Origin: a virus
DNA: 64,000 nucleotides
Direction: 5' to 3' (one strand)
Virus genome (UHGV): UHGV-0279745
Shown: positions 1 to 64,000 of the stretch, one piece after another
How positions within the stretch are numbered: position 1 is the stretch's first letter
How the letters are laid out: each line of letters starts with the position of its first letter
Program-made: the position numbers and the translations under genes
The notes under the pieces: model-generated
The model's database searches: none
What the model was told of the DNA's origin: nothing
Seen by the model: the letters and a program-made list of their open reading frames with translations, nothing else

Positions 1-720
1 CGTCCCCGGAAGCTTGGAAGGAGATTTATCCACCAACGAAAAATAACCGTTATGAGAGTGAGCGCGTACGCTTAGAATGGCGTGAGTTCTTTCAGGAACA
101 ATCGTTCTCATTCTTTCCAAGACACCTTCCGATTATTTCATCAAAACTGATCGTTACGGAGGAACGCCGACAAGGTATTTTTATCGATCCGGTTTATACC
201 AGTGCTATCGACGCAGTAAAAAATGTGGCGTTATTGTACACGAATGCACGTCGCATCGAACCACGATTTATTATTCGCCGCGCAATCAAAGCGAATCGAC
301 AACTTGCGTATTTCTATATTGACCATCGTCAGGAAGTGATGGAAGGTAAACCTGGGTTCTATCGGGCAAAACTCGGGTCAACACACGTACCGTGGGGCGG
401 ACGTGTGACTATCTCTCCTATCTCTGAACCTCACGATGCGTTGAAAGTTATTGCGCCTTGGCGTTGGTTGGTTCCGTTGGCGAGTGTTCACATTGAGAAC
501 AAGTTAGGTCGTCGTGATTATACACCTCGACAATGTGAGCGTATCATTGCATTTGCGGCAATGCAGTATGTACCGCTGGTACATGAAATTATTAATGAGT
601 TGATTAAAGAATCCCCCGGCGGATTCGGCTTAATGTTGGAAGTTCTGCGTAACCCAACATTGGTTCAACTTTCTATTCAGACTTTGTTCATCTCAGCGGT
701 ACTGACAGATGTAACACAAT
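1..720 (+). CDS. multisubunit RNA polymerase beta' subunit, N-terminal module, exon 1 (5'-partial; continues upstream of window)
   Basis: Frame open from window edge (codons from nt 3). PWGGRVTISPI resembles the bacterial YSGRSVITVGP motif; LRNPTLVQLSIQTLF (nt 645-689) resembles NRAPTLHRLGIQAF. The 3' end at 720 is a model, not resolved; the frame stays open to 896. Confidence 0.6.
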
Positions 721-1070
721 GTTCTCTGCGTATTTCTGATCGCGTCATCAAAGCACCTAATGCTAAACACTGGCCCACTAGACGGGAAACCTCTAGTGTG
801 TATCCCTCGAATTGCTGGAAACCCCTAAAGCTTACGATCCCGACAGGGTGGCGAAAGTCAGAAACAATTCGTAAGATAACCTATGCTAACCAATAATGCT
901 AAGGGTTGTGATAATGGATAACCAGCAGCGATGAAAATCGTTCAACGACTATCGAAAGGGTAAAACCGAGTAGAGTAGCTGCTTAGTTTAGCGGCGAAGT
1001 GGGGGAGACCTACGGGTAGCAATACCTACGGTTATGATATAGTCTGTGCCCATGTGAAAGCATGGGAGGG
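721..1070 (+). other. putative ORF-less group I self-splicing intron in the beta' gene (boundaries approximate)
   Basis: P-like AATTGCTGGAAA (810-821) pairs with Q-like CCAGCA (922-927); R-like TTCAACGACTATCG (941-954) and S-like GATATAGTC (1036-1044) give a GACTA/TAGTC P7 pairing. GNRA-type hairpins at 776-798 and 1048-1066. Stop codons in all frames around 894-915. Reading frame switches across the element. Confidence 0.6.
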
Positions 1071-1354
1071 TGTCATTGCACACCTGCTCCAAAAGGAATG
1101 GAGTGGACAAACAGGATTTCGATGGCGACCAGTTACAATGCAGATTGGCAATCGACCAGATTGAAATGGAACTGGGCATGGCTTATCGCCCAGACAACGG
1201 GTTTATGTCAAGCACGAATGTGGACGAGGTTTCGAGTTGCATGATTCTCCATAACGAGAATATCAGCAACATAAACAGTTTCTTCCAGGATACTGAAGAG
1301 GACTTGGAAGCCGGTATCGCGCTTGACTCGGAATTATTAAAATTGGCGGGGTAA
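1071..1354 (+). CDS. RNA polymerase beta' subunit N-terminal module, exon 2 (catalytic DFDGD segment)
   Basis: DFDGD encoded at 1115-1129, followed by FMSSTNV resembling bacterial MMSTNNI. No in-frame ATG and no usable RBS upstream (in-frame stop at 1055-1057), and frame differs from exon 1, so expression as a separate polypeptide is unlikely. Confidence 0.65.
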
Positions 1355-1360
1355 TGAAAC

Positions 1361-1948
1361 ATGGGCATGTGGAACTTAGGCGGAACCATCTGGACGCGAC
1401 AAACTGAAAATAGCGGGATGTATCGCTATTTCAGAGACAATTTCGATATTAACGCCTTTGCTCCTGACATGATCGAAAGCGTTAAACGAAAATGTAATGA
1501 GTTAATTTCATTAGAGCGTTTCCGTGAGATGTATGCAGCCGCACGCAAAGTACAGCACAGCGATGCGACTGACGTTGTACGACAATTGGAGAAGATAGGA
1601 CAATTCCAGTTTGCAAACGCAACTTTACAGCCGTTGCTGATGGCATTGCCTGAATATCGACAATTGTACAATAACAACATGGCGACCGGTTACGAGAACG
1701 GGTATTCGAAAATCGATAACTTCCGTGGTTCGGCGTATATGCATACGGACGATAACTTCCGCGAAGTAACGTCGGGTATGTCCAACGAGTACGATGAAGA
1801 TCGTATTTGGAACTGGGTATCCAACGAAGATCGATCCAACAAACTCACGCGTGTGGAGCAAGTTGACATGCAAATCAACTGGGCACGTATGCGGAGTTTT
1901 GATTGGGAAGACGAAGATCCGTGTTCTGAACTCGGCGCTTCGTGTTAA
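1361..1948 (+). CDS. hypothetical protein
   Basis: 195-aa ORF immediately after the beta' module, followed by terminator at 1954-1990. Confidence 0.5.
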   Translation: MGMWNLGGTIWTRQTENSGMYRYFRDNFDINAFAPDMIESVKRKCNELISLERFREMYAAARKVQHSDATDVVRQLEKIGQFQFANATLQPLLMALPEYRQLYNNNMATGYENGYSKIDNFRGSAYMHTDDNFREVTSGMSNEYDEDRIWNWVSNEDRSNKLTRVEQVDMQINWARMRSFDWEDEDPCSELGASC

Positions 1949-1953
1949 TCGAA

Positions 1954-1990
1954 AAGAAGGGGATTGGGCACCCCCTTCTTTTTTCTTATT
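1954..1990 (+). terminator. rho-independent terminator
   Basis: Stem GAAGGGG/CCCCTTC (1956-1962 / 1972-1978) followed by a T-run. Confidence 0.6.
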
Positions 1991-2025
1991 TACAGCAGCA
2001 GCTATCAATGTGATAGGAGTAGAGA

Positions 2026-2409
2026 ATGGCGATTGCAGTAGGCACGGTTTCTACACGCGGCTGGGCAAAAACTCCCCGTGAACGTATTCGTGAGATGATG
2101 AATCATTACACGGAAGCGGGGTATAGCCAATCGCAAATTTATCAAGGCAACGTCCGGTCACTTGCGAAAGCAAAGCAAATGTTTGCTCAAGATCCCGACG
2201 GCTTAGCCAATCGGGTGAAAACAGACTTAACCACGCTTTACGAACATATTTTCCCTGAGGGGGTTGAAGTAGAGACAACCTGGGAATATTTGCCGGATAC
2301 CGATGTACGCTACCGTATCATCATCCAAGCTCGTGTTATGTCGGGTGGGGTGTGGTATGATGTGGAACGTTACGTTGAAACTGAATCATCAGTCATTGAG
2401 GATGAGTAA
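2026..2409 (+). CDS. hypothetical protein
   Basis: 127-aa ORF with RBS-like GGAG upstream. Confidence 0.5.
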   Translation: MAIAVGTVSTRGWAKTPRERIREMMNHYTEAGYSQSQIYQGNVRSLAKAKQMFAQDPDGLANRVKTDLTTLYEHIFPEGVEVETTWEYLPDTDVRYRIIIQARVMSGGVWYDVERYVETESSVIEDE

Positions 2410-2411
2410 GG

Positions 2412-3080
2412 ATGGATCAAGAACCGGGAAAATTTAATGGGGTGCCCATTGAAGAACTTTCTGGCCGTGCTAAGTTTGAGTTTGAGAAACTTCTTGAAAT
2501 GGAAGAGATGCTTAAACAGGGCCAGGGTGTGTGCAGCGTGTTTACTGAATCGATGTTCCGTCGACAAGGTTTACCGCTGTTGTCGGGGATGTTGGACGGT
2601 ACGTTTAACGAAGATACCTGGACGGATTATGTAGGTAGTGCTTTCGTTCCGTTACAGATTGTTTCGGATTCGGATAATTCAAAACTACTCTTTACGATCC
2701 CGCCCCTGCTTAATACTGGTCGGTCGCTCCAACACGTCGATGGTCAGCCGTCGCTCACTGAAGAAACAGAGATGATTCGCCAACAAGCCGATATCATTTC
2801 CGAGGTCGGTGAACGGCAGATGTATCAGATGATCGACTATACGTTGGACGGCATCGAAAAGTTGTCGTACGAAGAAAATGCACTTCGTGCGAAACAGACT
2901 ATCGATCTGTTAAACTGGATCTTCCGTCGTTATAACGTGTCAGGACAATTACCTTATCCTGAAGGACTTGAAGAATTGTGCAATCGTATCCAGGGACAAA
3001 AGAAACCTGTAACGGCGGCACAGCCTGAACAGTCCTCCCCTGCTAAGGGAAGAAGAATCATCGATGAAGAGGATTACTAA
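2412..3080 (+). CDS. hypothetical protein
   Basis: 222-aa ORF; RBS AGGA upstream; overlaps the next gene by 17 nt. Confidence 0.55.
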   Translation: MDQEPGKFNGVPIEELSGRAKFEFEKLLEMEEMLKQGQGVCSVFTESMFRRQGLPLLSGMLDGTFNEDTWTDYVGSAFVPLQIVSDSDNSKLLFTIPPLLNTGRSLQHVDGQPSLTEETEMIRQQADIISEVGERQMYQMIDYTLDGIEKLSYEENALRAKQTIDLLNWIFRRYNVSGQLPYPEGLEELCNRIQGQKKPVTAAQPEQSSPAKGRRIIDEEDY

Positions 3081-4212
3081 TCCGCCACCGAAACCAGTTG
3101 GCGTTAAGCGCATTTTCTCAACGGGCGATGTACACTTATTGCACCGTCGTGTACCGACGTGGCATATTGTTAACGTGCTCAAGGAAACCTTAGAACGGTT
3201 CGATAATACGATTGACGCTATTTATATAGCTGGTGATTTATTTGATGATTCCCGGCATTTGCGGCAAGAAGATTCTCAGGAAGCCATAGGGTTTTTAACT
3301 TGGTTATTGCTCTGGGCCAAACAGACGAATACCGCTATTCGTGTCTTGGAAGGAACACCCTCCCACGATCACAAACAATCGAAAATCGTCGAAGAGTTAA
3401 ATCAGGCGGTGGGTGCAGATTGTTTGTATCTGGATAAGATTGGCGTGTTTTACGACGAGGCGTTAGAAGCGACAGTCGGTTGGGTCCAGGACGAGTATAA
3501 AGCCCTGGGTTCCGAATCCATTGATGCTGCCGCAACAGAACAGGAAATGGCTGAATTATTAGCCACGCGTGGTATACAGCAGATGGATTTCTGCTTTATG
3601 CATGGCTGCTTTCAGTTCCAAGTTCCCGTTGAGTCTACCCGCTTTTTCCATACGGATTTTTGGGAACCGTTAGTCAAGCATTTGATTATCATCCATCACG
3701 ATCATCGTAGGAAACAATTGGGTAAGATTCGTGTACCAGGCAGCCCTGATCGCCTGGCAATGGGTGAAGAAGAGGACAAAGGCTTTGCTATTGTCGATTT
3801 CACTCCTGATTTAGCCAGAGATTATTTCTTGGTTAATGAACGCGCTTGCCCGCAGATTAAGATTGCTGCGGAGGAGGACTATGAATCGCAGTACGCGAAA
3901 TGTCTCTCTGCGCTTGAGTACATTGATACTCATCCGTCCTCAGTGATTGGACGATTGGAAATTGAATATTACCCTGATTCTCCATTGGCGGAAGCCATCA
4001 CTCGTTGGAAATCACAATATTCTTTCCATATTTCAGGTACGCGTATACGTACGCCTGAAGAGGAGCAAATTCTCGCAGCCGGTTTTGCTATCGACGCAGA
4101 GGTCGAGGAAACCATCTCTGAAGAGAATGTGGAAGCGATTTTGTTAGAAGCATTAGTGCCGTTTAAATACGATGCACAAATTGTCACTGACATTATCAGG
4201 AGCATCAAATGA
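3064..4212 (+). CDS. calcineurin-like phosphoesterase, SbcD/Mre11-like nuclease
   Basis: Phosphoesterase motifs in order: GDVHL, GDLFDD, GTPSHD, FMHGCF, IIHHDH. Confidence 0.55.
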   Translation: MKRITNPPPKPVGVKRIFSTGDVHLLHRRVPTWHIVNVLKETLERFDNTIDAIYIAGDLFDDSRHLRQEDSQEAIGFLTWLLLWAKQTNTAIRVLEGTPSHDHKQSKIVEELNQAVGADCLYLDKIGVFYDEALEATVGWVQDEYKALGSESIDAAATEQEMAELLATRGIQQMDFCFMHGCFQFQVPVESTRFFHTDFWEPLVKHLIIIHHDHRRKQLGKIRVPGSPDRLAMGEEEDKGFAIVDFTPDLARDYFLVNERACPQIKIAAEEDYESQYAKCLSALEYIDTHPSSVIGRLEIEYYPDSPLAEAITRWKSQYSFHISGTRIRTPEEEQILAAGFAIDAEVEETISEENVEAILLEALVPFKYDAQIVTDIIRSIK

Positions 4213-5045
4213 CCCCAATCAGTGTTGATCGCACGTTTGGGTTTTATCAAATGTCAATTGCTACATCGTTGGCTTTTGAAGGGCTTCTCCATGAAGGAGA
4301 ATATGCCGATTGGAAGGGTCCTGTCCCTATCCACAAGTATCAGGATATTTACCTGAATCTACGGACGTTGTTCCGTAACGCGTTTTACGCGTTTGAAACG
4401 AATCGTGAACGATTAACACCTGAAGTGTTGCTGGCATCGATTGAAGAAGATATTGCTTCTATTAACGCTACCGCGAAAGCGGTAGCGCCTTCGGTGCTAT
4501 GTGTCCCCTATATCTGTACGTATAAAAGTGCGAACAGAATCTTCCCCGAAGCAGCGTTCCGTACGATTGCAGGAGGGCAGGAAAAGATGACACCTAACCA
4601 GCATCACTTTAATGCGCTAGAACACGATACGTTAAAGTTATACGGTGAAAAATACCCTGAACAATTCAAAAGCTTTGATGTGTTTCCGAAAGGGCAGCAT
4701 GACACATTGATTTTAACCCATTACCCTGCCGATCTACTGGCCTACAAAGATTTCCCGCTGTTGAATCTGCTAGAATCACACACGGGTAAGATTAAAGGTC
4801 GGTTAGAATGGTACACGAAGCTTTACGGTAAACCCGAACAGATCCCGTTTAACAAAGCGTTTCTAACGCTATTTGGCGATGGGTATATGTTCTCCCCACT
4901 TGACAGAAAGGTGCGTAAGGTGGTTTTGAAGACTGCCGAGAAATACCACTGGCGACAAGATACGACTATGGATCGTATTTACAGTTGTTTGAAGTTGGTT
5001 AACGAACCCTTTGTCATTGAGTTCCTTCGTAGATTGTCTCGCTAA
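4209..5045 (+). CDS. hypothetical protein
   Basis: 278-aa ORF; start overlaps the preceding stop (ATGA). Confidence 0.55.
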   Translation: MTPISVDRTFGFYQMSIATSLAFEGLLHEGEYADWKGPVPIHKYQDIYLNLRTLFRNAFYAFETNRERLTPEVLLASIEEDIASINATAKAVAPSVLCVPYICTYKSANRIFPEAAFRTIAGGQEKMTPNQHHFNALEHDTLKLYGEKYPEQFKSFDVFPKGQHDTLILTHYPADLLAYKDFPLLNLLESHTGKIKGRLEWYTKLYGKPEQIPFNKAFLTLFGDGYMFSPLDRKVRKVVLKTAEKYHWRQDTTMDRIYSCLKLVNEPFVIEFLRRLSR

Positions 5046-5103
5046 TTTTACAGATCGTTTTGTTAGTTTGAGCACTCCGAAAATGTAAAAATAGGATAAG
5101 TAA

Positions 5104-5748
5104 ATGGTCAATAAAAACTTCCTTAAAGAGAAATGGCTTTACCCGCAGACTGAGCCGGATCAACAGGGCCGTACGCGTAAACTGGGCATTGAACTGAACG
5201 AGTTCAATGGTGATGTGGAACTGATGAAATTCCACTACTCCTTTGGTAAAGGCGAAGGTCTTTATTTCACCGCAGGCTATACCGTTTGCGTTGATATCTT
5301 TGAAACCCTACGTACGGTGATGCAGAAACCCGAAAAAGTTGTTTTCAAATGGGAAGATGCAAAAGGTAAGAAGGCACCGGTTAGCTTACACGTAGGTCGT
5401 GATGAAAACCTGACACCGTTCTTTGCACTGAGCGGCGAGATCCCAGGGGTTGGTGCGCGTCAGAAGAAATTCTATTTCACTTATCCGAAAGGTTATCGTG
5501 TTTTCCGTAATGGACAACTGGTCTCCGATCTGGAACTGGCAGAGCGTCAGCTACGCGCGTTCCTGAAAAATGCGGATGTATTCCTGGAAGATTTCCGTGA
5601 CAACTACAAACCGCGTGAGTTTAATAATGCGGGTGGTGGTAGTTACGGTCGTGGTGGTTACAATAACGGCGGCAATGGCGGCGGTTATAACAACCAATCC
5701 GGTGCAAAAGCCCCAACACCAACTAACGATTTTGACGATATTATCTAA
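5104..5748 (+). CDS. putative single-stranded DNA-binding protein (SSB-like)
   Basis: Gly/Asn/Tyr-rich flexible tail ending in acidic tip NDFDDII, resembling the bacterial SSB DFDDDIPF tail. Strongly optimised codon usage. N-terminal OB fold not verified. Confidence 0.45.
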   Translation: MVNKNFLKEKWLYPQTEPDQQGRTRKLGIELNEFNGDVELMKFHYSFGKGEGLYFTAGYTVCVDIFETLRTVMQKPEKVVFKWEDAKGKKAPVSLHVGRDENLTPFFALSGEIPGVGARQKKFYFTYPKGYRVFRNGQLVSDLELAERQLRAFLKNADVFLEDFRDNYKPREFNNAGGGSYGRGGYNNGGNGGGYNNQSGAKAPTPTNDFDDII

Positions 5749-5768
5749 ATAATGTAAAACTATAACAT

Positions 5769-5797
5769 AGCCCCAGGATATCCTGGGGCTCTTTATC
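5769..5797 (+). terminator. rho-independent terminator (palindromic stem)
   Basis: CCCCAGGATATCCTGGGG palindrome (5771-5788) followed by a T-rich tract. Confidence 0.5.
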
Positions 5798-5881
5798 GTG
5801 TATGTGTGTAGAATACAGTCGAAGTTATCTGAGATAGATTTTATCTTAGTGGACGACTATGTTATTCCTGGAGATTTTAAA

Positions 5882-7510
5882 ATGCGCATTGAAAAGAATC
5901 GTGACCGTTTAGTGATAAAGTACGGCGAAAAAGAGGTCGCGTTTAATGGTTTCCGAAATGGACGTAAAGACGTGAATGTGCCAGACGTACGCGATAGTTT
6001 CGGACAGATCGTAACGCACGATAAAATCATGTTCATGGAAATCGAGCGTTATTGGTCAACTTTAACGCCTGAAGAGAAAAGCGAACTGTTTTCAGTTTAC
6101 GAAGAATTAGAGTTGTTAGCTAATGAACCCCCAGAAGTTATTCGTGAACACGTCCCCACGCTCGTCGCGAGAATTGCTAAATTTCATCACGCAGATAGAT
6201 TCCGCCAGCTTTATCCACACGGTTCGGTGTGGATTCCTCAAAACGTCCACGAAACGTACGAAGAGATGTCGTCGAATTATCCAAAAGAGATGACGTATAT
6301 CGTACAAGATTATTACGAATTGGTGATTTTGTCTTTGATGACAAAACCGTTTATTCCCGTATTCTTGATTTTGGACGCTTTTCCTGCAACACGCGCTTCT
6401 GTTGAGTCGAAGCGCAAAAGTGTTTATAACCTGACCTACTGCATGGAGTTGTTGTCTGATACCGAGATTGCTACACTGCCAGCCATTACAAAGTTGCGTG
6501 AGTTTTTAGTGTCGGTGATTTCGAAAGTTCAGGACGGAGGGAGTAAAGGACCCAATACTGCAAACCTTACCGTCCTGGCATCTATCTGTGGCTACGGTAC
6601 GGATATGGTAGAGGAATACATCATAGCGTTCGCCGTTATCCGTTTAATTGCAATGAAGTTAATCGGTGCCGAACTACCGCCAGGTACGATGGTTGAAAAC
6701 AACATCGTGGCGGGGATGTATTTCAATATTCGACAAGAAATCGAAACGGGCTTCGCGGGAAAAATTTCCGGCCAAAACGTGATGTTAAAAGCGAATCCTG
6801 AGAAAATCATGTTCAATGGCGAGAAGGGGAAAACTTCGTCGATTGACCTGGTTCAAGCTCGGACTAAAGCACCAATGAAGGAATTCGTTCGTACCCAAGA
6901 ATTCTTTAATGACTATCGTCGTGCGGTACGTGCTTTGAATCTCGATATTGCTCCCGCTGATGTGAAAGTGTTGATAGATTCCATCAACATTAATCATCAA
7001 TATCCGTTCTACGAACTCTACGAATGGTTGGTGGCGGCAGTGATGCACCGATTTGCAGATCGTCGTACATACAAGGAAATCGACTCAGAAGCGTTTAAGA
7101 ACGCGATGGGTATATCCCAAGCCGTTTACATCTATTACGGAATGCCTGAGATTGCACAGTTGTTAAGTTGTGAAATGATCCGGGCACCACTAAATGGCGG
7201 GTATCCCATCGAGCCTATCGATAATGAGATTAAAATAAAAACGGATAGATATTATCCACAAGCATACCGTAAACATCGTAATACTTACGAACAATCAACA
7301 TTGAAGGATTCTCTCAGCTTGTTGGTTCGTGAACATATTGCGCCGTTCAACTTCAATCTCAGGGCAACACCGGAAGCAGCCAGAATGTTACGGTGTGGGA
7401 CAGTGATGTTGGACTATTCACCTCATCCGCGACTTCAGAACATGTTAGCAGAATTTCTGTTAATTCAAAACAGAAAGAAATGCGAAGAAGTAGCATGGTT
7501 TAATCAATAA
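5882..7510 (+). CDS. hypothetical protein
   Basis: Long ORF; start placed at the first ATG with RBS GGAGAT (5869-5874). The track's GTG start at 5798 lies inside the terminator tail. Confidence 0.55.
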   Translation: MRIEKNRDRLVIKYGEKEVAFNGFRNGRKDVNVPDVRDSFGQIVTHDKIMFMEIERYWSTLTPEEKSELFSVYEELELLANEPPEVIREHVPTLVARIAKFHHADRFRQLYPHGSVWIPQNVHETYEEMSSNYPKEMTYIVQDYYELVILSLMTKPFIPVFLILDAFPATRASVESKRKSVYNLTYCMELLSDTEIATLPAITKLREFLVSVISKVQDGGSKGPNTANLTVLASICGYGTDMVEEYIIAFAVIRLIAMKLIGAELPPGTMVENNIVAGMYFNIRQEIETGFAGKISGQNVMLKANPEKIMFNGEKGKTSSIDLVQARTKAPMKEFVRTQEFFNDYRRAVRALNLDIAPADVKVLIDSININHQYPFYELYEWLVAAVMHRFADRRTYKEIDSEAFKNAMGISQAVYIYYGMPEIAQLLSCEMIRAPLNGGYPIEPIDNEIKIKTDRYYPQAYRKHRNTYEQSTLKDSLSLLVREHIAPFNFNLRATPEAARMLRCGTVMLDYSPHPRLQNMLAEFLLIQNRKKCEEVAWFNQ

Positions 7511-7540
7511 TTTTCGGCTTGACCTAAAGGAGCATTTACA

Positions 7541-9247
7541 ATGGCAATGAAACTTTTGAAACTACAAATGTATCCAGTGTACGAAATCCCAGAGCAGATT
7601 CGTCGTCGCATTGGGTTCTTTGAATCGCAGCACGCTTTGGATGAGTTAGTGGATGTGGTTGCAGAACATGGTGATAAAGCAACAGGTTCTCGGGCTTATC
7701 AAGAAGCCTTGGGGCAGATTGTGGGTTTCGACAATACCCCAACTGGCATTGAACGTCCATTCATTAACGTGAGTGATAACGAATCGCAACCAATCCATTT
7801 TGCGTATAATTCTCGCGATACTGGTGTGTATAACTTCGTGGCGATTATTGTTTCGAACTCGTTAAATGACACACGGACTCAAGAAACACGTTATGTTGTT
7901 TCCGGGTATACGTCCCAGGCAGAGCGATCCATGTTTAATCACCTGCCGGATGACATGGTTCTGTATATCAACGAAATATACGGGTTACAATGTACGTATA
8001 TCACCGATGCGTTTGGTGGACGTCGTATCAACCCGGATTCCTTCCGTTTGATAGACAACTATGTGTTGTCCAAGACATTAACCGCAGACAGCTATGTAGA
8101 GCACACCATTGACGTTATTTCTACCGCGAAAGCAGCTGATATGGTGCGTAAAGTGGTGAAAGCAGGTGAGCAGATTGAGCTGGATAACAACACCGTTATC
8201 TCCGCTAATTGCCAGCGTGCGCCACAGTTGATGTCTAGTCAATTAACCAGACCAGAATCTTTCGTGACGGCGATCTCCAATTCCTTTATTAACACCATGG
8301 GGATTGAAACGGAGTTGAGCGCAGTAGACAGCTTCTTCGCAGGAGATCATTCTCTTGGGGTAGAATCTGAACTTAGCCAGATTGGTGTGATGCGTAATTT
8401 CAACAGTTACGAGTTGGTGAAGGCTTTTAGAACCGCCATATCCAACGCCACGTCCGATATGACTAGCGGTTGGAACGTTGCGAACCGTGCAGCATTCAAA
8501 CTGTGCGACCTGCGTAACGCGGTGATTAATCCCGAAGATGTGGATGCTGCAATTGCGCACTCGCTGGCTGTCGCAGCCCGTCGTGGTTTTGGTGAAATTG
8601 AACGCACCGATGATTGGGTAGGACGTAACAACTATTCTACTCAGGGTTCGTTGGTGGCATTTGATTTAGCCATGTTACTGGGGCCTGTGGTCACTCGTAA
8701 CCTTATCGGCGAAGTGACTTTCTTCTACGATAACCGTATGGCGGATATTGCAACACCTCCTCTGCTGCAAGTGTCAAAACACAACGTTGGGGCATTAACT
8801 GAAGACGGATTACCGGATGTGTTAGCACGTCGCTTCTTAAGTGACTTACAAGGCGTGTTCTTGCAAGTGACTAAACACAACCGTATTCGTTGTAAGATGA
8901 CCGTAACGTGTATCGTTGGGGTGGTTTCACGTATTGAAATCGAAATCGATGGTGAGCTACCTGAGTATTATACTCATGCGTCGTTCATGAAAGCACGTCT
9001 GCATTGTGGTACAACGACTGACCTTCAGTACACGAACCAGTTAGCTGCAGAAACAGCGCAGCTGATGAACAAAGTGGAAGAAGGGTACCAAGAATTCAAC
9101 CGTGGTCAGAACCGTTCGAATATCCTGTCGAATATCCCAACTGCCCCTGTGTCTGCACCTACGAGCCTGGGTAGCTTCGGTAGCTTTGGTGGTGGCGATA
9201 TGTCAACCTCTGCGCCAGTGTCTGGCTTTGGTGCATTCGGCGAGTAA
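7541..9247 (+). CDS. hypothetical protein with Gly/Ser/Phe-rich C-terminal tail
   Basis: 568-aa ORF; RBS AAGGAG; C-terminus SLGSFGSFGGGDMSTSAPVSGFGAFGE. Confidence 0.6.
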   Translation: MAMKLLKLQMYPVYEIPEQIRRRIGFFESQHALDELVDVVAEHGDKATGSRAYQEALGQIVGFDNTPTGIERPFINVSDNESQPIHFAYNSRDTGVYNFVAIIVSNSLNDTRTQETRYVVSGYTSQAERSMFNHLPDDMVLYINEIYGLQCTYITDAFGGRRINPDSFRLIDNYVLSKTLTADSYVEHTIDVISTAKAADMVRKVVKAGEQIELDNNTVISANCQRAPQLMSSQLTRPESFVTAISNSFINTMGIETELSAVDSFFAGDHSLGVESELSQIGVMRNFNSYELVKAFRTAISNATSDMTSGWNVANRAAFKLCDLRNAVINPEDVDAAIAHSLAVAARRGFGEIERTDDWVGRNNYSTQGSLVAFDLAMLLGPVVTRNLIGEVTFFYDNRMADIATPPLLQVSKHNVGALTEDGLPDVLARRFLSDLQGVFLQVTKHNRIRCKMTVTCIVGVVSRIEIEIDGELPEYYTHASFMKARLHCGTTTDLQYTNQLAAETAQLMNKVEEGYQEFNRGQNRSNILSNIPTAPVSAPTSLGSFGSFGGGDMSTSAPVSGFGAFGE

Positions 9248-9269
9248 AAGATTAATCAAGGACTCTTAA

Positions 9270-10625
9270 ATGAAAATTATTGAATTCTACAAATCGTTTC
9301 TTAAATCACAAGGATTCGATTTTGAAAACGATTTACTCACTCGTGACGGTGGTGAACCGGCAGAGTTTACGTATAACAAAGTGAAGCGCCGTTTGGCGCT
9401 TCCCACCCCAGCGATGATTAAGCGTGGTATGGAAGACGATGATGGTCGTGAATGTCAGGCATTTCATCCACTGTGTGAATCGGTACTGGCAGGTGAATCA
9501 GGGACAATTCGTTTCCTGAAGAAATCCATTAATGCGAACCTGTTCATTCGTTCCTTTGCATTAATCGACGCGATTCTGGAAACGGGGGCAAGTGGTAAAG
9601 CAGTACGTTCTGCATCCTACAAGAAGTTCTTAACAGAACAGATTTGCGAAGGGATGAAAGATCCGACGTTCGACGAACGTTTGGTGAAATCCTGGGAAGC
9701 GGTGAAAGCGTTCGTCTATGGACAATTGGAAAAAGATAAAAAGCACAAGATCACCCAGCTTTTTATTGCATCTGATTTAGTTATCGACGGCGTGAAGTTT
9801 AACCGCGTAGCTAATTATCGGAATATGTTCGAAGAAGAATCGTTAGATGGTACTGCAATGTACTTCTCTGCGAAGCTTCAACGTAAACAAGACAAAATCA
9901 TTATCCACCGTTTACTGACCACCGTGTTCGGTTGGTATCCGAGCGTAACGGGGTCTAATGATTCGCGTCCGTATTTCGGTTGCTTAGCACGTGGCTGGGC
10001 GCAGTACGTTGTGAATTACAATAATGTCGTTAAGGGATTGCGCGACCACACATCTTTACGTCCGTTGGAAGATGAATGGATTTCTCAGCTGGACAATATG
10101 GATATTTACGATAACGTTATTCAGACTTTACCGTATAACACCGGCCCACGTTCTGACAGCCCTGAACGTGATACCACGGCGCATGATTTCCGTATCGATC
10201 GTGCGCAGGCTCCGCAGCAGATTCCACAAAAACGTGCATCGGATGCGGATAAAGCGGATAAGTCAGATCCGATGGAATTCTTCCGTGCTCGTGAACGTAA
10301 CATGGCCGCGCGAAGTCCTTATGGGAATTTGACGCCAGCGATGCAACGTTACGCTGAGCAACACGGAACAACTAGCCCTGCCAACGGTATGGTAAGTCGA
10401 ATTTCTGTTGTGGATGCGTTTGGTGGTGAGCGCAAGGTGTCACCTTTCGGTGGTCAGAGTATTTTTGGTGTAGGGAATACCGGAGGCTCTTTGGCAAGTA
10501 CCTTTGGTGGAGGGAATAATTCTTTCAGCGGGGATGTCGGTGGGACTAGCGCGTTTAGCACGAGTTCAGCATTTGCAACGAACAGCAGTTTCGGTGGATT
10601 TGCAACTTCGGCATTTACGCGTTAA
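9270..10625 (+). CDS. hypothetical protein with long FG/SG-repeat-like C-terminal tail
   Basis: 451-aa ORF; the last ~80 aa are low-complexity G/S/F/T-rich (FGG, FGV, FSG, FGGF repeats). Confidence 0.6.
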   Translation: MKIIEFYKSFLKSQGFDFENDLLTRDGGEPAEFTYNKVKRRLALPTPAMIKRGMEDDDGRECQAFHPLCESVLAGESGTIRFLKKSINANLFIRSFALIDAILETGASGKAVRSASYKKFLTEQICEGMKDPTFDERLVKSWEAVKAFVYGQLEKDKKHKITQLFIASDLVIDGVKFNRVANYRNMFEEESLDGTAMYFSAKLQRKQDKIIIHRLLTTVFGWYPSVTGSNDSRPYFGCLARGWAQYVVNYNNVVKGLRDHTSLRPLEDEWISQLDNMDIYDNVIQTLPYNTGPRSDSPERDTTAHDFRIDRAQAPQQIPQKRASDADKADKSDPMEFFRARERNMAARSPYGNLTPAMQRYAEQHGTTSPANGMVSRISVVDAFGGERKVSPFGGQSIFGVGNTGGSLASTFGGGNNSFSGDVGGTSAFSTSSAFATNSSFGGFATSAFTR

Positions 10626-10635
10626 GTGAAGTATA

Positions 10636-10665
10636 AAAGAAGGGACTCGGTCCCTTCTTTTTTTA
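10636..10665. terminator. terminator hairpin between convergent genes
   Basis: Stem AGAAGGGAC/TCCCTTCT followed by a T-run; lies between the + gene ending 10625 and the - gene ending 10663. Confidence 0.55.
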
Positions 10666-10986
10666 ATCATTACCGATGGTGCTAATAATCTCACTAACCG
10701 TTCCGACGTCGGGTACGATTAGTTGCGTGATTTCAGGGGTGAAATTCATGGGGTCTTCTAGCCCGTTTAATAGCATCATCGGATAGATAATGATATCGGC
10801 GTAACCTTTGAGTTTACAGTAGGCGTAGAAATTGTGGACCTCAGGCCAACTGTAGCGTGGGTCAACATTTTCTATTTTAGTTTTCGGGTGTTTACGCAGA
10901 TAGTCTGTGTAATCGTGCATCACTTTCCATGTCGTGGTGTAAGGCGCAGGTATGAATTCTTCTAGGGTAATAAAATTGTCTAACAT
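10663..10986 (-). CDS. hypothetical small protein
   Basis: 107-aa ORF on the minus strand with RBS AGGAAC; divergent from the beta gene. Confidence 0.5.
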   Translation of the reverse strand: MLDNFITLEEFIPAPYTTTWKVMHDYTDYLRKHPKTKIENVDPRYSWPEVHNFYAYCKLKGYADIIIYPMMLLNGLEDPMNFTPEITQLIVPDVGTVSEIISTIGND

Positions 10987-11049
10987 AATCGTTCCTAAAA
11001 TAAGTGAGATAGATATTATCCTACTGAATCAACCTAAAGGAGCATTAAA

Positions 11050-13287
11050 ATGAAAACGCCAGTAGAGCTAATGAGCAGTGTGGCTGACCGTGAGATTAAT
11101 ATCACCGAAGTATCAGGTGCAAGGGCATCGATGGTAGGCAACCATATGAAGTCTGCGGTCCCTATCGACAATCCTGAACCATCGCCGCATTTTACAGGCG
11201 CAGATATAAACTACCACGATTTTCTGTTCAACGACGTTGTAGAAGATCCCGGTAGCATCTGCCACTATATGACCAAAGACGGTCGTCAGCGCCGCGCGAC
11301 GTTTACACGTTATGGTCGTCGTGGGGATTCTAAAGCGTTAGAACATGCTATCTTCTTCCGCCGTGCAGAAATGAAGGGCGGTAAAACCATGATAGATGTG
11401 CTGGAGATTAACTTCTATACTAACCACGACAACATCTTCTCATCTGAGAAACGTGAGTCGATGAAACTGCGTAGTATTTTACGTGGTGAAACCGATCAGT
11501 TGGAAAAGGATGAAATCCTTACAACGATGTCGTGTATGGTGGAAGGCGAGTACGCCGATAGCGTTGTGCTACCAACCGTTACGATTTCGCATCCTGATAT
11601 CATCGAGGATTCTTACACCATCTCTGAGTACGCCGCCCAAAAACTCCACGGTTATGGTTTGAAAATCGTTGAAAAGACGCTACGTGAAGACGAGTTTTTA
11701 CTGGATACTTACGGTTATATCGATCCGAACGGTAATCGCGTCCCACGGTATTTCCCGGATGTGGGGGAGGCTATTCGTGACGATGGGTTGGTCATTGCAT
11801 CGCGTCGTTTCGATGAACTTTACGGTGCAATTGATGCGTCGCTTGGGGAAACCCAACACGTCTCTCCGTTCTTTGATAGTTGCGAATATGTGGATGCCGA
11901 TCCCGTCCATTATAAAGCACGTCTTGCAGGTGACAAAGAACTGATGGAACGTAGCGGTACACGTATCGTCGATATCCAGGTGTGGCGTGATGAAACGTCT
12001 TGCGCGAATGGTGCTAACAATATTTCTTGTACCGAAGAGAACAAACGAGAACTGGATAAATACGCATTAGCATTGAAAGACTATTACAATGCCATCGTAC
12101 GATTCTATTTCTCGATGTCCCGTGACAAAAATATTATCTGGTCGCCGAAAGCGTGTGTGTTGTTGGAGAAAGCGTTCGCTTCTGAAACGTACGAGGTCTA
12201 TCACGAGTTTCGTGAAGAGATACGCGTGGTGATTGATGAAGCAATTCGTCGTGGTGAATACGGTAAAGAAAATGTCAGTCAGCAGATTCTTTCTAAGTTG
12301 ACCTCGCCAGTACAACGTGGACTCAGCGATCCCATCAACACGTATACCATTCGTATTGCTGTTCGTTATCCGATCCCGGTAACGGTGTCGTCTAAGATTA
12401 CCGACCGCTCGGGTACGAAAGGGATTGTTGGACGTGTATTACCCGTTGAACAGATGCCGATTAACGAATTCGGTGAACGTGTTCACGTTTTACGTTCGAT
12501 GAACGCTGTAATTCGTCGCTCGACATATGCAGCATTATTCCACATGTATTGGTCAGCTGCGTCTGAACAGTTGAAAATGCGTCTCAAACCATTGCTGGAT
12601 GAAGGACGTATCAGCGAGAGCTGGGAAATCCTGATGGATTATCTATCACGCTATAATCCAGAATGGGCCAATACACTACAGGCAACGCATCCTACGGAGG
12701 ATTTACAACGCGAACTTTTCAAAGAGATTTACGATTTTACAATCCGTATTTACTTACCACATGAACTTGACGACACGCCAGTCGATATCAGTGAACGGTT
12801 GGGTGAATTTAAACCGCGTAAATCCAAACTCCTGATTACTAATTTCGATGGTAAACAGGAATGGACAAAAAATGAGTTTTACGTAGGTGGTGTGGAAACA
12901 TTACGTCTGGATAAAACAGGTCGTGAGTTTTCCAGTATTTCGTCAATGTATCTGAATTATCTGGGTACGATAGACGCGTCTAACCAAGGCCGTGGTTCGT
13001 ATCCGATAAACTATAAAACGCTAAAATGGGCTGGTCCTTCGGAAGAACGACTGTTAGCGGGTTATGGTCCAGGTAACTACGAAGAAGTTCACGACAGGGC
13101 AAATAACCCTGCGGTGCATCGTGAGATTTTAGTAGGGCTTTATCGATCTCAAACCCCGTCTAATCCGGGTCCACTGGTAGACCGAAATAAATTCCCGTTA
13201 GGGGATTCACAGATTGACAGGATGATGAAAAACATTCACAGCTGTGAAGGGTTTGAATTGGTGAAAATGAAAAGGGGCGATGAATAA
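11050..13287 (+). CDS. multisubunit RNA polymerase beta subunit, C-terminal module
   Basis: [12 protein letters not shown] resembles [39 protein letters not shown] resembles [37 protein letters not shown] resembles EMEVWALEAYG. All in the same order as bacterial beta. Confidence 0.75.
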   Translation: [745 protein letters not shown]

Positions 13288-15386
13288 TGAAGGGCACTCC
13301 AGTTCACGTGCGTGATCTGTGTAAACTGAACTCGGATCAGGTGTGGCTATTGCGCGGCAGATATGAAGTGACGTTCGATGACGGGATAACCTTAAACATG
13401 TCAGGACGCCACATTAAAATCAGTTGGCCTTATTGGGGGCTAACACGATTTTATCCGCAGATCCCAATCAGTTCGCAAATGGCGTATAAACATGGCGACA
13501 CCGCTACAGATGACGCACATCTGAAGTTTATGTCATTGGCAGCTGTGGCAGCACGTAAAGCGGGTGTGGATTTAGCAGATACCCGCTATTTATTGCAGCA
13601 GCACGTCTATGCGGATGCGTTTAACTTATCGGTGAAAAATCTGTTGTCGTATTGTGTCACGATTGACTACGATACGATGATGGAAATTTACCAACACCGA
13701 AATTTTACGCAGATTCATCAGTGGGCACAAATGTATCCTACTGGGTACGACGAAGAAGGTCGGGATATGATCGAAGAAGCGTATCTTCTTATCGAAGATA
13801 TCTTCAAAGACCCACAACTTCGTTTAAACCCTGTGGTGATGTCGGTCTTGGATAAGACCATCAAAATGAACCAGGTTCTCCAGGCGTATATACGTGGGAA
13901 AACATCAGAGATTGATTCTCGCGTTTATTCTAACCAGGTATGGGAAGGTTTCTTTACGGGTCTACATTCTGTAATTAGCCGTCTGAAAGAAGCGGGAGCG
14001 ACGTCACGTTCTCACCTGTATAATACCGATAAAATCGCCGATGCGGAATATGCGTCACGTAAGCTACAGTTAGCAGCCAACGTGCTAATGTATTTCGAAT
14101 ACGACGATTGTGGTACGCATCATGTTCATCGCCACACGTTTACAGAAAGTAAACTGGAGCGTAAGAAGTACGACGCGATGGTGGGAATGCGATATCGTTT
14201 TGAAGGCGTGGGTGGCCCGTGGCTACGATTCGAGAAAGGGGAGTTTGAGAAAGTCTTAGGCAAACCTATTGAGTTTCGTACCGCGATGTGTTGTAAGGGG
14301 ATGGCACGTCAAAGCATTTGTGCAACATGCATGGGTGATTTGATTTATAACCTTTCGCCGGGAACATCCCCAGGTCACTTGGCATCAACCTCGATATCTG
14401 AAAAGGGTACACAGGGGATTCTCTCAACGAAGCACTTGGACTTCTTACGCTATCTGCTGAATCTGGTGCTGACTCCAAGAATGCGGGATTATCTTGGGGA
14501 GTATAAACACAACTCCGTAAAAGGGTTGAGTTTACGGGAGAAACCACAGTACGGTAATTGGGATGAATACCAACTCGTTATTTCTGATGAAGTCTATTCT
14601 GAAATCAGCCAAATCGCGTATCATGACGATTTGGAAGTGATCGACGAAACGGCATTGCCGGAGATTAACGAACTGACCTTTTTGCGGTTGGATGAAGCTG
14701 GGAATGTGTTGGCTGAAGATCCCATTGACGTCCGTATGGGGGTTTGTGGTAACTTCTCGAAAGCCTTCTTGCATTTCTTCCTGAAACAGCGCGATAACAT
14801 TACCTTCCCGTCGAAGAAACTGGTACGGATTCCCCTGAAAGGATGGAAACCGAGTTGGCCGATACTAATTTATACGAATCGGTCTGAATCTATGGCGGAG
14901 TTTGTAGCAGGGTTAGAATTGAAACTTCGTTCGGTTGCGTCTGATAAATCGGATACTTTCGAACAGTTCTCTGATGACTCAATGCGTTTGAGCAAGAAGT
15001 CGGGTAAGGTAAAACCAACGACACTGGTTCAGATGCGTGGTGCTACGGAGAAACAATGTACGCACGCGTTATTTGATGTGTTTAAATATATCCAACGTAA
15101 GCTCGGTGGTATTCCGATGACTCACATCGCGATTATGCTGGCGATATCACGCGTTGAATCACCGACCAATCCTTTCCCGGCGGTTGGGTTTGATAGTGAA
15201 GATGCTGATGTGATGGATGGCAAACGTTTCGAGGATCACAATACGTTGATTGCGATGCGTTCAGCTGTACCGATGTTGTTATTCGAAGGCCAACAGAAAA
15301 ACCTGGACAACGTGCGTTTCTACACGTCGCGTAAACGTCCGGCGTCGTTATACGACAATACGGTGGCCGCGACTATCATTGAGTAA
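13287..15386 (+). CDS. multisubunit RNA polymerase beta' subunit, C-terminal module
   Basis: Translationally coupled to the beta module (1-nt overlap). KGMARQSICATCMGDL resembles the bridge helix RKGLADTALKTANSGYL; ASTSISEKGTQGILSTKH resembles trigger-loop AAQSIGEPGTQLTMRTFH. Confidence 0.6.
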   Translation: MKGTPVHVRDLCKLNSDQVWLLRGRYEVTFDDGITLNMSGRHIKISWPYWGLTRFYPQIPISSQMAYKHGDTATDDAHLKFMSLAAVAARKAGVDLADTRYLLQQHVYADAFNLSVKNLLSYCVTIDYDTMMEIYQHRNFTQIHQWAQMYPTGYDEEGRDMIEEAYLLIEDIFKDPQLRLNPVVMSVLDKTIKMNQVLQAYIRGKTSEIDSRVYSNQVWEGFFTGLHSVISRLKEAGATSRSHLYNTDKIADAEYASRKLQLAANVLMYFEYDDCGTHHVHRHTFTESKLERKKYDAMVGMRYRFEGVGGPWLRFEKGEFEKVLGKPIEFRTAMCCKGMARQSICATCMGDLIYNLSPGTSPGHLASTSISEKGTQGILSTKHLDFLRYLLNLVLTPRMRDYLGEYKHNSVKGLSLREKPQYGNWDEYQLVISDEVYSEISQIAYHDDLEVIDETALPEINELTFLRLDEAGNVLAEDPIDVRMGVCGNFSKAFLHFFLKQRDNITFPSKKLVRIPLKGWKPSWPILIYTNRSESMAEFVAGLELKLRSVASDKSDTFEQFSDDSMRLSKKSGKVKPTTLVQMRGATEKQCTHALFDVFKYIQRKLGGIPMTHIAIMLAISRVESPTNPFPAVGFDSEDADVMDGKRFEDHNTLIAMRSAVPMLLFEGQQKNLDNVRFYTSRKRPASLYDNTVAATIIE

Positions 15387-15388
15387 AC

Positions 15389-15416
15389 GAGAGGGGCCTG
15401 CGCCCCTCTTTTTTTG
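15389..15416 (+). terminator. rho-independent terminator
   Basis: Stem AGAGGGGC/GCCCCTCT followed by a T-run. Confidence 0.6.
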
Positions 15417-15428
15417 TAAGAGGGGAGC

Positions 15429-17138
15429 ATGTACGAATTCCACATGACCTTTACGAGTATGGGCGTGAGGGTCGAAGTCCCTTGTCGACCTATAGAGTCG
15501 GCAATCCTAAAGTGGGCAGAAGAGAATATGCACGCCCCGAAAATGGGCAAACAATACGGAAGAATCATCACCGAACGTGGCGATCCGTATTACGCGCATA
15601 TACCTTCTATCCGTACCTTTATATTCCACCGGAATTTTTCCGAACGTTTACGAATCATTATTAACCGAACGGCCGCTGAGTTTGCAATTGACTTTAAACT
15701 CTACGAGCACCACTTAACCCAGGGAACACCTTACCGCTGTACGTTTGAAAACTACGGCTTTAACATGATAGAAGAAGATGAGTCGTCACGCTTCTTTTAT
15801 CAGAATGGCGTTGTAGAAACAGCGTGCCAGCCTAACCGCTTACAAACCATCTTTGAGATTGGTACAGGGATGGGTAAGTCGAAGACGAACATGAAAGTGA
15901 TGGTTCGTAAAGGGGTAAGAACGTTATTGATTCATCGTCCCACGTACATCTCTAAATGGTTATTCGACTTAACGGAAGATCCTACTGGACTTCGTGAATC
16001 GAAAGAGGACGTCTTGGTTATACAGGGCGTACAAGCGGTCTACGAAGCGCTAGAAATGGGTGAAAGTGGTGAGTTGGATAAACGTGGCATCAAAGTTATT
16101 ATCGTCTCTACAGTGACGTTACAGCGGTTTTTGAAAGAATATATCAACACCGCTGCGACTAACCCGGTGAACATCGATGATTTCTATAACACGCTAGGTG
16201 TTGGGTTCTTATCGATGGATGAAGTGCACGAACATTTCCACTTGGTGTACATGGCTGGAATTATGTTGAATCCGCCGCCCTCTGTTGAGATGTCAGCCAC
16301 ACTCCAACCGGGTGAATCGAAAGCGTTCTTGGCAGAACGGTATAAAGAACGTTTCCCACAAGAGGCACGTATCACCATTCCGATTATTCCTGCGGTACAC
16401 GTGAAAGCGTTGTATTACCGAATTGAGAATAAACGGTTTGCGTGGTGGGCAACGAAGATGACCCCGTATAACCACAAACTGTTTGAAGGGAAGCTGATTA
16501 GCGAAAACCTTCATCAGTCGTACGCGGATATGGTCTGGGATGTAATAGAACGGACGTATCTGGCAGGCTATCAACCTGGTCAGAAAGTGTTGGTGTTGTT
16601 TGCAACTGTCGCAATGTGTGAGTTCTTTACGGATTACGTGCGAGAGAAGCTTACACAATCTGATAAGTTCCATGCGTTGATGGTTGCGAAATATAACGCA
16701 GGGGATTCGTATGACGACTTTATTCAAGCGGATTTCTCTATATCAACACCAGGGAAAGCAGGTACTGCGGTTGACAAACCGGGGTTGGTGCACATGTACA
16801 TTACTACCCCTGTGGAAGACCAGCAGTTAAACCGCCAGATGGCCGGACGCCCACGTAAGATTCTCCACAACGACTGGGGTGAACTCGATCCCGTTGTGTG
16901 GTTATTCCATTCTTATTCGATACCGAAGCATTGCAATTACTTGAATGCGCGTCAAAAATCACTGAGTGATTCTGTGTTGTCGTTTAAGATAGCCACCTCA
17001 CCGTATATTGTAAGGAAAGCTGATGTTACTACCGCCGCAGCCAACAGAGCCAACCGCGCCGTATGCCGGTCTGAACTTAGCAAGTTTTCTCGAAAAAGTT
17101 TTAAAGGCGTATCCCGACGTTTTAGACGTCGTAAATAA
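15429..17138 (+). CDS. SF2 DExH-box helicase
   Basis: Walker A GTGMGKSKT; motif II MDEVHE; motif VI-like QMAGRPRK. The last ~40 codons are Arg-rich and overlap the next ORF. Confidence 0.7.
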   Translation: MYEFHMTFTSMGVRVEVPCRPIESAILKWAEENMHAPKMGKQYGRIITERGDPYYAHIPSIRTFIFHRNFSERLRIIINRTAAEFAIDFKLYEHHLTQGTPYRCTFENYGFNMIEEDESSRFFYQNGVVETACQPNRLQTIFEIGTGMGKSKTNMKVMVRKGVRTLLIHRPTYISKWLFDLTEDPTGLRESKEDVLVIQGVQAVYEALEMGESGELDKRGIKVIIVSTVTLQRFLKEYINTAATNPVNIDDFYNTLGVGFLSMDEVHEHFHLVYMAGIMLNPPPSVEMSATLQPGESKAFLAERYKERFPQEARITIPIIPAVHVKALYYRIENKRFAWWATKMTPYNHKLFEGKLISENLHQSYADMVWDVIERTYLAGYQPGQKVLVLFATVAMCEFFTDYVREKLTQSDKFHALMVAKYNAGDSYDDFIQADFSISTPGKAGTAVDKPGLVHMYITTPVEDQQLNRQMAGRPRKILHNDWGELDPVVWLFHSYSIPKHCNYLNARQKSLSDSVLSFKIATSPYIVRKADVTTAAANRANRAVCRSELSKFSRKSFKGVSRRFRRRK

Positions 17139-17406
17139 ACTCTGTACCGATCCTGTGATGGGCGTTGCATTTCACTATTACATGGTGAATGAACACTATG
17201 CAGGAATGCAGATTTTCCAACGTGGTAAATGCTATTATATCACACGTAACTCCAGTATTCGTAATACTTCGTCTTATGAATTGTACAGTTGGGTTCTGTG
17301 GTCTGAAAACCCCGCAGGTAATGTAGACCAAAACCCGAAAGTGGCCTATCGGTTATACTCCGAGAAATGGCACAGTTGGGTAACCGTTCCTCATGATAAC
17401 GGTTAA
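17023..17406 (+). CDS. hypothetical protein (overlaps helicase 3' end)
   Basis: 127-aa ORF with RBS AAGGAAAG, plausible coding composition, followed by terminator at 17417-17450. Confidence 0.4.
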   Translation: MLLPPQPTEPTAPYAGLNLASFLEKVLKAYPDVLDVVNKLCTDPVMGVAFHYYMVNEHYAGMQIFQRGKCYYITRNSSIRNTSSYELYSWVLWSENPAGNVDQNPKVAYRLYSEKWHSWVTVPHDNG

Positions 17407-17416
17407 AAAGAACAGA

Positions 17417-17450
17417 ACGGGTGTATATTGTGTACACCCTTTCTTTTTTT
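17417..17450 (+). terminator. rho-independent terminator
   Basis: Stem GGGTGTA/TACACCC followed by a T-run. Confidence 0.6.
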
Positions 17451-17467
17451 GCTAAAGGAATATAAAA

Positions 17468-18040
17468 ATGTCACGTCGTAAAAAGAAACCCGCTTATAAT
17501 CCACGTGCTCTGGCGAAGAAAACCCTTCGTGATAGCGTGAAGAACGTGTATAAACTGGTCATTCTGTTCGAAGACCAAATGAAAATTTTGGCTGAGCGTA
17601 TCGACAAAGAACGCGAGATTCTGGACGCGCTGCAAGAACCAGAATACAAAGAGTTTGCCATTAACGCGTTAGACGAAGCGAAAGCGGCTTTCGTGGGTCT
17701 GATGGCAGAGGGGAAAGAAAAGCTGGGTGCTAAATTGATTGCGATCGATGAAGTGGCAACCAAAACCAAAACGATGTTGGAAAGCACAAATTGGGCCAAT
17801 GTCAAAGAGCAATACGAGCTGGATACTCTGCTGGTGACTAACCTGGAAACCGATGCGATCTTCCTGGGCAAAGATATTCAGGGTGCCGCGATTGAAATCT
17901 TGTCATTGTACAACAGTCGCGCGGATTTTGTAAAACGTGCAATGCAGCAAGGCAGCACGTTCGCCGAAGCGTACGAACTTCTACAGCAGGCTGAGCAGGC
18001 TGTAAAACAACCAGACACCGTCGTTGAAGCAGAGGGTTAA
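17468..18040 (+). CDS. hypothetical protein (predicted helical)
   Basis: 190-aa ORF; RBS AAAGGA; moderately optimised codons. Confidence 0.6.
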   Translation: MSRRKKKPAYNPRALAKKTLRDSVKNVYKLVILFEDQMKILAERIDKEREILDALQEPEYKEFAINALDEAKAAFVGLMAEGKEKLGAKLIAIDEVATKTKTMLESTNWANVKEQYELDTLLVTNLETDAIFLGKDIQGAAIEILSLYNSRADFVKRAMQQGSTFAEAYELLQQAEQAVKQPDTVVEAEG

Positions 18041-18043
18041 TTA

Positions 18044-20002
18044 ATGTCAGATACTTTAGACCAACGCCCAGGCAATGGGCGTCGTCGGGTTCAGGAAGAC
18101 ACACCTCATGTCGTCGTACCTGAGGCTGACTTGTCTACGATGTCCGCCGACGATGGGATTATGGCAATCAAACGCAGTAATCCCCATTTTTCATTTGCCC
18201 AAGCAGAAGAGATGTATCACAATCTCGTAAAAGTGAAACCTGCTGAAGAACCAGTTCTACCTAAACCGGTTTACGAAGAAGAACCTGCTCCGGTAGTAAC
18301 GATTGCTGAGCCAGAACCCGTTGTCGTTGAGCCGGTTATTCAGCAACCTGATCCTGCCCCTGTCGCAGACAAACCTGCGCCGGTGGTAGAGAAGAAAGCC
18401 GAAGAACCTTACGTTCCTCAAGCGATCGAAGGTTCACAGATTGCCGCTGATCACGAACCTGAAGCATCCCCGGCAGTGAAAGAACAACCAGCTGAGCACC
18501 ATGTGAATTTTGGTACGCAAGCACCACACGAGGAAATCAGTGAATTGCCCGAAGACGATCCTGGTCGAGTTCTGACGGAGTTCAATACACTGATTGGTTT
18601 GCGTGAAGACCCGAACCTCATCGGTAGCGAACTGAAGAAATTCTTTTCCAGTGTTCCGCGCGGTAGTGACGGTCGGCTCCTGTTTAAATCGGAAGAACAG
18701 CGTGACCTGTACGAGCGTTTGTATCGTGCCCTGAACATGATGCCACCGCGTTTACAAAACCAACAGCAAGCATTCGATGGCGCATTGTCTCGTGAAGATA
18801 CCGCCTGGGAACAGCGTGTACAGTTGCCGGGAATGTCTAAGCCGGTTGGCTTCATTACACCACGTAACAGTCAGCACACTGGTGCTATTGCGGCACTTCG
18901 TCGTCGCCGTAAGTCAGGTATCCCTAACTGGGTATGGTTACCTGCAACGGGTATCTTTGTAGGCTTCCGTGCACCGTTAGAACGCGAAATCTGCGATTTT
19001 GATATTCAGCTGACCCTGGAAACTGCAAAAATCGGTATGCAGACCTACGGTCTGATGTTATCTGCATCTTCGGGTATCTATTTAAGCCATATGGTTGAAT
19101 TTGCGTTACGCTTCGTTACCGACTGCACGTTGGATTGCGAAGGGAACGACATGAAGACCGTGTTGCTGGATACTATCGATCTTGCGGATTATTGGCTGTT
19201 GCTGATTGGTGTGATGCAAGCGAAATATCCCGGCGGTTTGCCATGGACGTTAATCTGTGGTCATGAGGGATGTGGTTATCAAGAAGATATTCGTCTGAAC
19301 CTGGCCCGTTGTATCCGCATGGGTACGTCGCTTTACACCGATATGCAGCGTAGCCTGTGGGCCCAACAGCGTGGTAAAGAAGACGTTACGATCAGTCGTT
19401 TGGAACAACGTAAGTTTGTTGAAGAACACCTGAAAGATCCGTCTGCGACATTCGTAAGCGACGGTATTACCGTTAAATTCGGTCGTTCGACGTTAGGTAA
19501 GTTCTTTGATAATACAGAACGTTGGGTGGAAGAGAACAACACCGCGTCTACATCTGCGTTGGCTGAGAAAGGCACCGAACGTGAGCGTGAAGATCACCTT
19601 CGCCTCATTACCGAAGCACGTCGCTTAACACGTTATGCGTATATGGTAGAATCCATTACGGTAACTGAAGAAGTTATGCAGGACGATGAAATTCGTGAGG
19701 TAAGCACCACAGAAACGGATACCGATAAGATTATCCAGATTCTGGAGGAGCTGTCTTCCGATCGTCACTATGTGTACGAGTTTGAGGCGGCTGCGGCGAA
19801 CTATAACGAACGTAGTCGTTTGGCGGTGTTCGGATATATGGGTCAGAAGTGTCCGTCTTGCGGTAAAACCCATGAAGGTGAAAAAGAAGGCACTTACCGT
19901 GGTATCGTGACGATCTCACCGGACCGCGTTTTTTTCGAGCTATCTCGAGTGGTGTCCGAGATTCAGCGGTATCTGAGGGATCAATACGCCGTTATTGGCT
20001 AG
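18044..20002 (+). CDS. hypothetical protein with Pro/Glu/Val-rich N-terminal region and Cys pairs
   Basis: 652-aa ORF; PEPVVVEP-type low-complexity N-terminal region; CGHEGCG and CPSCG motifs suggest possible metal binding. Confidence 0.6.
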   Translation: MSDTLDQRPGNGRRRVQEDTPHVVVPEADLSTMSADDGIMAIKRSNPHFSFAQAEEMYHNLVKVKPAEEPVLPKPVYEEEPAPVVTIAEPEPVVVEPVIQQPDPAPVADKPAPVVEKKAEEPYVPQAIEGSQIAADHEPEASPAVKEQPAEHHVNFGTQAPHEEISELPEDDPGRVLTEFNTLIGLREDPNLIGSELKKFFSSVPRGSDGRLLFKSEEQRDLYERLYRALNMMPPRLQNQQQAFDGALSREDTAWEQRVQLPGMSKPVGFITPRNSQHTGAIAALRRRRKSGIPNWVWLPATGIFVGFRAPLEREICDFDIQLTLETAKIGMQTYGLMLSASSGIYLSHMVEFALRFVTDCTLDCEGNDMKTVLLDTIDLADYWLLLIGVMQAKYPGGLPWTLICGHEGCGYQEDIRLNLARCIRMGTSLYTDMQRSLWAQQRGKEDVTISRLEQRKFVEEHLKDPSATFVSDGITVKFGRSTLGKFFDNTERWVEENNTASTSALAEKGTEREREDHLRLITEARRLTRYAYMVESITVTEEVMQDDEIREVSTTETDTDKIIQILEELSSDRHYVYEFEAAAANYNERSRLAVFGYMGQKCPSCGKTHEGEKEGTYRGIVTISPDRVFFELSRVVSEIQRYLRDQYAVIG

Positions 20003-20429
20003 ACCCGAACGAGATTCCTTCGGATCACGTCATTAATACGCTTAAGCTTGATACCACCTCTCTGTTCAAACAGCGTAGCACGCGCCCGATAACCTATCAG
20101 GAAGCCCACGATGAGCTTTTGGGTGCGTACGACTTATCGGTCGGCCTAGACACCGGGACGAGACACGTTGGCTTATCAGATTTTGAAAACCCCGAATACG
20201 GGAGTCTGTATGAAATCTGGATGGAAGTGTATCTGCGTGAGCAGATAGGCGAGCATTTCAGAATGACCTTCGACGAGTGGTTAAATCGACCACGGTGGGA
20301 GATTATGATGATGCTCCGTGTGCTTAATCGTCGTAAAGCCGCGATTAAGAAAGTCATGAGTGACGTTACTGCCGGTGACCCAGAGCTACAAGGTTTGGAG
20401 AAAGAACTTAAGCTGAAAAATTAAGTGTA

Positions 20430-20470
20430 AGGGAGTCGTAAAGACTCCCTTAGCTTTTTTCTTTTTTTTT
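20430..20470 (+). terminator. rho-independent terminator
   Basis: Stem GGGAGTC/GACTCCC followed by a long T-run. Confidence 0.65.
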
Positions 20471-20506
20471 TCGCTTTGGTATGAACCCCTTGTATTGGAA
20501 AAGGCT

Positions 20507-21361
20507 ATGATTGACATTTATACCGATTACGCTGCCGTTCTTACCGTCAATCGTGCGGAAGAACGTGCTGCGCCTTTCCTGGACTTAGTAACGCTGTGTA
20601 TGGATTACGGTTACGATGTTGCGTTAAGCGATGTGTATTGGCAACCGTCGTCTGATCCTGCCGACGAAACCGTAAGACTGGAAGGGATTATTGTAAAATG
20701 TGCCGTGGCGTTAGGCAACCGTTTAGGCGTTGCTTTAAACCCACAAGAAGTTTTCCGTAAACCGAAAGAGACCGTACGTATTCTGGATGGTATTACGTCT
20801 AAATTCGAAGAGTTCGAAGACACCGATACGCTATACGGTCTCGTGATGTCTGGAGAGACGCCAGAGTTTATCCTGGAAAGTATCTGCCGTTACGTATACG
20901 GCGATGACAATATCCATTTTGAAGATTTGGTCATTCGTGTTTCACCCCGTGTAATGACGGTGATGCGTAACTATCTCTCGGCTATGGTTGTGGATGAACA
21001 ACTCGCAGTAGGTAACGATGCGCGTCTGACACGTATTGCAGAATACTTGCGCCTTTATCCGCAAAACCCTTCTGCGTTCGTATTCCTAAACTTACCTGAA
21101 GATCCTGATTTGACGGTTGTTCAACAATCGTTAGTGTTTGACGTCGAAGATTACAGCGAAACAGAATTACTCGAGATGTATACGGTAGGGCTTTCGATTA
21201 TCGATAACGATGACTTTGATGACGCGTATGCCGATCTTTCGACGAACTTAGAGAAACTTAATAATGATGGGTTACAACCCATTACTGTTTTACAACCTGC
21301 ATTAAAAAGCCTACGGCTGATTTATCAGGTTGAGGAGGCAGAGCACGATGACGAGGTTTGA
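20507..21361 (+). CDS. hypothetical protein
   Basis: Start placed at ATG 20507 with RBS AAAAGG; the track's start at 20495 is TTG. Confidence 0.55.
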   Translation: MIDIYTDYAAVLTVNRAEERAAPFLDLVTLCMDYGYDVALSDVYWQPSSDPADETVRLEGIIVKCAVALGNRLGVALNPQEVFRKPKETVRILDGITSKFEEFEDTDTLYGLVMSGETPEFILESICRYVYGDDNIHFEDLVIRVSPRVMTVMRNYLSAMVVDEQLAVGNDARLTRIAEYLRLYPQNPSAFVFLNLPEDPDLTVVQQSLVFDVEDYSETELLEMYTVGLSIIDNDDFDDAYADLSTNLEKLNNDGLQPITVLQPALKSLRLIYQVEEAEHDDEV

Positions 21362-22649
21362 GTTCTTAGTAGCGGCATGTAAAGCTGAAGCGTGGCGACG
21401 TCTGGTTTGGCGTATTGCTATTTTTAACATGTCGGTGTTTCCAACAGGACGCGAAGAACCCGAAGCGTTTGATATAACGTATATCGACGGCTTACCGCAT
21501 TATTACGCTGTAGAAGACGGTAAGGGCAGTTGGGAACCGATTACTGACGGCGTAAAGGACCAGGAGCTGTTTGTCCCTGAAGAACAGTTCGAGCTACGCC
21601 CTGACGATTATCCCGGTTTAGACGGTCCTATTCCCACGACAGTAGGACGATACGTTTTTAACTGGATTGTTATCTGGTATGCATTTGGTACACGCTTACC
21701 CTATCTGGCGATTTCACAAAACCCGTTGGAATATCGCAAAGAGATGCATCGGCGTTGTTTAGACCATGAAACCGATGAGCCAGAAAACGAAGGTGCAATT
21801 CGACCGAGTATGATTGAGCGCTTTGTAAGCGGCTTACACGAGCTCGCACCGCTCACGTCAGGTATTGCACCAACCGGTACGTTACGAAGCCTCACGGTGC
21901 ATCCTGATGCGTATAAAATACGTGATGCGTTGCTATTAAAGCATAAGGACGAGTTAGACGATCCTGCCGTTATCGTTAAGATTGAAAAAGCGCTGGATGA
22001 GTTAGACAAAGAGTGGTTGTCGGGTGACCAATCTATTGAGTTTTATAACTCGCCGAAATCGCGGATGCGCCGACGTAAATTAATGCTGATGTACGGTATT
22101 GAATCGTCTTTTCAGGAAGGGGGTCATTATACGCTCATCCCGAACGCATTAGTTGAAGTTGATAAAGCGGGGATGGAAAACCTGGTTGCGAAATTTAACT
22201 CTATCCGTGAAGGTTCGTTCTCTCGTGGTGCGGAAACAGCGAAAGGGGGTGAGCAGGTACGTATTATCCAGATGATTTTCCAGAACCACCGAATCGTCCC
22301 TGGTGACTGTGGAACGAAACTAACGTATCCAGTTGTGATTACCGATGATAACGTAAAACGTTACGTTGGGATGAACGCGATGGTTAATGGTAAACTGACA
22401 CCACTGACTGAGGAATATTTAAAACAGCAGTTAGGTAAAGTGGTGCGGTTACGCCGACCCATCTTATGTCAGTATGGCCACATCGACACCTGCACAGCGT
22501 GTTCGTCTGCGAATAAAGGGGAAGAACCTCGCGCAATCGCTGCGGATATATCCTCGGCGTTCTCTAACGTTATGTCCGTGGCAATGGCCGCGATGCACGG
22601 TAAAGAGACAGTGGTACACGAATTTAATCCATCGATCCACATTACGTAA
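21348..22649 (+). CDS. hypothetical protein
   Basis: Start placed at ATG 21348 with RBS GAGGAGG; overlaps the preceding stop. Confidence 0.55.
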   Translation: MTRFEFLVAACKAEAWRRLVWRIAIFNMSVFPTGREEPEAFDITYIDGLPHYYAVEDGKGSWEPITDGVKDQELFVPEEQFELRPDDYPGLDGPIPTTVGRYVFNWIVIWYAFGTRLPYLAISQNPLEYRKEMHRRCLDHETDEPENEGAIRPSMIERFVSGLHELAPLTSGIAPTGTLRSLTVHPDAYKIRDALLLKHKDELDDPAVIVKIEKALDELDKEWLSGDQSIEFYNSPKSRMRRRKLMLMYGIESSFQEGGHYTLIPNALVEVDKAGMENLVAKFNSIREGSFSRGAETAKGGEQVRIIQMIFQNHRIVPGDCGTKLTYPVVITDDNVKRYVGMNAMVNGKLTPLTEEYLKQQLGKVVRLRRPILCQYGHIDTCTACSSANKGEEPRAIAADISSAFSNVMSVAMAAMHGKETVVHEFNPSIHIT

Positions 22650-22662
22650 GGATTATTAGCCA

Positions 22663-23172
22663 ATGGCAACTAAAGATATTTCGACACAAGATGAACGCCC
22701 ATCAGCGGTAAGACGCGCTGAGGAAAATGCGGTAACTTACAGTCAGGATGATGCGTACCAGGTGCGGCTTATTGCTACTCAGCTCGATGAGGCTGGCGGG
22801 GCAATTAGCCAAAATAAACCGAAAGATACCCCAGAAGCTGACGACGCTTTCCGTAAGCTGCATCAATCGTTCCGCACGTTATTTGAACTACGTGGTCAAG
22901 CATTCATTGATGCGTTCAACGTGTTCGTTGAAGCTGCAATTAAACACAAACGTGGTATCTTCTACTATCCGAATGTGAACTACCATTTGGATTGGTTTTA
23001 CGATTCCGCTGAACGTGAAACATACGTCGTGTTTATCAATATGTTAGTACGTTTCGCAAATTCTCAGGATAAAGCAAACTTTGCTCAGCGTGACAACGTT
23101 GGACGTTTGGTACAACGTGTGACTGATCCAGAACTGCAACACTTACTGGCTTACTGCTTCAACGCGGCATAA
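22663..23172 (+). CDS. hypothetical protein
   Basis: 169-aa ORF, followed by the terminator at 23176-23220. Confidence 0.5.
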   Translation: MATKDISTQDERPSAVRRAEENAVTYSQDDAYQVRLIATQLDEAGGAISQNKPKDTPEADDAFRKLHQSFRTLFELRGQAFIDAFNVFVEAAIKHKRGIFYYPNVNYHLDWFYDSAERETYVVFINMLVRFANSQDKANFAQRDNVGRLVQRVTDPELQHLLAYCFNAA

Positions 23173-23175
23173 AAG

Positions 23176-23220
23176 TATTACCCTACTCCCGAAGGAGTAG
23201 GGTAACGTTTATTTTTTTTT
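23176..23220. terminator. bidirectional terminator hairpin (12-bp stem TTACCCTACTCC)
   Basis: Stem 23178-23189 / 23194-23205, flanked by an A-run and a T-run; lies between convergent genes. Confidence 0.65.
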
Positions 23221-25000
23221 ACTTTGCAGCTTTGATGTATTCAAAAGGATCGGTAATTGTTTCTCCTTGTCTACGTAGAAAAGCTTCTAAGACGTCATTT
23301 TTATCGGGCAACAGGAAGAAATCTGTCGCGATTTCCATTGCATTGACTCGCCCCGCAGTAAGGTTAATACCGACACGACGCCGAACCTCTTCAGGAACAC
23401 CATGAATGCTCAGTAGCTCGATTAACGTTGTTTCACGAGACTGGTTCATCATGTTCGTTGCAGATGGGTATGCCTGGGTTAAGTCAGCATCTGCAGTTTG
23501 CCCACGGAAAGCCGTGTAGAAATCATCAACTTCCTTGATGATGTTTCGTAGCCCATTCTCTGCGTTCATACACGCAGTCAATGTAACAATCCAACCATCC
23601 GTCCCAATGACTTCATTGTCGAAATCGTTACGCATCGCGCTACCCACACAACCGATAACCAGGCCCTGTTCATAGAGGTAATACGTGTATGCAATACAGA
23701 TTCGCTTCGGTAGAGAAGGGAAAATATCATACATCGAATAACCCGCCAAAACTGAAATAGCAGAAGACAGATCGTTCGTCTTTTTATCGAGCAGAACAAT
23801 CATCAAGTTATCGAAGATGTTATAAACGCAGTATTCTAACGGGAAATCCTTCTGCGCCTTTAAGTGCCATTCCAACTTTTCCTCGTAGGGCAGTTCCGGT
23901 AAGTCCAACTTGTTTAAACCCAACTCGGTTTCCAGTATCGCGTTAAGTTTGTAAGAGGGGCGTTGTCCCTCGTGTACACGCAATGAACGGAATAGACACA
24001 TTGCATCTACACAGTAGAATGACGCCGTACAATAAAGAATGTGCCACTGTTGCGAAGGCGCTTTTGTTAATGACTTTGATTCTGTTTTCTTCGATGCTTC
24101 GTCTTTCTTAAAGTAGACACGACGGTACTGTTTTGGCACGTCAGGATGACAGAAGACGTCTTCCGGTGGAATCCCCGCAGCTTCTAAAGCTTCCAACATA
24201 CGTGAAATATCGAACTCGTGGTTCCATGCGACGAGTAAGTCAGGAAGCCGAGGATGAATTTCTTCAAACATCCGTTGAATGCAACAACCTGAATTGAGGC
24301 ATTCGTAAACGAAGATTTTGTAACCATCGATAACGTTTTTGTATTTAACGATGGGGTTGTCGTTCTCGTCTTTTCCACGAAAAGCGATTTTAGAAAGCAA
24401 TTCTTGAGCACGTTTGACGAGTCGTGCTTCAAAGTTTTCACGTCCGCAACGGGTGACGTAGTCTTTCGTAGCAAAGAAATGAATTTCGTCGTCTAAAACA
24501 AAACTCATAATCCAGGGGTCTCGAGACTTATCTTCTTCTCGAGTTTCCACGTCGTATACACAGATACGGTTAGGAGAAACGGCATTAGGCCATTTACGCA
24601 TGTACTTTTCTTTAATCCAGCTAGTAATGGGCAAATCAGCCCAGTAAACATACGGTGAAGTACAAACCTGACGGAGCGGTTTCTTTTTATCGGGAAAACG
24701 AATCCCCAGACCCATCTGTATGGTTGAGGACATCATTACATCCGTTGTTAAATATTCCTGGCACTTACTACGTTCTTCGTATTCTTTCTTTTCCTTGTGG
24801 TTACGATGCTGTGGTAAAGTAATGTAGATGGGCCGTTTCAGATTTTCACGCATGACAATTCGTGGGATATATCTGCCATCTTTAGTATGGACGACCTCCT
24901 TTATGAGCACGAAGTCGTTTTCTTTCTGCTGATCGGTTGCGTAAGAAACAAACTTGCACTCCTTGGCAATAACGTCTTCCGGTGCGTAATAGTTATTCAT
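23219..25000 (-). CDS. DNA polymerase family-B-like protein, 3'-5' exonuclease module
   Basis: Exo I ICVYDVETRE, Exo II VAWNHEFD and Exo III YCVYNIFD in canonical order; possible motif-A-like MYDIFPSLP. Start placed at the Met of MNNYYAPED (24998-25000) because the longer track ORF would overlap the divergent gene. Confidence 0.6.
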   Translation of the reverse strand: MNNYYAPEDVIAKECKFVSYATDQQKENDFVLIKEVVHTKDGRYIPRIVMRENLKRPIYITLPQHRNHKEKKEYEERSKCQEYLTTDVMMSSTIQMGLGIRFPDKKKPLRQVCTSPYVYWADLPITSWIKEKYMRKWPNAVSPNRICVYDVETREEDKSRDPWIMSFVLDDEIHFFATKDYVTRCGRENFEARLVKRAQELLSKIAFRGKDENDNPIVKYKNVIDGYKIFVYECLNSGCCIQRMFEEIHPRLPDLLVAWNHEFDISRMLEALEAAGIPPEDVFCHPDVPKQYRRVYFKKDEASKKTESKSLTKAPSQQWHILYCTASFYCVDAMCLFRSLRVHEGQRPSYKLNAILETELGLNKLDLPELPYEEKLEWHLKAQKDFPLEYCVYNIFDNLMIVLLDKKTNDLSSAISVLAGYSMYDIFPSLPKRICIAYTYYLYEQGLVIGCVGSAMRNDFDNEVIGTDGWIVTLTACMNAENGLRNIIKEVDDFYTAFRGQTADADLTQAYPSATNMMNQSRETTLIELLSIHGVPEEVRRRVGINLTAGRVNAMEIATDFFLLPDKNDVLEAFLRRQGETITDPFEYIKAAK

Positions 25001-25071
25001 GATTTCACTCTCAAATCTAGCGGCTGCTATACTGATTTGTGGGTAATGTAATTTCTCAAAAGGAAACACAA

Positions 25072-26406
25072 ATGGGATATTGGCAAAATCACATTGCATC
25101 AGTTGCGGATGCAAAGGTTGTAGCCGCAGAATCGATTAAATTCCAAGACAAAAAGAAGCTGGCAGAATTGGCTGATGTTATTGCTAAGTTTCGTGGGGCA
25201 GGCGATTTCAGTCCTGCAGGCTACGAAAGTGCCGGGGTTTCGGATTGGGTATTTAAGAATATCGGCATTACGATTCACTTTAAGAACGGTAGCGAACTGG
25301 GTCTTGTTGACGTTGCTTTTGCAGGCGTAGAACCACCGAAATTGGATGCAAACAGTCCAATCATTGCATCGATGACTCGCGCACTGTACGCAGGTAACAA
25401 AGACCTGGATATGTACAGTAAGTTCATCAAAGAAAATGAACTGAACACATCTATCGATGACAGCAGTGCAAAAATCAGTGGCGATTTAAGCAAAGTGGGT
25501 TCTCCGCTTTATCTTACCCCGGTGCTGCTGGAAAAATTAAATTTGACCGATCTGGAAATCGCCTCGGTGATTCTTCATGAAGTCGGCCACATCTACTATT
25601 ATTTCCGTACGCTAATGCGTACCGTGGTGACTGATTTGCTGGCAGATGCTGCGGCTAACCGCATCATGGAAACAGAGGACCAGACTGTCCGCTTGCGCAT
25701 TGTTAAAGACGTAGAGAAGATGCTGAACACGAAAGTGAATCAGCCAGAGACCATCTGTACCGAGTACAAAAAAGAAAACGTCTACATGCACTTAGTCACG
25801 CAGTTGTTATTAGATCGCCCGTTCATTAGCGGTAGTCAAGGCTTTGCTAACAGAACGTGGGAACGTGCTGCGGACGATTTTGCTTCCCGTTTCGGGGGCG
25901 CTCCTTATCTGGCCTCTGCACTGTATAAAATGGAAACCAGTTCGTTCTATTTGCTGCGGAACTCAGCGTATATGAACATGGGTGTCCATTTGACAGTAGA
26001 ACTTTTCCGCGTGACTGCGCTGATAGTCTCTTCTACGATTCCAATTATTCCAGTGATTTCCGTGACGTTCGGAATGATCTTAAATGACCCGGATAACACC
26101 ATTTACGATCCGCCGCAGCAGCGTTTTGAGGCAATGCGACGTACACTCGTTGAAGAACTCAATACGATTAAAGACAAAAATACGAAGGCGGCTAACGAGC
26201 AACGTAAACGTATTTTAGATGGTATTGCGGTTATTGACAAGTTATTAGAAATCGTAAAAGATAAAGATAACTTGTATCAGTTTATCTGGAATACTTTAAC
26301 GCCGAAGGGTCGTCGCTCACGTGCTGCCGTTGATTACCAGCGTGCGATTGGGAAGTATATGTCGAACGATCTTCGTATTGCTTCAGCCATGTTTAATGTC
26401 GAATAA
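25072..26406 (+). CDS. putative zinc metallopeptidase-like protein (HExxH motif)
   Basis: ILHEVGHIYYY contains the HExxH zincin signature; RBS AAGGA; start placed at the first ATG. Confidence 0.4.
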   Translation: MGYWQNHIASVADAKVVAAESIKFQDKKKLAELADVIAKFRGAGDFSPAGYESAGVSDWVFKNIGITIHFKNGSELGLVDVAFAGVEPPKLDANSPIIASMTRALYAGNKDLDMYSKFIKENELNTSIDDSSAKISGDLSKVGSPLYLTPVLLEKLNLTDLEIASVILHEVGHIYYYFRTLMRTVVTDLLADAAANRIMETEDQTVRLRIVKDVEKMLNTKVNQPETICTEYKKENVYMHLVTQLLLDRPFISGSQGFANRTWERAADDFASRFGGAPYLASALYKMETSSFYLLRNSAYMNMGVHLTVELFRVTALIVSSTIPIIPVISVTFGMILNDPDNTIYDPPQQRFEAMRRTLVEELNTIKDKNTKAANEQRKRILDGIAVIDKLLEIVKDKDNLYQFIWNTLTPKGRRSRAAVDYQRAIGKYMSNDLRIASAMFNVE

Positions 26407-26420
26407 GTAAAGGTAAAATC

Positions 26421-26864
26421 ATGACGCATAAAGTTTCTTTAAATTCCCTGGTTCTGGACTTTAAACGTACGAACGAGGGTAAAGGTGTACAGGCACAACG
26501 CGCACTGACTGGCCTGGTCGCATTCGCATTGGCTTATAATACCGACATGCCCGATAATGGTCCGTTTGGGTCGAATGAAGTGTCGCAGCTAAAGCTTCGC
26601 CCGCTGATGAAAAATGTTGTTTCGGACGTAAACGAGCTTTATTGTGTCGATCTGGGCAGCATTGAAGATTTGACAGTGGCACTGTTTTGTAACCGCTACG
26701 ATAGCGCCTGGGGTGGTCGTCGCGCTATTGAAAACTTCTCTGTCCGTGAGATTTTCAATGAAGCCTTGGGCGACGATGTATGGGATACCGTTAATCTGTG
26801 GCTGGAACGTTTCATGGAAACGGTGAAATTCTATATGGAAGAAACGCGAGGCGAGCTGGTATGA
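26421..26864 (+). CDS. hypothetical protein
   Basis: 147-aa ORF with RBS AAGG. Confidence 0.55.
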   Translation: MTHKVSLNSLVLDFKRTNEGKGVQAQRALTGLVAFALAYNTDMPDNGPFGSNEVSQLKLRPLMKNVVSDVNELYCVDLGSIEDLTVALFCNRYDSAWGGRRAIENFSVREIFNEALGDDVWDTVNLWLERFMETVKFYMEETRGELV

Positions 26865-28531
26865 GTATGGAGATGACAGCAAACATTGCGCAACCGCAGT
26901 GGAAACTCGATGAACTTCCTGCACTGTTAGAACAGCGCATGGAAGAACGCATCGATTCTGTTAGCCAACTCAATCTCTACATGCAACGAAATGAAGCAGA
27001 CCTGATTTACGGTTCTCGCCTTATCGCGCAAATTGAAGCGATCTTACGGGAAATACGTAATGCAGGGTTGAACCGTGATGTTGCTGTAGCGACTGAATCG
27101 TTGCGTCCTGGCACAATCCCGAAGGCGGTACAAAGTGTCCTGACGTCGAATTATTCCAAAACACACCAGAAAGAAACGGTGGTGGCATTAGAGTCTTACG
27201 CCAATTTTGGTAAGATTAGCCTTATCGTGATGGTGATGATGGGGATAATGAAAATCCTCAGTTGGATTATCAGCAACGCCGTTCCTTTTGCAGGTGCTGC
27301 GAATATTGACGGGAACGACTATCGCGAGAAACTGGAAGAGAAGTTGGCCGATGTTCCTTTCACAGAGCGCCTGAAAACAACCGTACTGAAAGAAGTTTAT
27401 CTGGTACTGTCAAAAGGTTTGAAAGACAGCGAGTTAAGCAACCTGGAGTTATCTCTTTCGCTGGCTGACGACGTTTTTGTGAACATGGAAGCTGAAGAGT
27501 TTCTAAATAAACTCGCCGCTGCGTTAGGTAAATCACCGTTTATCGATACGTTTAAGAACCATCTTAAACGTCGGCAGAATGAGCTGCAGGTTATTCAGGA
27601 TCTGCTCGATACGCTGCTTCGGACGAATATCGGCTACGGTGTATTTGACTTCGGGGTTGCTGAGGAAGTCTATAACGGTTTGCCGCCTGATGTAAAACGT
27701 GCTGGAGTGAACATTCCGTCAGATATTCAGTTCAACTTAATGAGCACGCTTCTTGACAGTTTTGCCGGTGCGCTTCAGGACTTAGACCAGTCGCTGAAAG
27801 ACATCAAAACCTATTACCTGTCGAATAATCCGAAGGTAGGCACATCGCAAGAGAACCAAGTTGCCGCTGTGCATCTGGTTCGTGCGTTAGGCGAGATCAA
27901 TGGCCGAATTGAATATACTGCCACGGAATTTGGACGACAGAAAGGTAGCCCGGGTCCAATTTTGCGTGTAAAAGACAAGGTTGAGCTTCTCGGCTATACC
28001 ACACGTGAATTAGACAACGGTTGGATGATTGCGTCGATCGGTGCTAACTCTTTCTTTGGCTCCACAACAAACCTGGAGATGATGCGCCAGGAGTTGAGCT
28101 TAAGTAACGGGGATTACCGTGAGCTGTTGGCATGTCTGATTACACTGGCACGTAGTGGTATCTCGGATGGTGTAGCGAACACCGCGCTAGACAAGTATAA
28201 GGTGTTGGAGAAACGTGTCGATCAGGTTGTAAAAACCCTGAAAGATATGGCACGTCAATCACGTTCTGGCGTCGACAGTCAGAAATGGCAGGCGATGGAA
28301 CAGGCGTTTAAAGACCAAGTGACGCGAGGGGAAAACTTTAACCTTCACGGTCGTGAACTGACCACGATGATGGTGTTAAACCCTGACCGTAATGTCTGGG
28401 ATTCTGTTGCGCACAGTGCAAACATGATTAACATGTGGTGCAAGGCCGCAGGGTCTATGGCAACGGTGTTGAAGCGTGCCAAGTCCAACCCACTTGTGAA
28501 AGGTGGGAAGTTCAATAAATTGATCGATTAA
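26861..28531 (+). CDS. hypothetical protein (possible transmembrane segment)
   Basis: Start placed at ATG 26861, overlapping the upstream stop; hydrophobic stretch ISLIVMVMMGIMKILSWIISNAV. Confidence 0.55.
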   Translation: MSMEMTANIAQPQWKLDELPALLEQRMEERIDSVSQLNLYMQRNEADLIYGSRLIAQIEAILREIRNAGLNRDVAVATESLRPGTIPKAVQSVLTSNYSKTHQKETVVALESYANFGKISLIVMVMMGIMKILSWIISNAVPFAGAANIDGNDYREKLEEKLADVPFTERLKTTVLKEVYLVLSKGLKDSELSNLELSLSLADDVFVNMEAEEFLNKLAAALGKSPFIDTFKNHLKRRQNELQVIQDLLDTLLRTNIGYGVFDFGVAEEVYNGLPPDVKRAGVNIPSDIQFNLMSTLLDSFAGALQDLDQSLKDIKTYYLSNNPKVGTSQENQVAAVHLVRALGEINGRIEYTATEFGRQKGSPGPILRVKDKVELLGYTTRELDNGWMIASIGANSFFGSTTNLEMMRQELSLSNGDYRELLACLITLARSGISDGVANTALDKYKVLEKRVDQVVKTLKDMARQSRSGVDSQKWQAMEQAFKDQVTRGENFNLHGRELTTMMVLNPDRNVWDSVAHSANMINMWCKAAGSMATVLKRAKSNPLVKGGKFNKLID

Positions 28532-28535
28532 AAAA

Positions 28536-28580
28536 GATTACCCTACTCCCGGAGGAGTAGGGTAACTTTTATTATTTTTT
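28536..28580. terminator. bidirectional terminator hairpin (same 12-bp stem as 23176-23220)
   Basis: Stem TTACCCTACTCC / GGAGTAGGGTAA at 28538-28549 / 28554-28565, followed by a T-run; lies between convergent genes. Confidence 0.65.
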
Positions 28581-28581
28581 C

Positions 28582-31536
28582 TTAATCGGCGGTAGTATCG
28601 TGACGGTTATAAACAATCACGATATCGTCTTTAAGTCCGATGTCGCCGCTGGCCTCAATGTCCAGCTTTTTACCTATAGTTGCTCTTGATGCTTCCGAAA
28701 CAACGGTAAAGAGACGCATGTCTTTATCTGGTCCCATAGCATCGAGTTCAACACCGATAATAGACGCATCGAGGGTTTCACTCAACGCATTACCGATTTC
28801 TGTTGCAGAGATCGTTAGATGACTACCCAAGTAATCATTGATAACCTGAGACGTTTTCTTACGAATCTGCGTTAAGAGCTCGGTGTTATTACGGTTAGCA
28901 GCTGTTAGGTAATAACGCACGGTGAACTGGTTTTCCGCAGGGACAGGCGTTACTACCCCGTCCTCGGTACGGGCGTCGATATACCCCATTGTTGTAATCG
29001 GCACAAAGTAACCTTCGGTACGTTCTAACAACATAGGTTTCAAAGTCGGAAGTATTACCGTAACGTAGTTAACGATGTTTTCGATAACTTCATTCAGATA
29101 CGATTTTGCAGAAGGTGTCGTCGCGAATTTATATCGCGCATCGAATACCGCCATCTCACTACGGAATTTGATAGAACGCGATTTCGCAATCTTCGGATTG
29201 CCGAATTCGTCTTTAACTAAGTCTCCTTCACGATGTAGGACGATCTGTTGTCCAGCCTCGTCGAGTTTTGGATCACCTTTACGATGCTCGTACGTAATCT
29301 GAAGTGGTGGCGTGCGACCTGCGTCGTAGGTGTAGATTGGTACACCGTTCTCATCGCGTTTAACCACATCGATTTCCCACGTTGCCATCACGTCTTTTTC
29401 GTAATACTGGTAGTTAATGCTGTCAGTAACAGCACGCGCTTTACGCCAGTAGTACGTCATTGCTTTACCCAATTCGATTTTGAAAATCTCGTGAGTAATA
29501 CCAATCGCATCGCGTGACGGGGCAGTGATTAACGCATCCATTTCCGCACGTTCGTAATTACCAGGATAATAACCGGTGCAGCCGTAGAACAGGTTGAAGT
29601 CCGTCATCAGCGGTACAGGCGTTTCCGTGGGTGTGCTACTACTAATGCGTGTATTCGTTAGCATTAATTCGTCGTTACGGTCAACGTCTAGGTTGGTTTC
29701 CAGCAGGAATTCCCAAACGCGTTCACTACCCTGTTTACCGACTAACGTACCGTTGATATACGCTAAAGTGTTGTCTGCGTTACGTGGACGGAACGATAGC
29801 TGTGCAAAAACTTGATCGTCGGTCAGTGCTTGATAAGGTGCTTCTGACTTCGTTACGGTGCGCAATACGTAACCTGCTTCGGTCTTTTCGATAGTGTAGT
29901 CGGCTGTTACCACACTGAGTTCCGTGCTTACGTTAGTGGCAATAAAGCGTTTGGAGTTTAACGTCGGTTTATCTAATTGATAAATACGAACGTCAATGGC
30001 TTTGTTGTTGATATCCACAACGTAATGGAATGGTGTAAAGAGATAACGATTAGCGTTGGCCGCGTTAATCAAATCTTCTTTACGCATGGTTTTTGCCAAG
30101 ACCGTCATCTCCGCATCAACCGTCAGGCTGGTGTCGGTGAACCGATAAAGTGTGTCAGGAAGAATCGTCAGGCGATTACCGTTAACCTTTACCGTTGGTA
30201 GATTAACCAATTCATTCCAGGAGAAATAGAACGGTGCCGTGATTGTCCCGATGGGAGAACTGACATTAGGAATTGTCGATTCGAGCATCGGTGCCGTTAA
30301 GAAGTAAGTACGGCTAGTAACATAGTCGTTTGGTTTCGACAACGTTAGACCGTAGTCAGAAACCGTTGCTTCTAATTGTTTCTCCGTTACAGGGAGTTTT
30401 CGTGCACCTACAGCGTTGTTGACTACACGTGTACGCAAATCTTCGAACGTGAGCTGGCTACGACCACCTGACAACATTTTACCTGCTTTTGCAGCCATCT
30501 GTTTGATGGAAAAACTCTTAATCGGGTTAACGTAGTTTTCGTCGTATTCGCCGTTTAAATCACGCAATGTAAACGTGTATTCGTCAGACGGATAAGCCGA
30601 GATATCGACACTTAAAGGCCCTAAGGTCGTGTAGATATCCATACGAATTTCGCCGCTGACCAAGTTCTTCGCCATGTAGATCGAGGGGATAGTACACCGT
30701 ATAACACCGTCACCGACCTGGATTAACGCGGTTGGGGTGTTGGGGTCGTAAACGTCACGACTGTGCGTATGCTGAATTTCAACCCACTTGTTATCGTTGG
30801 TTGATTTCATCCACACCCTTACGTAGAAAAATTTGTTAGTGTAATGGCGGGTCATGACAAAGGTATTTTTCCCCGCAACGGTGTCACTTTCGTTCTTCAC
30901 CGCATACTGCATAACCGGGATATGGATTGCCAGTAGTTGCGAGGCCGTGGTGTTAGACGACGTCAACTCCCAATCCAGCGCATTCGTCGACACAGGAGAA
31001 ATAGGTGACTGTGTTTCGGTAATCCAAAGAACCTGAAACGCTGGGTTTTCATTGGTGCCGTAAGGAAGTACCCTGATTTCAATCGGGTACTGGATGGCAA
31101 AGGTGTAACCTGACACCGTGAAAACTGTGTCACGTGGGATAACAACCTTACGCACACCCGCAATCTGTAAAGGGTACGCCTTAGAGATTAAACTATCAAC
31201 ATCGATTAATAACAACAGCTCGGTGGTTGAAGGTTGGGCGAACACATCAACGTAGTCCACATCGGACATATGTCGGAACAGGTCGTCGTACGTTTGTGCC
31301 ATCGATGGAAATGTCTTTGGCACTGATTCTTGCAACCCCATAAGCGTTGCATGGCCCAACATTGTCCCCATTTCCGCCAAATAAACAACAGGGTCTGTTG
31401 GGTCACGTAGCACTATTTGGCCTTCGGCGTCTTCTACATCCAGAAGCTGATTCAAGAGCAGTGTTTGCATCGCTGCCGGATGGTGGGCAAACAACAATAT
31501 GTTCTTTGCCAAAGTATCGTAAGTCGTAGAACTCAT
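28582..31536 (-). CDS. hypothetical large protein (possible virion structural protein)
   Basis: 984-aa ORF on the minus strand, translationally coupled to the upstream minus gene. Confidence 0.6.
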   Translation of the reverse strand: MSSTTYDTLAKNILLFAHHPAAMQTLLLNQLLDVEDAEGQIVLRDPTDPVVYLAEMGTMLGHATLMGLQESVPKTFPSMAQTYDDLFRHMSDVDYVDVFAQPSTTELLLLIDVDSLISKAYPLQIAGVRKVVIPRDTVFTVSGYTFAIQYPIEIRVLPYGTNENPAFQVLWITETQSPISPVSTNALDWELTSSNTTASQLLAIHIPVMQYAVKNESDTVAGKNTFVMTRHYTNKFFYVRVWMKSTNDNKWVEIQHTHSRDVYDPNTPTALIQVGDGVIRCTIPSIYMAKNLVSGEIRMDIYTTLGPLSVDISAYPSDEYTFTLRDLNGEYDENYVNPIKSFSIKQMAAKAGKMLSGGRSQLTFEDLRTRVVNNAVGARKLPVTEKQLEATVSDYGLTLSKPNDYVTSRTYFLTAPMLESTIPNVSSPIGTITAPFYFSWNELVNLPTVKVNGNRLTILPDTLYRFTDTSLTVDAEMTVLAKTMRKEDLINAANANRYLFTPFHYVVDINNKAIDVRIYQLDKPTLNSKRFIATNVSTELSVVTADYTIEKTEAGYVLRTVTKSEAPYQALTDDQVFAQLSFRPRNADNTLAYINGTLVGKQGSERVWEFLLETNLDVDRNDELMLTNTRISSSTPTETPVPLMTDFNLFYGCTGYYPGNYERAEMDALITAPSRDAIGITHEIFKIELGKAMTYYWRKARAVTDSINYQYYEKDVMATWEIDVVKRDENGVPIYTYDAGRTPPLQITYEHRKGDPKLDEAGQQIVLHREGDLVKDEFGNPKIAKSRSIKFRSEMAVFDARYKFATTPSAKSYLNEVIENIVNYVTVILPTLKPMLLERTEGYFVPITTMGYIDARTEDGVVTPVPAENQFTVRYYLTAANRNNTELLTQIRKKTSQVINDYLGSHLTISATEIGNALSETLDASIIGVELDAMGPDKDMRLFTVVSEASRATIGKKLDIEASGDIGLKDDIVIVYNRHDTTAD

Positions 31537-32834
31537 CAGTTATTACCTGTCGGTAGTGAAGCGGCATTAGCGTTATCCAGTAATCCCGCTTTCTTGAGAA
31601 TATGTTGGTAGTCTGCCTGGTAAACATACCAGGTAAGTTTGCGTCGTACGGAATCGATGTGCGGATAACCGTAATAGTTAAACAACGGTAGCAATTGTGG
31701 CGCGATGGGTACTAATTGGTCACTAGCAATCGGGATGAAGTTGCCCGATTGAATGGAGCCTGGTTGCGGGAGCATATCGGGATTAAAAATGGAAACGGTG
31801 CGGTTAAACATTTCCATGTATAATGGATCGTTAAACCGCGCACCGATAGCTTGCCAGTTAATAGTAATCGTAACATCGTCGTTTAACTGCGGTTTGGAGT
31901 TATCAACGTTCGCCATTTGTCCCGCGTTATCGTTCATCGGCCAAGCGACGCAAATCGTCCAGAAACGGGTGATGTTCCCTAAGGCATCGTAACGCATCCC
32001 GTAGATTCGCGATTGATAATCGATTCTGCGTTGAATGGAGTTACGCATTTTCGGACGGAACTTACCCATCTTCACACCAGACATATACTCCAGCCACACA
32101 CCCATCATTTTCATCAATGGGTCGCCATAGGGGTTGTTTAATGACATGCTGATGGAAAAGCTGTTGTTAACTTCGTGGGTAGAGTCAACCATCCCCCACT
32201 GTTCACGCATTAAACCTTCACTTGCCATCCAGTTATCAATAGATTGATCGGGTGCACCACTAAGGCTAATCAGCTGCGTACTGAGTATTGGTATGAACGC
32301 TTGTAGATTATCGAATTTTACTTGAGGCATAAACGGCGTACCTAAGCGATTCTTCCGCCTACCGTTTTCCATAGGTGCGTCCGTAAATCCGAGTTCAAAA
32401 TCGGGGTCAAGCGCAGCTAAAATCGAATAATCTATGGAGTCCTTTGGCTGCATTGCCATGTTCGACATTTTACGAGACTTAGCAATGTTGTCGTAGCACA
32501 GGTTAAAATCGGGCCGGGTAATAAAAGTTAGTCCACCGTATTCTCGGTTGATTGGCGTGGGGTTAGACGCCATCATATGGTTGAACCCCATGTAGGGGTT
32601 GGTCAAACGCTGCGCAGCAAGACCCAAACCTACAGTAAGACGGATACGATCGTTCCATGCCGTAAGTTCAGTATTAGCGTCGTAAGGCGTCGGGGGGTTA
32701 GCATTACTAATCCGACCGTCGAAATACCCTGCGACCGAAGGCACTGCGTCCGCATTATTCGGATTGTGGAGAGAATCGTCGTAATCAGTATTCGGGTCAT
32801 ACCCCGGATCGTTCTTATCTGTCTCGTCACTCAT
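31536..32834 (-). CDS. hypothetical protein
   Basis: 432-aa ORF on the minus strand with an acidic N-terminus. Confidence 0.6.
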   Translation of the reverse strand: MSDETDKNDPGYDPNTDYDDSLHNPNNADAVPSVAGYFDGRISNANPPTPYDANTELTAWNDRIRLTVGLGLAAQRLTNPYMGFNHMMASNPTPINREYGGLTFITRPDFNLCYDNIAKSRKMSNMAMQPKDSIDYSILAALDPDFELGFTDAPMENGRRKNRLGTPFMPQVKFDNLQAFIPILSTQLISLSGAPDQSIDNWMASEGLMREQWGMVDSTHEVNNSFSISMSLNNPYGDPLMKMMGVWLEYMSGVKMGKFRPKMRNSIQRRIDYQSRIYGMRYDALGNITRFWTICVAWPMNDNAGQMANVDNSKPQLNDDVTITINWQAIGARFNDPLYMEMFNRTVSIFNPDMLPQPGSIQSGNFIPIASDQLVPIAPQLLPLFNYYGYPHIDSVRRKLTWYVYQADYQHILKKAGLLDNANAASLPTGNN

Positions 32835-32860
32835 CTTTAACTCCGGAGTTCATTAGGAAA

Positions 32861-33967
32861 ATGTTAGAAAAAACGTTTGAGACAAGCGTTGTCTCTTTCC
32901 TCTCCAGACTTCCCATGCTGTTTCGTTCACGTGCGGAGTCGATGGAGGAATTTAACTCAGTGCTCTATAACGAGCACATTACCTTAGTCGAACAAAGCCT
33001 GCTGGGTTTAGATTACCTTCCGGGAATTCTGGAGAAAATCCAAATTTTGCTGGCAGGAAACCAACTAACGGCTATCTCCCTGTTAACTGGTGTACCAGAT
33101 GTCGATATTATCGGTACACTGGATCAGGTCAGCACACGTCGTAGTGCGCTCGATAATGCAGTCCGCAGCGGTTCCCGCTTAGCAGCGCTTGCGGTCGGCG
33201 AATCTGCCCGTTATGGTTTACCGTCATACGATAAAATCGGCATTGCGGTCGGCGAATCTGCTCGTCGTGTTGCCCAAGAATCAAAAGGTTCAGTCAGTGG
33301 TGGGAAAGCTGATCCGATTAAACAGCTTTTCGATCAAGAAGGGTTGTCCAACGGGAAAATGTTCTCAGTAACATTCGAACGTGACGGTAATAAAGTCGAA
33401 CTCCCAATGCGTTTACGTTTGGATGTGAAATCCTTACCGACCGAACAAATTGAAACACTGATTGCGTTCAGTGACCAGACGAAAACATTCTGGGAACGTT
33501 GGCTGCGTGCACGCGTTGGCGCGTTGAGTTACGTAAAAGACATTGCGTTCTGTAACGACCTGGTAGAAGAATATCGTAAGAACCGTTATCGCGATAAGTC
33601 CGGTTATTACCGTAAGATGATGGAGAAGAAGAACGGTAACTGGCTGTCTGGTCTGCTGTCTTTGGCACCGTCTATCAATAACGCCTCTTCCGTTATGGTG
33701 GTTTCTCAAGACACCATCGACGGTTTGACCGCACAGCTAGGTGGCGAATTTGACGATTTCAATATCCGTCAGCGTGTGTTCAAAGACACCTTGACCGTCT
33801 ACTACGTTGTTGTGGACACCACCTGGAATCGTGTCACTATTTATACCCGTGGTCAGAACGGCTCTCAGGAACTCGATAAATCTGACTTTAGTAAATCGAA
33901 GTCTGGTAGCGCCGATGTAAATAAAATCATCGAAGCGTATCGCTCTGGCGCTCAGCCAGTTCTTTAA
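32861..33967 (+). CDS. hypothetical protein with internal AVGESAR duplication
   Basis: 368-aa ORF; RBS AGGAAA; 17-nt direct repeat GCGGTCGGCGAATCTGC at 33191 and 33245. Confidence 0.55.
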   Translation: MLEKTFETSVVSFLSRLPMLFRSRAESMEEFNSVLYNEHITLVEQSLLGLDYLPGILEKIQILLAGNQLTAISLLTGVPDVDIIGTLDQVSTRRSALDNAVRSGSRLAALAVGESARYGLPSYDKIGIAVGESARRVAQESKGSVSGGKADPIKQLFDQEGLSNGKMFSVTFERDGNKVELPMRLRLDVKSLPTEQIETLIAFSDQTKTFWERWLRARVGALSYVKDIAFCNDLVEEYRKNRYRDKSGYYRKMMEKKNGNWLSGLLSLAPSINNASSVMVVSQDTIDGLTAQLGGEFDDFNIRQRVFKDTLTVYYVVVDTTWNRVTIYTRGQNGSQELDKSDFSKSKSGSADVNKIIEAYRSGAQPVL

Positions 33968-33977
33968 GGGGTAAGGC

Positions 33978-34913
33978 ATGGCAATCCCGAATATGCTCGC
34001 TATGTTGTTGCCGAGCTTTGAAGCAACAAACTTGAAAAACCAACTCTCATCAAACTGCGATGCGATTGGTGAACAACTTTTACCGCGTTTCCAGTCTCTG
34101 CAAGAGCTGGTAGCGTCGAAAGAAGGCAAGCCGTTTAAATCGAAAACGGTGCAGGACATGTCGGATGATTTGGTTAAATACCTGCGGAATTCCGGTCTGG
34201 AAGCCAAAGGTCTCCGTAATCCTTCGATGCTGGAATACATCGTTGCCTCGATGGAAAACACGCTACAATTGCGTTCTTTCTTAGACCAATGTATTACGCG
34301 TGACATTGGTAAAGCGTTAGTCACGTCTTCAATGACGTTTAATAAATTAACGGTGCTCAGACTGCTTGACCTGATTGACTTCTTTACAGGTTACAGTGCC
34401 ACCTTACTTAACTACGTAACCGCAGAAGAAATAGCCGCCGTAGAAGGCTCGAATATTGAAGTAAAAGGCGTCGGTCCGAATGACCTTCAATACCTCAATA
34501 CTCGTTCTATTTCTTACTGCATTGCTGTCCGTGTGCTGGCAACGCCGCTGAATAAACTGAAAGCGGATTATGCGGAAATTCCTGAAGCGATCTTTAACGA
34601 CGAAACTTACGGTGAGTTGGCGCAACAGTTCGGTTCGAGCTCCGTTGACCCACTGGGAATGAGCAGTGTACCGTTCCCAATCTCGCTGATATTGCGCGTA
34701 CGTTTGAATATCGCTGAACGGCAGATGGATAAGTACGACGAGTGTGTAGAAGCGGCGAAAGCGGCGGAACTGCGTATCTTACTTTACAAAAAGCAAGTCG
34801 CAGAAGGTAAGGGTGATGCCCACATTGAGAAACTGATTGAAATCAGTGAAAAGCATCTGATGGAACTCAAGCACAAGCGTGAGCGTCTTGAAAAGAAATA
34901 CGGTTTAGCGTAA
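33978..34913 (+). CDS. hypothetical protein
   Basis: 311-aa ORF with RBS AAGGGG. Confidence 0.55.
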   Translation: MAIPNMLAMLLPSFEATNLKNQLSSNCDAIGEQLLPRFQSLQELVASKEGKPFKSKTVQDMSDDLVKYLRNSGLEAKGLRNPSMLEYIVASMENTLQLRSFLDQCITRDIGKALVTSSMTFNKLTVLRLLDLIDFFTGYSATLLNYVTAEEIAAVEGSNIEVKGVGPNDLQYLNTRSISYCIAVRVLATPLNKLKADYAEIPEAIFNDETYGELAQQFGSSSVDPLGMSSVPFPISLILRVRLNIAERQMDKYDECVEAAKAAELRILLYKKQVAEGKGDAHIEKLIEISEKHLMELKHKRERLEKKYGLA

Positions 34914-34930
34914 ACCGTTAGGAGAGGCGA

Positions 34931-35491
34931 ATGTTTGAGCACGATAGTCCTGAATTTAATGTTGCTGTAGAGCGCATTAAATCCTACATGTCGATTTTAT
35001 CGAAAAACCCAATCGACACACACGATGACGAGGTTATTCACAAAACACTGGAAGCCGCCGCCGTTATTTTACCGTACTTTCGTCTGATGGCTGCGGATTC
35101 TTTGCAGCAAGTATTATATGACGAATATCCGCAGGTCGGATTTACCTTTAATACGTTTTATAACGAAAGTGTAGATTTCTTGCTGGATGGTAAGCGACGT
35201 AATGTGACGTTAGGGCAGTGGTCGACTTTGCTGTCGTCGTATATGAACGATGTTCGTAACACGAAGAATGTTGAACAGACGGGTGCATTAGGCTCGCGTC
35301 TATTAGCTGCTGCGTTTGGTCGCCGAGGTACTGTACGTAATATGGGCTCTGCTCACCAATCCGTTGAGTGTAGCAAACGTCTTTTATCTTATGCAGACCA
35401 TGAACTGCTGGCACGCTGGATGACGCGCCCGAACGGGTTGTCCGACATGATCTCGTCGTTAGCAGTGTTTTTGAAAATCGCACGTCCCTAA
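34931..35491 (+). CDS. hypothetical protein
   Basis: 186-aa ORF with RBS AGGAGAGG. Confidence 0.55.
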   Translation: MFEHDSPEFNVAVERIKSYMSILSKNPIDTHDDEVIHKTLEAAAVILPYFRLMAADSLQQVLYDEYPQVGFTFNTFYNESVDFLLDGKRRNVTLGQWSTLLSSYMNDVRNTKNVEQTGALGSRLLAAAFGRRGTVRNMGSAHQSVECSKRLLSYADHELLARWMTRPNGLSDMISSLAVFLKIARP

Positions 35492-35550
35492 GGGGGCCCC
35501 TCATTCTAGGGGCGTGTAATTGGGTTATATAACCAAAGGAAATAAACGAA

Positions 35551-36822
35551 ATGGCAAATTTCGCAAAAACTCGCGCCGCTCGTGAATCGATGGAAGCGGC
35601 CGATGAAGTAATCGACGGTATCAGCAACGTTGAACCGGCAGAAGAGAACCTGGACGTCCAACTTGCGGACGTAGCATCTATCGACGGTCAGCTCGATCAG
35701 CTGGAAACCGACGGTGAAACCCTGGCTGCCGATACCGAGCGTACTGAAGACGCTATCGAACAGGCGGAAGAAGCCGTTGCTAACGGTGAAGAAATGCCGG
35801 AAGAAGCGGTTGCCCTGCACGAAGTGGCACAGGAATCCATCGCACGTCGTTGGTGCCTGGAACGTACTAAGCTGGCTCGCGAATCCTATCGTCGTGGCCG
35901 TGGTATGACTGCTGCTGCCCAGGAAGGTTGGAAAGAAACCCTGAAAGATCTTTACGATCGTTTCATTCAGTTCTGTAAAGAAGTGATTGCGAAGATCAAA
36001 GACCTGAAACTGAAATATTTCAACGTCGGTAAGACCGCACAGAAACGTGCGAAGAAATATCAGGAAATGCTGCGTAAGCTGGGCAAACAGAAGAAAGATG
36101 AGATCTCTGGTGGCTTTATCACCAAGCTGTCTATCGAAGGTAAATTCGATGCTGCTGGCTCTATCGCTATTGCGAAAGAAGTTACCGCAGGTAAAGCTAA
36201 AGGTTCCATCGCTGTTCTGGAAAAACAAGCTGGTGAAGCTGTGACTGCCGTTACCAAAGGTGACGATGACGCATTCAAGGCAATGCGTGGTGATCAGCCG
36301 GTAGAACTGTTTGGTAAAGCTGCTTCTAAACTGCACACTCTGCCGAACTTTGAAAAAGGTGATGCGTCTAAACTGCTGGCTCTGCCGGGCAACGCTTACA
36401 TTCAGGCTGGTACTAAAGAACTGGCTGGCGGCCACAAGTTCACCGCAATTGCTTTCATGAGCACCGGTGACGCTTCTGACGATAAAGACGTGAAAACTCC
36501 GTCTGTTTCTGAAATGGCTGGTGCTGCTTCTGCTCTGGAAGCGATCGGTAAAGGTTTCGAAGCCGTACTGAAAGATTTCCGTGCTTACGATTCTGAAATC
36601 GTGAAGCTGCAACAGGCTGCTGAGAATGCTGCTAAGGCGCTGAACAACGAAAAAGACGATAGCAAGTGGGATGGCCTGCGTAACGCACGTCAAGCTGCCG
36701 ATTGGTCTGTTAAGAACTACCAGACCCTGAACCGCGCAGTTAGCTATGTTGCTAACACCGTTATTAGCGGTCTGAATGGCTACCTGGGTGCTGGTATCGG
36801 TGCTTACGAAAAATCTAAATAA
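35551..36822 (+). CDS. abundant acidic protein, tandem paralog A (virion/inner-body-like candidate)
   Basis: 423 aa with strongly optimised codons; shares an MANF-K-ARESME N-terminus, a central RKLGKQKKDEISGGFI block and a GLNGYL-AGIGAYEKSK C-terminus with 36905-38170. Confidence 0.7.
   Translation: MANFAKTRAARESMEAADEVIDGISNVEPAEENLDVQLADVASIDGQLDQLETDGETLAADTERTEDAIEQAEEAVANGEEMPEEAVALHEVAQESIARRWCLERTKLARESYRRGRGMTAAAQEGWKETLKDLYDRFIQFCKEVIAKIKDLKLKYFNVGKTAQKRAKKYQEMLRKLGKQKKDEISGGFITKLSIEGKFDAAGSIAIAKEVTAGKAKGSIAVLEKQAGEAVTAVTKGDDDAFKAMRGDQPVELFGKAASKLHTLPNFEKGDASKLLALPGNAYIQAGTKELAGGHKFTAIAFMSTGDASDDKDVKTPSVSEMAGAASALEAIGKGFEAVLKDFRAYDSEIVKLQQAAENAAKALNNEKDDSKWDGLRNARQAADWSVKNYQTLNRAVSYVANTVISGLNGYLGAGIGAYEKSK
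36082..36121 (+). repeat. 40-bp perfect direct repeat, copy 1 (shared with 37478-37517)
   Basis: GGCAAACAGAAGAAAGATGAGATCTCTGGTGGCTTTATCA is identical in both paralogs. Confidence 0.8.
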
Positions 36823-36904
36823 TCATTTAGATTCGTAGTTCCGTACAGTTCTTGAAATAAATCATCAGGGGAACAATACGTTCCCCTTAGAGGAAAAGCT
36901 TAAA

Positions 36905-38170
36905 ATGGCGAATTTCTACAAAAACAAAATTGCTCGTGAGTCTATGGAGTCTACTTCTACTGTAGTTCCAGACGGCATCGAACTGCCAGCAGAATCCGTA
37001 GAAGGCACTCTGGCCGATATCGAGCATGACACCAAACCGATCGAAGCTCTGGACGCTGACGCTGAACTGCTGGCAGAAGACGGCGACGAAACTGACGCTC
37101 AGCTGGATGTTCTGGATGAAGCTCAGGCTGCTGCTGACGGTGAAGGTGCTGGCGAAGACGGTGAAGAACCGATGGACGCCGAAGAAGATATGCCGGACGA
37201 CGCTGCGACTGCGCTGGACGTTGCTCAGGAATCTATCCGTTCTCGTTGGAACTTCGAACACCGTTCTTCTGTTGCTCACGAATCCTACGGTTCTCGTAAC
37301 CGTCGTCAGGTTGCTCGTGAATCCCTGTGGGAAGACATCAAAGCCTTCCTGGGCCGTATTCTCGATTGGCTGAAAGAACAAGGCCGCAAACTGAAAGATC
37401 GCTGGCTGAAATTCCACAACCAGGGTAAATCTATTCAGGCGCGTGCTAAGAAATACGATGAAGTTATTCGTAAGCTTGGCAAACAGAAGAAAGATGAGAT
37501 CTCTGGTGGCTTTATCAAGTCTCTGTCTATCGACGGCAAGTTCGTCGGCGATAATATTCCGAAACTGAAAGGTATCCTTAACCAGGTCTCCTCGTTCTAT
37601 AGCGCTAAGATGCCTGCCATGGCCGCTAAAGCTGCTGAAGTGGTTTCCGATGTTACCAAAGGTAATGGTGTTAAAGTTGAAAAACTGAAAGCCGACTTTA
37701 CCGAACTGTCCAAACAAGACAGTCTCCAAAACTTCAAGCTCGGTAACATGGCGGTGAAAACCGAGTATGACAACGAAGGCGGCTTCAGCTCCACCTTTGT
37801 TGAAGCTGAAAACAGCGTTGAAACTAGCGTGAAAACTCCGTCTGTTGGCGAACTGGCCAAAATCAATGCTCTCTTCAACGAAGTGGGTAAACAGATTGAG
37901 AAAAACGTTCAGGATTATCGTAAAGTCGAAAGCGCGCGTAAAACCTTTGAAGATAATATCGATAAGCTCCTGAAAGAAGTCGATAAAGTTAAGATCGACG
38001 AAAAACCGGAACTGACCGAAGGTGTACGTGCTGCCCGTCGTTTCATCACCAGCGTTAACCAGGGTCTGTCTCTGGGTGAGAAGGTTATTGCTTCTACTCA
38101 GAAACACCTGGCCGGTGGTCTGAACGGTTACCTGAGTGCCGGTATCGGCGCTTACGAAAAATCTAAATAA
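36905..38170 (+). CDS. abundant acidic protein, tandem paralog B
   Basis: 421 aa; paralog of 35551-36822; optimised codons; followed by a strong terminator. Confidence 0.7.
   Translation: MANFYKNKIARESMESTSTVVPDGIELPAESVEGTLADIEHDTKPIEALDADAELLAEDGDETDAQLDVLDEAQAAADGEGAGEDGEEPMDAEEDMPDDAATALDVAQESIRSRWNFEHRSSVAHESYGSRNRRQVARESLWEDIKAFLGRILDWLKEQGRKLKDRWLKFHNQGKSIQARAKKYDEVIRKLGKQKKDEISGGFIKSLSIDGKFVGDNIPKLKGILNQVSSFYSAKMPAMAAKAAEVVSDVTKGNGVKVEKLKADFTELSKQDSLQNFKLGNMAVKTEYDNEGGFSSTFVEAENSVETSVKTPSVGELAKINALFNEVGKQIEKNVQDYRKVESARKTFEDNIDKLLKEVDKVKIDEKPELTEGVRAARRFITSVNQGLSLGEKVIASTQKHLAGGLNGYLSAGIGAYEKSK
37478..37517 (+). repeat. 40-bp perfect direct repeat, copy 2
   Basis: Identical to 36082-36121. 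Confidence 0.8.
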
Positions 38171-38186
38171 TCCCTGATTGTTTAGT

Positions 38187-38235
38187 AAGAGAACCACCCT
38201 GTAATGGGGTGGTTCTCTCTTTTCTTTTTTTTTTC
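38187..38235 (+). terminator. rho-independent terminator
   Basis: Stem AGAGAACCACCC / GGGTGGTTCTCT followed by a 16-nt T-run. Confidence 0.7.
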
Positions 38236-38247
38236 GATTAAAATAAT

Positions 38248-38289
38248 TTTCAGATATATATTACCTAGGTGAGATTACACAGTAATCTC
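38248..38289 (+). promoter_or_regulatory. candidate phage promoter (TATATTAC core) plus downstream inverted repeat
   Basis: 27-nt element TTTCAGATATATATTACCTAGGTGAGA is identical to 46505-46531; TATATTAC at 38257-38264; perfect inverted repeat GAGATTAC-aca-GTAATCTC at 38271-38289; about 68 nt upstream of ATG 38325. Confidence 0.5.
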
Positions 38290-38324
38290 TTTACGACTTG
38301 TTTATTACGTTTAGGAGAAATATC

Positions 38325-38966
38325 ATGAGCCGCATTAATTTAACTGATTTTGTTGATGGTGTTGTGTCTACGGATAAAGGTGTTGTTACGATGGTGGCAC
38401 CGAATAGTAAAGTTGTTACTTTAAATCCGGTAGAACTGATTTCTATTTCTACCTGGTTGCGCTTACTTTCTGGTAAGAAACCTAAAGACCAAGCGAAGGG
38501 TGGCTTATTAGTTGGTACACGTGAGTTTGTTTTCAAAGACATAACCCAAGATAAACTGGACAGCATTGCTAAAGAACTGAACGGCAAGCATAAAACTCGT
38601 GACATCGGGTGTGCCGAATATGACGGAGTAACGTACCATGCGTTTCTTGATAGTCACGTAGCATTGCGTGAAAAAGAAAATGGGATGTACGATTCAGTTT
38701 GTTTCTTTCACTTAATCGCACCAACAGAAAACGAAGCTGTGTATGAAACCGTTGAAAAATCGGCGGAAGCTGTTATGGAAACGGTGTCAGAACTTATAGA
38801 AGGGATGAAAAGAATCCCACGTGTGTTGAAAGTTACTGATGGGGCTTTCGATTGTTTTAAATTATTACCCCTAATAGCTAGTAAAGAATACGAAGATGAG
38901 AACACCTTCGGACTATTCGAAATTAGTCTTTCGGAAGCAGTTGTTACTTTCTTTGAAGATTTATGA
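38325..38966 (+). CDS. hypothetical protein
   Basis: Start at ATG 38325 with RBS AGGAG; first gene downstream of the promoter-like element. Confidence 0.6.
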   Translation: MSRINLTDFVDGVVSTDKGVVTMVAPNSKVVTLNPVELISISTWLRLLSGKKPKDQAKGGLLVGTREFVFKDITQDKLDSIAKELNGKHKTRDIGCAEYDGVTYHAFLDSHVALREKENGMYDSVCFFHLIAPTENEAVYETVEKSAEAVMETVSELIEGMKRIPRVLKVTDGAFDCFKLLPLIASKEYEDENTFGLFEISLSEAVVTFFEDL

Positions 38967-38970
38967 GATA

Positions 38971-39000
38971 AAAAACCCTCTACGGAGGGTTTTATTTTTT
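38971..39000 (+). terminator. rho-independent terminator
   Basis: Stem AAACCCTC / GAGGGTTT followed by a T-run. Confidence 0.6.
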
Positions 39001-39020
39001 CGACCTTTAGGAGAATAGAA

Positions 39021-39572
39021 ATGAATAAATTTAATATCTTAGACGCTGAAGTCGTATCTGAAACCAGTTTACAGCAGGAAATCTTTCGTATTCAGTTTGG
39101 CGATAAAACCCTTATCGTCCCACGTCCGGTAATGATTGGACTGGCTATTTTTATTAACTGTGCGCATTGTAATGGTTCTCAACTCTCCACGCTCACTTAC
39201 AACAATTACGAATTCTATATTCCAGAACACCTGGAATACGATCGTTTCATTGCTTTACGTCCGTTCTACAAGTTTATGTTAGACGCAGGTTATTCTACGC
39301 TGACGAAAACATACATTCGTGATTATTCGAAGCTGGAAACCTTTTACCGCCGTCGCGGTTATCGCGTTCCTGAGCCTATTGACGGTTTTCAAACACGCGT
39401 TGTGTTACTTAAACCGCTAGAAAAAGAACAGGCTTGCTATAAACTTGATATCGAGCAGAAGTTACTGCGCGAGGATTTGTTGAATTTATACAACCAGCTT
39501 TCAGTTGTACCGAAAAACACAGTAGAAAACATTCTACCTGATTACGGAATTAGACAATACCAGGAAGGTTAA
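39021..39572 (+). CDS. hypothetical protein
   Basis: 183-aa ORF with RBS AGGAGA. Confidence 0.55.
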   Translation: MNKFNILDAEVVSETSLQQEIFRIQFGDKTLIVPRPVMIGLAIFINCAHCNGSQLSTLTYNNYEFYIPEHLEYDRFIALRPFYKFMLDAGYSTLTKTYIRDYSKLETFYRRRGYRVPEPIDGFQTRVVLLKPLEKEQACYKLDIEQKLLREDLLNLYNQLSVVPKNTVENILPDYGIRQYQEG

Positions 39573-39574
39573 AA

Positions 39575-39880
39575 ATGAAACTCAAAGCCGATGCGATATG
39601 TGTTGTTAAGTTGCCGGAAAGTAATGTGGTGTACTGCGTAAAACGGCTAGACATTCGATTACTGATACCGAGACTTAATGAACCTGGTTGGAATGGGGAT
39701 TTGATGATTCCACTGATCAGACCACTCCCTACGAACGATGGCAATATAACGCATTTGCATATGGAAGCCAAAGGGCGGTACGTTACCGTTTACCATTTAG
39801 CCGATCAGTACAAAACGAGTCGGTATACCCGAAAAGATTTTATACGCCATTTAAGAGGCTCACTGGAGATAAAGAAATGA
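39575..39880 (+). CDS. hypothetical protein
   Basis: 101-aa ORF; its stop overlaps the DHFR start (ATGA). Confidence 0.5.
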   Translation: MKLKADAICVVKLPESNVVYCVKRLDIRLLIPRLNEPGWNGDLMIPLIRPLPTNDGNITHLHMEAKGRYVTVYHLADQYKTSRYTRKDFIRHLRGSLEIKK

Positions 39881-40413
39881 CAATTACAGTTTCGATGATA
39901 GCTGCTGCTGGGTTGAATAACGAAATTGGGAAAGACAATAAATTACCGTGGCGTATTCCCGATGACTTAAAGAATTTTAAGGCACTTACATCAGGTAAGG
40001 TTATCGTGATGGGAAGCAAGACATGGGAATCGTTAGGGTATAAACCCCTGCCTAATCGTCACCATGTCGTGTTGACGAGAAGACCTGGTGGTGTGCCCGA
40101 AATCGATGGGGTGCTTAACCTTAAGGGTGAAATGGGGTCGATTATTGAATTCCTCAAAACCGAGGTTGAGAAAAAGGGTTATCCTAAAGAAATCTTTATT
40201 ATCGGTGGGGCAGAAATTTACCATCAGGCGTTACCTTACGCGAATAAGATTTACTTGTCACGCGTAGAAGTTAAAGTCGATGGTGCGGATGCGTTCTTTC
40301 CTGAAATCGATCGTAACAAGTTTAGACTGGTTTATAACTTAACGCACGCTTCCAAACCGGATAGCGATGTCCCACGTTGGCATTATCAGATTTGGAAAAG
40401 AGATGGGCACTGA
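39877..40413 (+). CDS. frd: dihydrofolate reductase
   Basis: 178 aa; LPW, VIVMGSKTWESLG, PLPNRHHVVLT, IIGGAEIY and IYLSRVEVKVDGADAFFP match conserved DHFR blocks (compare E. coli VIMGRHTWESIG, IGGGRVYEQ). Confidence 0.9.
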   Translation: MTITVSMIAAAGLNNEIGKDNKLPWRIPDDLKNFKALTSGKVIVMGSKTWESLGYKPLPNRHHVVLTRRPGGVPEIDGVLNLKGEMGSIIEFLKTEVEKKGYPKEIFIIGGAEIYHQALPYANKIYLSRVEVKVDGADAFFPEIDRNKFRLVYNLTHASKPDSDVPRWHYQIWKRDGH

Positions 40414-40712
40414 GTTTGTAACCTTAGAAAAGCTCTTTTTAGGTAGAGTTGCGAAAGGGAAAATAGCACGCTTCACCTGGTATCCTTCTCCTGTAAAGCA
40501 CGCGTTTATACGCCGTTTACATCAAGAGAAAAGCGTCAGGTTGATCTTGATAGTGTTGTTCGAAAACAACCGTGGGCTGTTGATTAACAATCAGCGTTTT
40601 GCGGCAGAGATTTGGGCAACCACATCTGGGGGTGAGGAAGCGTCTGTTGGCTTCGCTAACGATGAGATTATCTTTGAAGGTATACCTTATCTGTTATAGG
40701 TAGGTTAAACGT

Positions 40713-40747
40713 AAAAGGGGACTTCGGTTCCCTTTTATTTTTTTTTT
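40713..40747 (+). terminator. rho-independent terminator
   Basis: Imperfect stem AAGGGGAC / GTTCCCTT followed by a T-run. Confidence 0.5.
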
Positions 40748-40789
40748 CATTTCGCGCCTGTGATATGACTATAACGAAGGAACAAGCCA

Positions 40790-42298
40790 ATGCAACAGTA
40801 TTTTGAAATTCCGTCGTTAGACGCGACCATTCGCAAACCAATAATCGATGGCGTTATACAACGTGTACTTAATGAGTCTGGTATTGATACAGCAGCGGTT
40901 GTTTTCCTCGATGAATTCAATAGCGCCCATCAACCGGATTCTACTTTAGGTGACGGTACTGAAGTAGAGTACAGTTCACCTGAAAAGGTTTACGTTGAAG
41001 TAGAAGAAGAACGTGATGAGTGGGCCAGAATCAATCGTCAGGTTGGTCAGCAGGCTGAACCGTACTTCTTTGAGAACCGTGTCGATCAGGTACGCGCCTG
41101 GCCCGTTAGAACGATGTATAACGTAACAGTAACGTTACGACGTACCAGTGCCTCACGTGATGAGTTATTGCGCTGGACGAACCGTTTAGACTCATTAGTG
41201 GACATGGGCCGTTATTCGACCATGACAGAGTCAGAAGCGTTCTATTATATCCCTAAACCCGCGTTAAAGTTGTTGAATGCCTGCTACGTTGCTGCAGGAA
41301 CACGAGTACCGACGTTTGACGATTTTAAAGCTTATTTGAAAGCGTATTTTACGCCCGACGTATTTCGTGCAGCCAATGTTGCCGGGGGGCAGGAAACCAT
41401 TGCGGTACGTTACGCACCTACGCGTTTAGAAACGGTATATGACGTTCAAACACCGGCTTGGGATAAAGATGAAAACCACTGGGAAGCAACGTTCGTTATC
41501 CGTTTCTCTTATCAGCGCCCTGAAGAGATTGTGGTATCGTATCCGTATATCATCAATCAGACACCACTGCCCGATGAATATTGGCCGGAGATAGATCCTC
41601 CGTGGGTATCTAACGAGGAGTTAGTTTACCGCCATCCACAACAGAAGAATCTCGATTCAACCTGGTGGATTAACGAAACTCGTCAGTATATTCGTCTCCC
41701 GTATTTGTTATCTCCCACGGAACAGTTCCATCGTACGCACTCCCCGCTTAAAGATAAACTCTTACCGATTTTCGGTACAGATGTTGTTTTTGAACCGGAC
41801 AACATGTTATCGCCGAAGGTGATGTCTACGGAAGATTTACCTTACGAATGGAACGAAGCGTTGCTACCGTATATCGAACATTGTCGTGCGATCGACCCGA
41901 CAGGACAGACGGGTGTTTTCCGTATCGAGCTGTTCGAAGAGGGACAGATTATCGAACCGCGTTTCTACCATTGGGAAGGAAATACGTTTTCGCTTAAAGG
42001 TCGTGACCTGAAAGTAAATAAGGGTTATTACTTAACCGAATCGGTCATGTTTGACTGGCGTGGAATGAACCTCTGGCCATTACAGTTATATCCACAGGCA
42101 GCGAAAGTATTAATTGAGTGGTTGTTCCCGAAATGGGACGTTCCTGATTGGTGGTGGGATAAGCCGGTGTTACCGCCGAGTGTTATCGATGACATTAATA
42201 AACTGATTCCGAACGTAGAAGCCCGTGTGTTATTGACGGTGCTGAACTCGACCATTATTACCATGCGAGGAACAGAGAATGCTCAAAGCGAAGCGTGA
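40790..42298 (+). CDS. hypothetical protein (first gene of a coupled five-gene array, possibly structural)
   Basis: 502-aa ORF; RBS GAAGGAA. Confidence 0.6.
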   Translation: MQQYFEIPSLDATIRKPIIDGVIQRVLNESGIDTAAVVFLDEFNSAHQPDSTLGDGTEVEYSSPEKVYVEVEEERDEWARINRQVGQQAEPYFFENRVDQVRAWPVRTMYNVTVTLRRTSASRDELLRWTNRLDSLVDMGRYSTMTESEAFYYIPKPALKLLNACYVAAGTRVPTFDDFKAYLKAYFTPDVFRAANVAGGQETIAVRYAPTRLETVYDVQTPAWDKDENHWEATFVIRFSYQRPEEIVVSYPYIINQTPLPDEYWPEIDPPWVSNEELVYRHPQQKNLDSTWWINETRQYIRLPYLLSPTEQFHRTHSPLKDKLLPIFGTDVVFEPDNMLSPKVMSTEDLPYEWNEALLPYIEHCRAIDPTGQTGVFRIELFEEGQIIEPRFYHWEGNTFSLKGRDLKVNKGYYLTESVMFDWRGMNLWPLQLYPQAAKVLIEWLFPKWDVPDWWWDKPVLPPSVIDDINKLIPNVEARVLLTVLNSTIITMRGTENAQSEA

Positions 42299-43649
42299 TA
42301 AACCGTCTTCTTTCGAACCGGTGGAACGCCCGATCCCTGAGTTGAATAAACCACAAGACGGTGTGAAAGAAACCACGAACGTGGTGACACAACCGACACG
42401 TACAACGGTGACGGATTTAGAGCGTATACCGAAACAGTACCTGATGAAGTACCTGGAAGGGTCTTCCTGGACAGTGGATTTCTTTAATTTCCTGAAAGGG
42501 CGTAATGACGCGAAGAAATTCTTCGATTCGAAGGTACTTACGCCTGACCAGCAAGTAGAGAAAATCATCGGGTTAGAATTGCGGGTTACCACACCGTTAG
42601 ATCGTTCTCAGGATACAACGAACAAAACGTTCACCATGTCTGGTGCCGCAACAATGGCGAACTCGGTGATTCCCAACGAAGGGTGTTTTTTCGTTGCCCC
42701 GATTGGAGACGGACGGTTCGCGTTGTTCAATGTCACGAACGTCGTGCGGATGTCCAATAACAAAATTGCAACGTATAACATTGAATATACGCTGCTGTTT
42801 GAAGTTGATCCAGAAGTTGCAGAAACCATTCGCCGGTGTACGGTCCGTGAGTATTATTACGTTTCTGAACGTGCCTGGACGGGCGGTGATACGTTACTGA
42901 CACCGAAAGAATATCGTGCGTTTTTGAAGGTCGTTGATGCGATTGCAGACATTGAACAGACTTACGTAAAACGGTTTTACGATGGGGAAACGGCAACGTT
43001 GCTTTTCCCGCACGATCGGCACAGCGATGGGTTGCGTAGCCGTGCGTACTACGATGTGTTCTTAGCACAGTTCGTACGCTCTGTAGGCTTACGCACTGTT
43101 GGTAAAGATATTCAAATCTATCCACACCCGCCAATGCGTGTGGAAGATATTGAAACGGTCTGGACAGCGTTGTTAAATCAATCGCCAACGTTCTTAGCGG
43201 ATTACAAACGTGATTCTAGTGTCTGGCAGGTAAAAACCTTCCGTACGATGCAGCATCGAAATTCTGTGACCTGGTCATTAATTTCGGATACCAGATTCTT
43301 TACCGATGAATTAAAACCGGGCTATGGGATGGCGCAACGTTTCCCTGGACAGTGGCCGAAGTGGACGGAGTTTGAACCGGTTGAAGTGGAGAACTATCGG
43401 GGTAATGAAGGTGAATCAATCCCTGCATTTCTACCACTGACTTACGAACCGTATTTGTTAAGCCCAACGTTCTACGAGGGCTCGTACAGTTCGTTATTAG
43501 AATACGGTTTATATCTCTATCTGAATAAACGCCCACTGTCAACGGTAATTGCATTACGGTTGTTTGAAGAAGTTTACCGTTTGCCAAAGGATGCGCAGTT
43601 CTACTATATTCCGATGGTGTATTTGTTGTTACGGTATGCGAGGGATTAA
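42279..43649 (+). CDS. hypothetical protein
   Basis: 456-aa ORF; RBS GAGGAACAGAGA; overlaps the upstream gene. Confidence 0.6.
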   Translation: MLKAKRDKPSSFEPVERPIPELNKPQDGVKETTNVVTQPTRTTVTDLERIPKQYLMKYLEGSSWTVDFFNFLKGRNDAKKFFDSKVLTPDQQVEKIIGLELRVTTPLDRSQDTTNKTFTMSGAATMANSVIPNEGCFFVAPIGDGRFALFNVTNVVRMSNNKIATYNIEYTLLFEVDPEVAETIRRCTVREYYYVSERAWTGGDTLLTPKEYRAFLKVVDAIADIEQTYVKRFYDGETATLLFPHDRHSDGLRSRAYYDVFLAQFVRSVGLRTVGKDIQIYPHPPMRVEDIETVWTALLNQSPTFLADYKRDSSVWQVKTFRTMQHRNSVTWSLISDTRFFTDELKPGYGMAQRFPGQWPKWTEFEPVEVENYRGNEGESIPAFLPLTYEPYLLSPTFYEGSYSSLLEYGLYLYLNKRPLSTVIALRLFEEVYRLPKDAQFYYIPMVYLLLRYARD

Positions 43650-43650
43650 C

Positions 43651-44190
43651 GTGGCTGAAAAACGTAGCGCAGCATTTATGCTGTTTCACAAGTGGGTGGG
43701 GTGGCGTGTCCCTGAATGGACGACGATTTCAACGTACATGTCTCAGGAACATGGGTTGTTCTTACCGGAAGACGAGAAAAAAGCACGCGCGATACTGCTC
43801 AATAAAAAGACTGTATACATGCGACCTTTCGAAGTTGCGGTTTATGCAGAATCAGGCGCAGCATTAGACGTCCACGACCCACATGACGGGATCATCGTGT
43901 ACGGGTATATCATGGAACACTTAGCTGATTGGCTAAATTACATGCAGACCCCACACCTGACAACACGTAAAGTCCCTATGGAGGGCTTGCGTCAGTTTAA
44001 TGCGTTAGCGCGTAAACTGTTCCCGGTAGCGAACCGTTACGGTTACTTTAAGAAACCTGAAGTAACAATGGCGGTTTCCGTACAAGCGTTATTTGGCGAA
44101 GTCCGATTGGAAACAGAACGGCATCAGTTCAACGATACGATTATGCACCGTATTGAACAGATATACCGTAGACGTGGAGGAATTCTGTAA
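43651..44190 (+). CDS. hypothetical protein
   Basis: Start placed at GTG 43651 with RBS GAGGGA; the track's start at 43549 would overlap the upstream gene by 100 nt. Confidence 0.45.
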   Translation: MAEKRSAAFMLFHKWVGWRVPEWTTISTYMSQEHGLFLPEDEKKARAILLNKKTVYMRPFEVAVYAESGAALDVHDPHDGIIVYGYIMEHLADWLNYMQTPHLTTRKVPMEGLRQFNALARKLFPVANRYGYFKKPEVTMAVSVQALFGEVRLETERHQFNDTIMHRIEQIYRRRGGIL

Positions 44191-45509
44191 TGTCGTTTGG
44201 TCGGTTACAGAACATAGCAAACGTGCACATTGCACAAGCGGCGGGATTACCGGCCATCGACTACGTACCCCTTATCACGGTCCGTGGGGTGACGATTGAC
44301 GTTTACAAAACCATGTCGATAATCCATGCCAGTAATTTCGCTCAGGATTTAACGACCATCACGCACCTCAGTGTGGTGATTCCACTGAGCCAGCAACGTA
44401 TTCTTACGTCGTCAGCAGAAGGGGATTTATCAGTTAAAATCCTGATGCGGACAATGAACAAGAAAACCATTGCGCAACTGAACTACCGAGGAATTGTGGT
44501 TAACAACCACGATCCAGATATGGAATCACCTACAATGTTTTTGGGTGAATCTGACCAAAAAGGGTTGGGCGTGGTAACGTTGGAACTGATGGACGAATCG
44601 ATGTGGTTCCTTCGTTGTCGTCAGGTAGGTGGGATTTACCACGAAACCGATGGATTAAGTGTCGTTCGTGCATTACTTGCAGATACGTTACCTACCGGGG
44701 ATGCACCAGAAGGTCAGTTGGTTGGTGTGGAATACGAGGAAGAAGAACAACAGCCTTATCGCGACATTTTGATTCCCGATTCGCAAAGTTTTCTTTCGGT
44801 TTTCGATTTCATTCAGAACCGCTACGGTGTGTATAGCCAAGGATTAGGTGTCTTCTTGTATAAACACCGTTGGCATATCTTTCAACCGTGGGATTCTAAG
44901 AAATTCTCTTCGGCAAAAAAGAAACTGGTGGTAATTAACCTTCCCAGAGAGAAAGTTGCCTATTTAGATAAAACGTGTCACATTGCAGGTGACGTCATTT
45001 ATCTGATTTGTGGTGGCGATGTTCACACCTTCGAAGACAAAGACGCCCTTGCGCTAAATCAGGGAACGGGTTACCGCGTGGGTTCAATCCGTGCCTTAGA
45101 CGGACGTGCAAGTTCTTTCTCTCCAGGCGACGTTTCAGCAACGACGTCAGATTCGTTTGTTTCGGCAGCAGACCCTACACAGTACCCCGGTGGTGTTGTT
45201 AATGCGCCTATTGATCCAAACGAGCACTTCAGCGACACGGATAAGCCTCGTCGTTCTAAGTTGGCTGCCGCCAGAGGGACACTGACCGCAACGACCTGGA
45301 ACCGTTCAGCGTACGGTTTATTGCAGCCGGGTATGGCAGTAAAATATCTGTATGCGAATAATTACGGTGTATACACTCGTTATGGGACGTTGGTTGGTGA
45401 AGTTTTCCAAGCTGCCGTTGACGGTGGTTCGATGGCGTCCCCACAATTTAATACCATTAGTCAATTGACGTTGTGGTTGACTAATGAAAAATTTACAACC
45501 GCTACGTAA
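44190..45509 (+). CDS. hypothetical protein
   Basis: 439-aa ORF; RBS GGAGGA; start overlaps the upstream stop. Confidence 0.6.
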   Translation: MSFGRLQNIANVHIAQAAGLPAIDYVPLITVRGVTIDVYKTMSIIHASNFAQDLTTITHLSVVIPLSQQRILTSSAEGDLSVKILMRTMNKKTIAQLNYRGIVVNNHDPDMESPTMFLGESDQKGLGVVTLELMDESMWFLRCRQVGGIYHETDGLSVVRALLADTLPTGDAPEGQLVGVEYEEEEQQPYRDILIPDSQSFLSVFDFIQNRYGVYSQGLGVFLYKHRWHIFQPWDSKKFSSAKKKLVVINLPREKVAYLDKTCHIAGDVIYLICGGDVHTFEDKDALALNQGTGYRVGSIRALDGRASSFSPGDVSATTSDSFVSAADPTQYPGGVVNAPIDPNEHFSDTDKPRRSKLAAARGTLTATTWNRSAYGLLQPGMAVKYLYANNYGVYTRYGTLVGEVFQAAVDGGSMASPQFNTISQLTLWLTNEKFTTAT

Positions 45510-45541
45510 ATTATGTCGTCCGTAACCTAAAGGATTTGTTA

Positions 45542-46342
45542 ATGAGTAATCTACTTACTTTCAGAATGTCTGGCCAAACGTTAATTCAAATCGACAAGTT
45601 CGAAGAAGAGAATTTTTCGAAACCGTCGAAGTTGTTAGAACGTTGCCTTAATGTTATTCCCGGTGGCGAACAACGCCAGTTGGATTACATCATGGCGTCC
45701 AGTGCTGACAAAACGATTTCTGTTATTTATACCGTAGACGGTGTACAGAATTGTCGCTTATTACCAATCGAAGAAAAAGGGACGTTAGGTCATTTGTTGT
45801 TCCTGCACGCGATCACAACTGCCGTGGTGTCTGGTGCTTTAGAAGCGCAATACGGCTTTGCTTATTGTTACTTCTATGCTCAGAAATTAGCTGCAGCGGT
45901 TATTCCAGGGCAACAAGAAACCTATCCTCAGTATATTGAACGTATTCTCCCTTCACACTTTAGTGAGTCGGAAGACTACGACTTCAATGCGTTTCGTTTT
46001 ACCGTGGTGGGCGAAGCCCGCGATCCTGAATACACAACAGCGGTTCGTGCGGTGGTGCGCTATTCTGTTATTTCTACAGACAGCGGTACATCAAATAACT
46101 TTAATGAAGTGTATCCGGTCTTGCAGTTAGGTCCTTATGTGACTTTCAACAGCTACGTACCATTCAGTTGTCAGCTTGTGGGTCCGCAGGATAACGATTC
46201 TATTCTCCCTGTTGCGGAAGAAAAGTCATTGTTTATTCGCGAATCTGTAGAAGCTATTAGCGATAAGCGCTTTATGATTTCTTCGAAGACGGGCATTAAC
46301 GATCCTGAAATCGCTGTAATGGATAAGATGCAAGGTCTGTAA
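45542..46342 (+). CDS. hypothetical protein
   Basis: Start at ATG 45542 preceded by CCTAAAGGA. Confidence 0.55.
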   Translation: MSNLLTFRMSGQTLIQIDKFEEENFSKPSKLLERCLNVIPGGEQRQLDYIMASSADKTISVIYTVDGVQNCRLLPIEEKGTLGHLLFLHAITTAVVSGALEAQYGFAYCYFYAQKLAAAVIPGQQETYPQYIERILPSHFSESEDYDFNAFRFTVVGEARDPEYTTAVRAVVRYSVISTDSGTSNNFNEVYPVLQLGPYVTFNSYVPFSCQLVGPQDNDSILPVAEEKSLFIRESVEAISDKRFMISSKTGINDPEIAVMDKMQGL

Positions 46343-46346
46343 AAAC

Positions 46347-46390
46347 TTCCCGTTACCTCTATGGGTAACGGGAATACCTTTTATTTATTC
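46347..46390 (+). terminator. rho-independent terminator
   Basis: Stem CCCGTTACC / GGTAACGGG followed by a T-rich tract. Confidence 0.55.
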
Positions 46391-46504
46391 CTAAACGACA
46401 CGCAGAAGTCATTTAACCGTTAAGACGACTAATTACCCTTTAAAAAGAAAATTGCGTCAGAATGCGTTTTAGAGCGTTCTAGAGGGTATATGGATTCAAA
46501 AAGA

Positions 46505-46546
46505 TTTCAGATATATATTACCTAGGTGAGAGTTTACGTAATACTC
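46505..46546 (+). promoter_or_regulatory. candidate phage promoter (TATATTAC core), second copy
   Basis: Same 27-nt element as 38248-38274; TATATTAC at 46514-46521; imperfect inverted repeat downstream; about 64 nt upstream of ATG 46578. Confidence 0.5.
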
Positions 46547-46577
46547 ATTTATCGAATACCTAATTAGGAGTTATATC

Positions 46578-46721
46578 ATGATTTCTGTAAAACACAAAAA
46601 AGCTATCTTCGCTGTTGTTATCGCTGTTGTTCTGGGCTGCCTGTATCTGGACATCGACAAAGGCTACGACACTTGCATTGACAACGGTAATTCCGTTGCA
46701 CAGTGCACTGGTCGCGGTTAA
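46578..46721 (+). CDS. putative small lipoprotein or membrane peptide (47 aa)
   Basis: Not in the ORF track (under 60 aa). RBS AGGAG; n-region KHKK, hydrophobic AIFAVVIAVV, lipobox-like VLGC, three Cys in the predicted mature part; optimised codons; followed by terminator at 46726-46758. Confidence 0.45.
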   Translation: MISVKHKKAIFAVVIAVVLGCLYLDIDKGYDTCIDNGNSVAQCTGRG

Positions 46722-46725
46722 TGTA

Positions 46726-46758
46726 TAAGGCACCTTCGGGTGCCCTTAATTTTTTTAT
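46726..46758 (+). terminator. rho-independent terminator
   Basis: Stem AAGGCACC / GGTGCC(C)TT with TTCG loop, followed by a T-run. Confidence 0.55.
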
Positions 46759-46775
46759 TAATTGGAGCATAAAAG

Positions 46776-47591
46776 ATGATTACCATTAAAGATTATTTTC
46801 CGCGTGGACTGAGCAATGAAAACTTCGTTCCAACTGAAGACATTGCCATCGTAACAGAGTCTAGTGATAAGTCTTTTAAACTCTACTTGAGTACGGCAGC
46901 AGGAAAATCCACTCTTATCCTTCGCGAACCTGAGGTGATAAGCATCTGCTCGTTTGGGGGCGGTGTAGAAGGAACGATTAATTGGTTGAAATCCAGAATG
47001 CATCGTTTGCTTATCGTGAACACCGATCCTGTGATTCGTTTACAGCAATTGAAATCGTTGAATGAAGTTATCGTCGGATTATTGGAACATGAAATGTTCG
47101 GTAATGCTGCGATTGCGGAAGAGATTAAATCTGTAGAACTAATCGAGTGGAGTGATATCGAATACGAACGTGCTGCGTTATTCGCAATGTACGGTGACGA
47201 TAATCCTGTTGTGTTTGCACAAACATTAGATAACGTTACAGTAACAGCGCGCGTATTGTTTGGCTTACAGCGTGTTGAGTTTGAACTGAAACACGTTTAT
47301 GTAAGTAATGCTCCAGAGATGGTGGAAACGTTGACTCGTGCGTTCGCTTACCCGTTAGACGGAGAATGGGAACAGCAGATTAATGAAGCGTTAGGTGCGA
47401 TGCTGTTCTTAGCAGGCACACTAAGGAAAGAAGAGAAATTAGAAGGTCGTGTCTATCCAGAATACGATTTTGTTTGTGAAGAATGTGGAGCACAGTATCA
47501 AATACGTGTTCCTTTAACCGGCCTGACAATCCCGAAAGCCAACGTGCAATGTAAGGAATGTGGTCATGTTCAATACGTAGCGATTAAATAA
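46776..47591 (+). CDS. hypothetical protein with C-terminal CxxC...CxxC zinc-ribbon-like motif
   Basis: 271-aa ORF; RBS GGAG; C-terminus CEECG-(x22)-CKECG. Confidence 0.6.
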   Translation: MITIKDYFPRGLSNENFVPTEDIAIVTESSDKSFKLYLSTAAGKSTLILREPEVISICSFGGGVEGTINWLKSRMHRLLIVNTDPVIRLQQLKSLNEVIVGLLEHEMFGNAAIAEEIKSVELIEWSDIEYERAALFAMYGDDNPVVFAQTLDNVTVTARVLFGLQRVEFELKHVYVSNAPEMVETLTRAFAYPLDGEWEQQINEALGAMLFLAGTLRKEEKLEGRVYPEYDFVCEECGAQYQIRVPLTGLTIPKANVQCKECGHVQYVAIK

Positions 47592-47604
47592 AAGCAACCC
47601 CTAA

Positions 47605-47650
47605 TCCCGAAAAGGATTAGGGGTACACTTTATTTATTTTCGCATTTTCA
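47605..47650 (+). terminator. rho-independent terminator
   Basis: Stem CCCCTAATCC / GGATTAGGGG followed by a T-rich tract. Confidence 0.6.
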
Positions 47651-47667
47651 ACATAGGAGAAAAGTTC

Positions 47668-47826
47668 ATGAAACATGAACAGTTGTTTCAAAGGCTAAAC
47701 GAGTTGTCCGTAAAACAGCTCGAATTTCAACGAAGGGTTAGTGAAATAGCGCAACCAACGTTAACTCAGCCCAAAGTTGCTTATCCAAGAAACACCCAGT
47801 TGATAGTTGAAAGGAGAAGTAACTGA
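47668..47826 (+). CDS. hypothetical small protein (52 aa)
   Basis: Not in the ORF track; RBS AGGAGA 7 nt upstream of the ATG; followed by a hairpin cluster. Confidence 0.35.
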   Translation: MKHEQLFQRLNELSVKQLEFQRRVSEIAQPTLTQPKVAYPRNTQLIVERRSN

Positions 47827-47833
47827 TAAAAAA

Positions 47834-47922
47834 CAAGGGGTGTGTCAGCACCCCTTTTCTTAGCTTTAACTTTTCCGAAGAGAAGTTAAAGCAAGGTACG
47901 CTGCACCAACAGCGTACCTTTT
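47834..47922 (+). terminator. cluster of three consecutive stem-loops (terminator or structured RNA)
   Basis: Hairpins AAGGGGTG/CACCCCTT (47835-47856), CTTTAACTT/AAGTTAAAG (47864-47891) and GGTACGCTG/CAGCGTACC (47895-47918) followed by TTTT. Confidence 0.45.
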
Positions 47923-48114
47923 ACAGCACCATTACGGAAACGTAATGGATTTCTTTAATCACCCTACAAAGAGGGCTTATACCATGAACAATGGTTACTA
48001 CTTTACTGACAAAATGCTTGCAGAACAGAGTGCAACAGAGACTGGCGGAACAGTCTCTGCTGTACGGTGTCAACACATAAAGTTGTTGACGTTTTTACAA
48101 CATTACGAAAGGTA

Positions 48115-48282
48115 ATGAAAATGAACGAATATCAAATACAGATGTTCAATACCGCGATGCGAAATCGTGAAAAACAAATTCAGTTTAACCAACGCATGGA
48201 CGAATATGTTCGTCTCGGCCTCGTTGCGGCACCGAAAACGGTTAACAACCACAATGTTCACCAACCACCTGTAAGGAGATAA
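48115..48282 (+). CDS. hypothetical small protein (about 55 aa)
   Basis: ATG at 48115 or 48121 with GAAAGG upstream; the track's GTG-extended version is 48067-48282; followed by a hairpin at 48299-48319. Confidence 0.35.
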   Translation: MKMNEYQIQMFNTAMRNREKQIQFNQRMDEYVRLGLVAAPKTVNNHNVHQPPVRR

Positions 48283-48424
48283 GTTACTAACTAATAAAGG
48301 GGGTGTTGCTACCACCCCCTGCTTAGTTCGGTAGTTGTTTTCCATTCATAATTAATAGTCTTCTGTTTTTTTTTGCTTTCCGAGACGCATAAGGGGTTAT
48401 AGGGGGAGCCGAAGCTCCCCAGAC

Positions 48425-49987
48425 TCAAAAGAGTTCGTCACCCATGCCGCCGGTAAATACGTTAATCGACGAGGCTGTTACAGTTTCTTCTTTATCACAA
48501 TCCCATGGCAAAATGCCAACATCACGGAAAGGTATTACAGTATAATGATAAGCTTCTTTGGTATCAATAATTGTACGGTGTTTACCGCGTTGTACTTCTA
48601 AATAACTGTGTCCGCTGACGACACGTTTGTTAAAATACATCTCACCGTCAGCTTCGTTGTCTAAGCTAGAGCAGTTGTCGTAAAGACCACGACCAGGTAA
48701 GCTCTTACAGAAACTTGCTGGGTCGAGTGCTTTTAATTTTTTGCCTTCTGGTGAGATTTGGTGTGGTGCTAAGAGGAAACCACGATTACGTACCACTTGG
48801 ATGTTTCGCGCGATACGATAAATTTCTTTAATGTCACTACCCGCAATACCGTTACCGTGCCCTGCTTTGCTGATAGTACCGAAATAGTCTCCGCGTATTC
48901 CAGCTACATGATAACCTCGACGTTTTAAATCTAAAATCAAATCATTCAAATAGTGAATTTTAAAATCGGAGTTTGTGTGCTTTTGGAAAATATACTCCCA
49001 ACCGTTTGCCCGCATTTTACTACAGAGGTAATCTGACATTTGTGCATTGTGTAGCGCTTTTTCTTCGTCAGTTGCCGTTTCAGGTGCAACCATTACCGGA
49101 GCTGTACCTTCAAAGTGTCCGTAAAGTGCTTGATACGCGTAAGCCAAGTTAACATCTAATTCGTTTTCTAAACTTAAATCCAGAATAACCGGCTGTAAGT
49201 CACCTTTAACATTCGCCATCACCTTTTCTGGGGTGTTGAATACAGGTATGCTAATAGAGAGCAATAAACTGAATAATGACTTACAGTTAAAGGGCAGTGC
49301 AGGCATCAGCCAGAGTTCTTCGGTGATCCCTTTGTTACAGCCAAGCATTTGGTTAATTGCTTTCCACCCCGTACGTAACCCGTTCCCCGCTGCTTTCTTA
49401 CTGATAGAGTCGAATACATGTACGAAGGGTGCTTTATTGTCAGTAATCAATTCCCCTACCAGAGAAGGAATCTTATTATGAGAGCGTTCACTGAACGTGG
49501 ATAAGGTATCCTTAAGGTCGTTGAGCGCCGTTTGTAAATCAACACGCGTTTCAGTGCCGTTCAGTGCGCCTAACGTACGACCCAATTTTTGTTTCAGTTG
49601 TACGCCTTGAATAGCTTGACGTAACTGAAAGTAGTATTGTGCTACTTGGCGATTAAGATGCTCGATGCGTGCTTCTGGTTCTTCTGGAATATCATCTTCC
49701 AGGAATTTGGTAATCGTATCGTATAGAGGACGTATTTGCGTAGTGGCCAGTTTCAAACGTTTCATGACGTTTGTGTGGTCGTAAGGCATACCGCCGTCTA
49801 TGATGGATGTGATGATATCCTTGATTTCGACGAGGGCGGCACGTTCGTCACCTTCTTCTGCGTAATCAGGAAGCTTAGCCTCTAACAGCACTTTTCTTAT
49901 GATGTCGTGGTCCTTTTCAGGATCGGTCAGAAGACTTTCAGCGTATAATGTGGCTAAGGCGGTTATCAACATCATTTTGTTATTCAT
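48425..49987 (-). CDS. hypothetical protein (520 aa, function not recognised)
   Basis: Long minus-strand ORF set among + genes; no nucleotide-binding or catalytic signature that I can assign with confidence. Confidence 0.6.
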   Translation of the reverse strand: MNNKMMLITALATLYAESLLTDPEKDHDIIRKVLLEAKLPDYAEEGDERAALVEIKDIITSIIDGGMPYDHTNVMKRLKLATTQIRPLYDTITKFLEDDIPEEPEARIEHLNRQVAQYYFQLRQAIQGVQLKQKLGRTLGALNGTETRVDLQTALNDLKDTLSTFSERSHNKIPSLVGELITDNKAPFVHVFDSISKKAAGNGLRTGWKAINQMLGCNKGITEELWLMPALPFNCKSLFSLLLSISIPVFNTPEKVMANVKGDLQPVILDLSLENELDVNLAYAYQALYGHFEGTAPVMVAPETATDEEKALHNAQMSDYLCSKMRANGWEYIFQKHTNSDFKIHYLNDLILDLKRRGYHVAGIRGDYFGTISKAGHGNGIAGSDIKEIYRIARNIQVVRNRGFLLAPHQISPEGKKLKALDPASFCKSLPGRGLYDNCSSLDNEADGEMYFNKRVVSGHSYLEVQRGKHRTIIDTKEAYHYTVIPFRDVGILPWDCDKEETVTASSINVFTGGMGDELF

Positions 49988-50000
49988 GGAGCATCCTTAA

Positions 50001-50525
50001 ATGCAAATTCGTTTTAGTCCACCGTGGGAAGTTCAACCTAACATAGATAAAGGCGCTGCCGTTAAAAGTATAGAATTGCTCCAGGCAGGGTTCTTTAACT
50101 GGTTATATGACTGTCCGAATGGTTTCAGTTCTATTATCTTACCTGAAGTAAGTCGTTCTGCTATTTATAAAGCACTGATGGCTCCGCCTGTGCTTCCAGG
50201 TAAATATTATGATCAGGTGTTACGTCTGGTCGAATCAGGCGAAAAGGTTTCCCTTGACGATTTATATGGGGAAACAATTCCTTGTCGCGTACGTTGGGTG
50301 TTTACTCAACGTGGTGATACGATTGTGGCGTCATTTGCAGAAGCGAAGTCCGGTTCGGGTTTTTCTTCGGGTGAAGACCACGCTGCGAAAAAGATGTTCT
50401 GCGCAGAACTTTTTAAATATATGCGTACCAAGACTCGCGTCGTGGATGACTGCTTCAGTACCTCAACGCAGTTTGCCGCTAACGAAGTGCTGACGCAATT
50501 ATACGCATGTCATTTATCTCATTAA
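50001..50525 (+). CDS. hypothetical protein
   Basis: 174-aa ORF; RBS GGAG; divergent from the 48425-49987 gene with a 13-bp spacer. Confidence 0.55.
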   Translation: MQIRFSPPWEVQPNIDKGAAVKSIELLQAGFFNWLYDCPNGFSSIILPEVSRSAIYKALMAPPVLPGKYYDQVLRLVESGEKVSLDDLYGETIPCRVRWVFTQRGDTIVASFAEAKSGSGFSSGEDHAAKKMFCAELFKYMRTKTRVVDDCFSTSTQFAANEVLTQLYACHLSH

Positions 50526-50537
50526 GGTATTAAACAA

Positions 50538-52832
50538 ATGAAAGATACCCGAATCTCTAATCTGGAGAAACTCGTACAAGCTGGTAACTCGCTGGTACAA
50601 AGCGTCATTAGTAACAACAGTGCTGGCGAAATGTGGAACACCATCGTTGCTGGTGAGTCTGTACGTAGCAACACGAAAGTTTTTGGTACCCTGCGTGACG
50701 ATGCTGCACAGCACTACGCAAACGCGTTTGCTGGCGGTAAGAAAATGTCCCACGCTGCGGAAGTTGCTTCTGCAATGATTCTGGGTGCTGCTGGTCACGG
50801 TATGGACCTGCAAGAAAAAGTAGCGCAAGAATACGCTAAGCCAGAATTCCATAGCCGTTTTAACCTGGACGTTGCGATTCCTGGTTCCCAAGCTGGTAAC
50901 GGCGACTGGGGCAAAGAGCGTATGGTTGTTGCTCAGGAATACTACACCAACAAAGATTACGACAAAAACCTGGGTCTGACCTGGACGCTGAACGTACGTG
51001 CTCTGGAAACTCAGTCTCGTTTTGCTGAGACTCTGTTCCCGACCATCACCGTTGACACCAACGATGTTGGTATTACCGTACGTACCAAAGTGACCACCGT
51101 TTCTCGTGGTGTCATGCACGCGTTACTGACCAAAGACGTTGTTGAAGATCATCGTCGTAACCTGCACGAAGCGCTGACTGACCACACCGTTCTTCAGGAC
51201 GAAGCGATCAACATCGTTCCTTACGTAATGGAAACCGGTGAAAACGCTGAATACTTCGTAAGCGAAGAACTGGTACCGAACGAATCTGTTCGCCTGGGTC
51301 GTGTACCTCCGTACCCGACTAACTACCTGAGCTTTGCTAAAGACACTCTGAACCTGTTCCAGCTGTCTGCGCATCCGGGTATCGTTCAGGAAGGTTACGA
51401 CGAAACTGATGAAATCGCACCGGGTTGTGCTCTGGGCAGCCTGCTGATTTCCGTACGTAAACCGACCGAAGAAGCGAAAGCAGGTAAATTCATCAAACTG
51501 CACGTTCGTGACATGCAGTTCGCAACCTTCCAGCGTCCTGCTGAAGGTGATGGCCGTGAGCTGGTACTGCAATTCCGTCGTACTGCGTTCTCTCTGAATG
51601 CGAAAACCACCGACTGGAAAGGCGAAGCTATTCCGGCACTGAAATCACTGGAACAGAACTCCTACACCCTGCGTTATGTGATCACCATCAACATGTCTCT
51701 GTTCACTACCGGTCAGTTCGGTGGTAAAGTTGACATCGCTGGTCACAAACTGGAAATCGAAGGTCTGTACGACGCTACCGGTAACAAAGTTGATACCAAA
51801 TCTGGTACCGGCAAAGTTATCCTGGACGGTCTGAAACTTGAACTGATGGGCTGGCGCTTCGATGGTACTCGTACCAACGAAAACCGTCGTACCCAGGGTC
51901 TGCTGCTTGACCCAATCTGGGAACAAGAAAACTACAAACTGCAATACGGTTCTCCGATCCTGACCAAGTCTCCGGTTGGCGTTGAATACGACGATACCGA
52001 ACGTCTGGACGACCTGATTTCCGCAGTTAACATCCGTAACGAACAGCTGGCTATCACTCAGACGCTGTCTTACACCGAAGCGGTACGTAACGCTGCTGCA
52101 AGCATGATCACTCCGTGGGACAAACCGGCCATTCGTGGTCTGGGCCGTCACTGGGTTGCTCCGTGGTTCAAAGAGTCTGACTACAACGTTGATGAAGTTG
52201 TACAGTCCCTGGATACCAAAGATGCACTGATCAACGCTCGTCAGGGCCTGGTACAGCGTATCGGTAATCAGGTAACTCAGGCTATCCAGGAATCTCGCTT
52301 CATTCCTGCGCTGCGTCTGTACACTGCCGATCCGGACATTCTGCCGAAAGTTGTTATTGCAACTGACGAACCGACTGCATCTATGCTGCTGCTGGTACAG
52401 GGCGACCAACGTCTGCTGGGCGATCGCTACGAATACGAAGTGATCACCACCAACGATGACCGCTGGCGTATCTACAACGCAGCTGACGGTTCCTGGACTC
52501 GTCGTCTGCAATGGTTCCTGAAAGTTCCGACTGCGGACGATGGTTCCTACAACGTGCTGAACTGGGGTAACCACTTCTGGTCTCCGATCATGGTTACCAA
52601 CATCAACATTCAGCGTAACGGTTCTACCTCTAAAGAGCTGGCTGTACAGCCGCGCAACGCGCACATCTGCCACTGCCCGATCACTGGTCTGATCTGGGTT
52701 AAAGGCATCACCAAACTGGTTGAAGAAAAACTGGCTTACAATGTTTCTGTTGAACAGAACGGTCAGAAACAAACCGAAGGTGGTGTAGCAGGTAACGTTG
52801 CTGGCGAAGGCAAAGCTGCTGCTGGTAAGTAA
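50538..52832 (+). CDS. very highly expressed structural protein candidate (major capsid or tail sheath; identity unresolved)
   Basis: 764 aa; extreme preferred-codon usage (ctg, cgt, ggt, aac, gaa) producing long stop-free antisense frames; RBS AAGG; followed by a strong terminator. Confidence 0.8.
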   Translation: MKDTRISNLEKLVQAGNSLVQSVISNNSAGEMWNTIVAGESVRSNTKVFGTLRDDAAQHYANAFAGGKKMSHAAEVASAMILGAAGHGMDLQEKVAQEYAKPEFHSRFNLDVAIPGSQAGNGDWGKERMVVAQEYYTNKDYDKNLGLTWTLNVRALETQSRFAETLFPTITVDTNDVGITVRTKVTTVSRGVMHALLTKDVVEDHRRNLHEALTDHTVLQDEAINIVPYVMETGENAEYFVSEELVPNESVRLGRVPPYPTNYLSFAKDTLNLFQLSAHPGIVQEGYDETDEIAPGCALGSLLISVRKPTEEAKAGKFIKLHVRDMQFATFQRPAEGDGRELVLQFRRTAFSLNAKTTDWKGEAIPALKSLEQNSYTLRYVITINMSLFTTGQFGGKVDIAGHKLEIEGLYDATGNKVDTKSGTGKVILDGLKLELMGWRFDGTRTNENRRTQGLLLDPIWEQENYKLQYGSPILTKSPVGVEYDDTERLDDLISAVNIRNEQLAITQTLSYTEAVRNAAASMITPWDKPAIRGLGRHWVAPWFKESDYNVDEVVQSLDTKDALINARQGLVQRIGNQVTQAIQESRFIPALRLYTADPDILPKVVIATDEPTASMLLLVQGDQRLLGDRYEYEVITTNDDRWRIYNAADGSWTRRLQWFLKVPTADDGSYNVLNWGNHFWSPIMVTNINIQRNGSTSKELAVQPRNAHICHCPITGLIWVKGITKLVEEKLAYNVSVEQNGQKQTEGGVAGNVAGEGKAAAGK

Positions 52833-52844
52833 TCTTGCTTAAAA

Positions 52845-52890
52845 AGAGTCTAAGCCCTTCGGGGCTTAGACCTTTTATTTTTTTTTTCTT
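52845..52890 (+). terminator. rho-independent terminator
   Basis: 10-bp stem GTCTAAGCCC / GGGCTTAGAC with TTCG loop, followed by an 18-nt T-rich run. Confidence 0.75.
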
Positions 52891-53015
52891 TCTATTATTT
52901 TTTGGATAGATATTATTAAAGGGAGACGGCCAGTTGGTTTTAAAGGAGTATGTATGGAAAAAATACAGTTTAAACTAAAGATATGTGTCATCATTAAAAT
53001 TTAGCTTGGGTTCCC

Positions 53016-54026
53016 ATGAAACGTCTTGATATTGATGTGGTGCCCAGTATCTCTGAACGCTCGTTATGTCAAACGTCTGGATTGAGGAAACTTGTTACGT
53101 TTGAAAATAACACTGGCGTGCCTATCCACGTCACTGAAACCAGTGGCGGTAGCTTTATTTTAAATGCTTCGAAAAACCCCGCTGATGAGCATGGGGTTAT
53201 CGTTTACGTGACGTATCAATCGTACGGAAGATGCGCGAATCTCAATGGGTTTGCTGAACTGATGCCGGGAAAACAGTTTTCTCGCTTTTGCGACCAATTG
53301 AAAGAAAAAGGGGAGGTAACGTTAGAGTATGCAGTAAACGACGTTGGTGCGTTGCTGCGAGGAGATTTGGTTGTACTAAAGCAGTTAGGCTTTGCTTTCT
53401 CAACAACACCGATACGCTTAGATAGTAAACCCCCAACTATGCGCCCTGGAGGTGAGCGCACTGAATTTACATTGGGTGTTGTTGTTGTGCAGCGCTACGA
53501 CGAGCCTGACAATTATCGGTGGCTACGTTTCTACGGTACGAAAATGAAAATCGAACCAATAACGTCACGCTATTATGAACCGGGCGTTTACATGATAATA
53601 GGAGGTGGAACGAGGGTGGAAGGGAGTCGAATGATTCATTTTGAATTTGACGACATTACTTCACCGTTTAGATTATTTAAGGATGAGGCAGCGGCGGACG
53701 CGTTTCGATGGCAAGAAGCAGTTCCCGGTCTCTTTGAGATTAAGCAACGTTTAGAGGAGCAGTACAAAGAAAAATTAGAAAGCTTGGATTCGGCAAAAGA
53801 CAAGTTAGAATTGGAACACAAGAAACAACTACAGAGCATGGCTTTAGAAAAGGAGCGATTGACTTTAGCATTCAAGCAACAGGAATTGGAAGCGAAGTCA
53901 CGGGCTGAGGCGCGTAAAGAATTCTACGAGACGCGTTCTTACATTCGTAAGGACGGCTCAGACCTATTTAAATCTGTCCCTGCGTATTTGGCGGCGGGTG
54001 TCGCATTTATAGGGATGCTAACGTAA
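53016..54026 (+). CDS. hypothetical protein with C-terminal coiled-coil-like region and hydrophobic tail
   Basis: 336-aa ORF; charged heptad-like region followed by AYLAAGVAFIGML at the C-terminus. Confidence 0.55.
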   Translation: MKRLDIDVVPSISERSLCQTSGLRKLVTFENNTGVPIHVTETSGGSFILNASKNPADEHGVIVYVTYQSYGRCANLNGFAELMPGKQFSRFCDQLKEKGEVTLEYAVNDVGALLRGDLVVLKQLGFAFSTTPIRLDSKPPTMRPGGERTEFTLGVVVVQRYDEPDNYRWLRFYGTKMKIEPITSRYYEPGVYMIIGGGTRVEGSRMIHFEFDDITSPFRLFKDEAAADAFRWQEAVPGLFEIKQRLEEQYKEKLESLDSAKDKLELEHKKQLQSMALEKERLTLAFKQQELEAKSRAEARKEFYETRSYIRKDGSDLFKSVPAYLAAGVAFIGMLT

Positions 54027-54036
54027 GGAGCATGGC

Positions 54037-55812
54037 GTGTTTAAAGATGCAATCAAAAAGCTTAAAGAGAACGGTAAAATAGTACCCTTTAACCGTGCGA
54101 TTGCGGAAGGAGTCGGTTATACACAAGCCAAAGATGGTATTCACGATCGTGTACATCGTATCTTGAAACGTGAGCTAGATTACCATCCTGTAGAGAACCC
54201 TCGTGTTCCTGAAGGCTTGGCCGTGTTGGGTGTTCGTTTAATGTCGCCGTTCGAAACCTTTATCTATAAGCTGTCTCGTTCAGAGAGCAGCAGGATGGAT
54301 AAGCGTCGTGGTGTGATGTCTATCGCGAATACCGATGCGTATATGGTCATGTCGTCGTTCCGTATTCCTGGAGACTCAAGACCAATCTCAAGACCGATTA
54401 ACTTGCCTTTCATTCGTCGTGGTGGGTTGATGAACTATTACGGAACAACGTACCATGTTGCACCTGTTATTCATCAGCCGGGTATCTGTCGTGAGCACGG
54501 CGGGGTGTTTGTTAATTTTGACTTTAAACGTAAAGCGTCATTAAAATTCTGTAAGCACCCGGTACGGATTTTAGTGAATGGGAAGAAAGAAGAATTGTTC
54601 TTGCCCGGAACAAACAATCTGTTTAAAGCCAAAAACGCCACACATCCTGACACGGACGAAAAGCCGTTAATGTACTGGCTATTCGGGCGTTATGGATTTA
54701 AGGAAGCCATCAAACGTTATACTGGCGTGGATGTGGAGATATATCCTGCATTCAAAGTACCTGAAATCGATCTCGATAAAAAAGTAGTAATCAGTTCAGG
54801 TGAGCCTAAACATAATCGGACGATTATGTACGTAGTGACGGTTCCTGCAGAGGCTTTACCAAATCTCGATAAAGCGGGATGGGATCAAAACGAGCACTTA
54901 TTACTCGTGGCGATTTCTGCATTCTTTAAAGCAGCGCACTATTATTGCGGAAAGCAAGCGATTAAAAACGGCAACGTTGTTCCTTTACCGCCGTTGTTTA
55001 CCGCGATTAACGAACTTGCAATGGAGGACGATGTTGTAAACCTGAATTCCTCCGCAATTTGGCGGGAGATTTTGGGGAGAAGTATTGTTGGACTTAAACC
55101 GTCCGATATTGAACTGGCACACAGCATGACGAAGCACTATACGGAGTGCGAACGCTACGTTAACTCAACATTCCGTGGTGAGTTAATGATGTCAGATCCC
55201 GATATCCCGGACGATATGGATATGTTTGATTTCTTCTGGTACGCGACGAAGTTGATGGTGAGAACACGCCTTACGAAACAAGGTGATATTCCGTCAATGT
55301 ATGGAAAACGTCTGACCGTAACAGATTATCTGTTATTGGGTGAGCGTGGCTTTACGCCTACCATCGCAGCGATTCGTTTCCACTTGGGACAAACGGAAAA
55401 TCGAACACCGGAGTCTTGTGCGAACATGATACGTAGTGCGTTGAATAAAGACATTGTAACTAGCCTGGTATTACGCAACATTACCGGCAATGGCGGTGTA
55501 AGTTATTTCAACGCTTCTACCGAGTCTATGGTGCTGGGGGTTTCAACCCATGCTATCAGCCAGACAGAAACAGAATCCAAACGTAACAGCAAAGGCGGTA
55601 AGACGGTTAACCTTAATGACCGGACAAAACATGCCTCTGCATCTCATCTGGAATGTGGCAACGTGTATTACATTCCGAAATCATCACCGTTTAAATCGGG
55701 TATTCTCAATCCGTATATGAAGACGAACACCCAACTGGTGATGGTACGTAATCCAAAACTCAACGAGTTGATCCAAGCAACCGAAGAAGACATTGCGAAG
55801 ATTGGCCGTTAA
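54037..55812 (+). CDS. hypothetical protein
   Basis: 591-aa ORF starting at GTG 54037, 6 nt after RBS AAGGAG. Confidence 0.55.
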   Translation: MFKDAIKKLKENGKIVPFNRAIAEGVGYTQAKDGIHDRVHRILKRELDYHPVENPRVPEGLAVLGVRLMSPFETFIYKLSRSESSRMDKRRGVMSIANTDAYMVMSSFRIPGDSRPISRPINLPFIRRGGLMNYYGTTYHVAPVIHQPGICREHGGVFVNFDFKRKASLKFCKHPVRILVNGKKEELFLPGTNNLFKAKNATHPDTDEKPLMYWLFGRYGFKEAIKRYTGVDVEIYPAFKVPEIDLDKKVVISSGEPKHNRTIMYVVTVPAEALPNLDKAGWDQNEHLLLVAISAFFKAAHYYCGKQAIKNGNVVPLPPLFTAINELAMEDDVVNLNSSAIWREILGRSIVGLKPSDIELAHSMTKHYTECERYVNSTFRGELMMSDPDIPDDMDMFDFFWYATKLMVRTRLTKQGDIPSMYGKRLTVTDYLLLGERGFTPTIAAIRFHLGQTENRTPESCANMIRSALNKDIVTSLVLRNITGNGGVSYFNASTESMVLGVSTHAISQTETESKRNSKGGKTVNLNDRTKHASASHLECGNVYYIPKSSPFKSGILNPYMKTNTQLVMVRNPKLNELIQATEEDIAKIGR

Positions 55813-55851
55813 CGAATTAAATTATAGAAAAGACGTAACAGGAGTATAATA

Positions 55852-57504
55852 ATGGCAACTGTCAATAAAGACGTAATTCGTAACCACATCTATAGCACGA
55901 TCTCCAGTGGTCGTGATGAACTTTTATCGTATCTTTGTAATCAAGCACGTGCTGCTGGATTGAATGACGACAAATACATGGATAATGCCGTTACCGTCGC
56001 CACGTGGTTTGTATACAACCGTCGTCCAGATAACGAAACTGCATCGGCGATTCTGGCAACTTTTAAATCGACGCTGTATAGTGACTTACTGGGGCGTGGT
56101 ATGCAGCCACTGGACCCGCGTATTCACAGCCAGCTGGAACAGGAATTCCGTACGGCAAATCAGTATGCGGTACAAGCTAAACAGCTTATGGCGCAATCGA
56201 GCACTTTTGGTGGCCCAGCAATGGGTGGGTCTCCGAGCTTAGCGATGCCAGCGTCTGGCTTCCCAGGCAACGGCTATGGTAGTCCACAACCAGCACCAGC
56301 GGTACAAGGGGGTTCTATCCCAATGTCAACTTACGATCCGCGCACAGCGGCACAGAAGCAAACAGCGCAACCGCAAGGTAACTTCGGCCAGCCTGCACAA
56401 CAACCTGCACAGCAACCCGTGCAACAGGCACAGCCTAAACCGACTGTTTCGCAGTCTATGGTGGAAGCTAACAAGCCGCGTGAGCTCGACGAGAAAACTA
56501 TCGAAGAACTTGTCGAACGTTACAATAAACCTATCATCGATCATTTCCGGGTGGAAATTGTGGAAGACTATTTAGATCACGAACTTAGAGAACAGATTAA
56601 GAAAAATATTCTTACGCCGAAAGAACTCAATGAACGCATCAAAAATTCACCGTATTCTAGCCATCACAACTGGTCAGAAAAGGTTGACGAAATCATCGAT
56701 AATGAAGACGTCGATTATTGCGTTTATGATGAAGCGGATGTGATGGTGAAAACCGAAAGCGAGTATAAATTGTTCCCGATGGTGAGTACGGATTCGAGCA
56801 AAACTTACCTTCAAGAATTTTATACTGCCACCCGCCAGGCAATCGATGGTATCGAAGATATTCGCGATATTGACGATCCGGAAGAAATGCTGAAGCGTAC
56901 GATCGATGAGGTGTTCCGCATCCGTAAAATGTCTGAGCGCCTACTGCAATATTTCAATACTCAGGCAGAGGAGCCGGATACACTGAAACAAAGCTGTGTG
57001 GAGTTTTGTCAGCAGTTTAACGCAACACTCACTGTTTTGGTTCATAACGCGATTGCTGTTGCGACAAACTACGGTAAAGGAATTCCAGGTACGAAATTTG
57101 TACAATTCGATTGTAACTTAAGCGATCTCGAATACTTCCGTGACACGCTGTTCCCGCGCACTATCGGTGAAAATGGTGTAACCACGGCTGCGGATTTCTT
57201 CCGCGAACTGTGCTTGCTGGTTGCACGTTCTGTTCGTAAGTTGCACTTCCGTCTGAAATCTAACGATCGTGCTATTGAAATCTGTCGCGTAACTTACACT
57301 ATTCAACTGCCTGCGGATTACCCGTCTGCAAAAGGTCGCAATATCGTAGAGATTTCCTCCTTCGGTAATGCGTTTGAACCTATTGTCGGTATCTATGAAG
57401 CAATTAACCAACGCGCACCTGAAGCTATTGTGAAGCTGGCTACCCCGTCGGCATCGTATACACTGCTTAGCAATGGTGAAATTACCGCACCGGTGCGTTA
57501 CTAA
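55852..57504 (+). CDS. hypothetical protein with Gln/Pro-rich low-complexity segment
   Basis: 550-aa ORF; RBS AGGAG; QPAQQPAQQPVQQAQP repeat region. Confidence 0.6.
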   Translation: MATVNKDVIRNHIYSTISSGRDELLSYLCNQARAAGLNDDKYMDNAVTVATWFVYNRRPDNETASAILATFKSTLYSDLLGRGMQPLDPRIHSQLEQEFRTANQYAVQAKQLMAQSSTFGGPAMGGSPSLAMPASGFPGNGYGSPQPAPAVQGGSIPMSTYDPRTAAQKQTAQPQGNFGQPAQQPAQQPVQQAQPKPTVSQSMVEANKPRELDEKTIEELVERYNKPIIDHFRVEIVEDYLDHELREQIKKNILTPKELNERIKNSPYSSHHNWSEKVDEIIDNEDVDYCVYDEADVMVKTESEYKLFPMVSTDSSKTYLQEFYTATRQAIDGIEDIRDIDDPEEMLKRTIDEVFRIRKMSERLLQYFNTQAEEPDTLKQSCVEFCQQFNATLTVLVHNAIAVATNYGKGIPGTKFVQFDCNLSDLEYFRDTLFPRTIGENGVTTAADFFRELCLLVARSVRKLHFRLKSNDRAIEICRVTYTIQLPADYPSAKGRNIVEISSFGNAFEPIVGIYEAINQRAPEAIVKLATPSASYTLLSNGEITAPVRY

Positions 57505-57548
57505 GGGGCTTCGTGCCCCCTAATCTATAGACACCACAGGACAGTATC

Positions 57549-57797
57549 ATGGCAGCCTATGTTGATTACAGTAATACAAAAATTGAGTTAAAGGAGATTG
57601 ATACCGCCGCTCGTTTAAAGCAACAGCTTAATCTGGAGTTATACCAACTCCAAGTTCGGATGCACGAACGCGAACAGTTCATTGAAAAACGCCCAATTTT
57701 CATTGACGATCGCCAAGTGAAACTGATCACTGCGGAACTGGAGGTAATGGCCGCAGAGAAGTTGTTGTTAGAAGAACGTATTGCCGCTATTGTCTAA
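57549..57797 (+). CDS. hypothetical small helical protein
   Basis: 82-aa ORF with RBS AGGACAG, followed by terminator at 57806-57842. Confidence 0.5.
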   Translation: MAAYVDYSNTKIELKEIDTAARLKQQLNLELYQLQVRMHEREQFIEKRPIFIDDRQVKLITAELEVMAAEKLLLEERIAAIV

Positions 57798-57805
57798 TCG
57801 CCCCA

Positions 57806-57842
57806 CAGGAGAGCTTCGGCTCTCCTCCTTTATTTTTATTCC
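57806..57842 (+). terminator. rho-independent terminator
   Basis: Stem AGGAGAGC / GCTCTCCT with TTCG loop, followed by a T-rich tract. Confidence 0.6.
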
Positions 57843-57884
57843 CCAATTTATTATAGCCGCCCACTATAGTGAGGGAATGAGGAA

Positions 57885-58184
57885 ATGATTAAATATGTCG
57901 TTATTAATGTAGACTACGAACGTAGCCCACGTTTTCGTTTTGAGTTACCTGAAACCAAAGCAACCATGGAGTTTAATCGCTACTTATTAGAGCATTCAAA
58001 CGCCAAAATCAATCACGGTAGATACTGGCTTATCTACTATAATGCCCGCAATGAGCTACTGAAAGCCGTCAAGAAATCAGGTCAGTCGGAACTGTTAGCG
58101 AAACTGACGGCGTACGATAACGATCCCTTAGCAATAGGAGTGATGCTAGACCTTGCTATTAAGAAAGACGAGATAGCGTGGTGA
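57885..58184 (+). CDS. hypothetical small protein
   Basis: 99-aa ORF with RBS GAGGAA. Confidence 0.5.
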   Translation: MIKYVVINVDYERSPRFRFELPETKATMEFNRYLLEHSNAKINHGRYWLIYYNARNELLKAVKKSGQSELLAKLTAYDNDPLAIGVMLDLAIKKDEIAW

Positions 58185-58198
58185 AAAAAAGAAAAGCC

Positions 58199-58243
58199 AC
58201 TCCGACCCCAGAAGGGTCGGAGTAAGCTCGAATTATTTTTTTT
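58199..58243. terminator. bidirectional terminator hairpin
   Basis: Stem CTCCGACCC / GGGTCGGAG flanked by an A-run upstream and a T-run downstream; lies between convergent genes. Confidence 0.65.
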
Positions 58244-58248
58244 GCTAT

Positions 58249-60966
58249 TTAGAGAGTTTCGTCGGTGTTGTCGTCTGTACCGGTATCCGTCCCGTCTGTG
58301 TCTTCAGCAGAAACGTCTTCTTCCGTTGTCGTATCGGTTTCCGTCGTTTCATCATCAGACATGTCCAAGTCTTCATCACCGCCCATATCGTCACCACCTA
58401 AGTCCTCATCGCCCCCTAAGCCACCGTCGTCTTCAGAGCCGCCACCGAAGTCGCTACCCCCGCCGAAGTTATTGGCGTCCTCAGGATTCAGATCAGCCGC
58501 TTTTGCTAAGGTTTCAACTTTACCTGTTGTGCGTTTAGCTAACTGAATCAGCGTCTTCGATGCTGCTGCGATTTCATCAGAAATCATCTTGACGTTTTCA
58601 CCACGTTTATCTTCGTCGTAGATCAAATCAAACAGATCGGTTTCGATACCTTGATTACGCAGCCAGTTACGCGTATAGAACGATTTAATCATCGTCTTGA
58701 GATCATCAGGCTGCATTTCGATACCTTCATTCTGAAGCATATTCGAAATATCGTCGGTAACAACCAGATCCGCCAGTTTCTCAATGAACTCATAGCGTTT
58801 ATCAAACAGATCCGCTTGTGAAGAAGAGGCTGATGTGTCTGGTGGTGGTAAAGTGACCTTCATACCGTTGATGAACTTCGCCAGATACTCCGACGTTTGT
58901 TTGGTCAAGTCTTCACCTGTTACATTAGGATTTTGATTGCGAATATATTCAACAATAATACGAACCAACTCTGCTTGTAATTTAGGAGAGGCTTGCAAAC
59001 TGTTTGTCACGTAGCGTGTTAACGGCGTAGACAGAATTTCTTGTTTCTTCACGATTTGCTGAGTGACCAGCAGTGACTTGGAATAAATCTGCGAAGCAAA
59101 TTCCAGGTTTTCCGGCGTCAAAACAAGATCAGGGTCTACACACGCGATGTGGCAAGTACGACGGAGTAAGTTCTCATCGATTTGTTGATCGGGCACTTTA
59201 TACTCAGGCGTTGTGTCCGAAACTGACACTTTATGACTGGCGTAGTATTCATTACCTGTCACGTTAAATGCAATCCCGGCATTAGCCCCCATTGACCAAG
59301 CGTCATTGATATCACCCCACATCGGTAAACGACGGTTATAGGAGTTGAGGATATCTGATTTAACTTGGTCAACCGTTTTCTGACCGTTCATGTCATCTGG
59401 CGATAACTCAATGTCGTATTGCATGTGACGTGCTGAGTTCAACACTGAAGAGTTCATCGTTGCGAACAACAGCGCCATCCTGACCGTAGAGATGATAAAG
59501 GAACGTTCAGTGATAGACACCCCAATACCATCTTCGTTAAAGTCCGTTGCAAAGTAGCACAAGTTATTAACCGGGATATAGACAACCTGTGTGTGACGTT
59601 TTGCGAGGTGACGTGCCAGCAGAATACGACCGAAAGTTTCGGTAATTTTCATGCTGATTTCAGCTCCACCCAATGCCTGGCTTAACGCACGGGTAAATTC
59701 GTTCTCAGCAATCTCGCTACAACGGGCACTTAAACGGTTGGCGATCTCTGGCGTTATACGAGAGGTATTACCCAAACCCAAATTAGAGCGGTTGATAATA
59801 CTGTCCGTCATGCCATCGTTGTTAAGGTAGTTCATAAAGTTCGCGTCCCCGTAAAGTGAAGAACGTGAGTTGATGAAGTTACCCATATCGTCAATAATGG
59901 TCAGAAACCCAATAGGGTTACGAACGTCGTCGCCGATAACCAACGGTGCGGTAGACTCAGCAGGCAATAGGCATTCGAAATATTCGATTTGGTTGTTTTC
60001 ATTCATCGAAATAATCGGAATATCGCCATAAGTCTGAGTTTTTGGTGTACCTTTGTACGCTTCGTTCAGATCGCCTAAGTTAATGAAGCCTTTTTCAGCC
60101 GCGTCACGCTGACGATCGTTAAACTGTTGATTAACTTCATACGGCGTAGCACCTGTCGGTGTGGCAGGCTTTTCATATGCGGCTTGCTCTAATTGGCCGT
60201 AGAGACCAGTACGTGCGTTCTCATGAGCGATTCGACGATAAGCATGGGGCAGTAACGTGATACGTGGGTTGTCGGTGATCGAGATGTCCATTTCGAACTT
60301 ATCTGAGAACATCTTATCATGGTTACTGAAATTGATTTTCAGTGATTGTGGTCCTTTAACAGGCCCACGGACACGACTCAGAATAGATTCCACACCCACC
60401 CGTTGCCCGTCATCTTGCCCGTTGATTGGACCGAGAATACCGAGCTGTTCTTCGAAATAGGCAGCTTGAGAACGACGTACGGATTCGGTAGCGACTTTGG
60501 CGTCTAAACCGAACAACTGGTCAAAACCGTTGTCCGAGATTATCATCACTGGACTTGCGCCTTTTGTTTTTAACGCGTCGTAAATCCACTGATATAATTT
60601 CTTAGGTAATTGACGTACGTTATCATGATAATCACGCGTTGGTGTCAGTAGGTCATTACGTAAGTCAATTGGAATGTCTGCGATGTTGTCGTAAATCAAC
60701 GTGGTGTTGATTAAGTCTTTTGTCGACAGCAAGCTCGAAGTTGCAATGGTAACAATCGTTTCGAGTTCAGGTAACGCATCAAAGATACGTTCCGCATTTT
60801 TGATAGTACGAATACGCGAACTTACAATTCCTGCAAGTTCCTGACGTGTTGGCGTAGAACCACCCTCGCTACGCGTACCGCGTTGTTGCTGGGGTGCTGG
60901 GCCCGTAGTTTTACGAAGAATTGCAGCTACGGCGGGGTCGCCCGTTAATTTACTAATATCGTCCAT
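58249..60966 (-). CDS. hypothetical large protein with strongly acidic Gly/Asp-rich C-terminal tail (possible virion protein)
   Basis: 905-aa ORF on the minus strand; the last ~70 aa are GGSDFGGGSEDDGG...DETL-type acidic low complexity. Confidence 0.6.
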   Translation of the reverse strand: MDDISKLTGDPAVAAILRKTTGPAPQQQRGTRSEGGSTPTRQELAGIVSSRIRTIKNAERIFDALPELETIVTIATSSLLSTKDLINTTLIYDNIADIPIDLRNDLLTPTRDYHDNVRQLPKKLYQWIYDALKTKGASPVMIISDNGFDQLFGLDAKVATESVRRSQAAYFEEQLGILGPINGQDDGQRVGVESILSRVRGPVKGPQSLKINFSNHDKMFSDKFEMDISITDNPRITLLPHAYRRIAHENARTGLYGQLEQAAYEKPATPTGATPYEVNQQFNDRQRDAAEKGFINLGDLNEAYKGTPKTQTYGDIPIISMNENNQIEYFECLLPAESTAPLVIGDDVRNPIGFLTIIDDMGNFINSRSSLYGDANFMNYLNNDGMTDSIINRSNLGLGNTSRITPEIANRLSARCSEIAENEFTRALSQALGGAEISMKITETFGRILLARHLAKRHTQVVYIPVNNLCYFATDFNEDGIGVSITERSFIISTVRMALLFATMNSSVLNSARHMQYDIELSPDDMNGQKTVDQVKSDILNSYNRRLPMWGDINDAWSMGANAGIAFNVTGNEYYASHKVSVSDTTPEYKVPDQQIDENLLRRTCHIACVDPDLVLTPENLEFASQIYSKSLLVTQQIVKKQEILSTPLTRYVTNSLQASPKLQAELVRIIVEYIRNQNPNVTGEDLTKQTSEYLAKFINGMKVTLPPPDTSASSSQADLFDKRYEFIEKLADLVVTDDISNMLQNEGIEMQPDDLKTMIKSFYTRNWLRNQGIETDLFDLIYDEDKRGENVKMISDEIAAASKTLIQLAKRTTGKVETLAKAADLNPEDANNFGGGSDFGGGSEDDGGLGGDEDLGGDDMGGDEDLDMSDDETTETDTTTEEDVSAEDTDGTDTGTDDNTDETL

Positions 60967-60977
60967 TGGGGTCTCCG

Positions 60978-63161
60978 ATGCAGAGATTTAACATATTTCG
61001 TGATCAGAACATCGCGTTGGCGAAATCGCTGATTATTAAATCAGAATCAATCGCACAACAGATGAATCTGGCAATAACCGAGAACGGCGGTTTCGTTTCC
61101 GATAACCGTAGTACGTGGCGATACTACCTGCATTTAGCAGGACAACGTCACGAAATGGATAAACCCATTTACATCACGTCGCTCGACACGCAAGAGCAGA
61201 TAGAATTAACGACAGCCAACCTGTCCCGTCATAAAAAGACCTCTAACGTTTTTCGTTCGAATGTCGAGTATATCGAGGCGTTGATCGCAACTTATCCCGA
61301 GTACGCGGTTTATATTCGCGGCGTCTTTACGCCAATCGATTTAAACTACGCGTTACGTGTAGACGATTGTTCTATTTTGTACTACGACAGTTCGTTAGTA
61401 GAATCACAAGAGACGTCTTTGATTAGCCGACTGGAAGCGAGGATTCGTGCAGCCCACGTCCGGTACATGGCTGAGGGTTGGAAGGTCCACAACGACGCGT
61501 TTGTGTTAGCTTTCTATTGCATGTTGTTTCCGCAGCTACCAGGCATAATTGGTTATATTCGTTCTTCTTTACAGCATACGACAGAAACACACTCTTTCTT
61601 CGTTACCGAATTTTTAGCTTCGCACCAGGAACTGCATGAGTTTATGCCGTACCTGACTCAGAAACAAAAATTCATTCTTTATCGAAATATTCGATACTGG
61701 GAACGTAACTCAGGGAAAGAGGAGATCTTCGACTGGCAAATCGATGCGCTACTGACAGGCTGGGGAATGCCTGCGGTTGGGTATAATGTTGCGCAGCAGA
61801 TTCACGAACCGAAAGATGATGACGATTCAACCTTAACACCGTTGCCTATCGGTTATCAGCAATCTTTAAACTACACAGAGAAAGACTCTGGACGCGATTT
61901 GGATATTGTTACCACTACGGACATAATCCAAAAAGAGGTGGGGTTAGCGTATAACAACCCGGCGTACGAACCAGAGTACCAAGAAGACTTAGACACGCGA
62001 CTGAGTCTGACACAATACCCCAACTTAACGACGAAGCTCGTAGAAGTAACCGCCGTTGACCCAGAAGCTATTGAGCGTTTTGAATACACACATAACCTCT
62101 TTAATGAATGGGTACATTTGGTAGCGAAAGGAAAGTATAACATCTATCACGAGATTCTTAACCCAACGAACGGCGATACATTAAAGTTAAGTTCGAAAGA
62201 ACTGTTGGCACTGTTTTTGTACGCGGCGTATAAAGGTTACTCCGATGTTGCCCTTGAAGAAATCCCCGTATTTAACGTTTTTGATGTCTTGATTAAACGT
62301 TGGGTGCCCTTCGATGAAATGGAACAACATCTTATCCCGAGTTGGGAACACCGTTTCGACGCACTGATTAACTACTACACCGACACCCACACCGAGGTAG
62401 TTGGGACCATTCTCAGTGCCGACGAACTTTACGATACGATTAATGAAATTATCTTACAGAAGCGACGCCGTTGGCGTTACAGCCAAAACCGCCGTAAGAT
62501 TCCCGATCGTGCCGCGGGCTTAATGCTGTTCGATTACCATTATCGTGATTATCGCTGTGATTTAAAGTTAAAGTATCGTAACTACGACGAGTTCTTTAAG
62601 ACCTTTGGGCTAGACTATACGTTGGTCTCTGCAGAGACGTGGCAAGATATTGCAGTCGATGCATTGAACACCGCAACAAACCTTGAAACGCGTGCAACCA
62701 TTTCGCAATCTGAAATACAGCGCGCGATGGTTCGATTAATGACCACGCTTTCGTCGTATACCGTACATTTTGCTGCACGGATGGGGTCAGATTCTTACGA
62801 CGTTATGGACCCGCTTTGTCCAATCTTAGGGGATATCCCTATGAGTGGGGAGGGTACAGTTACCATCATTGAACCTCTCTTAGGCGTACAGTCAGTTACG
62901 CGACACCAATACATGACGACGGACAAAGTGCTCCCCGCAGCGCCGGTGATTAAAGAGCTGTCCATGCCGCAACACATCAAATTACGGATGAACATTTACA
63001 TGGGTATCCGTGTGAGAGTGAATCAGCAAGTCGTGGTGGATATTAATGAACCGACCACCGGGGTTGTTAAGGTCAAGTCTTCACTTGACGACTGGGCGTT
63101 AAACGAACAGGTGAAAATTAACGATCTCGAAGGGTTTACGTTAGACCAGCTACCTAAGTGA
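60978..63161 (+). CDS. hypothetical protein
   Basis: Start placed at the first ATG (60978); the track's start at 60966 is TTG. Divergent from the minus gene with almost no spacer. Confidence 0.55.
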   Translation: MQRFNIFRDQNIALAKSLIIKSESIAQQMNLAITENGGFVSDNRSTWRYYLHLAGQRHEMDKPIYITSLDTQEQIELTTANLSRHKKTSNVFRSNVEYIEALIATYPEYAVYIRGVFTPIDLNYALRVDDCSILYYDSSLVESQETSLISRLEARIRAAHVRYMAEGWKVHNDAFVLAFYCMLFPQLPGIIGYIRSSLQHTTETHSFFVTEFLASHQELHEFMPYLTQKQKFILYRNIRYWERNSGKEEIFDWQIDALLTGWGMPAVGYNVAQQIHEPKDDDDSTLTPLPIGYQQSLNYTEKDSGRDLDIVTTTDIIQKEVGLAYNNPAYEPEYQEDLDTRLSLTQYPNLTTKLVEVTAVDPEAIERFEYTHNLFNEWVHLVAKGKYNIYHEILNPTNGDTLKLSSKELLALFLYAAYKGYSDVALEEIPVFNVFDVLIKRWVPFDEMEQHLIPSWEHRFDALINYYTDTHTEVVGTILSADELYDTINEIILQKRRRWRYSQNRRKIPDRAAGLMLFDYHYRDYRCDLKLKYRNYDEFFKTFGLDYTLVSAETWQDIAVDALNTATNLETRATISQSEIQRAMVRLMTTLSSYTVHFAARMGSDSYDVMDPLCPILGDIPMSGEGTVTIIEPLLGVQSVTRHQYMTTDKVLPAAPVIKELSMPQHIKLRMNIYMGIRVRVNQQVVVDINEPTTGVVKVKSSLDDWALNEQVKINDLEGFTLDQLPK

Positions 63162-63168
63162 GAGAATC

Positions 63169-63696
63169 ATGGCATATCGTGTCGATTTAACGAAAGCACC
63201 TAAACAAATTTTAGTAGACCGGATTAACTACGTATTTAGTCTATCCTATACTGCTGATAACATCGAGTTTAACGCAAACGGCGTTCAACCACTAACTTTA
63301 GCAGAACGTCAACGTTACGGACTAGAATCAAAGGTTGCTGCCGTCTTCCGTAACGGCGTTGTCGGTAACCAGGAATTCATTTTAACTCGCGTTGATTTGG
63401 CAACGTTCCTGGCCGATGAACCGGTGAGTGTACCGAAAGGCGCAGTAACGTCCAGTGAAGAGTTGGCTGATTATATCGTTGCACAAACAGGGATTGACCT
63501 GCGTGCTGACGACATTATGATTGAGCCGATTTCAGAGGAGCTGGATTCTTATGATGTTCGTCTCGTCCCGAATCATTTGTCTTTTAAAGGAACGATTCCG
63601 GTCGTATTTACTGATTCCACCCCACGCAAATTGGCGTCTCTTGTGACGAAATTAGCGTTGGATGGGTTCCGCCCAGGAGAATTAATCAATGTCTAA
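63169..63696 (+). CDS. hypothetical protein
   Basis: 175-aa ORF with RBS GAGAG. Confidence 0.55.
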   Translation: MAYRVDLTKAPKQILVDRINYVFSLSYTADNIEFNANGVQPLTLAERQRYGLESKVAAVFRNGVVGNQEFILTRVDLATFLADEPVSVPKGAVTSSEELADYIVAQTGIDLRADDIMIEPISEELDSYDVRLVPNHLSFKGTIPVVFTDSTPRKLASLVTKLALDGFRPGELINV

Positions 63697-64000
63697 TGTC
63701 AAAGTTTACGACGGTAAACTCTCGACGGTAACGCTTAATGCGATGCGTTTGGCTACCGCATTAATTACCGGTGCTGACGTGCAATACCCGCAAAAATCCA
63801 CACTGAATGAGTTCTATAAACTCATGCAAACACCAGTGCCGGACGGTAAAGCGCGTCCTCATTTGCAGTACATGGCAATTGGCAACCGTGGCCATATGGT
63901 CGACACCTCTGATGTGGTGGCTGACGTTGTGCCTGTAGGTAAAGAACCTATTGCTTCCGGGATGTTTTCCCGCGTTCCGTTTGTCCTGCGTACAAAAGAC
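63689..64000 (+). CDS. hypothetical protein (3'-partial, continues beyond window)
   Basis: ATG at 63689 with RBS GGAGA; frame open to the window end. Confidence 0.5.
   Translation, partial: MSNVKVYDGKLSTVTLNAMRLATALITGADVQYPQKSTLNEFYKLMQTPVPDGKARPHLQYMAIGNRGHMVDTSDVVADVVPVGKEPIASGMFSRVPFVLRTKD

Follow-up and report, generated by a model that had tools for sequence, protein, structure and literature searches.

The minus-strand gene at 23219-25003 of the window, i.e., the whole stretch of 64,000 nucleotides analysed from the virus genome UHGV-0279745, very likely encodes the N-terminal subunit of a heterodimeric family-B replicative DNA polymerase. Its partner would be a PF20286 protein, and the active site is probably composite. 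The identity of the gene as one part of a split polymerase is already known, and the window copy adds another phiKZ-type member to the family. The gene and the structure at its 3' side are as follows.

23219-25003, minus strand: DNAP-N-type gene (N-terminal subunit of a split family-B DNA polymerase), 594 aa and a stop; ATG at 25003, stop codon at 23219-23221.
23177-23206, both strands: bidirectional terminator-like hairpin with a stem of 12-13 bp, six G-C pairs, and T runs on either strand.

The longest minus-strand ORF at this site extended over 23219-25114, i.e., 631 aa counted from TTG. The gene start was assigned to the ATG at 25003, giving 594 aa, because residue 1 of Erwinia phage Asesino gp61 aligned to this codon (the protein starts with MNNYYAPED) and the gene calls in close relatives were 593 aa long. 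A GAGAG-type ribosome-binding sequence was found upstream of this ATG. The original prediction, made from the sequence alone, had ended the gene at 25000, 3 nt short. Its description of an isolated minus-strand gene was borne out, as the gene is the sole one on the minus strand amid plus-strand neighbours. The hairpin is placed directly past the stop codon, between the convergent genes at 22663-23172 (plus strand) and 23219-25003 (minus strand). A scan for sigma-70 promoters returned 3 sites, compared with 4.3 expected, and added no information.

The relationship of the protein to family-B polymerases (PolB) was recognized by profile comparison. No family was matched in Pfam search, and single-sequence phmmer against the PDB gave nothing but a chance match to CDK7 (E 1.8). 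The family profile, searched against the PDB, hit RB69 gp43 (E 1.8e-8) in three collinear stretches, i.e., Exo I-II, Exo III, and motif A. By hhalign against RB69 gp43 alone, residues 143-529 of the window protein were aligned to RB69 106-433 (probability 97.5%, E 8.8e-12). Against a T4-like PolB profile of 27 sequences, residues 65-531 were aligned to RB69 52-435 in one continuous alignment (98.7%, E 3.3e-16), which placed ADAD-LTQAYPSATNMMNQSRETT over the RB69 motif A stretch and stopped at RB69 residue 435. The fold found is that of the PolB N-terminal and exonuclease domains and not an unrelated one, the outcome that the original prediction had named as refuting it. The sequence-alone reading had correctly recognized a polymerase fragment so divergent that it escapes both Pfam and single-sequence searches of the PDB.

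The following parts were delimited within the gene, with motif residues numbered on the 594-aa protein.

24578-25003, minus strand: PolB N-terminal domain, about aa 1-142.
23624-24577, minus strand: DEDDy 3'-5' exonuclease domain, about aa 143-460.
24545-24553, minus strand: Exo I, D151-V-E153, invariant in 61/61 homologues and aligned to RB69 D114/E116.
24209-24223, minus strand: Exo II, N261-H-E-F-D265, aligned to RB69 WNVESFD (D222).
23810-23824, minus strand: Exo III, Y394-N-I-F-D398, invariant and aligned to RB69 Y323/D327.
23462-23485, minus strand: polymerase motif A, D507-L-T-Q-A-Y512-P-S514, lined up with RB69 D411-LTSLYPS...NISPET in one unbroken alignment.
23222-23410, minus strand: C-terminal helical tail, aa 532-594, with no RB69 counterpart aligned.

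Conservation was assessed in an alignment of 61 homologues ranging from 94% to 27% identity. D151, E153, N261, Y394, D398, D505, D507, Y512, P513, and T525 were invariant, and D265 and N520 were conserved in at least 90%. Since this conservation holds down to 27% identity, the motifs go beyond chance. Exo I (DxE), Exo II (NxxxFD), and Exo III (YxxxD) occurred in the canonical order that had been predicted, with their carboxylates conserved. Motif A is flanked by the invariant D505 before it and by N520-QSRE-T525 after it. The original wording for this segment, possibly motif-A-like, was right about the place and too weak about the identity. Judged by sequence comparison, it is a genuine motif A, with its residues present in 61/61 homologues and its aspartate aligned to RB69 D411.

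By pattern search, neither motif B (KxxxNSxYG) nor the DTD pattern of motif C was found in the 594-aa protein, in agreement with the end of the RB69 alignment and with what had been read from the sequence. Motif A is therefore present on a polypeptide that lacks motifs B and C, and a complete polymerase in one chain is excluded by the missing motifs and by the extent of the alignment.

When the chain was modelled alone with AF2, the motif A segment (aa 467-529) showed a pLDDT below 50. Such low confidence would be expected if the strand needs the palm of the partner, although this is suggestive only. Helices at 538-593 in the tail were predicted with moderate pLDDT (59-81), and the tail is conserved up to about aa 570. 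It may serve as a docking element for the partner subunit.

In the PHROG database, the protein matched PHROG 3011 ("DNA polymerase") over its full length (E 7.7e-251, profile positions 2-573 of 576). Its identity to Asesino gp61 was 79.5% over 595 residues. By tblastn, homologues were found in 300 phage records, all of them phiKZ-like jumbo phages of Pseudomonas, Erwinia, Salmonella, Vibrio, and other hosts, and the best matches were Asesino and phiEaH2 (78%) and SPN3US (75%). The protein is 95% identical to the representative of a cluster (P0001) from metagenomes and E. coli-labelled assemblies, at whose locus the local gene order is the same as in the window. No record identical to the window protein was present in the assembly index.

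Other genes of the window point the same way. Several phiKZ-type split multisubunit RNA polymerase (RNAP) genes, an SbcD-like nuclease, and a phiKZ-type major head protein (764-aa ORF at 50538-52832) were found. On its sequence, the window is DNA of a phiKZ-like (chimallivirus-type) jumbo phage.

Other features of the window were also noted. The minus-strand gene at 48425-49987 encodes a divergent DnaB-like replicative helicase (PF20307, E 2e-125; PHROG 3213, E 9e-199) and, as the polymerase N-subunit gene, it is a lone minus-strand gene amid plus-strand genes. On the plus strand, the genes at 35551-36822 and 36905-38170 are neighbouring paralogues that encode internal head proteins, each assigned to PHROG 2497. 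They are overlaid by near-full-length antisense ORFs on the minus strand (35506-36693 and 36887-38197), which were taken as mechanical ORFs. The G+C content dips to 0.40-0.41 at 38001-40000 and 46001-48000, compared with about 0.46 elsewhere. The ORF at 38298-38966 had no PHROG match and the ORF at 46776-47591 had a weak one (E 2.8e-6). Genes in these two low-G+C stretches may be more recently acquired.

At its start, the window cuts into an RNAP subunit gene, a homologue of Asesino gp40 ('RNA polymerase beta subunit'), which is interrupted by a group I intron at 749-1066 (Rfam RF00028, full model, 58.6 bits, E 2.7e-12). An insertion of 350 nt at 765-1114 is missing from the 98%-identical contig L002. 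When it is removed, ...RVIKAPNA joins DFDGDQLQ... and the L002 protein, ending at window position 1354, is restored, so the intron is placed inside the NADFDGD catalytic motif of the RNAP subunit. No endonuclease ORF was found within the intron.

The original prediction had proposed that an ORF carrying PolB motifs B and C be sought in the full genome. Such an ORF is absent from the 64-kb window and is found, as a PF20286 gene, in near-identical contigs. When Asesino gp35 was searched against the window by tblastn, nothing significant was obtained (E 0.14 and 0.66). Two window genes were considered as the partner and rejected. The 764-aa ORF is similar in length, but it is the major head protein. 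PHROG 2943 labels the plus-strand gene at 54037-55812 'polymerase'; this gene, however, is homologous to phiKZ gp123 (PDB 7ogp_E, E 4e-18), which is one of the chains in the solved non-virion RNA polymerase of phiKZ, and is no DNA polymerase.

In Asesino, two genes are annotated as "DNA polymerase", i.e., gp35 (12216-14501, plus strand) and gp61 (42176-43966, minus strand), and phage EL carries the equivalent pair, gp21 and gp51. Four contigs of about 220-228 kb carry the window ORF 1361-1948 exactly, each with a partner gene at the syntenic place. L002, the one of the four that was compared, is 98% identical to the window over its first 11.9 kb. Projected onto the window, its partner gene (L002:2640-4952, 770 aa) would occupy the stretch 4.0-6.35 kb before base 1; some 27 kb separate it from the N gene, which is on the opposite strand. 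Judging from such near-identical contigs, the window's own genome probably carries the partner gene. Directly upstream of it, L002:2123-2536 is a small PF20287 gene (SH3DP, 'SH3 fold domain associated with phage DNA polymerases', E 1.1e-30), corresponding to about 6.5-6.9 kb before window base 1. The PF20287 SH3 protein was suggested as a possible polymerase subunit by Iyer et al. (2021).

The 770-aa partner was assigned to PF20286, "Divergent Family B DNA polymerase" (E 2e-278), and also to PF00136 at aa 94-189, barely above threshold. Among 59 homologues, its invariant residues include R127, K131, Q153, K157, N160/N161, G165, T184, D423-T-D425-S, K501, and Y503. By hhalign, partner residues 111-186 were aligned to RB69 466-589 (E 0.0026, low probability), and residues 419-574 to RB69 617-772, spanning DTDS and KKRY (E 7e-4, low probability). 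Partner R127, K131, K157, N161, and T184 thereby correspond to RB69 R482, K486, K560, N564, and T587, which are likewise invariant in the T4-like profile. These alignments have probabilities of 11-27% and are individually weak, but they are mutually consistent and agree with the Pfam match. A helical insert of about 230 aa separates motif B from motif C.

The N-subunit reaches RB69 residue 435 at least and the partner begins at or before residue 466, which puts the break between motif A and the first finger helix. At the break, the N-subunit has about 60 extra residues and the partner about 110.

In the proposed enzyme, the N-subunit would supply the PolB N-terminal domain, the DEDDy 3'-5' proofreading exonuclease, and the first palm element with motif A, together with the helical C-terminal tail. 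RB69 D411 and Y416 are residues that we take to be a metal ligand and the steric gate, respectively, and by homology D507 would be the metal-binding aspartate and Y512 the sugar steric gate. The partner would supply the dNTP-binding finger helices (R127, K131, K157, and N161), the helical insert, motif C (D423-T-D425), KxY (K501 and Y503), and the thumb, and the two chains would assemble non-covalently into one enzyme. It had been predicted that palm and thumb are encoded elsewhere. This stands for the thumb, the fingers, and the rest of the palm, and fails for the first palm part, which is on the N-subunit itself. Since motif A and motif C lie on separate chains, it is likely that the catalytic centre would be made from two polypeptides, i.e., D505, D507, and Y512 of the N-subunit and the fingers and motif C of the partner, and that neither would polymerize alone.

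Previous descriptions of this pair differ on the point. Kazlauskas and Venclovas (2011) found the divergent polymerase, with exonuclease and polymerase on two polypeptides, and put both active-site aspartates, EL D229 and D398, on the polymerase ORF. Iyer et al. (2021) presented the exonuclease as a protein that may stand alone. Thomas et al. (2016) use the term "split subunit DNA polymerase" and credit its identification to Cornelissen et al. 2012. For phiKZ, the abstract of Basu et al. (bioRxiv 2026, PMC13648687) reports a stable 1:1 DNAP-N:DNAP-C complex with polymerase and exonuclease activity, its cryo-EM structure, solved at 2.1 A and homologous to PolBs, and a third, clamp-related subunit, Rhc; it gives no position for the split. 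This cryo-EM work very probably already documents the placement of motif A and the composite site.

The partner was examined for a motif A of its own. In EL gp21, D398 is the second aspartate of DTD, and D229 is located 69 residues after the KxxNN motif B. Of the 59 homologues, 48 have D in the D229 column of the partner alignment, 10 have N, and one has E, and D229 was rejected as motif A because the column is not invariant. The N-terminal 'RDIDxxDAY' of the partner was also rejected, as its aspartates are present in only 31/59 and 43/59 homologues. Upstream of motif C, the invariant acidic residues of the partner are limited to E199 and D288; both come after motif B, and the AF2 model has them within or between helices. 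D288 (L002 3501-3503) is within the helical insert, in the motif RAAFVYxGDxYHLAKYN, and is invariant in 59/59 homologues. It was nevertheless rejected as motif A, being placed after motif B and between two helices. The active site is probably composite because D505 and D507 are present in 61/61 homologues and are positionally motif A.

The same residues bear on the alternative that the original prediction had kept beside a split polymerase, i.e., a stand-alone proofreading exonuclease. It would act in trans, like the epsilon subunit of Pol III, loosely joined to a self-sufficient PF20286 polymerase, with motif A left as a relic. The protein was described in this way in 2011 and 2021, and the invariant D288 upstream of motif C would give the partner an aspartate of its own. 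However, a relic would hardly keep D505, D507, Y512, P513, and T525 in all 61 homologues and remain collinear with the RB69 motif A stretch. The finger residues of the partner precede D288, so D288 is not positionally motif A; AF2 does not place it at a strand end, and the EL D229 column varies. In phiKZ, moreover, the subunits named DNAP-N and DNAP-C are reported to form a stable 1:1 core. The stand-alone exonuclease is therefore considered improbable. The N-terminal piece of a split polymerase, the other half of the original prediction, is supported by PHROG 3011, by the PF20286 partner in relatives, and by the literature.

In E. coli Pol III, likewise, the proofreading exonuclease (epsilon, DnaQ) and most of the polymerase (with the alpha subunit) are on different polypeptides. 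That polymerase is of the C family, and the epsilon bound to it is a small DEDD domain that is not known to contribute to the polymerase active site. The window protein, by comparison, is 594 aa long, comprises the PolB N-terminal domain as well as motif A, and is thus not a small DEDD-only protein lacking polymerase motifs.

The closest known systems are phiKZ DNAP-N/DNAP-C, EL gp51/gp21, Asesino gp61/gp35, and the SPN3US homologue, which belong to the same family as the window gene (PHROG 3011). The window gene very probably has the same two-gene split with a PF20286 partner; it has the same phiKZ-type context, and in both the N gene is isolated on the opposite strand. The window copy is from an uncultured relative, and nothing functional sets it apart from the phiKZ group.

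RB69 and T4 gp43 are single-chain family-B replicative polymerases. Compared with them, the window chain ends about 87 residues past the motif A aspartate, its system has the fingers, motif C, and thumb on another protein, and the identity is about 15%.

A PolB that is likewise split is found in T4-like phages of Aeromonas and Acinetobacter as gp43A/gp43B, in which the N chain comprises the N domain, the exonuclease, and motif A. The two chains co-purify and are active, according to papers that cite this work (Petrov et al. 2006, 2010, cited in PMC3061061 and PMC2988022). The T4-like split is located in the fingertip, after R482/K486; in an Acinetobacter phage, 43A has 502 aa and its end corresponds to RB69 residue 503. 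Unlike in 43A, the break in the window system comes before the first finger helix, leaving R127/K131 on the partner. The distance between the T4-like cistrons ranges from 2 bp to 3 kb, whereas the window-type genes are about 27 kb apart on opposite strands. Thus, the N-subunit has neither a fingertip break nor a partner within 3 kb. Two separately encoded chains are also known for the PolBs of Methanothermobacter thermautotrophicus and Rhodothermus phage RM378. The two genes are 85 kb apart in M. thermautotrophicus, whose split, different from that of the window, falls in the palm, some 83 residues beyond the Pfu fingertip split in the C-terminal direction. The lineages of both are unrelated and their split points are unlike the window's.

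It is very improbable that the two genes result from a recent disruption of a continuous polymerase gene by a mobile element or rearrangement, i.e., that they are a pseudogene pair or a young split like 43A/43B. T4-like phages do have polB genes split by inserted DNA, and mobile DNA, the group I intron at 749-1066, is present in this genome. However, the layout of genes tens of kb apart on opposite strands is common to Asesino, EL, and hundreds of phiKZ-like records, and both families are conserved in full length down to about 27-35% identity. No fused form was found in the best 240 clusters, where the lengths were 485-936 aa and 589-807 aa. In two metagenome homologues of the N-subunit, P0077 (706 aa) and P0080 (936 aa), the conserved end is followed by a long C-terminal extension, largely acidic and measuring about 120-350 aa. 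These longest homologues inspected were rejected as fusions to the polymerase half, as no finger or motif C sequence was found in the extensions.

Split inteins occur in replication enzymes, and halves encoded far apart could be joined by one post-translationally into a single covalent polymerase. This explanation is extremely improbable here. No Hint/intein Pfam family was found in either half, and the N-subunit end (...FEYIKAAK) and the partner start (MEYNSPF...) show no intein-like junction residues. The phiKZ enzyme is described as a two-subunit complex.

If the two-chain active site is true, the computational descriptions of 2011 and 2021, i.e., a complete polymerase and a stand-alone exonuclease, would need correcting. 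The break at RB69 residues of approximately 435-466 would be a split position unlike those of the T4-like, M. thermautotrophicus, and RM378 enzymes. The placement of motif A on the exonuclease-bearing chain bears on how the replicase is assembled and on the earlier motif assignments, and two genes about 27 kb apart would together encode the polymerase active site of these phages.

What the first reader, a model, noticed from the sequence alone, without database searches (positions are those of the whole stretch)
23176..28580. Identical 12-bp-stem terminator hairpin reused at two convergent gene junctions
The hairpin TTACCCTACTCC-(CGAA or CGGA)-GGAGTAGGGTAA occurs at 23178-23205 and 28538-28565, both between convergently transcribed genes and flanked by A- and T-runs, consistent with bidirectional termination. 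Reuse of the exact stem suggests a conserved element (terminator, processing or packaging-related) rather than chance.
Basis: seen in the sequence. Interest (0 to 1): 0.35.

Follow-up and report, generated by a model that had tools for sequence, protein, structure and literature searches.

The report
Reused jumbo-phage bidirectional terminator hairpin
Two identical 12-bp hairpins sit between convergent genes of a giant (phiKZ/SPN3US-like) phage; they look like two copies of a sequence-conserved family of two-way transcription stop signals that this phage group reuses at many gene junctions, which is a fairly ordinary element with some unusual evolutionary behaviour.

Summary
TTACCCTACTCC-CGAA-GGAGTAGGGTAA lies at 23178-23205 and the same stem with loop CGGA at 28538-28565. 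Each starts 5-6 nt after the stop codon of a + strand gene and ends 13-16 nt before the stop codon of a - strand gene, with A-rich and T-rich flanks.

The window is a nucleus-forming-type jumbo phage related to Erwinia/Salmonella SPN3US-like phages. Both junctions (the 169-aa ORF meeting DNA polymerase; the 577-aa ORF meeting a 984-aa virion protein) are syntenic in every relative examined, out to Pseudomonas phage EL. In every one both junctions carry a perfect 8-16 bp hairpin.

The stem is not limited to two sites. A 97.9%-identical relative has at least 5 copies, all at convergent junctions. phiEaH2 has about 14 family members among 38 strong hairpins.

The 5' arms never contain G (0 of 443 bases), and a TTTAT box follows the stem. 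This is the architecture published for the conserved phiKZ and 201phi2-1 terminators, though the phiKZ consensus itself does not match.

The exact A=B identity reflects copying between sites. Loops flip and mutate rapidly.

Best reading: bidirectional intrinsic terminators of a clade-specific conserved family. Function is inferred; no 3'-end data exist. Moderate interest.

The parts
22663..23172 (+). 169-aa ORF (phrog_7825, unknown function), last gene of the + strand unit that includes an RNAP beta-subunit gene (21330-22649). Its stop codon is 5 nt before hairpin A.
   Evidence: syntenic in all relatives
23166..23177 (.). A-rich left flank of site A (GGCATAAAAGTA, includes the TAA stop). On the - strand it reads ACTTTTATGCC, which is the T-tract/TTTAT box for the - strand transcript.
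23178..23205 (.). Hairpin A: 12-bp perfect stem TTACCCTACTCC/GGAGTAGGGTAA with loop CGAA (UUCG tetraloop on the - strand transcript).
23206..23218 (.). T-tract of site A for the + strand transcript (CGTTTATTTTTTT), containing the TTTAT box.
23219..25114 (-). DNA polymerase gene (phrog_3011), converging on site A.
26798..28531 (+). 577-aa ORF (phrog_8131), last gene of the + strand three-gene unit 25039-28531. Its stop codon is 6 nt before hairpin B.
28529..28537 (.). A-rich left flank of site B (TAAAAAAGA). On the - strand it reads TCTTTTTTA, the T-tract for the - strand transcript.
28538..28565 (.). Hairpin B: the same 12-bp stem with loop CGGA (UCCG, a UNCG-type loop, on the - strand transcript).
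28566..28581 (.). T-tract of site B for the + strand transcript (CTTTTATTATTTTTTC), containing the TTTAT box.
28582..31536 (-). 984-aa virion structural protein gene (phrog_3248), converging on site B.
   Evidence: annotated as a virion structural protein in relatives

Best explanation
Both hairpins are bidirectional intrinsic (factor-independent) transcription terminators and 3'-end stabilisers. They close four convergent transcription units and so insulate the DNA-polymerase unit and the adjacent three-gene unit from their neighbours. RNA from either strand folds the same 12-bp stem and then runs into a T-tract. They belong to a sequence-conserved terminator family of phiKZ/SPN3US-like (Chimalliviridae-type) jumbo phages. 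The family's features are a G-free, C-rich 5' arm of the type (T)TACC(C/T)(T)ACTCC, a variable loop, a G-rich 3' arm, then Y-TTTAT-T(n). The two stems are identical because family members within a genome are homogenised by copying between sites (short-patch gene conversion, possible in either orientation because the element is a palindrome). Template switching between the two arms of one hairpin keeps stems perfect and flips loops. Shown here: the anatomy, positional orthology, multi-copy family, conservation, compensatory changes, lineage-specific shared states and loop inversions. Inferred: that transcripts actually end here, which polymerase is terminated, and the copying mechanism.
For: Anatomy: the stop codons sit 5-6 nt before and 13-16 nt after a -21 to -25 kcal/mol hairpin with T-tracts on both strands.

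Orthology: the same two junctions carry a perfect 8-16 bp hairpin in all 20 genomes examined, from 5 SPN3US-like genera plus the window lineage and EL.

Structural selection: stems change by paired substitutions. phiEaH2 B is CTACCCACTCC and Asesino B is CTACCTACTCC, with the matching G>A in the 3' arm. Against a relative that is only 79-80% identical in nucleotides, the 44 core stem bases at A and B show 0 changes.

Family: the pattern TACCCTACTCC-N3-9-GGAGTAGGGTA occurs at 5 distinct sites in each of two close relatives. Every one of these sites whose downstream gene lies within the fetched DNA is a convergent junction. In the complete phiEaH2 genome about 14 of 38 hairpins with a stem of at least 9 bp share YACTCC-loop-GGAGTR, and 15 of 17 annotated convergent junctions hold such a hairpin.

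Copying between sites: orthologous sites A, B and D all read TACCCTACTCC in the window lineage but TACCCACTCC in phiEaH2. Copies at different sites in one genome also share loops and flanks: phiEaH2 59500 and 208041, L041 and L046, L055 and L056, SPN3US L053 and L058 as reverse complements, and window CGAA versus CGGA.

Not host-derived: only 2 hits in 596 Gb of bacterial genomes.

Published analogue: 61 intrinsic terminator regions, identified at ONT-cappable-seq-mapped termination sites of phiKZ, share a C-rich arm, a G-rich arm and then TTAT, and 6 bidirectional terminator regions lie between convergent genes (PMC10914365). 201phi2-1 has a similar motif, 15 bidirectional terminators, and 8 terminators validated in vivo (PMC11512511). 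The window shares this architecture: 0 G in 443 5'-arm bases and TTTAT after the stem.
Against: There are no transcript 3'-end data for this phage or any SPN3US-like phage (literature searches). The - strand T-tract at site A is short (ACTTTTATGCC, four T). The literal phiKZ consensus is absent from the window (0 matches allowing 3 mismatches). Gene conversion alone does not explain why flanks differ between most copies while the stem is exact, why the 5' arm never carries G, or why CTCC/GGAG next to the loop at site B survives to phage EL (about 32% protein identity in the neighbouring gene). These points suggest additional sequence-level selection. Sites D, E and F were seen only in close relatives, because they fall outside the 64-kb window.
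Confidence: 0.72

Rival explanations
1. The hairpin is a sequence-specific signal, not merely a structure. A conserved phage factor reads the G-free TACCC..CTCC / GGAG..GGGTA stem. Candidates are the non-canonical phage RNA polymerase itself, a termination or antitermination factor, a 3'-end processing nuclease, or an RNA-binding or export protein of the phage nucleus. Identity between sites would then be maintained by selection for the recognised sequence. This reading can coexist with termination.
For: The 5' arms contain 0 G in 443 bases across 20 genomes in 8 lineages. The loop-proximal CTCC at site B is kept in 17-20 of 20 genomes, including EL. The same stem, with matching bases beyond the searched 10-mer (CCTACCCACTCCC), recurs in deeply divergent phages with 24-39% protein identity to the window or phiEaH2. 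Two composition-matched shuffled stems gave 4 and 8 hits, and none was in a contig related to these phages. Loop length varies from 3 to 9 nt, so the folded hairpin is the functional form rather than a duplex dimer site. [quoted passage not shown]
Against: Many other junctions in the same genomes use unrelated stems. The stem drifts between genera (Wellington CCCACCTCC, Derbicus ACCTACCCCC, phiKZ CCYCCCC). No candidate binding protein was identified. Only two control stems were tested. 201phi2-1 terminators work in an uninfected Pseudomonas host, so no phage factor is strictly required there.
Confidence: 0.2
2. The element acts at the DNA level. The palindromes extrude as cruciforms or single-strand hairpins and serve as recombination, replication or packaging signals. 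Alternatively they are a mobile REP/MITE-like palindrome that has spread to several intergenic sites.
For: Loops are inverted between near-identical genomes, which requires the two arms to interact in DNA. Copies are dispersed, and stems are perfect palindromes.
Against: The positions are orthologous across genera, so they are not insertion polymorphisms. Wherever both flanking genes could be read, the copies lie exactly between stop codons of convergent genes with T-tracts on both sides, as expected for RNA 3' ends. There are only 2 hits in 596 Gb of bacterial genomes. Nothing links the sites to a terminase gene or a genome end. Deletion between the direct copies would remove the DNA polymerase gene.
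Confidence: 0.05
3. The match is coincidence or independent convergence: two unrelated terminators happen to share a 12-bp stem.
For: Terminator stems in this phage draw on a restricted C-rich, G-free composition, which raises the chance of partial similarity.
Against: An exact 12/12 match is expected about 0.008 times in the window. The loops differ by one base and the flanks are similar. At least 5 identical copies occur per genome in relatives. Shared derived states are seen in sub-lineages: the outer pair is lost and GGGTAGC appears at both A and B in L006 and L007.
Confidence: 0.01

Closest known systems
Conserved intrinsic terminator motif of Pseudomonas phage phiKZ (5'-BCCYCCCCHWWDGGGRRGGBYTTATKYYGT-3'; Putzeys et al. 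2024, PMC10914365) and motif A of phage 201phi2-1 (PMC11512511)
   Same: The phage group is the same: multisubunit phage RNAP genes and synteny shared with EL. There are many copies per genome. The 5' arm is C-rich and G-poor and the 3' arm is G-rich, followed by a TTAT box and T-rich tail. Some copies act bidirectionally between convergent genes.
   Different: The stem sequence and length differ: 11-12 bp (T)TACCCTACTCC here against about 7 bp CCYCCCC. The published consensus has no match in the window even allowing 3 mismatches. No 3'-end mapping exists for this clade. Exact identity between sites and lineage-specific homogenisation were not taken from those papers.
Canonical bacterial bidirectional Rho-independent terminators at convergent gene pairs
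   Same: A palindromic GC-containing stem is flanked by an A-tract and a T-tract immediately after two facing stop codons. UNCG-type tetraloops are present.
   Different: Bacterial terminators are normally unique in sequence. Here one stem is reused at several sites, the strand composition of the arms is strictly asymmetric, and the stem base is A/T-rich (TTA...TAA).
PeSLs, the composite promoter-early/stem-loop cassettes of T4-type phages (Arbiol et al. 2010, PMC2839356; Comeau et al. 2014, PMC4122927)
   Same: These are repeated, sequence-conserved terminator stem-loops dispersed in a large virulent phage genome that can recombine with one another.
   Different: PeSLs carry an early promoter and flank variable gene modules that they shuffle. 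Here the hairpins sit between conserved core genes with invariant synteny, and there is no room for a promoter and no promoter-like site.
Template-switch mutations and spacer inversion at short inverted repeats (PMC8794818; PMC8604942)
   Same: Stems are kept perfect, compensatory double changes arise in one step, and loops are reverse-complemented between close relatives.
   Different: That work describes a general mutational mechanism in cellular genomes. Its operation in phage terminators is inferred here from sequence comparison only.

Membership tests
Bidirectional intrinsic (Rho-independent) terminator | Stable stem-loop formed by the transcript of either strand | tested here: met
   12-bp perfect stem. 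Free energy is -21.2 and -23.2 kcal/mol at A and -23.5 and -24.9 kcal/mol at B (+ and - strand). z = -4.9 to -7.2, with 0 of 200 shuffles as stable.
Bidirectional intrinsic (Rho-independent) terminator | U-tract directly 3' of the stem on both strands | tested here: met
   + strand: CGTTTATTTTTTTTT (A) and CTTTTATTATTTTTT (B). - strand: CTTTTTTAAT (B) and the weaker ACTTTTATGC (A). All four pass the scan.
Bidirectional intrinsic (Rho-independent) terminator | Lies between the stop codons of convergent genes | tested here: met
   The arrangement is conserved in all relatives.
Bidirectional intrinsic (Rho-independent) terminator | Transcript 3' ends map to the T-tract | not testable with these tools
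   No transcriptome was found for this phage or for SPN3US-like phages.
phiKZ-type conserved jumbo-phage terminator motif | Genome belongs to the phiKZ-like, RNAP-encoding jumbo-phage group | tested here: met
   RNAP beta-subunit genes are present (phrog_2962, phrog_2987). Nucleotide and protein similarity and synteny link the window to Erwinia and Salmonella SPN3US-like phages and to Pseudomonas phage EL.
phiKZ-type conserved jumbo-phage terminator motif | C-rich 5' arm and G-rich 3' arm | tested here: met
   5' arms at sites A and B in 20 genomes contain A 72, C 264, T 107 and G 0.
phiKZ-type conserved jumbo-phage terminator motif | TTAT box just after the stem | tested here: met
   CGTTTAT at A and CTTTTAT at B. 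About 7-8 of roughly 15 strong window hairpins are followed by TTTAT or TTAT.
phiKZ-type conserved jumbo-phage terminator motif | Match to the published consensus BCCYCCCCHWWDGGGRRGGBYTTATKYYGT | tested here: not met
   0 matches in the window allowing up to 3 mismatches. This element shares the architecture but has a different consensus, so it is not filed as a literal member.
phiKZ-type conserved jumbo-phage terminator motif | Many copies of one motif per genome | tested here: met
   5 exact 11-bp-stem copies in each of two close relatives. About 14 family members in phiEaH2.
PeSL-type mobile regulatory cassette (T4-type phages) | Stem-loop coupled to a conserved promoter | tested here: not met
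   The hairpins are bounded within 5-16 nt by stop codons on both sides, and no promoter-like site is adjacent.
PeSL-type mobile regulatory cassette (T4-type phages) | Flanks variable gene modules and indels between close relatives | tested here: not met
   The flanking genes are conserved, with the same synteny from this phage to EL.
REP/MITE-like mobile palindrome | Insertion polymorphism, or presence in host genomes | tested here: not met
   The sites are orthologous across genera. There are only 2 hits in 596 Gb of bacterial genomes, and neither shows homology to the phage.
REP/MITE-like mobile palindrome | Associated hairpin-specific transposase (RAYT/TnpA-like) | not tested
   The whole genome was not available, and no such gene was looked for in the window.

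The most novel reading that the evidence does not exclude
The G-free TACCC(N)CTCC / GGAG(N)GGGTA stem is a clade-wide, sequence-specific hairpin signal read by a conserved jumbo-phage factor. Candidates are the non-canonical phage RNA polymerase or a hairpin-binding protein acting on transcript 3' ends inside the phage nucleus. Recognition, rather than structure plus copying, would then explain its persistence at orthologous junctions from Pseudomonas phage EL to this enterobacterial-type phage.
Probability: 0.22. Interest if true: 0.65.

Novelty: new variant of a known kind. Interest (0 to 1): 0.38.

Why it matters
How the non-canonical RNA polymerases of nucleus-forming jumbo phages terminate transcription is not understood. 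A terminator family with a fixed strand asymmetry and a stem conserved far beyond what structure requires offers defined sequences for in vitro termination assays, using wild-type, arm-swapped and shuffled stems. It would also supply compact bidirectional terminator parts. Separately, the data give a clean natural example of short regulatory hairpins evolving in concert, by copying between sites, one-step compensatory changes and frequent loop inversion. That matters for anyone using intergenic hairpins as phylogenetic characters or reading loop differences as functional. If the elements are simply terminators, the finding is useful annotation rather than a discovery.

Tried and rejected
- Chance: rejected by the exact-match expectation and the multi-copy data.
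- Known RNA family: the Rfam gathering scan of the whole window found only a group I intron elsewhere. There are no tRNAs.
- Host-derived or REP-like element: the scan of 596 Gb of bacterial genomes gave 2 unrelated hits.
- Literal phiKZ terminator consensus: 0 matches.
- More family members in the window: ACTCC-N3-9-GGAGT finds only A and B, and the 12-mer allowing 2 mismatches gives only chance hits. The other copies lie outside the 64 kb.
- Direct repeats bounding a mobile or excisable 5.3-kb cassette: rejected. The interval holds the DNA polymerase gene and is syntenic in all relatives.
- Duplex-DNA operator for a dimeric protein: rejected. Arm spacing varies from 3 to 9 nt between copies.
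- Packaging signal: no supporting context.
- Deep recurrence of the stem as a mere composition effect: two randomly shuffled same-composition stems gave 4 and 8 IMG/VR hits, none in related phages. This weakens a pure composition explanation, but two controls are few.
- Literature: searches for terminator mapping in SPN3US-like phages found nothing.
Full report
**1. Observation**

The reported sequences are present exactly where stated. TTACCCTACTCC-CGAA-GGAGTAGGGTAA lies at 23178-23205 (site A). TTACCCTACTCC-CGGA-GGAGTAGGGTAA lies at 28538-28565 (site B).

The 12-mer has no other exact copy in the window. The two extra hits allowing 2 mismatches are at chance level. A census of perfect hairpins and the terminator scan show about a dozen other strong terminator-like hairpins in the 64 kb. 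Each has its own stem, so a shared 12-bp stem is not a composition effect.

Similarity extends beyond the stem:
- Site A: TAAAAGTA-stem-CGTTTATTTTTTT
- Site B: TAAAAAAGA-stem-CTTTTATTATTTTTT

The loops differ by one base. On the - strand the loops read UUCG and UCCG, both UNCG-type tetraloops closed by C-G. Folded as RNA, all four strand/site combinations give -21 to -25 kcal/mol, z = -4.9 to -7.2.

**2. Context**

The window is from a jumbo phage. It is about 75% identical in nucleotides, over parts of the region, to Erwinia phages of the SPN3US-like group. It carries phage multisubunit RNAP genes.

| Site | + strand gene ending at the site | - strand gene ending at the site |
|---|---|---|
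| A | 169-aa ORF (22663-23172), last gene after an RNAP beta-subunit gene | DNA polymerase gene (23219-25114) |
| B | 577-aa ORF (ends 28531) | 984-aa virion protein gene (28582-31536) |

Each hairpin starts 5-6 nt after the + strand stop codon and ends 13-16 nt before the - strand stop codon. The two hairpins therefore bracket one divergent pair of transcription units: DNA polymerase leftwards and three genes rightwards.

**3. Relatives: positional conservation**

The gene order around both sites is the same in every relative fetched:
- four IMG/VR contigs of the window's own lineage (79-98% nucleotide identity);
- fourteen cultured phages assigned in their records to Erskinevirus, Machinavirus, Seoulvirus, Wellingtonvirus and Derbicusvirus;
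- Pseudomonas phage EL.

In all 20 genomes both junctions hold a perfect 8-16 bp hairpin with A-rich and T-rich flanks. So hairpins at these two positions are ancient and were not recently inserted.

Stems change by paired substitutions. For example, phiEaH2 B is CTACCCACTCC and Asesino B is CTACCTACTCC, with the matching G>A in the other arm. Against contigs that are only 79-80% identical to the window, the 44 core stem bases at A and B have not changed. This is the signature of selection on the folded structure.

**4. The stem is a multi-copy family**

- **Window lineage.** A scan of IMG/VR for TACCCTACTCC-N3-9-GGAGTAGGGTA found five distinct sites in each of two close relatives, one of them 97.9% identical to the window. 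They are A, B and three more (D, E, F) that fall outside the 64-kb window. Every site whose downstream gene lies within the fetched DNA is a convergent junction.
- **phiEaH2-type variant.** The variant TACCCACTCC likewise occurs 4 times in phiEaH2, 3 times in a contig the size of ChrisDB (244,840 bp), and 2 times in SPN3US.
- **Whole-genome census.** In the complete phiEaH2 genome, about 14 of 38 perfect hairpins with a stem of at least 9 bp share the core YACTCC-loop-GGAGTR. Of 17 annotated convergent junctions, 15 hold such a hairpin, and 13 of those 15 have a C-rich 5' arm.
- **Not host-derived.** The stem has only 2 unrelated hits in 596 Gb of bacterial genomes.

**5. Why A and B are identical**

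In most genera A and B have different, though family-like, stems. pEa_SNUABM_4, for example, has A = ACCTCACTACCC and B = CTACCCACTCC.

In the window lineage A, B, D, E and F all read TACCCTACTCC. In phiEaH2 the orthologues of A, B and D all read TACCCACTCC, and the orthologue of E reads CTACCTACTCC (orthology by tblastn of flanking genes; stems). The same paired one-base difference at three orthologous sites cannot plausibly have arisen independently. It indicates copying between sites.

Further signs of copying:
- Copies at different sites in one genome share loops and flanks: phiEaH2 59500 and 208041 both have TTTGCG. L041 and L046 share TTTACG plus the same 3' flank, L055 and L056 both have CGAA, and the two SPN3US copies have reverse-complementary loops.
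- The L006/L007 sub-lineage lost the outer T-A pair and gained GGGTAGC at both A and B.

I therefore read the A=B identity, with the one-base loop difference, as a fairly recent conversion between two members of the family.

**6. Loop behaviour**

Loops evolve much faster than their surroundings and are often exactly reverse-complemented between close relatives while stem and flanks stay fixed.
- L006 and L007 are 97.1% identical, yet they differ by loop inversion at all three strong hairpins in the 14.5 kb.
- Window B is CGGA and L008 B is TCCG.
- Wellington B is CGTAAA and pEa_SNUABM_11 B is TTTACG.

This matches template switching between inverted-repeat arms, a mechanism known to invert spacers and homogenise arms (PMC8794818 and PMC8604942, found). 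It also explains why the stems are always perfect.

**7. Comparison with what is known**

ONT-cappable-seq of phiKZ mapped 133 termination regions. Sixty-one intrinsic terminator regions share the motif BCCYCCCC-HWWD-GGGRRGG-BYTTATKYYGT, and six bidirectional terminator regions lie between convergent genes (PMC10914365). 201phi2-1 has a similar motif in 59 terminators and 15 bidirectional terminators, and eight terminators were active in vivo (PMC11512511).

The hairpins here share that architecture:
- The 5' arms at A and B in 20 genomes contain 0 G in 443 bases.
- The 3' arm is G-rich.
- A TTTAT box follows the stem.
- EL site A is followed by TATTATGCGGT, close to the phiKZ tail.

The literal phiKZ consensus is nevertheless absent from the window, and the stem here is longer and different. 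I therefore file this as a clade-specific variant of a known kind of element, not as a member of the phiKZ motif itself.

PeSL cassettes of T4-type phages (PMC2839356, PMC4122927) are a looser analogue. The resemblance fails on two defining points: there is no promoter, and the flanking genes are conserved core genes.

**8. What remains unexplained**

Structure plus copying does not predict three things:
- the complete absence of G from the 5' arm;
- the near-invariance of CTCC/GGAG next to the loop at site B, out to EL (about 32% protein identity in the adjacent gene);
- the recurrence of CCTACCCACTCCC-type stems in several deeply divergent relatives.

Two randomly shuffled stems of the same composition gave only 4 and 8 hits, none in related phages. 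This leaves room for a sequence- or strand-composition-specific reading of the hairpin by the phage transcription machinery or a binding factor. I give that reading about 0.2.

**9. Verdict**

The packaging idea has no support.

Interest is moderate. Terminators of this general design are published for related phages. New here are the clade-specific consensus, its depth of conservation, the evidence of copying between sites, and the loop flip-flop.

Noticed in passing
window 749-1066 (+): Group I intron (Rfam RF00028, 58.6 bits, E = 2.7e-12) interrupting an RNA polymerase beta-subunit gene. ORF 3-896 matches phrog_2987 only up to residue 254 (about nt 765), close to where the intron match begins. 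An intron in a virion RNAP beta-subunit gene is also reported for 201phi2-1 (PMC11512511).
   Followed up: partly
L006 vs L007 (sites A, B, C); window 28550-28553 vs L008; L018 vs L016 site B: Hairpin loops are exact reverse complements between near-identical genomes while stems and flanks are unchanged. L006 and L007 are 97.1% identical and differ this way at all three strong hairpins in 14.5 kb. This suggests frequent template switching or a mixed population of loop orientations.
   Followed up: partly
window 20428-20452 and about 20476-20492 (+): A third strong hairpin (TAAGGGAGTC-GTAAA-GACTCCCTTA) plus T-run lies between co-directional genes. It is followed by a box conserved across genera (GCYTTGGTATGAAYCC) containing TATG, possibly a phage-RNAP promoter coupled to the terminator.
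   Followed up: no
window 47592-48345: A stretch of about 750 nt with no long ORF holds six 8-11 bp hairpins (47597, 47835, 47893, 47929, 48036, 48298), beside a DnaB-like helicase gene (48425-49987, - strand). It contains no tRNA and no Rfam family. It could encode small RNAs or small ORFs.
   Followed up: no
window 10635-10661: The convergent-junction hairpin AAAAGAAGGGAC-TCG-GTCCCTTCTTTT has a purine-rich 5' arm, the opposite polarity to the A/B family. phiEaH2 has a similar-stem hairpin at 195384 (AAGAAGGGAC). It is an exception to the G-free 5'-arm rule.
   Followed up: no
L086 (Pseudomonas phage EL, NC_007623) 1945-1982 and 7947-7978: EL keeps the same gene order and has family-like stems at both orthologous junctions: TTACTACCCCTCTCCC at A, followed by TATTATGCGGT, and CCTACCCACTCCC at B.
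   Followed up: yes

Follow-up and report, generated by a model that had tools for sequence, protein, structure and literature searches.

The 444-amino acid (aa) protein encoded in a 64,000-nucleotide stretch of the virus genome UHGV-0279745 (the window) is likely to be a divergent zinc metallopeptidase of the M48-like (gluzincin) type, competent in catalysis and carried as cargo in the phage capsid. Its orthologs have been described only as proteins of the head, with no function assigned, and the literature searched makes no enzymatic assignment for them. The gene, with a single HEVGH motif and a divergently oriented DNA polymerase gene beside it, was present as originally predicted. The features of this region are:

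25072..26406, plus strand: predicted M48-like zinc metallopeptidase gene, 444 aa, head-packaged by orthology (ortholog of SPN3US gp45 and phiKZ gp84; PHROG 2767)
25061..25065, plus strand: Shine-Dalgarno-like AGGAA (AAGGA), read directly from the sequence
25001..25071, no strand: 71-bp divergent intergenic region between the DNA polymerase and peptidase genes (70 bp at the same place in SPN3US)
23219..25000, minus strand: DNA polymerase gene, ortholog of SPN3US gp44 and phiKZ gp83 (phrog_3011, E = 8e-251)

In the ORF listing, a GTG start at 25039 would lengthen the protein to 455 aa. We consider the ATG at 25072 to be the real start, because AAGGA lies ∼7 nt upstream of it and the resulting N-terminus, MGYWQNH, matches those of the orthologs (e.g., MGHWQKH in SPN3US gp45).

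The protein contains exactly one HExxH sequence, at aa 169-173:

25576..25590, plus strand: HEVGH, with two predicted zinc-binding histidines and the predicted catalytic Glu170, on a long helix (aa 160-200); invariant in the family and aligned to HELGH of ZMPSTE24

Taken by itself, a lone HExxH is weak evidence and does not rise above chance, since 0.58 occurrences are expected by composition in the 22,103 aa of the window ORFs of at least 150 aa and two were observed. The other one, HEHFH, lies inside a helicase and is evidently fortuitous. When the 444-aa sequence was shuffled, an HExxH appeared in 0.38% of the shuffled versions, and an HExxH plus Exx[AS]D, 50-140 aa apart, in 0.018%. What lifts HEVGH above chance is its conservation. 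Relatives were gathered by exhaustive profile search, and at 50% identity the family breaks down into over 2,500 clusters (a re-search of a 5.8-billion-protein index with alignment A1 yielded only one new relative, owing to the word prefilter). Among 147 family representatives, whose mean column identity is 25%, the only invariant columns were H169, E170, G172, H173, E264, D268 and R351, and HExGH...ExxxD was found in all full-length representatives. The original prediction had staked its reading on conservation of the motif in homologs; the motif was invariant (147/147), and the reading survives. That the HExxH arose by chance in a protein unrelated to zincins would fit the ∼0.6 occurrences expected in the long ORFs of the window and the second occurrence in the helicase. 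This explanation is effectively refuted, and we give it almost no credence, as more than 140 divergent relatives are invariant, the second diagnostic motif is correctly placed, and M48 profiles and folds are matched independently.

No third zinc ligand or Met-turn had been recognized at first, which had left the call tentative. A candidate ligand has now been found in the second motif:

25849..25875, plus strand: NRTWERAAD (aa 260-268), an M48-type RxxExxAD motif on the glutamate helix, with E264 as the predicted third zinc ligand (alignment and conservation)
25498..25575, plus strand: edge β-strand (aa 143-148) and loop/helix start, LLEKLNLTDLEIASVIL, leading into the active-site helix (HHalign to HtpX and LoiP; secondary structure)

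NRTWERAAD sits on helix 256-288 of the structural model and aligns to SRRFEFQAD of ZMPSTE24, a segment that contains the zinc ligand E415. The absence of a Met-turn was confirmed. It is to be expected, because the protein is predicted to be an M48-like gluzincin and not a metzincin. A metzincin was considered and rejected: there is no HExxHxxGxxH, HEVGH being followed by IYYYFR, without G at +3 or H at +6, and the third ligand is predicted to be a glutamate.

The relationship to M48 was analyzed with profiles and models. The window protein itself scored below the gathering threshold of Pfam Peptidase_M48 (PF01435; 16.6 against 20.3 bits, E = 0.0071), so that its membership rests on transitivity through its relatives. 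Among these, Peptidase_M48 was the only recurrent family (5 of 10 members in the first set), and 40 of 110 relatives matched it at E≤0.01. The best match had E = 3.4e-6, an estimated 27-28 bits, so some relatives probably pass the cutoff. NCBIfam gave only faint HtpX matches (E about 0.03). Searched against the PDB, family profiles matched ZMPSTE24 at E = 4.7e-4 and, with the A3 profile, at 2.1e-5, with both HExGH and RxxExxAD aligned; the A3 profile also matched Ste24p (E = 2.7e-3). HHalign gave probabilities of 83% for Escherichia coli HtpX, 85% for LoiP and 46% for BepA, values that are moderate because the targets were single sequences. The alignments with HtpX and LoiP also cover the edge-strand segment, which is typical of M48. 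A single-sequence search of PDB sequences returned nothing relevant, and Foldseek with the first model found no significant match in the PDB, the top hit being ZMPSTE24 (E = 0.2). Profiles and HHalign, the HMM check called for by the original prediction, thus point to M48 enzymes, and the catalytic fold is of the zincin/M48 type. With the invariant motif and the candidate ligand E264, these results support the zincin-type call and narrow it to a divergent M48-type enzyme, with zinc binding and peptidase activity predicted from sequence.

In the catalytic site that we propose, one Zn2+ ion would be bound by H169 and H173 of the active-site helix and by E264 of the glutamate helix that follows, E170 would activate the zinc-bound water, and an extended substrate peptide would dock on edge strand 143-148. 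Two readings dispense with peptide cleavage. The protein could be a pseudo-enzyme, or a purely structural head protein, that keeps the zincin fold and metal site for stability or partner binding. Its relatives carry the database label "virion structural protein", no activity has been reported, and the window protein falls below the M48 threshold. However, E170, which is dispensable for metal binding, is invariant in 147 of 147 representatives, as are G172 and D268, and such residues are usually lost in pseudo-enzymes; we regard this reading as improbable. Still less probably, the protein belongs to the M48-like superfamily as a metal-dependent hydrolase whose target is not the peptide bond. 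Alignability with peptidases is confined to the metal-binding core, and there were weaker zincin-like matches to SprT-like proteins (2 of 110 members), Spartan and ArdC, but true peptidases (ZMPSTE24, Ste24, HtpX, LoiP and BepA) are the strongest matches and the only ones to recur, and the substrate-docking edge strand ahead of the HExxH helix is conserved.

A capsid location follows from the orthologs, and the N-terminus of the window protein has the corresponding signal:

25072..25131, plus strand: N-terminal propeptide, aa 1-20, ending V-A-A-E20 at a predicted prohead-protease site (conservation, cleavage of the ortholog, pLDDT)

The junction reads V-A-A-E20|S-I-K-F-Q and the N-terminus is hydrophilic. 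E20 is kept in 146 of 147 members, in the context [S/A/G]-x-E|[A/S]-I-x-[F/Y]-Q, and the model has a pLDDT below 60 over aa 1-20. Others have shown by mass spectrometry that SPN3US gp45, listed only as "Head, unknown function", is a head protein cut by the prohead protease gp245 at ASE-20 (PMC10052503, Table 2), and the length of its propeptide has been directly compared with that of the T4 capsid-targeting sequence (CTS; PMC5694885). The phiKZ gene (81,963-83,204) is annotated as a "structural head protein". By analogy, the 20-residue propeptide would target the protein into the prohead and would be removed after A-A-E20 by a prohead serine protease of the SPN3US gp245/phiKZ gp175 type.

Virion maturation, lysis and host takeover had been suggested as possible roles. 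The protein is not itself the prohead maturation protease (MEROPS S80), because its ortholog is a substrate of that known enzyme (PMC10052503), and its only matches are to PHROG 2767 and M48. Nothing was found in favor of lysis, and the location is the head. A role inside the capsid and host takeover after ejection remain.

Downstream, the peptidase gene is followed by two genes of the same strand:

26421..26864, plus strand: 147-aa gene, SPN3US gp46/phiKZ gp85, "structural head protein" (phrog_8529)
26861..28531, plus strand: gp47-like gene, 556 aa, SPN3US gp47/phiKZ gp86 (phrog_8131)

The order gp45-gp46-gp47 is constant in Salmonella, Pseudomonas, Vibrio, Ralstonia and Serratia phages. In metagenomic phages the gp47-like and peptidase domains are fused, and the prohead-protease site falls exactly at the junction in these fusion proteins, whose extra parts gave no match in Pfam. 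The gp47-like protein of the window has an ALE-111 site directly followed by a transmembrane (TM)-like segment (aa 115-141). SPN3US gp47 is an essential, TM-bearing protein inferred to be ejected (PMC5694885). Mutants in gp47 form DNA-filled particles of normal appearance that are not infectious. The C-terminal part of the peptidase has two further conserved elements:

25978..26082, plus strand: conserved hydrophobic helical hairpin, aa 303-337 (Kyte-Doolittle 19-aa maximum of 1.96)
26104..26124, plus strand: Y345-D346-x-P-x-x-R351 motif (R351 invariant; Y345 and D346 in 96-99% of members)

Hydrophobicity of the hairpin exceeds 1.6 in 97% of members, with a median of two charged residues per ∼36 aa. 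It may either be packed into the interior of a helical domain or be a membrane-insertion element; taken with the linkage to the TM-bearing gp47, it hints at a membrane-side role. The Y-D-x-P-x-x-R motif possibly provides an active-site or plug residue.

These features bear on where the enzyme would act. Tentatively, we prefer a scheme in which the peptidase exits the capsid along with the DNA, gp47 and the virion RNA polymerase, and cuts a target at the host inner membrane or close to it. In this scheme the peptidase is probably ejected together with the DNA, the conserved hairpin would be a latent anchor for the membrane, and cleavage would fall in the first minutes of infection. The SPN3US papers do not include gp45 among the named ejection-protein candidates (PMC10052503, PMC5694885). 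With ∼50 other proteins in the same capsid, such a protease must be kept latent by some mechanism, and none was recognized.

Alternatively, but with a clearly smaller chance of being correct, the metallopeptidase works within the capsid, where it chops the propeptide fragments released by the prohead serine protease so that they can exit the maturing head. The scaffold, inner-body and ejection-protein propeptides of 111-254 aa would be its substrates, and loss of its own 20-aa propeptide would activate it, in a two-protease cascade. These substrates are packaged together with the enzyme, which is also cut by the prohead protease, all phages with such extensive head proteolysis carry the family, and M48 enzymes typically cleave extended or unfolded peptides. 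Against this, the gp47 propeptide persists in SPN3US virions although gp45 is present (PMC5694885), and every cleavage site located by mass spectrometry agrees with the AxE specificity of the serine protease, a second specificity being unreported (PMC10052503). Moreover, action within the capsid leaves the hydrophobic hairpin and the linkage and fusion to the gp47 family unexplained. Were the enzyme to act only there, head maturation in giant phages would involve a second protease.

Returning to action after ejection, a broader and rather speculative extension, to which we attach no more than a modest chance, is that nucleus-forming jumbo phages have in gp45-gp46-gp47 a conserved "first-minute" module. 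The prohead protease would mature all three cargo proteins, which would be co-ejected with the DNA; the peptidase, by its hairpin, and gp47, by its TM helix, would insert into a membrane, either the inner membrane of the host or that of the early infection vesicle, and the peptidase would cleave a membrane-proximal protein. Its target, from host or phage, might for instance be a sensor in defence, the substrate of a membrane protease, or a protein ejected alongside it that needs activation. If true, the peptidase would be a metalloprotease effector that is injected, and chimallivirus infection would have a universal early step open to targeting.

The capsids of phiKZ-like phages (Chimalliviridae) package and eject dozens of proteins without an assigned function, and at issue is what these do early on, in the first minutes that precede the phage nucleus. 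A mutable predicted catalytic site (H169, E170, H173, E264) in a universally conserved cargo protein makes this question testable with point mutants by SPN3US and phiKZ genetics. The assignment also sets this large family apart as a branch of M48-like peptidases borne in capsids. PHROGs lists the family as "unknown function", and it has no precomputed Pfam domain. Literature searches for phiKZ gp84/PHIKZ084, SPN3US, 201phi2-1 gp146 and jumbo-phage M48 proteins found no functional or enzymatic assignment; text matches to "gp84" and "gp146" concerned other phages or proteins. There was no mention of gp84 in the phiKZ structural atlas, the EPI-vesicle preprint, the SEC-MS paper or the Juk paper, and the text of the core-genome paper makes no statement on the core status of the gene. 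Two GenBank records name homologs "putative M48 family lipoprotein protease" and "peptidase". The former label, given to the homolog of Serratia phage Yaphecito, does not fit as to the lipoprotein, since there is no lipobox, the only cysteine is at position 229, and the 20-aa propeptide is hydrophilic.

Of the known systems, SPN3US gp45 and phiKZ gp84 are the closest, being full-length orthologs with 70% and about 20% identity, respectively. They share the [S/A]-x-E site near residue 20, with no structural difference, and their flanks are alike: a DNA polymerase gene on the minus strand, gp45, gp46, gp47, and then a large minus-strand structural gene. In contrast to the M48 family of PF01435 (Ste24/ZMPSTE24, HtpX, BepA, LoiP and Oma1), the phage protein lies below the Pfam cutoff, has a longer spacing from HExxH to the glutamate (90 aa, with an inserted helical segment), carries extra N-terminal α/β and C-terminal helical-bundle regions, and is a virion cargo by orthology, with a prohead-protease propeptide. 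It has neither signal peptide nor lipobox, nor the 4-7 TM helices of HtpX and Ste24, and has only one hydrophobic hairpin, located after the glutamate helix. The minigluzincins (proabylysin and projannalysin) are stand-alone archaeal proteins of ∼100 aa whose latency comes from their own C-terminal tail, whereas the phage protein has 444 aa, additional domains and an N-terminal propeptide. The jumbo-phage prohead protease (S80; phiKZ gp175, SPN3US gp245) is likewise a protease located in the prohead, but it belongs to another catalytic class and fold and cuts after AxE/SxE, and the phage protein is one of its substrates and not its homolog. T4 IPI-III and Alt, which carry a capsid-targeting sequence, resemble gp45 in having a short N-terminal propeptide that is removed by the prohead protease, and Alt sets a precedent for a head-packaged enzyme that is injected with the DNA. 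They share no sequence relationship with gp45, and act as ADP-ribosyltransferase or in anti-restriction, whereas gp45 and gp84 would be zinc peptidases whose ejection we infer.

The longest reading frame of the peptidase gene in the ORF listing, 25039..26406 (+), opens with a GTG and would encode 455 aa. The genuine start is ATG 25072, because AAGGA lies 7 nt upstream of it and the resulting N-terminus, MGYWQNH, matches the orthologs (MGHWQKH in gp45 of Salmonella phage SPN3US). The 444-aa product contains exactly one HExxH, HEVGH (aa 169-173, nt 25576-25590), as the original prediction had it, and the divergent polymerase neighbour was likewise found upstream on the minus strand (phrog_3011, E=8e-251). 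The longest ORF of this polymerase gene, 23219..25114 (-), begins at TTG 25114 and would overlap the 5′ end of the peptidase gene. From the PHROGs match and the closest relative, locus L012, we judge its real start to be ATG 25000; the CDS is then 23219..25000 (-), 593 aa, as in that relative, so that the two genes diverge across 71 bp. The peptidase gene and the next two plus-strand genes are closely packed, with a 14-nt gap followed by an ATGA overlap at 26861-26864. The third gene, 26861..28531 (+), is the ortholog of SPN3US gp47 (phrog_8131), and most likely starts at ATG 26861, where it overlaps the stop codon of the 147-aa gene, rather than at GTG 26798 of the ORF listing. A 439-aa ORF at 21330..22649 (+) sits where SPN3US encodes gp42, a subunit of its virion RNAP, and matches a multisubunit RNA-polymerase beta-subunit fragment of phages (phrog_2962). 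With this ORF nearby, the peptidase gene lies inside a cluster encoding capsid-packaged proteins.

The window derives from a phiKZ-like jumbo phage (nucleus-forming, Chimalliviridae-type), kin of SPN3US and of Erwinia phage phiEaH2. Parts of the region matched Erwinia phages with 74-78% nucleotide identity and Cronobacter phage CR5 with 81% in short stretches, and no deposited phage genome exceeded ~80% across the 5.3-kb region. The closest protein, P0001 (91% identity), has 384 member sequences from Salmonella Enteritidis assemblies and read sets; its locus L012, a Logan SRR7274982 contig, has a gene order identical to window 21330..31536. The phage may be an undescribed species of the SPN3US/phiEaH2 group that travels with Salmonella cultures. 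By tblastn, the peptidase protein was found in 221 phage records (hosts Erwinia, Pseudomonas, Salmonella, Serratia, Ralstonia, Vibrio, Aeromonas, Klebsiella and others). From Salmonella phages to phiKZ the gene order was constant: DNA polymerase (-), peptidase (+), a ~147-aa gene (+), a gp47/gp86-like gene (+) and a ~980-aa structural gene (-). By position and sequence, SPN3US gp45 (annotated 'putative virion structural protein 1', 43079-44431) and phiKZ gp84 ('structural head protein') are assigned as orthologs. In a Salmonella phage SPFM record, P0030, the gp45 ortholog is broken into ~20-aa blocks that run in reverse order, as would result from reversed 60-nt sequence lines. Six further entries of the set P0029-P0035 (SPFM1, 7, 8, 9, 10, 12, 15, 20) had high HMMER scores but ~5% BLASTP coverage; judging from P0030, the one sequence inspected, this looks like a database artefact rather than biology.

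A lone HExxH is statistically unremarkable in the window: 0.58 occurrences are expected by composition in ORFs of at least 150 aa (22,103 aa), and two were seen. The second, HEHFH (motif nt 16227), lies in a 569-aa DNA-helicase ORF, 15429..17138 (+), phrog_16, and looks fortuitous, in agreement with the ~0.6 chance occurrences expected. When the peptidase sequence was shuffled 200,000 times, 0.38% of the shuffles contained HExxH, and 0.018% had HExxH and Exx[AS]D spaced by 50-140 aa. What carries the zincin case is therefore conservation together with independent similarity, and not the motif by itself.

Conservation proved strict. H169, E170, G172, H173, E264 and D268 did not vary among 10 aligned sequences with identities as low as 20%. 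When 1.84 billion cluster representatives were searched exhaustively with a profile, 2,524 of them belonged to the family at E<=1e-3, and 839 passed E<=1e-30; almost all were full-length. Among 147 members with 25% mean column identity, the only invariant columns were these six and R351, and every full-length representative carried HExGH...ExxxD. Loss of the motif in homologs, which would have spoken against the original call, was thus clearly not seen, and a chance motif has a negligible probability. The third ligand that this call had missed is predicted to be E264, within N260-R-T-W-E264-R-A-A-D268, a sequence that reads as the M48 signature (S/N)RxxExxAD. The lack of a Met-turn stands, as HExxHxxGxxH is not present, and is expected of a gluzincin, which is not a metzincin. 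A pseudo-enzyme could also keep a metal site; this reading is disfavoured because the catalytic Glu takes no part in binding the metal and is nevertheless invariant, and we regard it as improbable.

In the PDB sequence set, human ZMPSTE24 was matched with E=4.7e-4 by the 10-sequence profile and E=2.1e-5 by the 147-sequence profile, each time in two aligned segments. In the first, the family's ...T..E.AAIiLHElGH aligned to ...EEVLAVLGHELGH; in the second, RswEqlADqFAaRhGagrdLatAL aligned to 24 ZMPSTE24 residues, whose Glu, E415, binds zinc in ZMPSTE24 as the third ligand, together with H335 and H339. HMM searches agreed with the zincin call, although the window protein itself matched Pfam Peptidase_M48 below threshold only (16.6 vs 20.3 bits, E=0.0071). 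M48 was the sole recurrent family among relatives (5 of 10 members; 40 of 110 at E<=0.01, best E=3.4e-6), so strict Pfam membership would extend to the window protein by transitivity and not by its own score. PHROGs places it in phrog_2767, 'unknown function'. When the family profile was compared by HHalign with individual E. coli M48 sequences, the probabilities were 83% for HtpX, 85% for LoiP and 46% for BepA, over the M48-characteristic edge strand plus 'LL..xT..E..AxIxHExGH'. A hydrolase acting on non-peptide substrates is very improbable.

With an MSA of 28 sequences, AF2 first gave a model of moderate confidence (pLDDT 74.8); with the 147-sequence MSA, pLDDT rose to 89.7 and pTM was 0.90.

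Predicted segments of the peptidase (plus-strand gene 25072..26406) in the 147-sequence AF2 model
aa 67-148, five-stranded sheet
aa 160-200, 40-residue helix bearing HEVGH
aa 204-253, inserted helical segment
aa 256-288, long helix bearing E264/D268
aa 303-337, hydrophobic helical hairpin
aa 348-443, C-terminal helical bundle

Conservation, the third ligand, the HMM matches and the modelled fold together indicate a divergent relative of M48 peptidases, predicted to work like them.

SPN3US gp45 is entered as 'Head, unknown function' (PMC10052503, Table 2), and is the only processed SPN3US head protein with a propeptide as short as T4 capsid-targeting sequences (PMC5694885). Around the predicted cut, the window protein reads ...V-V-A-A-E20|S-I-K-F-Q. 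E20 is kept in 146 of 147 family representatives, where P3 is S/A/G and the cut is followed by [A/S]-I-x-[F/Y]-Q, and aa 1-20 were of low confidence in both AF2 models. By orthology, head packaging and N-terminal maturation should transfer to the window protein with good confidence. The protein is probably capsid cargo and an active zinc endo- or oligopeptidase. The 20-aa propeptide would target it to the prohead and be taken off by the S80-type prohead protease; H169, H173 and E264 would hold Zn2+, E170 would serve as general base, and the substrate would bind extended along edge strand 143-148.

SPN3US gp47, a head protein of low abundance that is cleaved at ALE-111, is essential, and mutant virions look normal but are non-infectious; the authors inferred ejection, noted a predicted TM domain in the mature part, and equated it with phiKZ gp86 and 201phi2-1 gp148, 'expected to be ejected' (PMC5694885). 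The window gp47-like protein has a predicted prohead-protease site at ALE-111 directly before a TM-like segment (aa 115-141), the arrangement known from SPN3US gp47, so that cleavage would leave a hydrophobic helix almost at the new N-terminus. Several metagenomic relatives of the peptidase are fusions of 800-1,450 aa with the peptidase domain C-terminal. Every one of them has retained x-E|[A/S/G]-I-x-[F/H]-Q right at the point of fusion, where the prohead protease would release that domain. P0084 and P0103 have a gp47-like N-terminal part (phrog_8131, E=1.5e-6; phmmer), and P0084 runs without interruption as one ORF on its contig (locus L016, 2846-6466), with a gp46-sized gene behind it. The N-terminal parts of the fusions P0061, P0148, P0158, P0149 and P0077 matched no detectable family. 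In Vibrio phage pVa-21 (L008, 1702-6285), gp47-like paralogs flank the peptidase gene on both sides; some metagenomic phages encode 1,200-aa proteins in which the upstream one is joined in frame to the peptidase. The fusions offer a suggestive, Rosetta-stone type argument for a functional link with the gp47 family. Given the CTS-like propeptide, the hydrophobic hairpin and the gp47 linkage, the enzyme possibly leaves the capsid together with the DNA and works at or close to the inner membrane early in infection. Alternatively, it might act in the maturing head, clearing propeptide or scaffold fragments. This is unlikely. The gp47 propeptide persists in SPN3US virions though gp45 is present, and all mapped cleavages fit the serine protease AxE rule, both of which argue weakly against it.

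The bare peptidase idea is not new, since two GenBank records of homologues are already labelled 'M48' or 'peptidase'. We found no published assignment or test of the function in the literature, and reference phages give it as unknown. As a functional hypothesis for a head protein that jumbo phages conserve, the assignment is solid and can be tested directly; it is unsurprising for a protease specialist and of moderate appeal for jumbo-phage biologists.

Compared with M48 enzymes, the window protein has no signal peptide or lipobox, its sole Cys being at 229; the label 'M48 family lipoprotein protease' of the Serratia phage Yaphecito homologue is thus half right at best. Its HExxH and Glu motifs are separated by 90 residues, a longer spacing than in classical M48 enzymes. 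In place of the multi-TM architecture of HtpX and Ste24, the family has one ~36-aa hydrophobic stretch, ~144 aa past HExGH (Kyte-Doolittle 19-aa maximum >1.6 in 97% of members, family mean 2.2, median two charged residues). Right behind this hairpin lies Y345-D346-x-P-x-x-R351 (nt 26104-26124), conserved to zinc-ligand level, with R351 invariant and Y345 and D346 in 96-99% of members. It had no alignable counterpart in M48 enzymes, and its residues might bind the oxyanion or the substrate, or form an autoinhibitory plug. The chemistry is of a known, M48-like gluzincin kind. What is distinctive is the setting: a capsid-packaged M48-like enzyme with its own domain architecture, matured by the prohead protease, near-universal in phiKZ-like phages, and tied by fusion and genetic linkage to a TM-bearing ejection protein.

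Follow-up and report, generated by a model that had tools for sequence, protein, structure and literature searches.

Predicted internal head proteins encoded in tandem by an SPN3US-like jumbo phage, and the footprint of a short gene conversion between their genes

The internal head proteins of phiKZ-like phages are grouped in the Pfam family PF12699, which contains the phiKZ inner-body and related proteins (gp92-97, gp162 and gp163) and Goslar gp53-gp58. In phiKZ and Goslar these proteins are present in the virion at high copy number, are cut after Glu by a head protease of the S80 type and are injected into the host. They are encoded in local paralog clusters, with five to eight members in phiKZ and six in Goslar, and a 2026 Goslar preprint calls their role 'a key unsolved mystery'. 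The closest described system is that of the giant Salmonella phage SPN3US, whose three most abundant head proteins are gp75, gp53 and gp54. The last two ('paralog family A', the major head ejection proteins) are the products of a tandem gene pair of the same Pfam family, each combining an acidic propeptide with a basic mature part, and their spectral counts (662 for gp53, 643 for gp54) are near-equimolar. The cleavage sites have been mapped to ARE-12, AQE-95 and AQE-125 in gp53 and to AQE-124 and ARE-137 in gp54, the mature proteins beginning with GWKETLKDLFER and SLWDDIK, respectively. No inner body has been seen in SPN3US-like phages; in capsids deficient in the protease, the proteins assemble into an inner shell of T=1.

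The locus described here lies in a stretch of 64,000 nucleotides (the window) of the virus genome UHGV-0279745, the source of which is an uncultured SPN3US-like jumbo phage of Enterobacteriaceae of roughly 224 kb. Two adjacent genes of the + strand, gene A (35551-36822, 423 residues) and gene B (36905-38170, 421 residues), form a pair that resembles gp53/gp54 in tandem order, neighbours and lengths. The original prediction had read them, from the letters, as tandem paralogs of about 420 codons with common blocks, and both open reading frames are indeed present, with products that are 35% identical in BLASTP (E 1e-55) and an overall DNA identity of only about 55%. The likeness is centred on the N-terminal 15 codons, an AQESI..RW segment, a central block, VKTPSV and the C-terminal GLNGYL.AGIGAYEKSK. 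The first 15 residues, which are identical between gp53 and gp54 of SPN3US, agree at only 11 of 15 positions in the window pair, whose identical stretch is central. The near-identical 3' ends that had also been predicted exist (91% over 56 nt), but they do not stand as a sign of conversion or selection, their identity being unexceptional against cross-genome comparisons (0.84 versus a maximum of 0.87). The N-terminal motif M(A)NF...ARES occurs on no other open reading frame of the window. The family counts two paralogs here, versus the larger clusters of phiKZ and Goslar.

The membership of both products in PF12699 is clear. The matches score 243.1 bits for A (E 7.6e-72, residues 44-414) and 195 bits for B (E 3.1e-57, residues 42-411), the gathering score being 27 bits, and they span profile positions 2-387 of 387, which is the full length of the family; phrog_2497, 'internal head protein', is matched with E values of 1.4e-147 (A) and 9.2e-120 (B). 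The product of gene A is 68% identical to SPN3US gp53 and 73% identical to Asesino gp70. The order A then B, flanked by a PhiKZ_gp91-like gene on the upstream side and by small open reading frames and DHFR on the downstream side, recurs in 15 genomes of five genera. In a 30-sequence alignment the A-type and B-type proteins separate cleanly outside the conversion patches, and each gene groups with its own set of orthologs. The duplication predates the entire clade, and it is because of this age that A and B are only 35% identical. An AlphaFold2 model of the gene A product, built with 57 homologs, reached a pLDDT of 81; one computed from a two-sequence alignment of A and B reached 46.7 and was set aside. 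Fold searches against viral and PDB structures placed the predicted helix-rich fold with virion proteins of jumbo phages such as 201phi2-1 and PhiPA3. A sequence search of the PDB returned no relative, and tblastn at 1e-5 matched only enterobacterial and Vibrio phages, with no BLAST-level similarity to the phiKZ or Goslar proteins. We conclude that A and B are, as judged from sequence and synteny, the syntenic orthologs of gp53 and gp54, which in SPN3US are the most abundant of the internal head ('ejection') proteins. They add no new kind of protein to this well-known family.

The motifs for cleavage by the prohead protease are conserved. Gene A encodes ARE-12, AQE-95 and AQE-125|GWKETLK, at positions identical to those mapped in SPN3US gp53, and gene B encodes ARE-12, AQE-109, AHE-126 and ARE-139|SLWEDIK, of which the last two correspond to AQE-124 and ARE-137|SLWDDIK of gp54; the second B site thus reads AHE-126 in the window versus AQE-124 in SPN3US. 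Cutting at these sites would split an acidic propeptide from a basic mature domain. In A, the predicted propeptide covers codons 1-125 (35551-35925, + strand; pI 4.2, net charge -19) and the mature domain codons 126-423 (pI 9.3), starting with GWKETLKDLYDR after AQE-125. In B, the propeptide would cover codons 1-139 (36905-37321, + strand; pI 4.1, net charge -27) and the mature domain codons 140-421 (pI 9.4). The predicted mature masses, 32.1 kDa for A and 31.3 kDa for B, compare with 31.5 and 30.3 kDa in SPN3US; it is the A-x-E motifs that are conserved, and cleavage there would give mature products near 31 kDa. The acidic N-terminal halves of the original prediction are real as to charge, but it is the first third of each protein (residues 1-125 of A, 1-139 of B), and not half, that is acidic. 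The internal proteins of T4 (IPI, IPII and IPIII), which carry a capsid-targeting sequence, are basic and are injected along with the DNA, and their propeptide is about 10 residues long. A and B differ from them by propeptides of 125-139 residues with several cleavage sites and by copy numbers that would be far higher, and no sequence or fold relationship between the two groups was found; the likeness is a functional analogy only. It is to this T4 capsid-targeting sequence that the common N-terminus of gp53 and gp54 was likened by Ali et al. (2017).

The codon usage of the two genes is strongly biased. The effective number of codons (Nc) is 31.4 for A and 35.7 for B, compared with at least 40 for 40 other open reading frames, and the only other frame similar to them is the major capsid gene (32.2), which agrees with the strong codon optimisation noticed at the outset. 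A codon bias at the level of the major capsid gene fits the abundance of gp75, gp53 and gp54 in SPN3US. The view of A and B as abundant virion proteins of the inner-body type, from a phiKZ-like paralog family, is supported by PF12699, phrog_2497 and the synteny with gp53/gp54 for the family, and by orthology and codon bias for a presence in the virion. This presence, the cleavage and the injection would follow from what is known of relatives that are 61-73% identical.

Several putative transcript signals frame the pair. A hairpin on the + strand (CACGTCCCTA...TAGGGGCGTG, 35482-35517) lies across the stop codon at 35489-35491, with which the PhiKZ_gp91-like gene before A ends; the hairpin sequence is near-invariant in 15 genomes, and in two Wellingtonvirus genomes one pair is changed on both sides, TAA to TGA with TAG to CAG. 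It is followed, just 5' of the gene A ribosome-binding site AGGA (35537-35540), by a near-palindrome (TTGGGTTATATAACCAAA, 35520-35537, + strand) whose core GGTTA(TA)ACC is kept in 15 of 15 genomes and which is possibly a promoter or operator element. A sigma-70 promoter scan gave no + strand site near the genes, as expected since the phage transcribes with its own polymerases. Downstream of gene B, an intrinsic terminator (38188-38236, + strand; z = -3.3) consists of a 13-bp G+C-rich stem (38188-38218) and a T-run, and an equivalent hairpin and T-run are present in all 15 genomes. This terminator and the hairpin between the two genes, which is discussed below, are conserved between SPN3US and the window.

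The two genes share an exact 40-mer, as originally predicted, on the + strand at 36082-36121 in A (GGCAAACAGAAGAAAGATGAGATCTCTGGTGGCTTTATCA) and at 37478-37517 in B, where it encodes GKQKKDEISGGFI. It is the longest exact repeat of the region and sits where both genes are most conserved, inside a 139-nt stretch of 76% identity; the copies mismatch on both flanks. The run of 16 identical codons at columns of identical amino acids has a p value of 0.054 by shuffling and of 0.0085 by codon-usage simulation, and since the former is only marginal for the window pair, the case for conversion rests on comparative data. Over the 13-codon block, A and B show no difference in the window, versus 7-16 nt within each of 14 related genomes and a minimum of three among 210 A/B pairs taken across genomes. 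Both window copies are nearer to their paralog than to any ortholog, the orthologs differing at five sites or more. Informative sites in gene A are A-like up to gene position 522, B-like at 541, 549, 550 and 555, and A-like again from 572, which, with contigs L030-L035 as outgroups, bounds the tract between positions 523-541 and 555-571, that is, 36073-36121 at most and 36091-36105 at least (+ strand). Window A carries the B-type residues K181 and E184, where the A genes of sister strains have D/E and N/K and carry GKQDKDNISGGFI or GKQEKDKVSGGFI at the tract site. The versions of the gene A block other than GKQKKDEISGGFI read GKQDKDN and GKQEKDK. The block of gene B encodes GKQKKDEISGGFI in every B checked (the window, 13 strain contigs, L005 and L030-L035), and B is the donor. 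The recent gene conversion which had been proposed is supported, with the direction B to A.

These features are those of interlocus (ectopic) gene conversion, in which a short identical tract lies amid old divergence, tandem paralogs are nearer to each other than to their orthologs, some polymorphisms are common to the paralogs and the events run in both directions. At A and B the tract is bounded, its flanks are divergent and its direction is set by outgroups; what differs is the extreme shortness of the tracts, none longer than about 50 nt, and an overall DNA identity of only about 55% between the genes. The block is also the densest SNP cluster of gene B (5 of 21 segregating sites), and it contains three of the four polymorphisms common to A and B. 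The four-gamete patterns found within 6 bp of it could partly reflect recurrent synonymous mutation and not repeated conversion. At its 5' end, B of contigs L030-L033 matches A exactly over the first 38-47 nt, a stretch in which B of the window and of L034/L035 differs from A. We found no description of interlocus gene conversion in jumbo-phage head proteins in a literature search. An assembly artefact behind the 40-mer was rejected, L027 and L029, which are 9 (A) and 8 (B) SNPs away from the window, having both copies. Diversifying selection is not supported for the hypervariable C-terminal part of B, where a dN/dS of 0.2-0.28 with a dS of 0.8-1.5 indicates old alleles moved by recombination.

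Could the 40-mer instead be a nucleotide-level element under selection, such as a site bound by a protein, an RNA motif or a signal for recombination or packaging, with one copy per gene? Its length and its place in the most conserved block would suit such an element, and so would the probability of 6.7e-4 that all 13 codons are identical under codon usage alone. None of the 14 related genomes has it, however, the longest matches between A and B within each of them measuring 11-26 nt and lying for the most part at the 5' end. Among 13 distinct contigs of strains of the same phage, only four carry it in both genes and the other nine show 1-4 synonymous differences between the copies, while sister strains encode other amino acids at the gene A site. 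An Rfam 15 scan of 35300-38500 returned only sau-41 (24.5 bits, E 0.88; gathering score 80). That selection acts on the nucleotide sequence, as the original prediction had offered beside conversion, is on these grounds extremely improbable. The lack of conservation in related genomes, which that prediction had named as a refutation, removes the functional repeat and leaves the protein identification untouched. Chance identity, produced by conserved amino acids and extreme codon bias with no exchange of DNA, has somewhat more in its favour. Both genes are highly biased (Nc 31-36), 68% of the columns with identical residues already have identical codons, the shuffling test is marginal and the similar 3' ends are fully accounted for by conservation and codon bias. 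It is nevertheless very unlikely, because relatives in which the amino acids are about as well conserved differ by 7-16 nt over the 13 codons, because K181 and E184 of window A are derived and sharply flanked by A-like sequence, and because the independent 5'-end identity of 38-47 nt in another lineage indicates that exchange does occur at this locus. The comparative data thus support the view that the 40-mer is the footprint of a small recent copy from B to A and not a functional DNA signal.

A comparable choice arises for the hairpin between the two genes (AGGGGAAC-AATAC-GTTCCCCT; 36867-36887, + strand), which begins 44 nt past the gene A stop and ends 1 nt 5' of the gene B Shine-Dalgarno sequence AGAGGA (36889-36894). 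A hairpin without a U-tract had been predicted here; the hairpin is real and lacks a T-run, but its coordinates are those given above and not 36866-36885. It has an 8-bp stem and a stability of -12.8 kcal/mol, and it recurs in 15 of 15 genomes with a stem of 7-10 bp, -12.6 to -18.7 kcal/mol and 0-1 nt between stem and AGAGGA. At least nine different stem sequences occur among these genomes, so that the structure is conserved with compensatory changes; such a structure arose in 6 of 7500 shuffles. Pair counting based on MAFFT was dropped, the stems of Wellingtonvirus and Derbicusvirus being out of register, and was replaced by the shuffles and by a structure-anchored table, which is fitted to the structure and hence descriptive. 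TAGAGGA occurs four times in the window, as chance expects, and the major capsid gene has no such hairpin upstream, which makes the combination of hairpin and TAGAGGA specific to this locus. The hairpin might attenuate transcription by terminating part of the phage RNA polymerase, and so give more transcripts of A than of B, rather than stabilise or process the message. Its G+C-rich stem and its place beyond the gene A stop would allow this, most mapped phiKZ terminators are G+C-rich hairpins followed only by TTAT with no long U-tract, and SPN3US gp54 is slightly below gp53 in spectral counts. The stem is, however, followed directly by [T/C]AGAGGA and by no T-run in every genome, which is not the form of an intrinsic terminator, and the terminator scan reported the hairpin on the opposite strand only. 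The canonical hairpin and T-run after gene B in the same genomes indicate that U-tracts are in use in this clade, and SPN3US has gp53 and gp54 in near-equimolar amounts. The strict spacing, 0-1 nt from the ribosome-binding site, suggests that the hairpin has to do with translation or with how stable the gene B message is at its 5' end. We consider attenuation rather doubtful, and the hairpin is probably an element of mRNA stability, processing or attenuation that sets the output of A relative to B.

Taken as a whole, it is highly probable that the locus is a late unit of two genes for internal head proteins, whose 40-mer arose by short-tract gene conversion. By analogy with SPN3US, phiKZ and Goslar, A and B would be made at the level of capsid proteins and loaded into the prohead, where the prohead protease would cut after A-x-E in the acidic propeptide (125 residues in A, 139 in B), including after residue 12. 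This cleavage would free a mature domain of about 31 kDa, basic and largely alpha-helical, hundreds of copies of which would lie in the DNA-filled head and be injected with the genome. At the DNA level, the few conserved A/B blocks are occasionally rewritten by short-tract interlocus conversion. In the window lineage, at most 49 nt of B have overwritten the homologous patch of A, generating the 40-mer and changing two or three residues of A; in a sister lineage the exchange went the other way, and B received its first 38-47 nt from A. In future annotations the two products can be named as internal head (ejection) proteins, gp53-like for A and gp54-like for B, and their propeptides predicted to span 125 and 139 residues, respectively.

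In conclusion, our observations concern proteins that are among the most abundant head components of jumbo phages and that are co-injected with the DNA. Conversion at conserved blocks can make phylogenies misleading, and also primers or probes designed on these blocks. The hairpin abutting the ribosome-binding site across five genera is a candidate element by which phages with their own RNA polymerases would set the stoichiometry of late genes at the RNA level. The exchange of at most about 50 nt, in both directions, in different lineages and at conserved blocks, points to segments that need to stay matched. Could the blocks that are alike in A and B (the N-terminal dodecapeptide cut at ARE-12, the basic GKQKKDEISGGFI block some 55 residues into the mature domain, and VKTPS) be docking modules for one partner, kept co-evolving by recurrent conversion, the hairpin at the ribosome-binding site fixing the gp53:gp54 ratio? 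We regard this as a speculative and rather improbable proposal, for which the partner could be a gp243-like incorporation factor, the inner capsid surface or an A/B hetero-oligomer. If so, the positions of the conversion tracts would map functional interfaces of the PF12699 proteins.

The jumbo phage from which the window derives has relatives, at about 75% nucleotide identity, in the Erwinia phages Asesino, Stratton and phiEaH2 and the SPN3US-like phages of Salmonella. Two adjacent plus-strand ORFs separated by 82 nt, gene A (35551-36822, 423 aa) and gene B (36905-38170, 421 aa), encode new members of a well-characterised family, orthologous to SPN3US gp53 and gp54, respectively. Both proteins match PF12699 (phiKZ_IP), the internal head proteins of phiKZ-like phages, across the whole profile (243 bits for A and 195 bits for B, cutoff 27), and both also match phrog_2497, 'internal head protein'. 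In SPN3US, gp53 and gp54 constitute 'paralog family A', the two most abundant internal head proteins with >600 copies of each; they count as ejection proteins whose incorporation into the prohead depends on gp243, and the role of PF12699 proteins once injected has been called 'a key unsolved mystery'. The tandem pair and its neighbours are kept in all 15 genomes extracted (Seoulvirus, Erskinevirus, Machinavirus, Wellingtonvirus and Derbicusvirus), and among 60 listed of 64 matching phage records tblastn gives two matching places in each of 58 enterobacterial phages and one in each of two Vibrio phages. Aligning 30 sequences separates the A genes cleanly from the B genes as two orthologous sets, so the duplication is older than the clade. 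The ORF directly upstream of A (34931-35491) matches PF25618, the phiKZ gp91 vertex-binding inner capsid protein (29.8 bits, cutoff 27).

The SPN3US prohead protease gp245 cleaves after A-x-E, at mapped sites ARE-12, AQE-95 and AQE-125 in gp53 and AQE-124 and ARE-137 in gp54, generating the mature N-termini GWKETLKDLFER and SLWDDIK. The corresponding motifs in the window are ARE-12, AQE-95, ARE-111 and AQE-125|GWKETLKDLYDR for A, and ARE-12, AQE-109, AHE-126 and ARE-139|SLWEDIK for B, the motif columns being kept in at least 12 of the 15 genomes in each set. The predicted propeptides are acidic (A: 125 residues, pI 4.2, net charge -19; B: 139 residues, pI 4.1, net charge -27) and the predicted mature domains basic (A: 298 residues, pI 9.3, charge +10; B: 282 residues, pI 9.4, charge +11). 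The acidic N-terminal half of the original prediction is hence acidic indeed, and shrinks to a predicted propeptide covering roughly a third of the protein. We infer that A and B are processed at the A-x-E sites and present in the virion, in line with the abundant virion or inner-body-type paralogs of phiKZ-like phages anticipated earlier, an assignment now carried by the profile matches and the gp53/gp54 orthology. AlphaFold2 modelling on just the two sequences gave a poor result (pLDDT 46.7); with 57 homologs the model reached pLDDT 81.3 and pTM 0.80, and shows long helices (34-77, 84-100, 119-175, 201-236, 319-366 and 371-417) with a small beta subdomain (275-315). Foldseek against viral models returned 98 matches at E <= 0.001, including internal-head or virion proteins of 201phi2-1, PhiPA3, Psa21, Noxifer, Ea35-70 and Ralstonia jumbo phages; in the fold search against the PDB, generic helical bundles ranked later. 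In phiKZ gp93 and gp162, N-terminal segments bind between capsomers and helix-rich domains are freed by proteolysis; by analogy, part of the A/B propeptide may hold the protein at the prohead wall.

The expected tandem paralogs with common blocks are found: A and B share 35% protein identity (BLASTP, E 1e-55), confined mainly to the first 15 codons, AQESI..RW, a central block around RKLGKQKKDEISGGFI, VKTPSV and the C-terminal GLNGYL.AGIGAYEKSK. Their codon usage is as strongly optimised as had been proposed (Nc 31.4 for A and 35.7 for B, rare codons 1-2% in both); among the 43 ORFs of the window, comparable bias is seen only in ORF 50538-52832 (Nc 32.2), the major head protein (phrog_3231). 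The long antisense ORFs mirroring A (35506-36693, minus strand, 395 codons) and B (36887-38197, minus strand, 436 codons) are taken to be by-products of this extreme bias rather than genes.

The perfect 40-bp repeat, GGCAAACAGAAGAAAGATGAGATCTCTGGTGGCTTTATCA, is present as exact in-frame copies at 36082-36121 in A and 37478-37517 in B, embedded in a 139-nt stretch with 76% A/B identity; in the model, its 13-codon block (residues 178-190) is located in the beta/turn segment right after the long helix 119-175. Such a repeat could reflect chance under a common codon bias, selection on the nucleotide sequence or gene conversion. The codon statistics of the window pair alone are only suggestive of conversion: identical codons occupy 92 of the 136 identical-residue columns with a longest run of 16 (p = 0.054 by shuffling, p = 0.0085 by codon-usage simulation), and 13 identical codons given the amino acids have a probability of 6.7e-4. 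The comparison between genomes is sharper. Over the block, A and B differ at 7-16 nt within each of the 14 other genomes and at 3-20 nt (median 12) in the 210 cross-genome comparisons, against 0 in the window, where no ortholog is closer than 5-6 nt to either copy; in the other genomes, the longest exact match between A and B of one genome is 11-26 nt and, in most, is at the extreme 5' end. A sequence-level signal, the other half of the original alternative, was considered and is excluded by strain polymorphism. Among 13 distinct metagenome or isolate contigs, chosen for encoding exactly the A or B protein of the window (the four compared directly, L002-L004 and L006, are 98.6-99% identical to it in DNA), only four (window, L027, L028 and L029) carry the 40-mer in both genes, the others having 21-29 nt. 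Furthermore, the 21 segregating sites of B are all synonymous and five of them form the gene's densest cluster within the block, while all three block polymorphisms of A fall at sites homologous to B polymorphisms, with the same alleles. The 40-mer is a strain-level footprint of gene conversion, without a function of its own. The near-identical 3' ends (91% over 56 nt), also cited in its favour, lose that meaning: their likeness is not an outlier against cross-genome comparisons.

The direction and extent of the exchange can be read from more distant members of the species complex, whose A block differs (GKQDKDNISGGFI in L030-L033, GKQEKDKVSGGFI in L034 and L035); the B block is GKQKKDEISGGFI in all B sequences checked (window, 13 strain contigs, L005 and L030-L035). 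The informative sites are those at which the A genes of the two outgroups match one another but not B. There, the window A gene switches from A-like (up to gene position 522) to B-like (541, 549, 550 and 555) and back to A-like (from 572), and the tract therefore measures 15-49 nt (minimum 36091-36105, maximum 36073-36121, plus strand). It was copied from gene B into gene A. An independent conversion in the opposite direction, A to B, affected the 5' end in L030-L033, where B begins with 38-47 nt identical to A (MANFAKTRAARESMEA), the window and L034 B genes having MANFYKNKIARESMES. A general within-genome excess of A/B identity exists only in these first 15 codons (0.81 vs 0.68), where in most genera the own paralog is the nearest or second-nearest paralog-type sequence, the window phage being an exception; Ali et al. 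2017 noted that gp53 and gp54 have their 15 N-terminal residues in common and likened this stretch to the T4 capsid-targeting sequence. The VKTPSV patch (36489-36518 and 37828-37857, 19 nt exact) may be a second tract: window A has a B-type K absent from all other A orthologs, identity within the genome exceeds every cross-genome comparison, and a comparable match between A and B recurs within each of the Erskinevirus genomes there (VS.PNAS.LSS). A two-codon insertion near the central block (K-x-K-S-G-K) occurs in gene A of the Erskinevirus phages Asesino and phiEaH2 and in gene B instead in three Machinavirus-type genomes (Caitlin, Machina and SNUABM8); it may be a further trace of exchange or represent independent insertions.

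Within the species complex, gene B occurs as deeply diverged alleles. Over its propeptide and the opening ~75 residues of the mature domain, conservation is 96-100%, and gene A is nearly identical, while the last ~210 residues of B (codons at 37550-38170) form a mosaic with 40-73% identity (proteins P0059-P0114). Strain L005 matches the window at 99-100% identity over 35351-37350 and at 54-82% in the rest of B, its next gene being ~47% identical in DNA. The dN/dS of 0.2-0.28 with dS of 0.8-1.5 in the variable part indicates old alleles shuffled by recombination, without detectable positive selection. The gene beyond the terminator (38298-38966, G+C 0.39), which has no Pfam or PHROG match, is replaced by a short ORF in L034, L035 (59 aa in both) and L036, and constitutes a hypervariable slot beside conserved head genes. 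Contigs of 220-227 kb with the A/B genes occur in human-associated metagenomes and in many isolate assemblies labelled Salmonella, Shigella, E. coli or Enterobacter; a relative with 91% nucleotide identity is deposited as a circular ~222 kb 'plasmid' in NZ_CP173450.1 (L036, E. coli strain 98232) and NZ_CP134650.1 (Enterobacter ludwigii), which suggests a carrier state or pseudolysogeny, or else phage DNA that was co-sequenced with the isolate.

The hairpin predicted between the genes is present, at 36867-36887 (plus strand) rather than 36866-36885, with arms AGGGGAAC/GTTCCCCT, loop AATAC and -12.8 kcal/mol. It is followed after 1 nt by an invariant AGAGGA (36889-36894) and, 10 nt further downstream, by the ATG. 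In all 15 genomes an uninterrupted 7-10 bp stem (-12.6 to -18.7 kcal/mol) stops 0-1 nt short of AGAGGA, with at least 9 different stem sequences and alternating G-C, C-G, A-T and T-A pairs at several positions; such a hairpin arose in only 6 of 7500 shuffled upstream segments. Another hairpin (35482-35517, plus strand) spans the stop codon of the gene upstream of A and is nearly invariant, apart from one pair with both bases altered in the two Wellingtonvirus genomes; a near-palindrome (35520-35537, plus strand) and the gene A ribosome-binding site follow. A strong hairpin with a T-run (38188-38236, plus strand), kept in all genomes, lies after B. The unit would thus read hairpin, A, hairpin, B, terminator. 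As anticipated, the middle hairpin lacks a T-run in the terminator scan and is therefore not a canonical intrinsic terminator; it has no Rfam match. Most likely it would act in mRNA stability, processing or read-through control, setting the output of B relative to A; it could also be an attenuator, since phiKZ has terminators with only a TTAT tail. Directly after the B terminator lies CAGATATATATTAC (38251-38264), an equivalent AGATA[T/G]ATATTA motif occupies the same place in about ten relatives, and a second exact ATATATTAC is found at 46513-46521; judged by sequence, the motif resembles the ~10-nt AT-rich early-promoter motifs described in jumbo phages encoding their own RNA polymerases.

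In conclusion, we found no description of DNA-level exchange between A/B-type genes in the papers searched. Our observations add two modest points to a known family of phage head proteins: a bidirectional short-tract conversion confined to the conserved blocks, and a structurally conserved hairpin adjoining the ribosome-binding site of the second gene.
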